A stretch of 32,561 nucleotides of DNA from Gammaproteobacteria bacterium (GCA_041605275.1 JBFIYQ010000001.1:1-32561); one strand, 5' to 3'; counted from the first letter of the stretch, positions 1-32,561 are shown. Program-made: numbers and translations. The notes: generated by a model from the sequence alone, not told the origin.

Positions 1-76
1 ATTTTCTTTGACTCGCCGATCGAATATTGCCCCGTTGCAAATCGATACGTGCTGCTCGATCAAACCCAGAAATCCT

Positions 77-128
77 GCGCCAGGGATATGGACTGCCACG
101 CCCTCAATTGCCCGCTGGCGCGTTTTTT
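77..128 (+). terminator. Putative intrinsic terminator for an off-window upstream + strand gene
   Basis: GCGCCAGGG (77-85) pairs with CCC-g-CTGGCGC (111-121, one bulge) and is followed by T6 (123-128). The loop is long, about 25 nt, which weakens the call. Confidence 0.4.
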
Positions 129-216
129 CGCCCGTCCGGTTGCCCCCGGAGCACAGGATAAAAATAGTCGGAAGCAAGTTGAGCAACCTACTTCGAAGCG
201 TTAGCGAGGTGACAGC

Positions 217-1050
217 TTGAATTCAATCAAGAGCATCCTGGTCCACCTCGACGATAGCGAGTCGGTTGATCAGCGGCTCAAGCTTTGCACGGATCTTGCC
301 GCAGCCTGTGACGCCCACCTGTCGGCGCTTTATGTCAGCCGATTCTTGACCCAGAGCCTGCTGGTGGACGCGCCGCCGTCCGGAATGTTGCTGAAAGCGC
401 TGGAAGAGGAGCAGCGTGCGCGAACGGCGAAAGCCCAGGAGCTGTACGAGTCGAGCACGGCGGACCTCAAAGACAATCGTACGTTCCACCACGAGGAGGG
501 CGATCCGGTTCGCTGGCTGAGCCTTTACGGGCGTTACGCGGACGTTGTCGTTGTCCACCAGCCCGGCGACGAAGAAGCGAGGTTCGGCGCTGGCGGCATC
601 TCGGGCGCCCTGGCGATCGGTTGCGGTCGACCGGTGCTGGTGGTTCCCCGCACCGGCGTCGAGAGCCTGTCCCCCAATCGGGTGATGATCGCCTGGAACG
701 GATCCCGGGAGGCGGCGCGCGCGGTGTCCGACGCGCTTCCGTTTTTGAGAATGGCCGGCCGCGTGGAGGCGGTAAGCGTATCCGATGACCAGAATCTCGA
801 AGATGGCGCTCTCGGCGTCCGCGAACTCTGCCGGCATCTCGGCCTGCACGGCATTGACGCCGAACCGATATTGCTTCCCCGTCCGAAGATCGAAGTTGCC
901 GAGGCGCTGCTGTCGCGCGCGGCCGCCCAGAGCACGGAGCTCATCGTCCTCGGCGCCTACGGCCACTCCCGGTTCCGTGAGCTGGTGCTCGGCGGGGTGA
1001 CGCGCAATTTTCTCGGTCATTCCGCCTTCCCCCTGCTCCTGAGCCACTGA
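217..1050 (+). CDS. Tandem-domain universal stress protein (UspA family)
   Basis: 277 aa with two USP-like halves (ILVHLDDSES... and VMIAWNGSREA...). C-terminal ATP-binding-type motif LIVLGAYGHSRFRELVLGGVTRNFL. TTG start at 217 with GAGG 7 nt upstream. Confidence 0.85.
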   Translation: MNSIKSILVHLDDSESVDQRLKLCTDLAAACDAHLSALYVSRFLTQSLLVDAPPSGMLLKALEEEQRARTAKAQELYESSTADLKDNRTFHHEEGDPVRWLSLYGRYADVVVVHQPGDEEARFGAGGISGALAIGCGRPVLVVPRTGVESLSPNRVMIAWNGSREAARAVSDALPFLRMAGRVEAVSVSDDQNLEDGALGVRELCRHLGLHGIDAEPILLPRPKIEVAEALLSRAAAQSTELIVLGAYGHSRFRELVLGGVTRNFLGHSAFPLLLSH

Positions 1051-1059
1051 GGCGCGGCG

Positions 1060-1078
1060 CGCCCGCCGGTCGCGGGCG
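1060..1078 (+). terminator. GC-rich hairpin just after the USP stop (possible terminator, no U-tract)
   Basis: CGCCCGC (1060-1066), loop cggtc, GCGGGCG (1072-1078), 10 nt after the TGA at 1048-1050. No T-run follows. Confidence 0.3.
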
Positions 1079-1168
1079 GAACTTACCCGCGCTGCACGGT
1101 ATCCATACCCCATGCTAGTATTTTGAGTGCAGCTTGAGTTGCGCGTTTACGGGTTCAGGGAAAGCAGC

Positions 1169-2170
1169 ATGGTTCAGACCACAAGTCTCGGTACGGATTC
1201 GGAATTCGTGCGCATGCCCGACATCAAGGTGTCGGTGCGCCAGACTTTCGGCATCGACAGCGATCTTGAGGCCCCGGCGTTCAGTCAACCGGAGGAGCAC
1301 GTCCCGCAGGTGGACGAGGCCTACCGATTCGATCGCAATACCACGCTTGCCATCCTGGCGGGGTTCTCCCACAACCGGCGGGTGCTGGTGCAGGGCTATC
1401 ACGGCACCGGTAAGTCCACCCACATCGAGCAGGTGGCCGCGCGGCTCAACTGGCCCTGCATTCGGGTCAATCTGGACAGCCACATCAGCCGAATCGACCT
1501 GGTGGGCAAGGACGCTATCGTTCTACGCGACGGCCAGCAGGTCACCGAGTTTCGCGAGGGTATCCTGCCCTGGGCCTACCAGAATCCCACCGCGCTGGTG
1601 TTCGACGAGTACGACGCCGGTCGGCCGGACGTGATGTTCGTGATCCAGCGGGTGCTGGAAGCGGAGGGGCGCCTGACGCTGCTGGATCAGTCGCGGGTGC
1701 TGCATCCGCACCCGGCGTTTCGTCTCTTCGCCACAGCGAACACGGTGGGTCTGGGTGATACCACCGGCCTCTATCACGGCACCCAGCAGATCAACCAGGG
1801 GCAGATGGACCGCTGGAGCATCGTCACGACGCTCAACTACCTGGGGCACGACGCCGAGGTGGAGATCGTGATCGCCAAGGTGCCGTCCTATGACAATGAG
1901 TCCGGGCGCAGCAGCGTAAGCGCCATGGTGGCGCTGGCGGAGCTGACGCGGTCGGGATTCATCAACGGCGACGTGTCTACCGTGATGAGCCCGCGGACGG
2001 TGATCACCTGGGCGGAGAACGCGCTGCTGTTCGAGGACATCGGCTTCGCTTTCCGCCTGAGCTATCTGAACAAGTGCGACGAAATCGAGAGGCCGGTCGT
2101 CGCCGAGTACTATCAGCGCTGTTTCGGCTCCGAGCTCAAAGAGAGCGGGATCAAGGCGAACCTGGCCTGA
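1169..2170 (+). CDS. cobS: Aerobic cobaltochelatase subunit CobS (MoxR-like AAA+ ATPase)
   Basis: Walker A in [32 protein letters not shown] and Walker B in [14 protein letters not shown]. The [34 protein letters not shown] block is collinear with CobS as I recall it. ATG 1169 has AGGGAAA upstream; the ORF opens at 1127 and ATG 1214 is an alternative. Confidence 0.9.
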
Positions 2171-2238
2171 GTCCGCCCGCTCCGCGTGCCGCGTTGGAAT
2201 ATTGAGGCGCGCGTAAAGCCGATCCCGAGTCTGTTGCG

Positions 2239-4119
2239 ATGAAATCGAAAACCAACGATCCCGGCATCGAACGCTTCCGGCGGGTAACCGAGGCCACCAC
2301 TCGCGCCATCGCCCACGAACCCGAGCTCAACGTGGAGTTCACCCAGGACCTCGCGCCCACGGAAGGCAAAATCCTCAAGCTCAAGCAGCCGCCGCTCAAC
2401 CTGGCCTACACGGACGTGGCCCGGGTACGCGGGCAGGCTGACGCCGCCGCCCTCAAGCTGCGTCATCACAGCGCAAGGATACACTCCCGGCACGCGCCTA
2501 AGAGCGAGCCGGCGCGGGGAATTTTTGACGCTCTGGAGCAGGCGCGCTGCGAGGCGCTGGGCGCTAACCAGATGGCCGGCGTGGCGGAGAATCTGGCCGC
2601 CTCCCTGGAGGCGCTTTGCCAGAAGCGGGGCTTAGCCGAGGCTTCGGACCGCCGAGACGTGCCTCTGTCCCAGGCGCTCAGCCTGCTGGCCCGTGAGTGC
2701 ATGACCGGAGCCTCGCCGCCGCCTTCGGCGGCCGCCGCCCTGGATTTCTGGCGTGCGACGCTGGAGTCCGCCGTCGGCGCCCAGCTCGGCAAGCTCGGCT
2801 CGGTTGCCGAGGACCAGCGGGCTTATGCCGCTGTGATGCGGGAGATGCTGGCGGCGCTGGGAATCGAGGACGACTCCGAGGAGTTCGAGGACGAGCCGAC
2901 CGAGGGCGATTCCGAAAGCGACGAGGGCGACTCCAGCGCGCTGAATCAGGGGGAGACGGGGCAGAGCGAGCAGGGTCAGCCGGAGCAGATGGAGGGCCTG
3001 GAGCTGCGCGATGCGGCCGACCAGGAGAGCGAGGACGGGGAGCAGTCCGAGCCCTTCGAGGCCAGCATGCTGGAAGACGGCGCGGATATGCCCGAGATCC
3101 CTGGTGAAACGGCGTTTCAGCCACGCTTCGGCCGAAACGACTTCAGTGACGAGCTATACCACGCCTACGCCACAGAGTTCGACGAGGTGGTGGATGCCGA
3201 AAATCTGTGCGACGCGGAGGAGCTCAGCCGGCTGAGACAGAACCTGGACCAGCAGCTCAGCAGCCTGCAGGGCATTATCGGCAAGCTCGCCAACCGGCTG
3301 CAGCGCCGGCTTCTTGCCCAGCAGACCCGGGCCTGGGAGTTCGATCTGGAAGAGGGTCAGCTGGACTGCGCGCGGCTGGCCCGGGTGGTGGCCAACCCCT
3401 TCCATTCCCTGACTTTCAAGCAGGAGAAGGAAACCCGATTTCGCGACACCGCCGTCAGCCTGCTGATCGACAACTCGGGATCCATGCGCGGGCGTCCCAT
3501 CATGGTGGCCGCCATGAGCGCCGACATCCTCGCCCGCACCCTGGAGCGGTGCGGGGTCAAGGTGGAGATCCTGGGATTCACCACCCGCGCCTGGAAAGGA
3601 GGTCAGTCACGGGAACGCTGGCTGGCCGAAGGCAAATGCCCCAACGCCGGGCGCTTAAACGACCTGCGACACATTGTCTACAAGTCGGCGGACACGCCCT
3701 GGCGCCGCGGCCGTAAGAGCCTCGGCATCATGCTACGTGAGGGGATACTCAAGGAAAACATTGACGGCGAAGCGCTGCTGTGGGCCCACCAGCGGCTGGT
3801 CTCGCGCCCGGAGCAGCGGCGCATCCTCATGGTTATCAGCGACGGCGCGCCTGTGGATGATTCCACTTTATCGGTGAATCCGAGCAACTACCTGGAACGC
3901 CATTTGCGCCAGGTCATCGATTACATCGAGAACGTGAGCCCGGTCGAGCTGCTCGCCATCGGCATCGGCCACGACGTTACGCGCTACTATCGCCGCGCGG
4001 TGACGCTGGTGGACGCGGAGCAGCTCGGCGGCGCCGTTATGGAGCAGCTGGCGGAGCTATTCGAGGAAGAGTCGTTCAGGGCGCGCGCGGCGCCCAGGCG
4101 TCCACTGGCATACCGATGA
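2239..4119 (+). CDS. cobT: Cobaltochelatase subunit CobT (vWA-domain protein)
   Basis: 626 aa. Central acidic low-complexity stretch ([21 protein letters not shown]...). C-terminal vWA domain with a MIDAS-type DxSxS motif ([11 protein letters not shown]). Lies 68 nt downstream of cobS on the same strand. Confidence 0.85.
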
Positions 4120-4214
4120 GCGGAGGGCTTTCCGGAAATCTTAAGACGCCCTATCTAGCCGGGAATGGATGATTCGTTGAGACGATTTGCAGATGGTAAT
4201 GAGCCCGATCCGGC

Positions 4215-4574
4215 TCAGCTGTCGTCATCAATAGAAATTCTCGTTGTCCGCGCCACACTCTGCTGAGTGGCATCCAGAAAGCGTAACGTGTAAGGGCCGA
4301 TGAGAATCTCGTCTTCGTTGTGTAGAAGATGGCGATTAACGCGCTGCCCGTTCACCTTGGTTCCGTTTGTGCTTTCGAGATCACGCAGCCAGTAATCATT
4401 CGACCCGTCGATATACTGACCTTGCTTTACGGCCACCTCCGCGTGGGAGCCGCTGACTGTGTCATCATCGAGCTGGATGTCGTTAGCGGCGTCACGGCCG
4501 ATACGAACCATTCCCTCGGAGAGCGGGTACTCCCGCTGTCTCACCCCCTCTACTAAGACAATAATCTTGGCCAT
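4215..4574 (-). CDS. Small stand-alone FHA-domain protein
   Basis: 119 aa. FHA hallmarks: VRIGRDAANDIQLDDDTVSGSHAEV ... LESTNGTKVNGQRV ... ILIGPYTLRF. GAGGA sits 8 nt before the ATG. Confidence 0.85.
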   Translation of the reverse strand: MAKIIVLVEGVRQREYPLSEGMVRIGRDAANDIQLDDDTVSGSHAEVAVKQGQYIDGSNDYWLRDLESTNGTKVNGQRVNRHLLHNEDEILIGPYTLRFLDATQQSVARTTRISIDDDS

Positions 4575-4811
4575 TAACCGTATCCTCGGGCATTCGTGGC
4601 GTTGCCACCGGACGACGTGACAACAATCATTGCGCGCATTCTCGGGCCTTGAGGGCCGCGTCTCTGCCGACCGGACCGTCAGGTGTAAGATATTGAAATT
4701 ACGCGCAAATTCGTGCGGTTCGATTTTGCTTCAAGGCGTTCGGAAATTCCGTAACGAGACCTTGAGGACCCCTAGAAAGTTATAGCCAATAATAGTTCGC
4801 ACGTCTGCATT

Positions 4812-7388
4812 TCATGCGGCTGAGCTGCGGGAGCGAGACCCGCGACCCGACCGACGCTTATTCTTGCTCTTTGTGGACCGGGATTTCTTCTGCGCTTCCT
4901 GACAATCTTCCAAGGCCTCCGCCATCTCGAGTCCCGACTGAAATCTGTCATCGGGGTCCTTCTCCAAGGCCGTATCGATGAGCCGAGCGAGCCGCCTGCT
5001 GAGATCCGGCCGCACACGACTCAAGCTTCGGTGCTTTTCACGGGTTATCTGCAACATGATCGTCGGCACGGAGTCCCCGGTGAATGGAAGCGTCCCGGAA
5101 AACAGCTGATACAGAGTTGTTCCGAGCGAGAATAAATCGGAGCGGCCGTCGATTTTCCCTCCGACCGCCTGCTCCGGGGACATGTAGGAGGGCGTACCTA
5201 GAATTGTTCCGGTGCGAGTCTGATCTCCGTCGCTTATCCTTGCGATTCCAAAGTCGCTGACTTTCACCAACTGGCTCTCCCGCACGTAAAGAACGTTGCT
5301 GGGTTTGACGTCCCGGTGAATGATCTTGTTATCGTGAGCGTAGTCGAGCGCTCTGGCGACCTGTATACCGATACCCAGGACTTCCTCAACCGGTAGGAGA
5401 TTATCCGGGTCGACAAACTCCTCAAGAGTGGTGCCATCGACATAATCCATCGCAATGTACACCAGATCGTCATGTTTACCGGCTTCATAAACGGTAACGA
5501 TATTCGGGTGATTCATCCGCGCCTCGGCCTCAGCCTCGCGGCGGAACCGCTGCTCGATAGATTCCAACTCGCCGCCGTGGTAATCCTCTCGAATCGAAAG
5601 CACCTTCAGCGCGACCGATCGATTGAGTCTCGAATCCGTGGCCAGATATACCCGAGCCATGGCCCCCCGTCCGATTTGTCTGTCAAGGTGATAATGGGCA
5701 AGCATCGGTTTTTCGAGCTTGGAATCCCCGATCAGAATGGTGTCACTGCTGGTACCGGCCGGGGAAAGCCCCGGAAAATCTCCGGCCAGCTTGTTCAAGC
5801 GCTCTAAGCGAACCGGTACATCCTGATATTTCCTGTCGTAACGGAGTAAAAGCCTATACGCCTCGGATGCCCTGTCGAGTTTGCGGCGTCTCTCGAAATC
5901 GAGGGCGAGCTGGTAGATTTTCTGCATAACAAGTGGACTACGGGGACAGCGCCTGAGCTCCTCGAAAGCCTCGTCCAGTCTGTCTTGAGATTGAAGATTG
6001 ATCGCGTAGCGGAGGCGTAACTCGGTAACTCCTCGACCGAAGCCGAGCGCGCCGGTTTCAAACAACCGAAAAACGCTGAACACTGCAAGCACACCCACCG
6101 CGCAGAACGCCGGCAGCGCGACCGGTATCCACAGTTGCCGCGTTACAAGCGCCACCAGCCCGCCGTTCAATAGAATGATGAACAGTGCGCCGGCCAGGAA
6201 CAGACTCCGGCGCCCATGAAATCCCGTCGGCAAAAACAACAGCAGTCCAATGGCGATTATCAGCCCGCGCTGGCCGGCGTAGAACCATGCGGGTCTGCTA
6301 AAACCGGAGTCTTTGACCAGACTGCTGAGCGCATGCGCAGCATGAATGGCGGGTGCACTCCCGCCTTCATAGCGGAGACCGTACATCGACATGAGCCGGG
6401 GTGCCGTCGGCCCTATGATTACGGTAGTGCCGCGCAGATCCGTGTGCTTGTCGGGGTCGTCCAGGAAGTCAGCCAGCGAGTGCATGTGGAGGCCGGATTC
6501 CGCTTTCTGCGAAATCAGCGGCGGCGGATAATAGTTAAAATCCGGAGCCGTCCTGATAAACCTTCCGCCGATCTTGATTCCCTCCTTCGGCACGACTTTT
6601 ATAGCTCTGCTGTTCACGCCCAGGGACCGCGCCGTCAGCAGGGTGAGGAAACCGGGAAGGAATTCTGTCTTCGCATTAAACGCGAGTTTGACCCCCGTCT
6701 GGTTATCCGTCGGCGCGGACAATACCTGCACTCCGACGGCCGATGCTGCTTTTCCAAAACGGGCTAACGGTTGATCGAACTCCAGCTGGTTGGACAGCGG
6801 CGGAGTGAACACTATGGAGCGAATAAAATGTCGCAGCTTCGAAAAGTAGCCCTGCAACGGCGCGTCTGGTCCCGACCAGGGCGGATTAAGCTTGGCGTCG
6901 TAGGCGTTACGCACTGCTGAATAGATGACAACGTTGCCGGATTCGCCCATGGCTCGAGAAAGCGCGCCATCCGTGTCCAGGCGCCGGGCCCACCGTCGCA
7001 GCGCAGAGCGCACTTTCGAAGAGGAAGAACGCGCGCTTTCAGATAATTTAGACAGTTTCTCCGGGGTCTGTGCTTCGTTTAGCGGAATCATCAAACCGAC
7101 GGTGCCGACTTGCTTCCGCCTGAGGTGATCTATGATTCCCGCAATGCGGTCACGCGGCCAGGGCCATGGTCCGAGGCGTTCGAGGCTCTTTTCGTCTATT
7201 GCAAGCAACGCAATCCGGGACGGGTAGTCATAGGATCCTACAAGCCTAGAGAGCACCCTGAACACACCGTCTTCAATCCGCTGGGGAACCGGGTTGTAGC
7301 TGCCGACAAAGAACAGCCCGATAAGAATTAATCCCAGGCCTCGGTAGCCGAGCAGGTAGTTTCTGACGTCCTTTATTTTAGAATTCAT
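4812..7388 (-). CDS. CHASE2-sensor transmembrane Ser/Thr protein kinase (Hanks type)
   Basis: N-terminal TM helix plus a long CHASE2-like extracytoplasmic region, then a cluster of TM helices around aa 375-450 and a helical repeat linker. C-terminal kinase motifs: GRGAMARVYLA, VALKVL, HRDVKPSNVL, DFGIA, SYMSPEQ. Basic S/R/K tail. ATG at 7388; the ORF opens at TTG 7400. Confidence 0.85.
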   Translation of the reverse strand: MNSKIKDVRNYLLGYRGLGLILIGLFFVGSYNPVPQRIEDGVFRVLSRLVGSYDYPSRIALLAIDEKSLERLGPWPWPRDRIAGIIDHLRRKQVGTVGLMIPLNEAQTPEKLSKLSESARSSSSKVRSALRRWARRLDTDGALSRAMGESGNVVIYSAVRNAYDAKLNPPWSGPDAPLQGYFSKLRHFIRSIVFTPPLSNQLEFDQPLARFGKAASAVGVQVLSAPTDNQTGVKLAFNAKTEFLPGFLTLLTARSLGVNSRAIKVVPKEGIKIGGRFIRTAPDFNYYPPPLISQKAESGLHMHSLADFLDDPDKHTDLRGTTVIIGPTAPRLMSMYGLRYEGGSAPAIHAAHALSSLVKDSGFSRPAWFYAGQRGLIIAIGLLLFLPTGFHGRRSLFLAGALFIILLNGGLVALVTRQLWIPVALPAFCAVGVLAVFSVFRLFETGALGFGRGVTELRLRYAINLQSQDRLDEAFEELRRCPRSPLVMQKIYQLALDFERRRKLDRASEAYRLLLRYDRKYQDVPVRLERLNKLAGDFPGLSPAGTSSDTILIGDSKLEKPMLAHYHLDRQIGRGAMARVYLATDSRLNRSVALKVLSIREDYHGGELESIEQRFRREAEAEARMNHPNIVTVYEAGKHDDLVYIAMDYVDGTTLEEFVDPDNLLPVEEVLGIGIQVARALDYAHDNKIIHRDVKPSNVLYVRESQLVKVSDFGIARISDGDQTRTGTILGTPSYMSPEQAVGGKIDGRSDLFSLGTTLYQLFSGTLPFTGDSVPTIMLQITREKHRSLSRVRPDLSRRLARLIDTALEKDPDDRFQSGLEMAEALEDCQEAQKKSRSTKSKNKRRSGRGSRSRSSAA

Positions 7389-7853
7389 TACCCGGGACAA
7401 TACTCGGACGTTGCTCCCTGCGGCCCGATCTATTCGGGCCTCTAGGTGCGCCGACGTGCTGTTTCAGGAAAAGCGACCGCCTCCCGGCTATATCGGCCTG
7501 TCCAAGGCATTTCTTTAGCTGTCCAGCATCCCTTGGTCAGAGCCTTTCGCCCTAGAATTGGCGGCGATTCAGGGGGCGACCGCTGTCTGTGAATTCGTCC
7601 TCTGCTAGTACGCGACCGCCGGACCCATGCCTGAAGTCTAGGCCAGAATCAGGCGTGATTCTCCGGCCCCAGCGGCGACGGGTATACTTGCCGGGCGAGC
7701 GGCAGCGGCCTCTTCGAAGCAGACAAAAAACAATGATCCTCCGCGGAGTGAAAGCGGCTAAACGGGGCAAACGTAGGTGCGAATCGTTCCCGCCCGTTTC
7801 CCGCAGCGAGGCCGGATTCACGGGTAACAAACGCGACCTCGCCTAAAATCATA

Positions 7854-9275
7854 ATGTCCACACTACCCGTTCACTTTGAGCCGCTTACAGCGCTGTCGGA
7901 AAAAATTCGCGCGCGCGAACTCTCTCCGGTAGAGCTCACCGAGATTTTTCTCAGCCGAATCCGGCAACACGATCCCGGTTTGGGTGCATTTCGCCTCAAC
8001 TGCGCCGAGCGGGCGCTGAAAGAAGCCCGGGCGGCGGAGGCGGCCATCACGGCGGGCAAGGATGCCGGACCCCTGCACGGCATTCCGTTCGCGGTTAAGG
8101 ACCTTTTCGATGTCGAAGGGCTTCCAACCAGCGCGGGCTGCAGACTGCTCGAGAACAACGTCGCCGCAGCGGACGCCACCGTGGTGCGCCGGCTTCTGGA
8201 CGCGGGGATGGTGCTGCTGGGAAAAACCAACACCGTGCAGTTCGCCTACGGCGGCGCCGGCATCAACCACGACCACGGCACGCCTAACAATCCCTGGCAC
8301 CCGGTGCCGCATCTTCCCGGCGGCTCCAGCAGTGGCTCCGGCGTGGCCGTGGCCGCCGGCCTGGCGCCGATGGCACTGGGCAGCGACACCGGTGGTTCGG
8401 TGCGTATCCCGGCCGCGATGTGTGGAATCACCGGGCTCAAAACCACGGTCGGTCAAGTGAGCAGGGCGGGCGTATATCCGCTGAGCTGGAGCCTCGATTC
8501 CGTCGGGCCGCTTACCCGCATCGTTGACGACGCGGCGCTGGTCTATTCGATCATCGCCGGGCCGGACGCTGCCGATGACTCCACCACCGTGGCCAGAACC
8601 GCCGCGGTTATGGACGACCTGAACAAGGGCATCGACGGTCTGAAAATCGCGTTCGCCGAAAGCGTGTTTTTCGACCACGTGGACCACGAAGTGGAAGAAA
8701 CCTGCCGCGGCACCCGGGAGGTGTTTGAATCCCTTGGGGCGAAAGTCACCAGCGAATCGTTCCCGGTGGCGGCTAAAGCGCGCGATCTCAATCCCCGCGG
8801 ACTCATCATCGCGGCGGAGGCATATACGCTCAACCAGAAACTGCTAGAGAATAATTTCGACGAACTGGACCCGGTCGTCGCTCACCGCATGATCAAGGGC
8901 AAGCAGATCCTCGCCCACGAATATCTGAATACAACGCTCGCATGGAAACGCATCCGCGCCGAAGCGCTGGAAACATTTCGCCGCGTGGACGCGCTTTTAT
9001 GTCCGACGACCATGGTGCCTGCGCTTCCTGTCGAGGAGGTGGACCGGGATATCGAGAGCTATTCCGACGCCAACCTCAAATGCCTGCGGAATTGCTCCAT
9101 CGGAAACGTCCTCAATCTTTGCGGCCTGTCGGTTCCCTGTGGATTCACCTCCAGGGGCCTTCCGGTAGGTCTGATGATCTACGCCAGGCCCTTTGACGAA
9201 GCGACCGTGCTTCGAATCGGCCGCGCCTACCAGCAGGCGACCGACTGGCACCTCCAGACCCCCGATCTCGATTGA
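7854..9275 (+). CDS. Amidase-signature family amidase (GatA-like fold)
   Basis: 473 aa. Signature block GGSSSGSGVAVAAGLAPMALGSDTGGSVRIPAAMCG. Catalytic Lys context PFAVKDLF. Confidence 0.85.
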   Translation: MSTLPVHFEPLTALSEKIRARELSPVELTEIFLSRIRQHDPGLGAFRLNCAERALKEARAAEAAITAGKDAGPLHGIPFAVKDLFDVEGLPTSAGCRLLENNVAAADATVVRRLLDAGMVLLGKTNTVQFAYGGAGINHDHGTPNNPWHPVPHLPGGSSSGSGVAVAAGLAPMALGSDTGGSVRIPAAMCGITGLKTTVGQVSRAGVYPLSWSLDSVGPLTRIVDDAALVYSIIAGPDAADDSTTVARTAAVMDDLNKGIDGLKIAFAESVFFDHVDHEVEETCRGTREVFESLGAKVTSESFPVAAKARDLNPRGLIIAAEAYTLNQKLLENNFDELDPVVAHRMIKGKQILAHEYLNTTLAWKRIRAEALETFRRVDALLCPTTMVPALPVEEVDRDIESYSDANLKCLRNCSIGNVLNLCGLSVPCGFTSRGLPVGLMIYARPFDEATVLRIGRAYQQATDWHLQTPDLD

Positions 9276-9287
9276 GCCGAGCCCGAA

Positions 9288-9302
9288 GGCGCCGCGGGCG
9301 CC
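9288..9302 (+). terminator. Short GC hairpin after the amidase stop
   Basis: GGCGCC-gcg-GGCGCC, 13 nt after the TGA at 9273-9275. No U-tract. Confidence 0.25.
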
Positions 9303-9327
9303 GCGTTGCGCGGGATCCGCGACCCTA

Positions 9328-9341
9328 TTGACCCGGATCAA
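9328..9341 (+). promoter_or_regulatory. FNR/Anr-type box (9/10 match) upstream of the CBS gene
   Basis: TTGACccggATCAA versus consensus TTGAT-N4-ATCAA. If the site is centred at -41.5, the -12 to -7 hexamer is TGTACT (9364-9369). ATG at 9398. Confidence 0.5.
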
Positions 9342-9397
9342 TACCACCCGGCGCCGCTTCGCCTGTACTGGAGCCGGGAATTTTTCGGGAGCTTTGG

Positions 9398-9847
9398 ATG
9401 AAAGCCGGTGAAATCTGCAACCATCACGTGGTAACCGTTTCCCCCGACGACTCGATCAGAAGGGCGGCGGAGCTCATGCGTGAACACCACGTGGGCGACG
9501 TTGTAGTGGCGGAACGCAGCGGTGGTTATCTCGCTCCGGTCGGAATCCTCACCGACCGAGACATTGTGGTTGAGGTCATCGCCGAGAACGTTGGCCTGGA
9601 CCAGGTCACGGTGCGTGACACGATGACCGATCAATTGATTACTGCCAAGGAAGACGACGACCTGCTTGCCACCCTGATGCAGATGCGCGAGAACGGTGTA
9701 CGCCGTTTACCGGTGGTGGACGGCAGTGGTCGGCTGGTGGGCATACTCAGCGCCGACGACGTCATCGGCCTGGTTGCCAGAGAGCTTGCCGAGGTTTGGG
9801 CCCTGATCGTCCGCCAGCAGGGCCGCGAGTCCGAACTGAGAAGTTGA
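9398..9847 (+). CDS. CBS-domain pair protein
   Basis: 149 aa with two CBS repeats (HHVVTVSPDDSIRRAAELMREHHVGDVVV... and LITAKEDDDLLATLMQMRENGVRRLPVVD...). GGGAG lies 6 nt before the ATG. Confidence 0.85.
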   Translation: MKAGEICNHHVVTVSPDDSIRRAAELMREHHVGDVVVAERSGGYLAPVGILTDRDIVVEVIAENVGLDQVTVRDTMTDQLITAKEDDDLLATLMQMRENGVRRLPVVDGSGRLVGILSADDVIGLVARELAEVWALIVRQQGRESELRS

Positions 9848-9863
9848 GCTTTTAAAGCCGACT

Positions 9864-10310
9864 TCAGTGAACCGTAATCACTGTGCACGGCGCCGCGTGG
9901 GCGACTTTGTGCGCGACGCTTCCCAGAACCAGCCCCTGGAAATCGCTCAATCCGCGGGTGCCTAAAACGATCAGATCTGCCTTTTCACGTTTTGCCACCT
10001 CCACTATCCGCTTGGCGGCATCGCCGTGCTCCGTTGCGCGCCGGGGTTGGCCGATATCCTTCCCGCTCAAACGAATCTCGGCGGCTTCCAGGATCGCGTC
10101 CGCGATCGCTTGCTCGTAAATCGCCTCCGGGGGATCCAGAAACTGCTCCGACTTTGCCCACTTCTTCAGCCCCTGGGGTATCTCGTTGCTCGGCACAACG
10201 TGCAGAAGGGTGAGGGCCGACCCGTACTTCTCGGATAGATCCGCGGCGATATCAAGAGCCTTGAGCGAAAATTCCGATCCGTCCACGGGAGCAAGAATAT
10301 GCTTGTACAT
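9864..10310 (-). CDS. Universal stress protein (single UspA domain)
   Basis: 148 aa. MYKHILAPVDGSEFS..., then ADLIVLGTRGLSDFQGLVLGSVAHKV (G-2x-G-9x-G-S/T ATP motif). AAGGAGA lies 6 nt before the ATG. Confidence 0.9.
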   Translation of the reverse strand: MYKHILAPVDGSEFSLKALDIAADLSEKYGSALTLLHVVPSNEIPQGLKKWAKSEQFLDPPEAIYEQAIADAILEAAEIRLSGKDIGQPRRATEHGDAAKRIVEVAKREKADLIVLGTRGLSDFQGLVLGSVAHKVAHAAPCTVITVH

Positions 10311-10401
10311 CTCTGATCTCCTTCAAAGCGCGCGCTCTCGGTTAGAAACGCTCCGTCGTTCGCTGGGCGTTTGACTCTAACTTTGTGCACGCGGCATCGA
10401 C

Positions 10402-10415
10402 TTGATCCCGATCAA
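10402..10415 (-). promoter_or_regulatory. Perfect FNR/Anr box upstream of the single-domain USP gene
   Basis: TTGATcccgATCAA is a 10/10 palindromic consensus match. With the centre at -41.5 on the minus strand, the -12 to -7 hexamer is TAGAGT (10379-10374). Predicted leader is about 57 nt. Confidence 0.6.
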
Positions 10416-10599
10416 CAGCGTTTTTTGTATCCCTCTCGGACGCTCCGCGCGCTTGCGCGCTAGAGCACGCTCAAGTCAAGACAAGGGGCCTTCACCGCGT
10501 TAGACTCGCGCACAATGTCCGCGACTCATGAAAGGTGTTACGCAGAGACGACCTCGATAGCCAGGCGCGCGCCTCAAACTGCTTATGGAGGAAAAAAGG

Positions 10600-11040
10600 A
10601 TGCGTATTTTCGGCTTCTTGCTACTGGCCTCGCTGACTGGCGCTGCCTTTGCACAACAGGTCTATCCTCCCTACGGCCTTAAGGTGAGTGAATCCGAGCT
10701 GCGATTCATGTCCGGTTTGCATTCACTCGCAGTGGATCTTGAGCTTGGACGTAAAAAGCCCCCCGACTACGCTCGCGCCGCAGCAACCTATCGCAAGTCC
10801 GCGGTGCTTGGATATCCGTTGTCCCAGAACAATCTGGCCCGACTGTACGAAACGGGGCTCGGCGTTCCGAGGGATCCAGTGGTGGCCCACGTGTGGTATC
10901 TGCTGGCCGCCGCCAGCGGCGACTCGGTGCTGATCGCCAACCGCGATCGCTCCGCTCGGCAGCTGCTGCCGGATCAGGTAGCCAGTGCGGAAAGTCTGGC
11001 CAAGACGCTCAAACTACACCTTCCCGCGCCGTCTCAATGA
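10600..11040 (+). CDS. Secreted Sel1-like (TPR-family) repeat protein
   Basis: Signal peptide MRIFGFLLLASLTGAAFA/QQ. Sel1-type repeats (AAATYRKSAVLGYPLSQNNLARLYETGLGVPRDPVVAHVWYLLAAASGD). ATG 10600 follows GGAGG by 8 nt; the ORF opens at ATG 10585. Confidence 0.8.
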   Translation: MRIFGFLLLASLTGAAFAQQVYPPYGLKVSESELRFMSGLHSLAVDLELGRKKPPDYARAAATYRKSAVLGYPLSQNNLARLYETGLGVPRDPVVAHVWYLLAAASGDSVLIANRDRSARQLLPDQVASAESLAKTLKLHLPAPSQ

Positions 11041-11810
11041 GGGCGCAACTGGGTCCGTTAACCCACGCCTCCGCGGCGATCCGGCTGGTTGCGGCAGCGG
11101 CGCTGCTGTTCCTGGCCGCGTGCTCCCCGGAAGTGTCCATTCAGCGGGACGCTCCGACGCCCGCACCCGCTTACACCACCCTCGAAGAATCCGGCAAAGG
11201 ATGGTGGCGGCTGTACTTTCGGATGGCGTGGGACCAGGAGGAACAGCCGGACTGGCACGTGGACGTTCTACTCGCAGATCAGATCCTGGCGCCGATCATC
11301 GCCCACGCTGAGCCGCGGATATCGCTGTGGCGTTTTCATCGAAGGGCGGCGCAGGACGACCACGGACACCGCTTCAGCTTTATCTTTTACGCCAACGCCG
11401 AAACCGCTGATATCGTCAACAACGGTGTTGAGAGATCGCGGCTTCTCTCGCAGCTGATGGACTCGGGCGTTGTGCAGGAGCTGCGAACGGCCGAGCTCGA
11501 CCAAGCAGCAGCGCAAAACATTGGCGCCACCAGCGACCCGGCCTGGCCGGAGGCCCTACGGCGCGGCTGGCCCTGGTTCATCATGGGCGTGAGCCAGTCC
11601 TGGTTGAGGCTCATTGACGAGGCGAAAAAAGCGGAGCCCCCGCCCGACCGCAGCTCACTGGAGAACGTATTAGATTACTACCGCGGCGTACACCAGGCGG
11701 TCTCCACGCTGTGGCGTGAACATGGGCAGCACGCTTACCTCCATCACCTGAACGCCGTTTTCGGCTATCAGCTCCTAATCATTCAGGAAACCAACCTGAA
11801 GCGCTTTTAA
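11037..11810 (+). CDS. Lipoprotein of unknown function
   Basis: Internal ATG of the 10893 ORF overlaps the Sel1 stop as ATGA. Lipobox in AAALLFLAAC/SPEV. No family recognised. Confidence 0.65.
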   Translation: MRAQLGPLTHASAAIRLVAAAALLFLAACSPEVSIQRDAPTPAPAYTTLEESGKGWWRLYFRMAWDQEEQPDWHVDVLLADQILAPIIAHAEPRISLWRFHRRAAQDDHGHRFSFIFYANAETADIVNNGVERSRLLSQLMDSGVVQELRTAELDQAAAQNIGATSDPAWPEALRRGWPWFIMGVSQSWLRLIDEAKKAEPPPDRSSLENVLDYYRGVHQAVSTLWREHGQHAYLHHLNAVFGYQLLIIQETNLKRF

Positions 11811-11905
11811 AATCGCTGCTTTCCCACCCCGCGCGTGCTTCTCTTGCTCCGTTCAATGCGACGGTGGCTCGGCTAAACTACGAGACAAGCAATAAATGAG
11901 GACAC

Positions 11906-12559
11906 ATGGACGCGCTCACCATCACATCAGCGGTACTGGGCTTTGTCGGCCTTTTATTCATCGCTCTTGCGGTGTCCCGGTCTCGCCGGCGGAAAATTGC
12001 GGCGGCCGGGCTCCACGGCGCCGCGGGCTGCTGCGCCCTGCTGCTGGGCGGCGCCCTGGTGGCCATTGCCTTCAACCTGCACAGCTACCAGCGGCTAACC
12101 CGCGAGCAGTCGGTGGCAGAGATCACGTTCCGTCAGTTCGAGCCCAACGCGTATGGCGCCACCTTGAGCCCCGCCGGCGGGGAACCGCGCCGTTTCGTCA
12201 TTCGCGGCGACGAATGGCAGATTGACGCCCGGGTGCTGAAGTGGCATGGATTTGCCAACCTGATGGGACTGGATTCCCACTACCGCCTCGAGCGCCTGAG
12301 CGGGCGCTACGCCAATCTCACTTCCGAAGTTAACGGTTCCAGAACGGTTTACGGGCTTGTTCCGGCGGAGGGTCTGGATCTTTGGGGTATCGCCAAGCGC
12401 TACGAACGCTGGGTGCCGTTCGTGGATGCGGTATACGGAAGCGCCGCGTACCTGCCCATGGCCAACGGCGCTCGCTACGAGATCAGCGTCACCCAGTCGG
12501 GACTCGTCGCCAGGCCGGTCAACGAATCCGCAGAAAAAGCGATCGCCGCCTGGCGCTGA
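11906..12559 (+). CDS. Two-TM membrane-anchored protein of unknown function
   Basis: 217 aa. Two N-terminal hydrophobic helices (ITSAVLGFVGLLFIALAV, CCALLLGGALVAIAF) followed by a soluble domain. GAGGA upstream. Confidence 0.6.
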   Translation: MDALTITSAVLGFVGLLFIALAVSRSRRRKIAAAGLHGAAGCCALLLGGALVAIAFNLHSYQRLTREQSVAEITFRQFEPNAYGATLSPAGGEPRRFVIRGDEWQIDARVLKWHGFANLMGLDSHYRLERLSGRYANLTSEVNGSRTVYGLVPAEGLDLWGIAKRYERWVPFVDAVYGSAAYLPMANGARYEISVTQSGLVARPVNESAEKAIAAWR

Positions 12560-12620
12560 TTCCGGATCGAGAAATTGAACAATCTGCGTGCATCCACCGC
12601 GGCGGCGTGCGAACGCCGAC

Positions 12621-12944
12621 TCAAGGATTCACTTCCTCCAGGGCTGCCTCGATCTTTTCCCGGATGGCACGAATGTCCGACGCGGCGTTGTTGACGTAAG
12701 CCTGAAGACATTCGACATACTTCTCCATAGCCGCGTTATAGGCAAAGACTTTTTCGTTGTAGGCGTCGAGCTCCGCGCGGTCACGAAATTTTTCCGGGCG
12801 CTGCGGCTGCTGCGGCCTCTGGCCGCACTGGTGCGCGGGATAATCTGCCCCGAAGTTGGAGCCTGTCAGAGCCGGCACAGGCCATAGCCAGGCGCCCAAA
12901 ATCGCCGCGATAAATATGTAGCTGGAAGTGAATCGACGCGGCAT
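12621..12944 (-). CDS. Small secreted hypothetical protein
   Basis: 107 aa from ATG 12944 (MPRRFTSSYIFIAAILGAWLWPVPA... is signal-peptide-like) with a helical C-terminus. The ORF opens at 12995 but would then overlap the upstream gene. Lies 26 nt downstream of the GGCT-like gene. Confidence 0.45.
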   Translation of the reverse strand: MPRRFTSSYIFIAAILGAWLWPVPALTGSNFGADYPAHQCGQRPQQPQRPEKFRDRAELDAYNEKVFAYNAAMEKYVECLQAYVNNAASDIRAIREKIEAALEEVNP

Positions 12945-12970
12945 GGCTGGATCATGTCGTGATCGACGGC

Positions 12971-13453
12971 TCACGAAGATTTCCATTTGATCCATTCCGA
13001 ATCCGCCTCCTCGGCACTCAAGCTGCCGTAAAGCTGCATATATCGACGCACGTCCGGGATGAAATTCGGCTTTTCAGTGCGCTGCCACTCATCCAGAAGC
13101 CAGGGGGTTCTCGGGCCCGATTCCGTTACCCCCTCACTACAATAGACCGCATCAACCTCGCGTGCATCGGCGAGTTCGACGCGACAACGCTCGAGCTGGT
13201 ACTCGGTGTTTTCGAAAAAATCGATACGCTGGAAATCGGCGTCGCTCAAATCCCGAAGCAGCAGCCCCTCAGCGCTGTCGCCAGGCGATTGGATCAGCAC
13301 CGGATAGCTCTCGTCGGGCAGTCTGGCAACGCGGTAGTCGCGCAAACGCGCGGGAACTCGATCGACCTCGGCCGCAGCGCGTTCGAGGACGATTTCGAGG
13401 ACGTCGGAATCTCTCAAGGTACCGAACGCAAATAGTGGCAGTCGCATGGGCAC
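12971..13453 (-). CDS. Gamma-glutamylcyclotransferase-like (AIG2/GGCT fold) protein
   Basis: 160 aa. N-terminal LFAFGTLRDSDVL (YGSL-type motif variant) and ...YPVLIQSPGDSAEGLLL... are typical of the GGCT-like family. GAGGG lies 5 nt before the ATG. Confidence 0.7.
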   Translation of the reverse strand: MPMRLPLFAFGTLRDSDVLEIVLERAAAEVDRVPARLRDYRVARLPDESYPVLIQSPGDSAEGLLLRDLSDADFQRIDFFENTEYQLERCRVELADAREVDAVYCSEGVTESGPRTPWLLDEWQRTEKPNFIPDVRRYMQLYGSLSAEEADSEWIKWKSS

Positions 13454-13787
13454 CCTCGAAAATTCGAACTGACGTTAGCGTAGCAATTCTCCCCGCGCGG
13501 CTCGACCCCGCGCCAAGCGGCGCCGCCGACCATTGCCGCCCGGCGTTGCCAATTCCCGGGACAGAACCCGGACTCCGGTCCCTGGTAACTCCGCCCGCAG
13601 CGGCGATCTTGCTGGATAAGCGAATCTGACCCCGAATCTCAGCCCTTCACGGCGCCGCTGATTCAGTCCATCGCGCCCTCGCATGTGGCCACGTCAAGCT
13701 ACACTTAGGTCAATTCCCGGGCGAAACACCATGGACGCGGCGAAATGAAGCAGAGGTTCGCGCCGCGAGCGGCACAAGGTTTGAACA

Positions 13788-14930
13788 GTGGAACTGACCA
13801 AGATCAATCCCCCCGCTGAGGGCATCAGCAGACATCAGAGTCCGTTTGGGATTTTTCCTCAGGACCGGCGGCAAATGCTGCGCTTCCGGCGAACCCTTAT
13901 CGCCGGAGGTGCTGCGATCGTTCTGACGCTGATCTTCTGGGTGGCCGCGGAGTACCGCATGGTGAGGTTGGGGCGGGACCAGCTGATTCTGCTTTTCTCC
14001 GCCTTCTGGATAGGCAACCTGGTTTTTTTCTGGATCATTCGCAGCGGCTTCAACCTGCGCTTCAGGGATCCGAGCCTCACCCTGGCGCAGATTCTCTGGA
14101 GCATCTCGTGGGTGATGGTGCTCACGTACTTTCTCGATGACGCCCGGCCGGCGGCGCTGATGCTGTGCCTGCTGGTGGTCAACTTCGGCGCCTTCCGGCT
14201 CAATCTGGCCCAGCTCGCCGGCATCTCCTGCGTCGCCGTCACGGGCTACGTCCTGGTCATCTACTTTCTCAGCAGAAACCACCCTGAGTTGTTCGAGCTG
14301 AAGATGGAGCTATTCCTACTCAGCGGATTTGCATCCGCTCTGCTCGGTTCCACGCTAGTTGGCCACGAGATGTTCATGCTCAGAGGCGCTCTTCGAGACC
14401 GCAACCGAAAGCTCGAGCAGGCGCTGGAAAAGGTCAATCGACTGGCGGTGACCGATGAGCTCACCGGCGCCTACAACCGGCGCTACCTGATGGAAGTCCT
14501 GGGCAAACATAAAGCGCTCGCCGACCGCGGCAATTTGAGCTTTTCAATTTGCTTCTTCGATCTCGACCACTTCAAGAAGGTCAACGACGATTTGGGCCAC
14601 GCCGCGGGGGACGAGGTGCTGAAGAGAGTGGCAGCGATCACCCAGCGCATCATTCGTGACGCTGACTACCTGTCGCGTTACGGCGGAGAGGAGTTCGTGG
14701 TGGTGCTGGTCGCCACCATCGGCGACATGGCGGAAATTGTGGCTGAGCGTATCCGCTCGACCTTCGAAAGCGAGCGCTTCGACGATATTGATGAGAGCCT
14801 ACGGGTGACGATTTCTGCGGGCGTCACCGAGTTCCGACGCGGCGAGGCGCTGGACGAGACGCTGGCGCGGGCGGACGAGGCCATGTACCAGGCAAAAAAG
14901 AAGGGGCGCAACACCATCGTGCGCGCCTGA
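13788..14930 (+). CDS. Membrane-bound diguanylate cyclase (GGDEF domain)
   Basis: About 6 predicted TM helices, then a coiled linker and a GGDEF domain with active site RYGGEEFVVVL and I-site RDAD five residues upstream. GTG 13788 is the ORF maximum. ATG 13875 (MLRFRRTLIAGG...) is a plausible alternative, because third-position G+C rises after it. Confidence 0.85.
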   Translation: MELTKINPPAEGISRHQSPFGIFPQDRRQMLRFRRTLIAGGAAIVLTLIFWVAAEYRMVRLGRDQLILLFSAFWIGNLVFFWIIRSGFNLRFRDPSLTLAQILWSISWVMVLTYFLDDARPAALMLCLLVVNFGAFRLNLAQLAGISCVAVTGYVLVIYFLSRNHPELFELKMELFLLSGFASALLGSTLVGHEMFMLRGALRDRNRKLEQALEKVNRLAVTDELTGAYNRRYLMEVLGKHKALADRGNLSFSICFFDLDHFKKVNDDLGHAAGDEVLKRVAAITQRIIRDADYLSRYGGEEFVVVLVATIGDMAEIVAERIRSTFESERFDDIDESLRVTISAGVTEFRRGEALDETLARADEAMYQAKKKGRNTIVRA

Positions 14931-14938
14931 CCGCGGCG

Positions 14939-16609
14939 TCAGGAAAGCATGGGCAGGTCCAGTCCCTGATCCCTGGCGCAGTCGATCGCCTCCTCGTATC
15001 CCGCGTCGGCGTGTCGCATGACGCCGCTCGCCGGGTCGTTGGTGAGCACCCGGGCGATTCGTCTGGCGGCGGCATCGCTGCCGTCGCAGACCACCACCAT
15101 TCCGGAATGCTGGGAAAACCCCATGCCGACGCCGCCGCCGTGGTGGATGCTGACCCAGGTCGCGCCGCTGGCGGTGTTGAGCAGCGCGTTGAGCAACGGC
15201 CAGTCGGAAACCGCATCGGAACCGTCGCGCATGCCTTCCGTCTCCCGGTTGGGACTGGCGACGGAGCCGGAGTCCAGGTGATCGCGCCCGATGACCACCG
15301 GCGCCTTGAGCTCTCCCCTGGCCACCATCTCGTTGAAGGCGAGACCGAGCCGCGCCCGCGCGCCTAAACCCACCCAACAGATACGCGCCGGAAGACCCTG
15401 GAAGTGGATCCGCTCGCGGGCCATGTCGAGCCAGTTGTGCAGGTGGGCGTCGTCAGGGATCAGCTGCTTCACCTTCTCGTCGGTGCGGTAGATGTCTTCC
15501 CTCTCTCCGGACAGCGCGGCCCAGCGAAACGGGCCGACGCCGCGGCAGAACAGCGGGCGAATGTAGGCCGGCACGAAACCCGGGAAGCCAAACGCGTTGT
15601 CGACGCCTTCCTCCGAGGCCATCTGGCGGATGTTATTGCCGTAATCCACGGTGGGAATTCCAGACGCGTGGAAATCCAGCATGGCGCGAACCTGCACCGC
15701 CATGGACGCCTTGGCGGCGGCCACCACCGCCTTGGGGTCCTTGGCCCGCATGTCGACCGCCCGCTCCAGGGTCCAGCCGGCCGGGAGGTAGCCGTTCAGC
15801 GGGTCATGGGCGCTGGTCTGGTCGGTGACCAGGTCAGGACGCGCGCCCCGTTTGACCAGCTCCGGAAAAACCTCCGCCGCGTTGCCCAGCAGGCCCACCG
15901 AGACCGCCGCGCCGTCGCTGCGCGCGCGCTCGATTCGACTCAGCGCCTGGTCGAGATCGGTGGCCATCTCGTCCAGATAGCCGGTCTCGAGCCGTTTCTG
16001 AATACGCTCCGGGTCGCACTCCACCGCCAGCATGGACGCCCCGGCCATGGTGGCCGCCAGGGGCTGGGCGCCGCCCATACCGCCCAAACCCGCCGTCAGG
16101 ATCCAGCGGCCGCGGAGATCGCCGCCGTAGTGGGTTCGGGCGGCGGAAACGAAGGTTTCGTAAGTGCCCTGGACGATGCCCTGGCTGCCGATATAAATCC
16201 ACGAGCCGGCGGTCATCTGCCCGTACATCATCAGGCCCTTACGGTCGAGCTCGTTGAAGTGGTCCCAGTCCGCCCAGCGCGGCACTAGATTGGAGTTGGC
16301 GATAAGCACCCGCGGCGCGTCGGGGTGGGTCTGGAACACGCCGACCGGCTTTCCGGACTGCACCAGCAGGGTCTGATCGGCCTCCAGGCGGGTGAGACAT
16401 TCGACGATGGCGTCAAAGCAGGGCCAGTCCCGGGCCGCGCGCCCGATACCGCCGTAGACCACCAGCTCGCTCGGCTTCTCGGCCACCTCCGGATCCAGGT
16501 TGTTCATGAGCATGCGCAGCGGCGCCTCCGTGAGCCAGCTCTTGGCCGTCAGGGCGGCTCCGCGGGGGGCGCGGACGACCCGGTTTGAGATACGGTTGGC
16601 GAGGGTCAT
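14939..16609 (-). CDS. hutU: Urocanate hydratase
   Basis: 556 aa from ATG 16609 ([17 protein letters not shown]...[24 protein letters not shown]...). Full-length urocanase pattern including [10 protein letters not shown]. The ORF track extends 71 codons further upstream, which is unlikely to be real. Confidence 0.95.
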
Positions 16610-16687
16610 AATTGGCGGAGTCGATGCTGGACCTGCTCCGAGCGTATCCCGACCGGGGCCCCAACGCCAACCGTATAGGCCGCAGAC

Positions 16688-17503
16688 ATGGAGACCTTCG
16701 AGCTTACTCCTGGCAGCACCCCGCTCCTGATCAGCACGCCCCACAACGGCACGGTGATTCCGGAGTCCATCGCCCGGCGCATGACCGAGCACGCGCGAAC
16801 CGTTCCCGATACCGACTGGCACATGGATCGGTTATACGACTTCGCCGCGCGGCTTGGCGCCGGGGTGCTCAATCCGCGCTACTCGCGCTACGTGGTCGAT
16901 CTCAACAGGCCGCCGGACAACAAGCCGCTGTATCCGGGCGCCAGCAACACCGAGCTTTGTCCCCTCACCTGCTTTGACGAGGCTCCCGTCTACATTGCGG
17001 GAGAAGCGCCGGACAAGCTGGAGGTGAAGGACCGCGTGGAGCGCTTCTGGCGGCCGTATCATCGCCAGCTCAAAGACGAGCTCGATCGACTGAAGCGGAC
17101 CCATGGGGTTGCCGTGCTGTTCGAAGCCCACAGCATTCGCTCGGAGGTGCCGCGTTTCTTCCACGGCCACCTGCCGGACTTCAACCTCGGCACCGCTGAC
17201 GGCTCGAGCTGCGACGCCCACCTTCAAAATCTATTGCGCGGAGTATTGCAGTCCGCCAAGGGCTACACCTTTGTCGTCAACGGACGGTTCAAGGGCGGCT
17301 ACAACACACGGAACTACGGCTCGCCCCAAAGCGGTATTCACGCGGTGCAGCTGGAGCAGGCGCAACGCACCTACATGGACGAAAGCTATCCCTTTGCCTA
17401 CGACGAAACCCGGGCGAAACGGGTCAAGCCCTATCTGGTTCAGATTCTGGAAACCGTGCTTGCGTGGACCGCTGAATGCAGCCTGGCGAGAACGCCGGGT
17501 TAG
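16688..17503 (+). CDS. hutG: N-formylglutamate amidohydrolase (deformylase)
   Basis: 271 aa. [65 protein letters not shown] and HAVQLE are collinear with Pseudomonas-type HutG. Confidence 0.9.
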
Positions 17504-18771
17504 GTATTCTTTTCTGCCGCTTCGCCGCCGCGTACCACAAGATGGCAGGGATTGAAGCCGATACGGTAGGCGAGCTCCGCCGGGTGATCCACGTCCCATA
17601 GAACGAAGTCGGCGCGCTTACCGCTTTCCAATGTGCCCACGGTCGAGGCCATCCCCAGCGCCCGGGCCGCATTGCGCGTCACGCCCGCCAGCGCCTCTTC
17701 CGGCGTCATTCGAAACAGCGTGCAGGCCATATTGAGCATCAACAGCAGCGAGCAGACCGGGGCACTCCCCGGATTGTTGTCGCTGGCGACGGCCATGGGC
17801 ACGCCGTAGCGACGGAACAGATCCACCGGAGGGATCCGGGTTTCGCGCAGGAAGTAAAAAGCGCCCGGCAGCAGCACTGCAGCGGTGCCGTGTTTCCCCA
17901 TGGCGGCGACGGCATCCTCGGAAACATACTCCAGGTGGTCGGCGGAAAGCGCACCGTAGCGGGCCGCCAGCTGGGCGCCGCCTGAATCCGAAAGCTGCTC
18001 CGCGTGAAGCTTGATCGGCAGATTCAAGCCGCGGGCGGCCTGAAAAATCCGCTCGGTCTGTGCCGGGCTGAAGCCGATGCGCTCGCAGAACGCGTCCACG
18101 GCGTCGACCAGATTGGCCTCGGCCGCCGCCGGCATGACTTCCGCGCAGACGAAATCGATGTACTCGTCGGCGCGACCCTCATACTCCGGCGGAAGCGCGT
18201 GAGCGCCGAGAAATGTCGTGACCACGGTCACCGGCTCAATCTCACCCAGGCGTCTGGCCGTGCGCAGCATGCGAAGCTCGGTGTCCCGATCCAGGCCGTA
18301 GCCGGACTTGATCTCCACCGTGGTCACGCCTTCGCGCATCAGCGCATCGAGCCGCCGGCGCGCCGATTCCACCAGCTCTGACTCATCCGCGGCGCGCGTT
18401 GCCCTGACCGTGGAGAGAATCCCTCCGCCCCGCCTGGCGATTGCCTCGTAGCTTGCACCCTTAAGGCGCATTTCGAACTCCCGCGCCCGGTCGCCGGCGT
18501 GCACCAGATGGGTATGACAGTCGATGAGGCCCGGCGTGATCCAGCGCCCGCCGGCGGAGCGCACCCGATGATCGGCGGGCGCGTCCGCGGGAAGGGCGCT
18601 GCGCGCGCCGATCCAGGCAATGCGACCCGAGCGCACCGCCAGGGCTCCGTCCTCGATGGCGCCGTAGGCCGCTTCATCGCTTTCGCGCATGGTCGCAAGG
18701 CGCGCGTCAATCCAGAGCTGGTCCCAACGGTCGGGAGAATCGGCGGCGATTTGAGATGTCTGCTCGGGCAT
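17500..18771 (-). CDS. hutI: Imidazolonepropionase
   Basis: 423 aa amidohydrolase. [10 protein letters not shown] metal-binding motif, [22 protein letters not shown]. Confidence 0.95.
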
Positions 18772-18860
18772 GATGGGACGATCGATCCTCGTGGCCGATT
18801 CTAAATGGTATTGTTCGAGCGCAAAGTCACTGCGCCCGCAGGTTTCGCCTAATTCCGATC

Positions 18861-20255
18861 ATGCCAGACCCGATTCAGCTTCTCGCCCCGCTGGCGCTGC
18901 TTCCCCACGGCTGGGAAGAAAACGTGCGCATCGAAGTCGACGCGGAAGGCGTTATCTTAAGCGCCGATGCGGCCAACGGAAGCGTGGCGTCAGACGTGCA
19001 GAGGCTCGACGGGCCGGTGATCCCCGGCATGGCCAACCTCCACTCCCACGCGTTTCAACGGGCGATGGCGGGGCTGACCGAACGCCGAAACAGCAACGGG
19101 GACAGCTTCTGGACCTGGCGCGAGACCATGTACCGCTTTGTTTCCCTGCTGGACCCGGATCAAATGGAAGCCATTGCCGCGCAGCTTTATGTGGAAATGC
19201 TGGAGGCGGGCTACACCGGTGTCGCCGAATTTCATTACCTGCACCACGACAAGAACGGCCGACCCTATGCCGATCTCGCTGAAACCTCACAGCGCATTGT
19301 CGCGGCGTCCCAACGGGCGGGCATCCGGCTGACCCTGCTGCCGGTGCTGTACGCTCAGGCGGGCTTCGGGAGACAACCCCTTTCGCCACAGCAGAAGCGA
19401 TTTGGAAACAGCGCCGAACAGTTCAATCGTCTGACGGAGCAGCTGAACCGCGCGTACCGTCGGGACCCCGCCGTTCGCTTGGGAATAGCGCTTCACTCCC
19501 TGCGCGCGGTGGATATGGATGACCTGCGCCGGGCGGTAGACCATCTGAGCGCGTTGGACGATCTCGCACCCATTCACCTGCACGTCGCCGAGCAGACCCG
19601 CGAGGTGGAGGAGTGTGTTGCCTTTTCCGGGCGCCGGCCGGTGCAGTGGTTGTACGACAACATTGACGTCGACCGGCGCTGGTGCCTGGTGCACGCGACC
19701 CATGTGGACGACGGCGAGATCGACGCCGTGGTCGCCAGCGGCGCGGTGGTGGGGCTATGCCCAACCACGGAGGCCAATCTCGGAGACGGTCTGTTTCCAG
19801 CCGCGGAGTTCGTCGAGCGCGGCGGCCGATTCGGCATCGGCTCCGACAGCCACGTCTCGGTCTGTCCGATGGAGGAGCTCCGGCTGCTGGAATACGGTCA
19901 GCGTCTCATATTGCACCGCCGGGCGGTGCTGGCATCCGGGCGGGAGCCTTCGACCGGACGGTCTCTTTACAAGATGGCGGCCGACGCCGGCGCCCAGGCG
20001 CTCGGCTTGGTCTCCGGCGAAATCAAACCGGGCGCCTGCGCGGACCTCGTGGTTTTGGACTCCGACAGCCCCGGCCTATACGCTCGCCGCGGTGACGCGA
20101 TTCTGGATGCCGCCGTGTTTGCCGGCAGCCGACGCTTCGTCGATTCGGTATGGGTCGGCGGCCGAGAGGTCGTCTCCGAAGGTCGACACCCGATGCGGGC
20201 GCAGGTCTTCGAGCGCTATAAATCCGCCCTGGACGCGCTGGAGCGTGTCCTTTAG
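18861..20255 (+). CDS. hutF: Formimidoylglutamate deiminase
   Basis: 464 aa amidohydrolase with PGMANLHSHAFQRAMAG, HLHVAEQ, VHATH, GSDS. Together with hutG this indicates the five-step hut route. Confidence 0.9.
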   Translation: MPDPIQLLAPLALLPHGWEENVRIEVDAEGVILSADAANGSVASDVQRLDGPVIPGMANLHSHAFQRAMAGLTERRNSNGDSFWTWRETMYRFVSLLDPDQMEAIAAQLYVEMLEAGYTGVAEFHYLHHDKNGRPYADLAETSQRIVAASQRAGIRLTLLPVLYAQAGFGRQPLSPQQKRFGNSAEQFNRLTEQLNRAYRRDPAVRLGIALHSLRAVDMDDLRRAVDHLSALDDLAPIHLHVAEQTREVEECVAFSGRRPVQWLYDNIDVDRRWCLVHATHVDDGEIDAVVASGAVVGLCPTTEANLGDGLFPAAEFVERGGRFGIGSDSHVSVCPMEELRLLEYGQRLILHRRAVLASGREPSTGRSLYKMAADAGAQALGLVSGEIKPGACADLVVLDSDSPGLYARRGDAILDAAVFAGSRRFVDSVWVGGREVVSEGRHPMRAQVFERYKSALDALERVL

Positions 20256-20272
20256 CCAAAGAGGATCTCGGG

Positions 20273-21025
20273 CTGGAAAGCAAAAAGGTCATCATCATCA
20301 CCGGCGCCAGCCGGGGCATCGGCGCCGCCACCGCCCGCCTTGCCGCCGAGCGAGGCTACTCGGTGTGCGTCAACTACCGGCAAAGCACGGAGGCGGCCGA
20401 CCGTCTGGTGGCGGAGATCGCCGCGGCCGGCGGTGAAGCGGTGGCGGTTGTCGCCGACACCAGCGTCGAGAGGGACGTCCTGCGGCTGTTCAAGACCGTG
20501 GATCAAAGCCTGGGGCCGGTTTCGGCGCTGGTGAACAACGCCGGAATATTGAAACAGCAGATGCGCGTGGCGGAGATGAGCGCAGAGCGCATCAGCGAGG
20601 TAATGGCGGTCAACGTCACCGGCTGCTTTCTCTGCGCCCGCGAAGCGGTCAAGAGGATGTCCACGTCTAGCGGCGGTAAAGGCGGCGCAATCGTCAACGT
20701 CTCCTCGGGCGCTTCCCGGCTCGGCGCTCCCGGCGAGTACGTCGACTACGCCGCCTCCAAGGGCGCGCTGGACACGTTGACCATCGGTCTGGCCAAGGAG
20801 GTGGCCGAGGAAGGCATTCGCGTCAATGCCGTGCGCCCCGGCTTCATCTACACAGATATTCACGCAAGCGGAGGCGAGCCGCAGCGGGTCGATCGGGTGA
20901 AGTCCCTGGTACCGATGAAACGCGGCGGTCAACCGGAGGAAGTCGCCCGTGCCATAATGTGGCTTTTGTCCGACGAGGCCTCGTACACCACCGGGGCCTT
21001 CATCGACATCACCGGCGGAAAATAA
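20273..21025 (+). CDS. Short-chain dehydrogenase/reductase (classical SDR)
   Basis: KKVIIITGASRGIGAATA (TGxxxGxG), NNAG, and catalytic S...YxxxK (YAASKGAL). The frame opens at 20222 and has no ATG, GTG or TTG before the Rossmann motif. Start assigned to CTG 20273, 7 nt after AAAGAGGA. The ORF track starts only at internal GTG 20363. Confidence 0.75.
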   Translation: MESKKVIIITGASRGIGAATARLAAERGYSVCVNYRQSTEAADRLVAEIAAAGGEAVAVVADTSVERDVLRLFKTVDQSLGPVSALVNNAGILKQQMRVAEMSAERISEVMAVNVTGCFLCAREAVKRMSTSSGGKGGAIVNVSSGASRLGAPGEYVDYAASKGALDTLTIGLAKEVAEEGIRVNAVRPGFIYTDIHASGGEPQRVDRVKSLVPMKRGGQPEEVARAIMWLLSDEASYTTGAFIDITGGK

Positions 21026-21026
21026 A

Positions 21027-21821
21027 ATGACCATCGATCGATCTACGCTCAACAGCTTGAGCGCGGCGCTTGTTGATATCGCCGAACGCGCGGGCAGAGA
21101 AATTCTTACCGTGTACGGGGCCGGATTCGACGTCCGCACCAAGCGCGACGCGACCCCGGTCACCGAAGCCGATGAGCGATCCGAGCAGCTGATTCTCGAG
21201 GCGCTGGCCGACGTCGCGCCCGAGATCCCCGTAATCGCGGAAGAGAGCGTGGCCGAGGGCCGCGTGCCGGAGATCAAAGGCTCTTCCTTTTTTCTCGTCG
21301 ATCCCTTAGACGGCACCAAGGAGTTCGTGAGCCGCAACGGCGAGTTCACCGTCAACATCGCGCTTATTGAAAACGCCGTCCCCCTGATCGGCGCGATCCA
21401 CGTCCCCGTGCTCGAGGAAAGCTACTGGTGCGATGGCGACGGCGCCGCCTGGCGTCGACGCGGCACCGGCGAAGCCGTGCAGATCCGCTGTCGCAAACCG
21501 GACAACGGGCTGGTGGTGGTGGCGAGCCGCTCGCACCGGGACGCGAAGACCGACGCGTTTCTGGAAAAGTTCAAAGTCAAAGAGCAGATCTCGGCCGGTT
21601 CATCGATCAAATTCTGCCGCGTCGCCGAGGGCGCCGCCGATCTCTATCCCCGGCTCGGCCGCACCATGGAGTGGGACGTTGCTGCCGGCCACGCCATTGT
21701 CAACGCCGCCGGAGGAAGCGTCACCACCGTGGACAACGAGCCATTTACCTACGGCAAGCCGGACTTCGCCAATCCGTTTTTCGTTGTCCGTGGTCTGCCT
21801 CCCGATTCTTCTGACGACTGA
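21027..21821 (+). CDS. cysQ: 3'(2'),5'-bisphosphate nucleotidase (inositol monophosphatase family)
   Basis: 264 aa. EESV...FFLVDPLDGTKEF metal motif and EWDVAAGHAIV (WDxAAG). Starts 1 nt after the SDR stop. Confidence 0.8.
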   Translation: MTIDRSTLNSLSAALVDIAERAGREILTVYGAGFDVRTKRDATPVTEADERSEQLILEALADVAPEIPVIAEESVAEGRVPEIKGSSFFLVDPLDGTKEFVSRNGEFTVNIALIENAVPLIGAIHVPVLEESYWCDGDGAAWRRRGTGEAVQIRCRKPDNGLVVVASRSHRDAKTDAFLEKFKVKEQISAGSSIKFCRVAEGAADLYPRLGRTMEWDVAAGHAIVNAAGGSVTTVDNEPFTYGKPDFANPFFVVRGLPPDSSDD

Positions 21822-21830
21822 CGTTCCGGG

Positions 21831-21847
21831 TGAAGCGTTCCGCTTCA
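21831..21847 (+). terminator. Hairpin after the cysQ stop
   Basis: TGAAGCG-ttc-CGCTTCA, 10 nt after the TGA at 21819-21821. No U-tract. Confidence 0.3.
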
Positions 21848-22009
21848 ACAATGACGAAGCGCGCTGGCGCGAACCTTGTAGAGCGCCCATTTACAATTGA
21901 CACATTCTGAACCACCCGATCACGGGAATCGTCCGCAAGCGGTGTCCCGCAGCGGGCTTTGTTCAATCTCGCTAAATGGATCACTAATCATCGATGCAAG
22001 GAGCTAGCC

Positions 22010-23011
22010 ATGTCCGCATCGCTACCCGATAAAATGACCGTCATCGAGATTCCGGAGCCCGGCGGCCCGGAAGCACTGAAACCGGCCAGACGCGCGCTGC
22101 CTTCACCCGGTGAGGGTGAAGTGCTGGTCAAGGTGACCGCCGCCGGGGTCAACCGCCCCGACGTGATGCAGCGTAAAGGCATGTACCCGCCGCCCCCCGG
22201 CGCCCCGGATACGCCCGGGCTGGAGATCGCCGGCAAGGTGGTGGCGGTGGGTGAAGGCGTGTCCTCACCCGCGGCCGGCGAGCAGGTGTGCGCGCTGGTC
22301 GCCGGCGGCGGCTACGCCGAGTTTTGTCTGGCATCGGCGCCACTCTGTCTGCCTTGGCCCGAAGGCATGACGGCGGTCGAGGCCGCCGCTTTGCCGGAGA
22401 CCTTCTTCACCGTGTGGACCAACGTGTTTGATCGCGGCCGACTCAAAAGCGGTGAGAGATTTCTGGTTCACGGCGGCACCAGCGGCATCGGCACTACGGC
22501 AATTCAGCTGGCTAAGGCGTTCGGCGCCACCGTTTACGCCACCGCCGGCACGGCGGAAAAATGCGAGGCCTGCCTCAAGCTCGGTGCGGATGCGGCAATT
22601 AATTATCGAGAGGAAGACTTCGTCGAGCGCATCGACTCGCTGACCGATGGCAAGGGCGTGGACCTGATTCTAGATATGGTCGCCGGAGACTACCTGCCGC
22701 GAAATCTCAAATGCCTCGCGGTGGAGGGACGTCTGGTCCAGATCGCGCTGCAGAAGGGACCCAAGGTGGAGATGAACCTGCTTCCGATTATGCTCAAGCG
22801 TCTTACCGTTACCGGATCGACGCTCCGCCCGAGAAGCGTCGCGCAAAAGGCGGAAATCGCGGCGTCGCTAAAAGATAAAGTCTGGCCGCTGCTCGAGCAG
22901 GGCAAGGTGAAGCCGGTAATCCACGCCACCTTTCCGCTGGAGAAGGCGGCGGAAGCCCATGCGCTGATGGAGAGCAGCAGGCACATCGGCAAAATTCTTC
23001 TCACCAACTGA
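22010..23011 (+). CDS. NAD(P)H:quinone oxidoreductase (zeta-crystallin/PIG3-type MDR)
   Basis: 333 aa from ATG 22010 (AAGGAG upstream). EVLVKVTAAGVNRPDVMQRKGMYPPPPG and nucleotide site VHGGTSGIGTTAIQLAK. Confidence 0.85.
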   Translation: MSASLPDKMTVIEIPEPGGPEALKPARRALPSPGEGEVLVKVTAAGVNRPDVMQRKGMYPPPPGAPDTPGLEIAGKVVAVGEGVSSPAAGEQVCALVAGGGYAEFCLASAPLCLPWPEGMTAVEAAALPETFFTVWTNVFDRGRLKSGERFLVHGGTSGIGTTAIQLAKAFGATVYATAGTAEKCEACLKLGADAAINYREEDFVERIDSLTDGKGVDLILDMVAGDYLPRNLKCLAVEGRLVQIALQKGPKVEMNLLPIMLKRLTVTGSTLRPRSVAQKAEIAASLKDKVWPLLEQGKVKPVIHATFPLEKAAEAHALMESSRHIGKILLTN

Positions 23012-23018
23012 CGATTCG

Positions 23019-23564
23019 ATGAACGACGCGAGTGAGACCAGTTCGACTCTGGCCGACGGTGGCACACCGCTCTCCCCCGCCGAGTTTCTCGCCAGGCTCG
23101 AATCGCTGGGTATTGCCCATACAACCTTCGATCACGAGTCGGTGTTCACGGTGGAAGAATCCAAACGTTTGCGCGGCGATATGGACGGGGCCCACGTGAA
23201 GAACCTGTTTCTGCGCAACAAGAAAGGCGCGATGTGGCTGGTCACCTGTCTCGAAGACCGCCGGGTTGATCTCAAATGGCTGGCGGAATCCCTGGGCGCA
23301 GGACGTTTCTCGTTTGCCAGTCCCGATCGCTTGATGAAATACCTGGGCGTCGTTCCCGGAGCGGTGACGACATTTGCCGCCATAAATGACACCACGGGAT
23401 CCGTTCGGGTCGCGTTGGACCGCGCACTGCTCGAGGCGTCGCGAATCAACCTGCATCCGCTCACCAACGCCATGACCACGACCATTGATTCGGCCGACCT
23501 GCTGCGCTTTCTCGAAGCTGTCGGACATCCCCCGACGCTTATCGGGTTCGAGGACCGTCAATGA
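23019..23564 (+). CDS. YbaK/ProX-type aminoacyl-tRNA deacylase domain protein
   Basis: 181 aa. HVKNLFLRNKKGAMWLVTCLEDRRVDLKWLAE...GVVPGAVTTFAAIND matches the prolyl-tRNA-synthetase-associated editing domain pattern. Confidence 0.75.
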   Translation: MNDASETSSTLADGGTPLSPAEFLARLESLGIAHTTFDHESVFTVEESKRLRGDMDGAHVKNLFLRNKKGAMWLVTCLEDRRVDLKWLAESLGAGRFSFASPDRLMKYLGVVPGAVTTFAAINDTTGSVRVALDRALLEASRINLHPLTNAMTTTIDSADLLRFLEAVGHPPTLIGFEDRQ

Positions 23565-23570
23565 CGGCGC

Positions 23571-25124
23571 TCAGCGCAAACCGTCGATAAAGGGATCGAT
23601 CCGGTTTACAAACTCAACCGCGCCGGAGATGTCCCGGGCCATCTCCCGATCCTGTTCCCATACATCAATTCCTTCCCGCACCGCGGCATGCAGAGCTTCC
23701 AGAGAGGGGCTTGTGCGCATGGGTCGAAGTAGATCGATGCCCTGGGCGGCGCACAGCAGCTCGATGGCGAAAATCGTCGTGGTATTGGAAATGATCGCGC
23801 CTAGTTTAAGCGCGGCGCCCATGCCCATGGACACGTGGTCTTCCTTGTCCGCCGAGGTGGGAATCGAATCCACCGACGCAGGATGCGCCAGCCCCTTACT
23901 CTCGCTGGCGAGCGCAGCGGCGGTGACCTGGGCAATCATGAATCCCGAATTCAGTCCCGCGTCTTTAACCAGAAACGGCGGCAGTCCCGAGAACGCGGTA
24001 TTGGTCAGCTTTTCGATGCGTCGCTCGCTGATGGTTCCGAGCTCCGCCACCGCCATGCCCAGCATGTCGGCGGCGATGGCCACGGGCTGACCGTGAAAAT
24101 TTCCGCCGGAGATGATCGCGCCGTCCTCCGGAAAGATGAGCGGATTGTCGGTGACGGCATTCATCTCGATAGCGAGCTTGCTCTCCACGTCGGACAGCAC
24201 GTCCCGCGCCGCGCCGTGCACCTGCGGCGCGCAGCGAAGGCTGTAGGGATCCTGAACGCGCACGTCTCCGAAGCGATGGGATTCGCGTATCTCGGAGCCT
24301 CTCAGCAGCGTAAACAGGTTGTGGGCGCTGGCCTGTTGACCCGGATAGGGCCTCAGCGCGTGGAGACGGGGGTCGAATGCGGCATCCGTTCCGCGCAGGG
24401 CGTCCACCGAAAGGGCGGCCACAAGATCGGCGGCGCGCACCAGCCTTCGAACCGCAATCACCGCGTTGGCGAGCAGCGCGGTCATCGCCTGGGTGCCGTT
24501 GATCAGCGCCAGCCCCTCCTTGGGCTCGAGCGCGAAAGGCTTAAGGTCCGCGCGGGCAAGACCCTCGGCGGCCGGGAGCAGCGCTCCTTCCACATGAACC
24601 TTGCCCTTGCCCAGAAGCGGCAGGGCGAGATGGGCCAGCGGCGCGAGATCGCCGCTTGCGCCTACCGATCCGCGGCTTGGCACCAGCGGCAAGATGTTTT
24701 CGTTCAGCAGCGTAAGCAACGCATCGATGATTTCCGCGCGCACCCCCGAGTGGCCCCGCGCCAGCGTGTTTGCGCGCAACAGCAGCATGCCGCGCACCGT
24801 CGCTTCGTCCAGGGGCTCGCCCACGCCAGCACAGTGACTCAGGATGAGACGTTCCTGGAGCACCGCCAGCTTGTCCGCCGCAATGCGCACCTTGGCCAGA
24901 TCGCCGAAACCGGTATTGACCCCGTAAACCGCCTGTTCTTTTTTAAGCGTATCGAGGACGGTCCGGCGCGCGGCCTCGACCCGTTTCCGGGCCGAGTCAT
25001 CCAGCGCACAGCGGGAGCGGCCGAACACGGCCGCGCGGTAGCGATCCAGGTCGAGGCTCTTGCCATCAACAACCAGCAAGGAGATTTCCCCTGTTTTTGT
25101 CAGGCGGTTATTTGTAGTCGGCAC
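23571..25124 (-). CDS. hutH: Histidine ammonia-lyase
   Basis: 517 aa. MIO-forming Ala-Ser-Gly in SRGSVGASGDLAPLAHL, plus YGVNTGFG, NGTQAM, QDPYSLRC. GTG start at 25124 with no obvious Shine-Dalgarno. Confidence 0.95.
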   Translation of the reverse strand: MPTTNNRLTKTGEISLLVVDGKSLDLDRYRAAVFGRSRCALDDSARKRVEAARRTVLDTLKKEQAVYGVNTGFGDLAKVRIAADKLAVLQERLILSHCAGVGEPLDEATVRGMLLLRANTLARGHSGVRAEIIDALLTLLNENILPLVPSRGSVGASGDLAPLAHLALPLLGKGKVHVEGALLPAAEGLARADLKPFALEPKEGLALINGTQAMTALLANAVIAVRRLVRAADLVAALSVDALRGTDAAFDPRLHALRPYPGQQASAHNLFTLLRGSEIRESHRFGDVRVQDPYSLRCAPQVHGAARDVLSDVESKLAIEMNAVTDNPLIFPEDGAIISGGNFHGQPVAIAADMLGMAVAELGTISERRIEKLTNTAFSGLPPFLVKDAGLNSGFMIAQVTAAALASESKGLAHPASVDSIPTSADKEDHVSMGMGAALKLGAIISNTTTIFAIELLCAAQGIDLLRPMRTSPSLEALHAAVREGIDVWEQDREMARDISGAVEFVNRIDPFIDGLR

Positions 25125-25170
25125 TCCGCACAGCGCGCCGGCGTCAGCGGGCGCAACTCCCCGGCGCTCC

Positions 25171-25356
25171 TCATCCCGTGAGGGCGGTTACAAAGCATTG
25201 AGCAAGCGGAATGTAGTCGGAATTGGGAAGCGAGAAGAATCGAAGAAACTCGGGTGTCGAAATCAACCCGGCAAGAAAACTTTCCAGGAGCGACTGACTC
25301 ACCGGGTGCAATCGCAGCGGAAACTCGCAAACAGTCATCGCAACGTCAGGGGGCAT
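25171..25356 (-). CDS. Candidate 61-aa small ORF between mttB-like and hutH
   Basis: The ATG is preceded by AGGAGGA (25368-25362) with a 5-nt spacer, the strongest Shine-Dalgarno in the window. Third-position G+C is about 58 percent by my count, apparently below neighbouring genes. No recognisable family. Confidence 0.25.
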   Translation of the reverse strand: MPPDVAMTVCEFPLRLHPVSQSLLESFLAGLISTPEFLRFFSLPNSDYIPLAQCFVTALTG

Positions 25357-25436
25357 ACGGGTCCTCCTGTTCGATTCGCCTTTCCCGCGACAGGGAACAG
25401 CGTCAACCTGAAGCCTAGCGACAATGTGGCGCTATT

Positions 25437-26978
25437 TCAAAGCAATTCATCGCTCCGTCGTTGGATGAACTCCTCCAGTTCTCCCCGCCTCGACGATTCC
25501 AGCGCGGGCTCCTGGTATCCCTCCAGCATGGCCTCGCATTGAGTTCTCGCCCGCGCCAGCGCGTCGTGGGCCCCTTCCGACTGCCACTTCTCGAAAGACT
25601 GCCTGATCCCGATACGCGGGCTGAAGAATGCCGCCTTGTAGTGCTCCAGAGTGTGGTCTGCATCCAGGAACATTCCGCCCGGGCCCACATGGTGAATGGT
25701 CTCTAACGCCAGCGAGTCGTCGGAGACGTCGATCCCTTTCACCAGGCTGCGCACCATGGCGATTTGGTCCAGATCCAGCATCAGCTGCTCGTAGCTCATG
25801 GTGAGATAAGACTCGAGGATCCCGGCGCCGTGCATCAGATAGTTGACCCCGCAAAGCACTGAAGTGAGCAGCGTGAACATTCGTTCGTAATTGCTCTGCG
25901 GGTCGGGAACGGGGGAATCCGTCAGCGCGCCGCCACCGCGACAGGGCAGATTGTATCTTCGCGCAAGTTGTGCGCAGGCGGCGATGCAGATAGCGGATTC
26001 GGGACTGCCGATTGCGGGCGCGCCGGTGCGCATATCCAGATTACTCGACGCCGTGCCGTAGAGCACAGGAACCCCAGGTTTGACCAGCTGGGTCAGCACG
26101 ATGCCGGCGAGCACCTCGGCGTTCTGCAGCGCCAGCGCGCCGGCAAGAGTGGTGGGACCTGAAACGCCGGCCATGACGAAGGGACTGATGAGATTGACCT
26201 GACCGTGGCGCGCGAATGCCAACAGACTCTCCACCATGGCGGTGTCGTAAACCAGCGGGCTGTTCACGTTCACGCTGCAGTGCGCAACCGGACCTTTACG
26301 CAGCTCGTTTTCGCCGCCGAAAACGATGGCGAGCATCCGAAGCGCGTCCATGGACTCTTCCCTTCCGTTGACGAAACCGGACTGCACCGGCTTGTCGGCG
26401 AGCGTGAGTATGGCGCGCCAGCAATGCAGGTGGCGTGTTTTTACCGGCACGTCCTGGGCTTCCACCGGCTTGCGGCCGACCACGTGTATTTCGGGGGAGA
26501 GGCAGCAAATGCGGGTTATTCGCTCGACGTCCTCAAGGGTGCCGGCACGCCGCGTGCCCTGAAGATCGCGCACGAAGGGCGGCCCGCCTCCGGGCATCAC
26601 CGCGCAATAATCGCCCCCGATGGTAACGCTGTTCCGCGGCGATCTTGCCCTCAAGGTATACGCCGCCGGCGCGCTGCTCAGCGCGTGCAGCACCAGATCT
26701 TCCTCGATGAAAACCCGGTCGCCCTCGATACGTGCGCCGGCCTGGCGGAAAATCCCTATGGCTTCTTCGCTGTGGAATTCGACCCCGGTGCGTTTGAGTA
26801 TCTGCAGAGAGGCTTCGTGAATACGCTCGATCTTGTCGGCGTCCAACAGGTCGAGCTTTCTGATTGAAACGGTGATAGGAACGGAGCGCGAGGCATCCTC
26901 CAAATCTTCACGCTCGCGCTGCATGCGCTCCCTGCGGCCGCCCCGCCGCTGTCGCACCGATTTCTTGCGCGTGGGCAT
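25437..26978 (-). CDS. MttB-superfamily (trimethylamine/quaternary-amine) methyltransferase, non-pyrrolysine type
   Basis: 513 aa from ATG 26978 (MPTRKKSVRQRRGGRRER..., an Arg-rich N-terminus common in this family). IERIHEASLQILKRTGVEF and the following blocks fit the MttB TIM-barrel family. No in-frame TAG. The ORF-track extension to 27197 would overlap the upstream gene. Confidence 0.85.
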   Translation of the reverse strand: MPTRKKSVRQRRGGRRERMQREREDLEDASRSVPITVSIRKLDLLDADKIERIHEASLQILKRTGVEFHSEEAIGIFRQAGARIEGDRVFIEEDLVLHALSSAPAAYTLRARSPRNSVTIGGDYCAVMPGGGPPFVRDLQGTRRAGTLEDVERITRICCLSPEIHVVGRKPVEAQDVPVKTRHLHCWRAILTLADKPVQSGFVNGREESMDALRMLAIVFGGENELRKGPVAHCSVNVNSPLVYDTAMVESLLAFARHGQVNLISPFVMAGVSGPTTLAGALALQNAEVLAGIVLTQLVKPGVPVLYGTASSNLDMRTGAPAIGSPESAICIAACAQLARRYNLPCRGGGALTDSPVPDPQSNYERMFTLLTSVLCGVNYLMHGAGILESYLTMSYEQLMLDLDQIAMVRSLVKGIDVSDDSLALETIHHVGPGGMFLDADHTLEHYKAAFFSPRIGIRQSFEKWQSEGAHDALARARTQCEAMLEGYQEPALESSRRGELEEFIQRRSDELL

Positions 26979-27004
26979 ACTTCGCCGCCGATCGGAGCCG
27001 GGCG

Positions 27005-28021
27005 TCACATGTCTTTCGGATCGCGGTAGTAGATCAGCGGCGTTCCCACGCCTCTTTCCCTGGCTTTTTCGTAAGCGAGGTGGCCGATCATGATATCGCT
27101 CACGGCAAAACCCTTGTGCCAGAATATGATTCGCTCGCTCTCCGATTCTCGGCCCGGCTTGATCCCGGCGACAACCTCGCCGATTTCTCCGTAGCAATGC
27201 TCGTCACCGAGCTCGCCCGCCTGAATCAACCCGGCAAACTGACCGTATCGCGACTGCTTGCACTGGTTCCAATCGTCAACGATAAACTTATCCACGGAGA
27301 ACGGCAGCGTTCGCTCCACCGAGAGCACGGCACCGTAAGGTTGAAGCAGCGCGCCGGGCTTGACCAGCGCATCCGGCACCAGAACCTCGTGTTCGATCAG
27401 CCTCGATGCGTCAATGATGATATCCGCGTCGCGGACCGTCTCTGCGGCATTATCTTTGACCACTATGCTCTTGTTCAGTCGCTTCGACATCTCGTCGGCA
27501 AAGCGCTCACGGGACACGGGCCGCCTGCTGGTGACTCGAATCTCCTCGAAGTCGAACAGCCGGTCCAGCATCGCCACGTTGTACCACGATGTGCCGCGGG
27601 CGCCGATGTGGCCCAGCACTCGGGGCTTTTCGCAGGCCAGATACTTGGCTCCCACCGCGGTCACCGCCCCGGTGCGCATCCAGGTGGTGGAAGTAGCATT
27701 GATGATTGCGTAGGGGGCCCCGGTTTCCGGCCTGAACAGCGTCAGGGTAGCGAACTCCGAGGGCATGTCGTGCTGGTAGTTTTTTTGAAAGTCGCCGATG
27801 ACCTTGACTCCGCAGGAACTCACTGGCTCCACATAGCCTTTGAGAATATTAAAAAGCTTCTCCGGATAAGCCAGCGGCAGGTGATCCTTGGATGGCATGA
27901 TGACCTTCTTCTCCCCGTGCGCTTTGAGGCCAAGCTCGATCGCGTCCATGATTTCGTCGAGGCTCAAGTCGAGGGAGTCGATGTCTTCTTTGGATAGAAA
28001 CAGCACTTCGACGCTCGGCAT
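27005..28021 (-). CDS. Ornithine cyclodeaminase/mu-crystallin family NAD-dependent enzyme
   Basis: 338 aa. TWMRTGAVTAVGAKYLA (family RTaA motif) and Rossmann site VLGHIGARGTS. AGGGGG lies 4 nt before the ATG. Confidence 0.85.
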   Translation of the reverse strand: MPSVEVLFLSKEDIDSLDLSLDEIMDAIELGLKAHGEKKVIMPSKDHLPLAYPEKLFNILKGYVEPVSSCGVKVIGDFQKNYQHDMPSEFATLTLFRPETGAPYAIINATSTTWMRTGAVTAVGAKYLACEKPRVLGHIGARGTSWYNVAMLDRLFDFEEIRVTSRRPVSRERFADEMSKRLNKSIVVKDNAAETVRDADIIIDASRLIEHEVLVPDALVKPGALLQPYGAVLSVERTLPFSVDKFIVDDWNQCKQSRYGQFAGLIQAGELGDEHCYGEIGEVVAGIKPGRESESERIIFWHKGFAVSDIMIGHLAYEKARERGVGTPLIYYRDPKDM

Positions 28022-28235
28022 GACGCCCCCTTTTTGTTATTACGCGACGCCCGGGTCGCGACTGCGGCTGAAGTCGGCGGGAATATAAGGTCCAGCTCAG
28101 ACTACGGCAGTGTACCGCGGGTGCGAGCGGCGGGACAAAGCAAGAGGCACGGAGGCGGCTATCGACCCGCGGCGGAAGTCACGGGTGCTGCGGGACTTCG
28201 GACCCGGGTCATCGACCGGGACCATCCTCGCCGGA

Positions 28236-30638
28236 TCAGGCGGCGCGCGCCGAGAAATCGACTTTGCCCAGATCGTCCAGCAGCCGCGGTCGCCCGATTC
28301 CATAACCCTGGGCGTAGTCGACTCCGATTTTTCGCAGCACCTTGAGAATCTCCTGGTCCTCGACAAACTCGGCGATGGTTTTCTTGCCCATGACCTGGCC
28401 GATCTCGTTGATAGACTGAACCATGGCGCGGTTGATCGGATCCTTAGCGATGTCGCGAATGAACACGCCGTCGATCTTGAGGAAGTCCACCGGAAGCGTT
28501 TTCAGATAAGCGTAGGACGACATACCGCTGCCGAAGTCGTCCAGGGCAAACAAGCAGCCGAGGGAGCGCAGCGCCTCGAAGAATCTGACCGCATCGGAAA
28601 GATTGGCGATGGCGGCCGTTTCCGTTATCTCGAAGCAGATTTTTTTCGGCGGTATGTCGCCCCGTTTGAACAACGAGGTCACGTAATCCAGAAGCTCCTC
28701 GTTGATAAGAGACTGTCCGGATACGTTAATGGAACAGAAGTTCAATGAGTCCAGCTTGTGGGGGTGCCGCTTGAACCAGTCGAAGGCGGTGCCGATCACC
28801 CATTTGTCGATGCGGCTAGCCATGTCGTAGCGCTCGGCCGCGCTCAGGAACGCGCCCGGCGGGTGGAAGGTTTCCGGATCGTCCTCGTTGATGATTCGAA
28901 GCAGCAGCTCTCCGTGGTGACTTCCGTTCTTGATGTTCCCGGAGATAGGCGTGATGGGCTGAAAGGCAAGCCGCATGCTGCCGTGCTCCAGCGCGTTATT
29001 AATGCGGGCGACCCACTGCATCTCCCCCTGCATTCGCGCCACTTCCAGATCCCCGGGCTCGCACACGTGGATCCGATTTCGACCGTGGTCCTTGGCGGCA
29101 TAGCATCCGGAATCGGCAAGCCGGAGCAAATCCGTCACCGTCTCCTCGCCCGAGGAAATGGGCACCAGACCAATACTGGCGCCGATGCTGAAGGTCTTAT
29201 CCTCCCAGCTGAAACGGAAGGTGCGAATGGCATCCAGCACGGCGTCCGCGATTTTGCGCGCCTCGTCCCCGGGACAGCGCTCTATGAGGATACCGAATTC
29301 GTCACCGCCGAGTCTGGCGATGGTATCGGACCGCCGCACCCTCGTCTTCAGGATGCCGCCCAGCTGTTTCAGCAGCGCGTCTCCGGCCACATGGCCACAG
29401 CTGTCGTTGATGATCTTGAACTGGTCCAGATCCAGGTAGCACAACGCATGCTCGCATTGTTCCTCGGCGGAAGCGCGGATGGCGGCCTCCACTCGCCGCT
29501 CGAACTCGCGCCGGTTGACCAGCCCCGTGAGCGCGTCGTGGCTGGCCTGGTAGCTCAGTCGTTCGGACATCGCGTGGGATTCCGTGACGTCCTGAATTTG
29601 GGAGATGGTATGAATGGGCGAATCGCCGCTGTCGCGCACCACCGATACGCTGAGCAGTCCCCAGATGGTTCTGCCGTCCTTGTGGCGAAAGCGCTTCTCC
29701 AGCTGGTAGTGATCCATTTCGCCGCTGATCATGGACCGATACTTCTCCACGCTAACGTCGACGTCGTCAGGGTGGGTGATCTCCATAAACAATCGGCCGT
29801 TCAGCTCCCCGGGCCCGTAGCCCAGCATGGCCTCGAAAGTCCGGTTGAGCTCGAAGAATCGTCCGTCCTTGTCCAGAAGAGCCATGGCGATGGGAGCGTC
29901 GTCAAACGCGCTCCTGAACCGCGCCTCGCTTTTCCTCAGCGCGGCCTCGATGTCCAGGCGTTCCTGAATTTCTTCTTCCAGCTGCAGGTTCGTGATTTCG
30001 GTCTGCTCCTTGGCGCGGGATACGCGTTTGACCAGATCGGATTTTTCGAATCCGAGCTTCAGCGCCCGCACGGTGCTGCTTTGAAAATGCACCGCGAGGC
30101 CGGTCATGACCACGGCGTATACCAGCGCCAGCATGGCCATGAAAAAGTAGACATCGTTGCCGCTTGCGAGGAGCCACAGGGTCATGGGCGTGGTCGTGGT
30201 GAGCATGAAGGCGAGGAACGCCGATAAGAGCGGCGCCAGCAGCGGAATGGCGGCGAGAGTGATGCCGCCCAGGGCAAAGCAGATGAGCAGCAAATACTCC
30301 GAAGACACCTGGGGCGCGAATAGAAGTGCGGCGAGACCCCAGACGCAACCCATGATCATGGAGCCGATGATGGTGGCGTAACGCCAGATCTCGTGTCGGC
30401 GTTCCCGCTTCGGTTGGCGATAGTAGGCCACGGCCAAGATCGTGCGCACCAGACTGGCGAGCAACAGCGCCAGAAGCCATGCCACCAGGGAAGCCGGGGT
30501 CACCACGTCGGAAAGCGCGAAGGCAAGAACGGCGCCAACGCCGAGGTTGCCCAGAATGGCAAACTTGCCCTGGTCGTATAGATATCGAACCCTGTTTCGC
30601 CCGACGTAGCTGTTCCGCTGCTGGTCTCTGTCGACCAC
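28236..30638 (-). CDS. Membrane sensor PAS-GGDEF-EAL protein (c-di-GMP cyclase/phosphodiesterase)
   Basis: About 7 TM helices, then a PAS domain (FRSAFDDAPIAMALLDKDG...). GGDEF domain (RLGGDEFGILI) with I-site RRSD. EAL domain with ELLLR, EITE, DDFGSGMSS, KIDG, EFVE and QGY all present. GTG 30638 has no Shine-Dalgarno. The frame is open to CTG 30713, which follows GGAGG by 5 nt. Confidence 0.9.
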   Translation of the reverse strand: MVDRDQQRNSYVGRNRVRYLYDQGKFAILGNLGVGAVLAFALSDVVTPASLVAWLLALLLASLVRTILAVAYYRQPKRERRHEIWRYATIIGSMIMGCVWGLAALLFAPQVSSEYLLLICFALGGITLAAIPLLAPLLSAFLAFMLTTTTPMTLWLLASGNDVYFFMAMLALVYAVVMTGLAVHFQSSTVRALKLGFEKSDLVKRVSRAKEQTEITNLQLEEEIQERLDIEAALRKSEARFRSAFDDAPIAMALLDKDGRFFELNRTFEAMLGYGPGELNGRLFMEITHPDDVDVSVEKYRSMISGEMDHYQLEKRFRHKDGRTIWGLLSVSVVRDSGDSPIHTISQIQDVTESHAMSERLSYQASHDALTGLVNRREFERRVEAAIRASAEEQCEHALCYLDLDQFKIINDSCGHVAGDALLKQLGGILKTRVRRSDTIARLGGDEFGILIERCPGDEARKIADAVLDAIRTFRFSWEDKTFSIGASIGLVPISSGEETVTDLLRLADSGCYAAKDHGRNRIHVCEPGDLEVARMQGEMQWVARINNALEHGSMRLAFQPITPISGNIKNGSHHGELLLRIINEDDPETFHPPGAFLSAAERYDMASRIDKWVIGTAFDWFKRHPHKLDSLNFCSINVSGQSLINEELLDYVTSLFKRGDIPPKKICFEITETAAIANLSDAVRFFEALRSLGCLFALDDFGSGMSSYAYLKTLPVDFLKIDGVFIRDIAKDPINRAMVQSINEIGQVMGKKTIAEFVEDQEILKVLRKIGVDYAQGYGIGRPRLLDDLGKVDFSARAA

Positions 30639-31038
30639 GGCGGCTTTGACGTCTTCGACCCGAAGGCCCTGTGTATCCAGGGTGTCGAATTCCTCGATCA
30701 GCTTGGTGTTCAGACAGACCTCCGGTTAACGTACCTGTCGGCCACCTCCCCGGACCGAGATTCCGGTAAGCAAAAACGCCCCACGACGCCGGGCGGCATT
30801 TCCGGGCTGGCGAGGCGAGGCACGGCAGGCTGGCTCCTGGACTTTTTTCGGCAGCCGGGCGCGGAAACTTTAGCCTTCCCGGGCAGTTGCTCTGACCAGC
30901 GCTCGAGAGAGCGAGGCCCCGAACGCCAGTCGTTTCCGCCGTGCCGCGAGGTATAATCCCGGTCCTCTCGGGCCCGGAATTTGTGCCCATGGGCGCGTGA
31001 AGCCGGAGCCATAGACCCTGGACCACACAGGACTTCGA

Positions 31039-32064
31039 ATGACGACGTCAATGACAGCGCCGCAGGACAGTTTCTCCCGTCCGCTCAAGGATCTGCGAAT
31101 CTCCGTCACGGACCGGTGCAACTTCCGCTGCACCTACTGCATGCCCAAAGAAATTTTTGGCGCCAATCATCCGTTTCTGGACCGCGGGGCACTGCTGACC
31201 TACGAAGAGATCGCCCGAGTTTCGTCGCTGTTCATTCAGTGCGGAGTGAAAAAAATACGTCTGACCGGCGGCGAGCCGCTGATTCGCCGGGATATTCAAG
31301 TGCTGGTGGAGATGCTGGCCAGGCTTGAAGGTCTCGAGGATCTCACCTTGACCACCAACGGGTCGGTGCTCACTCGCGAACGCGCACGGATGCTCAGAGA
31401 CGCCGGCCTTCGCCGAATCACCGTCAGCCTCGATGCTCTGGACGACCGCACCTTCAAAGCGATGAACGACGTCGGTTTTCCGGTGGCCCGGGTACTAAAT
31501 GCCATAGATTTTGCCGCCGAAGCCGGGCTCACGCCGGTGAAGATAAACGCGGTGATCAAGCGGGGCGTAAACGAGCACGTGATCCTGCCTATGGCGCGGC
31601 ACTTCAAGGGCAGCGGCCATATCGTGCGATTTATCGAGTACATGGATGTGGGCAACACCAACGGCTGGCGCCTGGACGATGTGGTCTCTGCGGCAGAGAT
31701 CATGCGCACCATCGATGCCGAGCTTCCCATCGAGCCGGCGAGTCCGAACTACAACGGGGAGGTGGCGAAACGCTGGCGCTATCGGGACGGCTCGGGCGAG
31801 GTCGGGATCATCTCCTCGGTTACCCAGCCTTTCTGTTCCAGCTGCACCCGCGCCCGGCTTTCCGCCGAGGGCCAGCTCTACACCTGCCTGTTCGCCACAA
31901 GCGGCCACGACTTGCGCCGGCTGTTGAGGGGCGACGCCTCCGACGAGTACATACTCGGCACCCTGCAGTCCGTCTGGAGCCGACGAAACGACCGCTACTC
32001 GGAGATCCGCACCTCGCGAACGGCGGCCCTACCCAAGGTGGAGATGTCCTATATCGGCGGTTGA
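31039..32064 (+). CDS. moaA: GTP 3',8-cyclase (radical SAM molybdenum cofactor biosynthesis protein A)
   Basis: 341 aa. CNFRCTYC radical-SAM cluster motif, GGEPL, second cluster [14 protein letters not shown]-terminal GG. AGGA lies 6 nt before the ATG. Confidence 0.95.
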
Positions 32065-32077
32065 TTGCCGCCGCTAG

Positions 32078-32561
32078 TTACGGTTTCTGGCCGGATTCCC
32101 CCGACACTGAATCCAACGGCGCGCTCCGGGCGCGGCCCTTCGCCTCGTTTAGCCGCGCCAGGATCTCGCTGAAGGTCGGCTCATCCTCGATCGTCGCCTT
32201 AATCTTCTCCTTGTGCTCTTTGCGGTGTGCCCGTAGGTCGAAAACCACCTTGAGCAGGATTAGAAGTATCAGGCCCGCCAAGGGCGAGCCCAGGGACATG
32301 AGCAAAAAACCACCGATGAGGATGGTGATGTGCAAAATGACTATGCGCCCGTAGGGCCGAGTCATCATCATTCTGACGTCGGCATTGAGGTATTCGCCCC
32401 GACCGATGTAGTTCCAGAAAAAAGAAAAGGCGTGACTCAGAAAGAGCGCGATCAAGGGGATACCCAGACCCAGAGCGAGAACGGAATCCAGCATCAGTCC
32501 GAAGTCGTCCGGAGAGCTGCCAGACTCCAGCTGCTCGCCGCCAAAAAGCGTAAAGACGAAA
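32078..32561 (-). CDS. Polytopic membrane protein of unknown function (5' end outside the window)
   Basis: The frame is open from the window edge (FVFTLFGGEQLESGSS...) through MLDSVLALGLGIPLIALFL... to the stop at 32078. Several hydrophobic helices, then a charged C-terminal tail. Confidence 0.55.
   Translation of the reverse strand, partial: FVFTLFGGEQLESGSSPDDFGLMLDSVLALGLGIPLIALFLSHAFSFFWNYIGRGEYLNADVRMMMTRPYGRIVILHITILIGGFLLMSLGSPLAGLILLILLKVVFDLRAHRKEHKEKIKATIEDEPTFSEILARLNEAKGRARSAPLDSVSGESGQKP

Follow-up and report, generated by a model that had tools for sequence, protein, structure and literature searches.

What joins an MttB-superfamily methyltransferase to an enzyme of the ornithine cyclodeaminase (OCD)/mu-crystallin family when their genes stand in line upstream of hutH? 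The question is raised by a 32,561-nt stretch of gammaproteobacterial DNA (GCA_041605275.1 JBFIYQ010000001.1:1-32561), the whole of which is called the window here. As judged from the sequences, the OCD-MttB pair probably degrades a methylated betaine of an amino acid, of which histidine betaine is one possibility. The reading as a whole, a two-gene catabolic module followed by orf61 and a canonical hutH and working by the mechanism described below, is given a probability of about 0.45.

Organization of the locus

The four genes that the initial annotation had placed on the minus strand proved to be real, at the coordinates given there (Table 1). The start of hutH is most likely the TTG at 25079, since this codon is conserved in the alignment, all hutH relatives are called at 502 aa, and the extension on the GTG side is out of frame in the relative L001. 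The gaps of 26, 80, and 46 nt reported earlier are thus arithmetically right for the starts then assumed, but the last one is about 91 nt with the TTG start.

Table 1. Features of the window, with positions counted from its first nucleotide.
Feature	Coordinates	Strand	Description
cobS + cobT	1127-4119	+	Pfam CobS_N/AAA_5 and CobT/CobT_C
hutU	14939-16609	-	above NCBIfam equivalog cut-off
hutG	16688-17503	+	above NCBIfam equivalog cut-off
hutI	17500-18771	-	above NCBIfam equivalog cut-off
hutF	18861-20255	+	above NCBIfam equivalog cut-off
hutH	23571-25079	-	502 aa from the most likely start, TTG; ORF runs back to GTG at 25124
orf61	25171-25356	-	conserved 61-aa protein; AGGAGG ribosome-binding site
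Conserved non-coding block	25412-25440	-	overlaps the MttB stop codon and continues past it
MttB-superfamily gene	25437-26978	-	513 aa; PF06253 match
OCD-family gene	27005-28021	-	338 aa; PF02423 match
Intergenic region	28022-28235	-	214 nt, upstream of the OCD-family gene

A GGDEF-EAL gene ending at 28236 precedes the OCD-family gene, and the ribosome-binding site AAAGGGGG stands directly before the ATG of the latter. The promoter for the genes running in this direction is likely to lie in the intergenic region between them; a pattern scan of it called none. In line with the earlier view that no convincing terminator separates the four genes, the scan found no intrinsic-terminator-like site in the first two gaps; inside the orf61-hutH gap it gave one weak terminator-like hairpin (25093-25077). 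The GC-rich hairpin described before in this last gap is present, but its stability is not above that of shuffled sequence (z = -1.07) and it has no T tract. The conserved block at the MttB stop codon reads TTGAAA-17 nt-TAGGCT, and in the alignment of the window with L001, L005, L008, and L021 it is conserved while the remaining spacer is not. Scoring too low to be called by the pattern scan, it is only a candidate for a weak sigma-70-like promoter of orf61-hutH. Given its position after the MttB stop, hutH may also own a separate promoter; the block suggests that hutH can be transcribed on its own, which counts against the reading favored here.

The candidate 61-aa ORF is a genuine gene, as its AGGAGG site, the accumulation of its substitutions relative to homologs at codon position 3 (e.g., 2/2/24 and 19/10/39 at positions 1/2/3), and its at least 120 homologous protein clusters indicate. 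Copies 55-95% identical occur in L001-L009 and L021, and a profile search gave no Pfam match for it.

Downstream, HutH is assigned as a canonical MIO-containing histidine ammonia-lyase: it scores 688 bits with TIGR01225, above the cut-off of 539, and retains the Ala-Ser-Gly triad noted before, at residues 156-158. The rest of the five-step Hut pathway is encoded by hutU, hutG, hutI, and hutF (14939-20255), with HutU being by score (978 bits) a canonical urocanate hydratase and not a thiourocanate hydratase. Four genes indeed lie between hutF and hutH, encoding SDR, IMPase-family, quinone oxidoreductase, and YbaK-like proteins. A search of the window for hutC gave no such gene, and no match to a HutC-box consensus exceeded chance.

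A distinct MttB subfamily

The MttB-family product matches PF06253 over its full length (561 bits; residues 11-511 on profile positions 1-498 of 500), and an alternative start at 26924 would give 495 aa. With an uninterrupted frame and no TAG, it is of the non-pyrrolysine type, as first proposed. An assignment as Pyl-type trimethylamine methyltransferase (TIGR02369) was rejected, with 382 bits against a cut-off of 525 and no in-frame UAG.

Its best PDB match is MtgB of D. hafniense (PDB 2QNE/9YCE; 405 bits, 41% identity), in which Y97 and F356 form a cation-pi pair and R312 and H348 bind the carboxylate; Y97A raises the Km several hundred-fold (0.88 to 320 mM), and F356Y is tolerated (PMC13080624). 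The window protein has G/R/H/Y in place of Y/R/H/F at Y97/R312/H348/F356, and MtgB itself was therefore rejected as an assignment: R312 and H348 are kept and F356 is replaced by Tyr, but Y97 has become Gly. According to the MtgB mutagenesis, this Gly would cripple the binding of glycine betaine. The supposition that the protein is not a canonical MtgB is thus borne out. The signature recurs in 16/17 OCD-linked MttB orthologs (L013 has Q at H348), and the Y97 equivalent is Gly in every member of the group. On these residues, the window MttB is placed in a distinct non-pyrrolysine subfamily ("GRHY"), paired with an OCD gene wherever examined.

As reported initially, no corrinoid protein, methylcorrinoid:THF methyltransferase, or RamA occurs among the ORFs of the 32.5-kb window. 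Calling the MttB an orphan on this account overstates the case, because aerobes normally have no corrinoid partner gene close by. The MtgB homologs of aerobic Ruegeria pomeroyi share MtgC and MtgD encoded elsewhere, with as many as seven PF06253 genes per genome (PMC12478193). With this precedent, remote shared partners suffice. From their Pfam domains, cobS and cobT are taken as aerobic cobaltochelatase subunits, which show that the host makes cobalamin. Cobalamin salvage genes adjoin MttB in L011, and a DUF1638 gene is nearby in L013.

A predicted NADP(H)-type enzyme of the OCD family

The OCD-family product matches PF02423 (163 bits) in a profile search in which every NCBIfam equivalog stayed far under its cut-off, the best being ala_DH_arch (178 vs 409). 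The nearest solved structures are the Pyr2C reductase of T. litoralis (6t3e) and the alanine dehydrogenase (AlaDH) of A. fulgidus (about 133 bits). Mapping of residues against those of TlLhpI (PMC4141209) shows that the tetrad K45-K73-R116-D309 is kept, corresponding to R39, K67, R110, and D303 and to the superfamily motif [R/K]-K-R-D, and that the NAD-specific Asp (Asp159 in TlLhpI) is replaced by S165-R166-R167. Ser-Arg-Arg being an NADP-type signature, the protein is predicted to be an NADP(H)-type oxidoreductase, with its chemistry predicted to concern a C-N bond beside a carboxylate, of the imine or N-alkyl-amino-acid type. TlLhpI, its nearest characterized relative, has Pyr2C reductase, AlaDH, and N-methyl-L-alanine dehydrogenase activities (PMC4141209). 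Among 82 orthologs, K45, N58, K73, W114, R116, S165, R167, D309, and most other checked residues are invariant, and the positions of V232, E236, and R166 vary.

Two specific assignments were rejected. A true ornithine cyclodeaminase is contradicted by the replacement of E56/D228/K232 (P. putida numbering), proposed as required for cyclodeamination (PMC4141209), with N58/V232/E236, and by NCBIfam OCD models at 28-66 bits against cut-offs of 337-350. For the archaeal-type alanine dehydrogenase (TIGR02371), besides the low score given above, the NAD-specific Asp is changed to S165 and Arg52 to N58. Curated Pyr2C reductase models reach 38-92 bits against cut-offs of 266-400; given 6t3e as the closest structure and the NADP-type signature, the sequence is compatible with a Pyr2C reductase.

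Conservation of the OCD-MttB pair

All seven MttB orthologs outside the window clade (56-67% identity) have the same 338-aa OCD gene nearby, immediately upstream in six and three genes away in one. These pairs belong to Gammaproteobacteria, Acidiferrobacterales, and Chloroflexota and stand in unrelated neighborhoods, such as rpsP-rimM and dprA-topA; the stop and start codons of OCD and MttB often overlap or nearly touch. Constant adjacency in unrelated contexts, together with such frames, argues for a specific functional coupling. Found from the OCD side, a GRHY MttB lies within three genes in 14/80 species-level genome loci, spanning Gamma- and Alphaproteobacteria and several Chloroflexota families. 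Many OCD orthologs have no MttB nearby, and the reverse dependence is absent. Most OCD orthologs, namely those of about 35 Arenicellales and about 14 Rokubacteria/Methylomirabilota genomes, have neither MttB nor hutH nearby; even so, their principal residues in catalysis and in the pocket do not vary, which points to a common metabolite that is not histidine-specific. The pair is thus a genuine uncharacterized module, as the initial annotation had suggested, and one conserved far beyond the window lineage, its catabolic role being predicted; no description of it was found in the searchable literature.

This coupling bears on the idea that the pair has neither a pathway link to hutH nor any special chemistry, the MttB being a glycine-betaine-like paralog and the OCD protein an amino-acid dehydrogenase or imine reductase of general function, such as an AlaDH-like enzyme recycling pyruvate or ammonia, with co-location reflecting the gene order of nitrogen metabolism. 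Such an account draws on the archaeal alanine dehydrogenase as top NCBIfam match, a class-III, pyruvate-type aminotransferase divergent from OCD in Arenicellales, sarcosine oxidase genes near the pair in L011 and L028, the housekeeping-like position of OCD after a surE-pcm-nlpD-sigma cluster in Rokubacteria, and the lack of any compositional anomaly marking the pair in the window. It is nevertheless quite improbable in view of the 7/7 adjacency, the Gly at the MtgB cage tyrosine in every GRHY member, and the loss of both the NAD-specific Asp and the pocket Arg of A. fulgidus AlaDH.

The neighborhoods also bear on a pathway of the proline-betaine type, in which MttB would demethylate a cyclic betaine (stachydrine, hydroxyproline betaine, or homostachydrine) and the OCD enzyme, as a delta1-pyrroline-2-carboxylate (cyclic ketimine) reductase, would finish the route to L-proline. 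In that case the place next to hutH would go back to common descent of the gene order or to a loose co-regulation among genes for the catabolism of amino acids. The closest structure and the cofactor signature fit such a pathway, as Pyr2C reductases arose several times in the OCD superfamily and the assays made of them used NADPH (PMC4113996). Neighbors of the pair in Chloroflexota encode MR/MLE enolase-superfamily, DAO-family flavoenzyme, and M24 peptidase-like proteins, and an analogous S. medicae pSymA cluster has an MttB (38% identity), albeit with a different pocket signature, ARHG. OCD adjoins AcnX genes in Arenicellales, and AcnX type I makes Pyr2C (PMC5144071), but the AcnX of Arenicellales has two subunits, a type with no proven function in bacteria. 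MttB acting on proline betaine would yield N-methylproline and no imine; to account for the strict dependence of GRHY MttB on OCD, an additional oxidase would be required, and no such gene accompanies the pair throughout. The repeated association of OCD with HAL-family genes in six cultured genomes (see below) is also left unexplained. On balance, this pathway is unlikely. With regard to gene content, the S. medicae cluster also includes genes for an FAD oxidoreductase, an M24 protein, a betaine ABC transporter, an MR/MLE protein, and an Ldh-family reductase, and the MR/MLE enolase superfamily is the family of proline-betaine racemase.

A possible link to histidine

Adjacency to hutH, taken initially as a property of the pair, is not one: it was found in 10/80 OCD loci, all within one gammaproteobacterial clade of the OCD tree, outside which the pair stands without hut genes nearby. 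Inheritance alone could therefore explain it. Within the window clade, hutH stays beside OCD even where the MttB ortholog is absent, so the adjacency follows OCD and not MttB; orf61 likewise stands upstream of hutH where GRHY MttB is absent (L021, L099/L100). OCD and hutH remain neighbors in sub-clades whose flanking genes differ, L025 has a rearranged layout (hutH< >OCD-MttB <hutU), and the surroundings of hutH in the clade repeatedly contain second-type MttB paralogs and Dpp-type ABC transporters.

A second line of evidence comes from cultured Alpha- and Betaproteobacteria (Polaromonas, Burkholderia, Paracoccus, two Rhizobium, and Sinorhizobium), where 6/6 inspected OCD homologs (45-49% identity) adjoin HAL-family or hut/hutC genes. 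The annotations of the Rhizobium NXC14 cluster and of MAG L094 include betaine-type binding proteins, and two other OCD-HAL/hut clusters contain unspecified ABC transporter genes. HAL paralogs in the Polaromonas, both Rhizobium, and Sinorhizobium clusters and in MAG L094 (five intact paralogs) have no Ala-Ser-Gly, as is also the case for a characterized histidine-betaine trimethylammonia-lyase (bioRxiv 10.1101/2025.08.13.670108). Of the proposed hut-linked module, the association of this OCD subfamily with the catabolism of histidine or histidine betaine thus recurs in cultured Alpha- and Betaproteobacteria, but adjacency to hutH itself is limited to one clade.

The position of the module upstream of hutH, together with OCD homologs in histidine or histidine-betaine clusters, puts a histidine-type substrate in the lead, and histidine betaine is a plausible one. 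In the favored reading, the substrate of MttB would be a quaternary amine with a carboxylate group, namely a betaine of greater bulk than glycine betaine. One of its N-methyl groups would pass to Co(I) in a corrinoid protein that, like the methyl-THF transferase, would be encoded elsewhere and shared, as in MtgBCD of aerobic Ruegeria. The OCD enzyme would work downstream on the C-alpha-N bond of the demethylated N-alkyl amino acid in an NADP(H)-linked reaction, either by oxidative release of the alkylamine, giving a 2-oxo or imino acid, or by a hydride-borrowing exchange, giving the plain L-amino acid. With an N-alpha-methylated histidine such as histidine betaine (hercynine) as the leading candidate, the carbon skeleton would finally enter HutH-HutU-HutI-HutF-HutG. 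The route drawn initially from hercynine to HutH was chemically incomplete, since a single demethylation by MttB gives dimethylhistidine, which is no substrate of HutH. We know of no citable precedent in the OCD superfamily for the oxidation of a tertiary N,N-dimethyl amino acid, which counts against the favored reading, and the link to histidine, its weakest step, is tentative and somewhat doubtful.

Histidine could be freed for HutH directly if MttB acted on a ring N-methyl group, either of an N-methylimidazolium (1- or 3-methylhistidine from anserine or balenine) or of a pyridinium betaine (homarine), with OCD catalyzing a side reaction. The methylhistidines suggested initially would suit the sister-lineage neighborhoods, which contain M24 peptidase-like genes and ABC transporters of the Dpp/Opp type (SBP_bac_5); the larger pocket left by Tyr97 to Gly and, on chemical grounds, a neutral heteroaromatic leaving group would also fit. 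Against this, no characterized MttB member uses such substrates (PMC13080624), the obligatory OCD partner is unexplained, and the pair stands without hutH in most lineages, making it very improbable.

Comparison with known systems

With MtgB, the window protein shares the PF06253 TIM-barrel family, the lack of pyrrolysine, and the conserved carboxylate-binding Arg and His, and as in MtgBCD of aerobic R. pomeroyi, it is encoded apart from any corrinoid protein, at least within the window. It differs in the Gly found for cage Tyr97 throughout GRHY, and no described Mtg system has the OCD-family partner that a GRHY MttB always has. MtpB, MtcB, MtyB, and MthB, which act on proline betaine, carnitine, gamma-butyrobetaine, and phosphocholine, respectively, likewise take acidic quaternary amines as substrates and have retained the R312 equivalent, with the aromatic pair varying with substrate (PMC13080624); these come from anaerobes (Eubacterium limosum) and share one core corrinoid protein, MtgC (PMC12478193).

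L-Arginine dehydrogenase is among the listed functions of the OCD superfamily (PMC4113996). TlLhpI and A. fulgidus AlaDH have the [Arg/Lys]-Lys-Arg-Asp tetrad in common with the OCD protein, which differs from them in Ser-Arg-Arg for the NAD-specific Asp159, in Asn58 for the pocket Leu52 (Arg in the A. fulgidus enzyme), and in its Rossmann motif, GARGTS.

In DauA/DauB, a possible parallel, an FAD D-amino-acid dehydrogenase is coupled to an OCD-family NAD(P)H L-amino-acid dehydrogenase, so that an OCD-family enzyme reduces the imino or oxo acid supplied by a flavoenzyme of the DAO family. In Chloroflexota, OCD repeatedly has a 446-aa DAO gene as its neighbor, and this gene stands five genes upstream in close relatives of the window, but the window itself has none.

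Further parallels are the clusters of Rhizobium, Sinorhizobium, Polaromonas, and Burkholderia that combine an OCD-like, a MIO-less HAL-like, and a cytoplasmic PhnD-like protein, often with hutC and/or an ABC transporter; Paracoccus has a related OCD-like gene with a hut cluster. No experimental characterization of these OCD-HAL clusters was found in the searchable literature. Their HAL paralog resembles the histidine-betaine trimethylammonia-lyase (Swoo_3913), and a PhnD-like gene also lies beside OCD in sister gammaproteobacterial lineages. The motifs FN[IV]L[KR]GY, GH[IV]G[AT]RGTS, RV[TH]SRRP, VDDW[NG]QC, and FWH[KR]G are common to the window OCD protein and these homologs, but W114, a probable pocket residue, is D, E, or N in the latter, which may therefore not share its substrate. 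In gene content, the alpha- and betaproteobacterial clusters have a MIO-less lyase and no MttB, whereas the window has a canonical MIO-containing HutH and an inserted MttB.

Gene organization of the OCD-MttB-hutH region

The initial annotation described a string of an OCD/mu-crystallin-family gene (OCD), an MttB-family methyltransferase gene, a 61-aa ORF (orf61), and hutH, and this arrangement, in that order on the minus strand, is borne out, as are the OCD, MttB, and hutH assignments by Pfam and NCBIfam profile searches (see table). The MttB frame has no internal stop and is therefore of the non-pyrrolysine type, as had been proposed, and its score against the pyrrolysine-type model TIGR02369 (382 bits) falls below the cut-off of 525. 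HutH does retain the Ala-Ser-Gly triad (MIO triad), and hutU, hutG, hutI, and hutF, each above the NCBIfam cut-off, are canonical. While hutH is a real gene, its start was probably set too far upstream; most likely it is the TTG, which is conserved and gives 502 aa as in every relative, and the GTG extension preceding it is out of frame in the relative L001. The separation of hutH from the other hut genes by four genes, encoding an SDR, an IMPase-family protein, a quinone oxidoreductase, and a YbaK-like protein, was described correctly. Their order is kept in the close relatives of the window, and more distant gammaproteobacterial relatives (HutH 65–71% identical) keep the first three and miss the YbaK-like gene; the SDR and IMPase genes overlap, and co-transcription with hutF may occur.

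Features of the window and of compared loci of other genomes, replicons, or metagenome-assembled genomes (L handles)
Feature	Locus	Position	Strand	Remark
OCD/mu-crystallin-family gene, 338 aa	window	27005-28021	-	PF02423 163 bits
MttB-family gene, 513 aa	window	25437-26978	-	PF06253 561 bits, full length
orf61, 61 aa	window	25171-25356	-	
hutH	window	23571-25124	-	longest ORF; likely start TTG 25079; TIGR01225 688 bits, cut-off 539
Non-coding block TTGAAA-17 nt-TAGGCT	window	25412-25440	-	overlaps and follows MttB stop
cobS and cobT, aerobic cobaltochelatase subunits	window	1127-4119	+	about 21 kb from the MttB gene
SDR, IMPase-family, quinone oxidoreductase (PIG3 type), YbaK-like	window	20363-23564	+	between hutF and hutH
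FHA-domain protein beside CHASE2-Ser/Thr protein kinase	window	4215-7400	-	
Two GGDEF-type signalling genes	window	13788-14930 and 28236-30638		
orf61 family	L021	9138-9320		
orf61 family	L100	5001-5201		
orf61 family	L101	5001-5201		
PhnD-like gene	L021	7161-7961		
M24/creatinase-N gene	L010	2367-3587		beside the pair
M24/creatinase-N gene	L025	7716-8969		beside the pair
M24/creatinase-N gene	L098	315-1538		beside the pair
M24/creatinase-N gene	L039			beside the pair
OCD block, Arenicellales	L063	2782-11440		
OCD region, Rokubacteria/Methylomirabilota	L078	3446-9008		
OCD amid MttB paralogues, Chloroflexia	L031, L037	2800-16400		
OCD-homologue cluster	L104	5276-9847		Polaromonas JS666 plasmid
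OCD-homologue cluster	L106	4539-12023		Rhizobium sp. NXC14
OCD-homologue cluster	L108	1325-10229		Sinorhizobium sp. B11
OCD-homologue cluster	L094	7064-14860		MAG
OCD-homologue cluster	L107			
OCD-homologue cluster	L109			
MttB-paralogue cluster	L110	4142-17437		S. medicae pSymA

A pattern scan found no intrinsic terminator in the OCD-MttB and MttB-orf61 gaps, in agreement with the initial view, and the GC-rich stem reported in the last gap before hutH is no more stable than shuffled sequences and has no T tract. Rfam gave no match in the window, and composition gave no signal of horizontal transfer, the GC content of the pair (58–64%) matching that of the flanks. A search of the window for TTGTATATACAA, a provisional HutC operator consensus, with up to three mismatches returned one match, below chance expectation; given the provisional consensus, this is a weak test.

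The candidate 61-aa ORF can be accepted as a real gene on its strong ribosome-binding site, the bias of substitutions to the third codon position, and its at least 120 homologous clusters (48–95% identity, 61–67 aa, common motif FSLPNSDYI), a family with no Pfam match. Its members often lie immediately 5' of hutH, and in one lineage adjoin an SprA-related gene instead; a general role as a hutH-specific leader peptide was rejected on a 57% identical homologue beside that gene with no hutH nearby. The non-coding block between MttB and orf61, conserved in relatives with 72–84% protein identity and partly in L021, in which MttB is absent, is a candidate promoter (or operator) for orf61-hutH internal to the string.

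A conserved pair with a distinct methyltransferase pocket

Close relatives (Gammaproteobacteria MAGs, MttB 72–84% identical) have the whole moaA-to-hutG region in common, which says nothing on function. All seven distant MttB orthologues examined (56–67% identity; Acidiferrobacterales, Anaerolineae-type, and unassigned contigs) are accompanied by the 338-aa OCD, directly upstream or, in one, three genes away, with stop and start codons overlapping or almost touching in L013, L014, and L096. Beyond OCD, the neighbours of MttB are unrelated from locus to locus; in L097, for example, rpsP-rimM and dprA-topA flank the pair. The suggested uncharacterised module of OCD and MttB is real and conserved.

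The best solved relative of the window MttB is the glycine betaine methyltransferase MtgB of Desulfitobacterium hafniense (405 bits, 41% identity). In MtgB, Y97 and F356 form a cation-π cage and R312 and H348 engage the carboxylate; Y97A gives a several hundred-fold higher Km, F356Y is tolerated, and every member using acidic quaternary amines keeps R312 (PMC13080624). At the positions of Y97, R312, H348, and F356 the window MttB has G, R, H, and Y (GRHY), a signature that recurs in 16 of the 17 orthologues linked to OCD in different phyla (the exception, L013, has Q in place of H), and MttB paralogues in the same loci carry others, such as ARHG, SRHG, and SFHG. Because of this difference from the paralogues and MtgB, in a comparison set of MtgB (from the PDB alignment) and an S. 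medicae paralogue, GRHY MttB is assigned by its residues to a distinct specificity class, which probably still binds a carboxylate-bearing onium compound in a pocket roomier than that of MtgB.

The 'orphan' status originally given to this MttB is not an anomaly. In the aerobe Ruegeria pomeroyi, the partners of the MtgB homologues, a core cobalamin-binding MtgC and a bidirectional methyl-THF transferase MtgD, have their genes at separate loci and also serve methionine synthesis; up to seven PF06253 genes occur per genome (PMC12478193). By this precedent, an MttB gene standing apart from its partners is to be expected in aerobes. Hints of corrinoid supply come from cobS/cobT in the window, from a cobalamin salvage cluster abutting MttB in L011, and from DUF1638, which has been linked to corrinoid reactivation (PMC12478193), near the pair in L013. 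The gene content suggests that the source organism is likely an aerobic cobalamin producer.

The OCD partner and its neighbourhoods

The closest structures to OCD are the delta1-pyrroline-2-carboxylate (Pyr2C) reductase of T. litoralis (TlLhpI; 6t3e) and the alanine dehydrogenase of A. fulgidus. TlLhpI acts as a Pyr2C reductase, as an alanine dehydrogenase, and as an N-methyl-L-alanine dehydrogenase (PMC4141209), and the superfamily also holds L-arginine dehydrogenase and opine (tauropine) dehydrogenases (PMC4113996, PMC4141209). When mapped by alignment to the residues discussed for TlLhpI (PMC4141209), OCD keeps the substrate tetrad (K45, K73, R116, and D309), and where NAD-specific members have an Asp it has S165, with R166 and R167 next in line, which suggests NADP(H) as the cofactor. 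The residues proposed for cyclodeamination, E56, D228, and K232, are replaced by N58, V232, and E236, ruling out an ornithine cyclodeaminase; the likeliest activity of OCD is that of an imine reductase or N-alkyl/amino-acid dehydrogenase that uses NADP(H). That the two genes have ordinary glycine-betaine and alanine-dehydrogenase functions and are co-located by chance is improbable, as it conflicts with both the altered key residues and the pairing in all seven distant orthologues.

A scan with an OCD alignment, one genome per species, yielded 80 loci, all from MAGs, with genes called by a self-trained codon-position model and start codons approximate. The orthologues, 68–92% identical, come from Gammaproteobacteria, Arenicellales, one alphaproteobacterium, several Chloroflexota families, and Rokubacteria/Methylomirabilota, and their main catalytic and pocket residues are invariant. 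An MttB orthologue lies within three genes of OCD in 14 of the 80 loci; about 35 Arenicellales loci have neither MttB nor hutH, and about 14 Rokubacteria loci have no MttB. The dependence is one-sided, GRHY MttB always occurring with OCD in the loci examined and OCD often without MttB, and its simplest reading would be that MttB acts before OCD, supplying a metabolite that has other sources as well.

Other neighbourhoods of OCD are diverse. In Arenicellales (within L042-L093), it sits in a fixed block of XdhC-like genes, a MobA-like gene, fatty-acid hydroxylase, class-III aminotransferase (opposite strand), OCD, RNase T-like exonuclease, and the large and small subunits of AcnX; AcnX as evidence for Pyr2C is weakened, since it is two-subunit here and the characterised dehydratase is type I. 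In Rokubacteria/Methylomirabilota (L060-L091), OCD directly follows merR-surE-pcm-acylphosphatase-nlpD-sigma factor (rpoS-like), a stationary-phase-type neighbourhood. The Chloroflexia loci L031 and L037 contain five MttB paralogues, 25–32% identical to the window MttB, along with Asp/Glu-racemase-like, ATP-grasp-like, and Cys/Met-metabolism PLP enzyme genes. An M24/creatinase-N protein recurs beside the pair; its best NCBIfam match is the DMSP lyase DddP (370 bits, under the cut-off of 600), and its activity could be that of a lyase or hydrolase acting on a betaine-like zwitterion. Sister gammaproteobacterial lineages (L021, L049, L057, L082, and L008) have a gene for a PhnD-like protein (PF12974, 266–280 aa, no signal peptide) directly upstream of OCD, and two Chloroflexota (L023 and L035) have one near OCD; it is absent from the window and its closest relatives L001-L007 and kept in the more distant L008.

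Association with hutH and histidine catabolism

All orthologues adjacent to hutH group in a single gammaproteobacterial clade of the OCD neighbour-joining tree, so the adjacency could be inherited. It follows OCD, not MttB: L021 has the order OCD-orf61-hutH, and seven loci (L033, L034, L049, L050, L051, L057, and L082) have OCD-hutH without an orthologous MttB between. Against pure accident count its persistence in sub-clades with differing flanks, the rearranged order of L025 (hutH< >OCD-MttB <hutU), and the repeated presence around hutH, within this clade, of MttB genes of a second type and of Dpp-type ABC transporters, as in L099 and L100, which have MttB-203 aa-orf66-hutH and no OCD. The view that the adjacency is clade synteny only was softened by a plasmid search, which found OCD homologues (45–49% identity, same unusual motifs) on replicons of six cultured organisms, namely Polaromonas JS666, Burkholderia PAMC 26561, Paracoccus saliphilus, Rhizobium sp. 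NXC14, R. leguminosarum, and Sinorhizobium sp. B11.

All six homologues lie beside an HAL-family gene and/or hutC and hut genes, and at least five are accompanied by a cytoplasmic PhnD/SsuA-like protein (the R. leguminosarum gene table has a gap there). The HAL paralogues of Polaromonas, both Rhizobium, Sinorhizobium, and the MAG L094 are without Ala-Ser-Gly, the Burkholderia copy is frameshifted, and Paracoccus hutH is canonical. Also annotated are a betaine-type binding protein in Rhizobium NXC14 and L094, ABC transporter genes of unspecified type in R. leguminosarum and Sinorhizobium, hutC in both Rhizobium clusters, and two LLM flavin oxidoreductases in Sinorhizobium. MIO-less HAL homologues were recently shown to be histidine-betaine or ergothioneine trimethylammonia-lyases (bioRxiv 10.1101/2025.08.13.670108). 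The conserved cluster of OCD-like, MIO-less HAL, and PhnD-like genes looks like a histidine-betaine or ergothioneine utilisation locus. In three proteobacterial classes the OCD subfamily thus occurs alongside genes linked to histidine and histidine-betaine catabolism, the strongest evidence against an accidental hutH link. As a caveat, the homologues of the cultured alpha- and betaproteobacteria have D, E, or N at a probable pocket residue that is W114 in the orthologue group of the window. The link first drawn between the whole module and hutH holds for OCD and not for MttB, and the histidine-betaine connection proposed with it is plausible.

Proposed pathway and implications

In the best-supported model, to which we give a probability of about 0.45, MttB would demethylate an acidic, bulky betaine onto a remote corrinoid/THF system, the OCD-type enzyme would process the resulting N-alkyl amino acid at its Cα–N bond with NADP(H), and in the gammaproteobacterial clade the product would feed HutH, histidine betaine or N-methylhistidines being the leading candidates. 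The observations comprise gene pairing, residue patterns, and neighbourhood statistics only, from which we infer every chemical step. The main rival, a proline-betaine-type route with OCD as Pyr2C reductase, is rather unlikely: although the NADP signature of OCD, its closest structure, the MR/MLE, DAO, and M24 genes neighbouring the pair in Chloroflexota, and an analogous S. medicae pSymA cluster agree with it, it leaves both the need of MttB for OCD and the HAL associations unexplained. That S. medicae cluster (L110), a probable proline-betaine-type cluster using MttB in an aerobe, encodes an MttB paralogue (38% identity, pocket ARHG), an 807-aa FAD oxidoreductase, a GlxA regulator, an M24 peptidase, an isochorismatase-family protein, a betaine ABC transporter, an MR/MLE enzyme, and an Ldh-family reductase. 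A ring-N-methyl substrate, methylhistidines or homarine, has no direct support and is highly improbable.

Bacteria of soil, sediment, sponges, and the ocean encode very many non-pyrrolysine MttB proteins, for which to our knowledge only about six substrate specificities are known, almost all from anaerobes. What is new here is an MttB-superfamily methyltransferase subfamily recognised by its fixed pocket signature and by an NADP-type OCD-family partner that is obligatory and had not been recorded before. The literature searched contained no description of the OCD-MttB pair or of OCD-HAL-PhnD-like clusters, no characterisation of the OCD/HAL clusters of cultured bacteria, and no paper with both 'trimethylamine methyltransferase' and 'ornithine cyclodeaminase'; among the ergothioneine and hercynine papers, the returned titles and abstracts mention no such OCD-containing cluster. 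As a two-enzyme system that can be cloned, the pair gives a concrete starting point in the search for a new substrate and for a new reaction that follows demethylation, and extends cobalamin-dependent methyl-amine chemistry in aerobes beyond glycine betaine. Should the histidine-betaine reading fail, the pair still marks a betaine pathway in at least two phyla; should it hold, it would add a route of hercynine turnover free of trimethylamine and give a function to the OCD subfamily in the hut/HAL clusters of rhizobia, Burkholderiales, and Paracoccus.

A more specific and distinctly speculative proposal, which we regard as improbable as it stands, is that aerobic or microaerobic bacteria process hercynine, or other N-alpha-trimethyl amino acids, by a route that depends on cobalamin and not on oxygen, in which GRHY MttB would move one methyl to the shared corrinoid/THF system, OCD would remove the dimethylamino group by NADP-linked hydride borrowing, and histidine or its oxo acid would enter the Hut pathway. 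If true, it would be the demethylating counterpart to the MIO-less trimethylammonia-lyase route, with no trimethylamine released.
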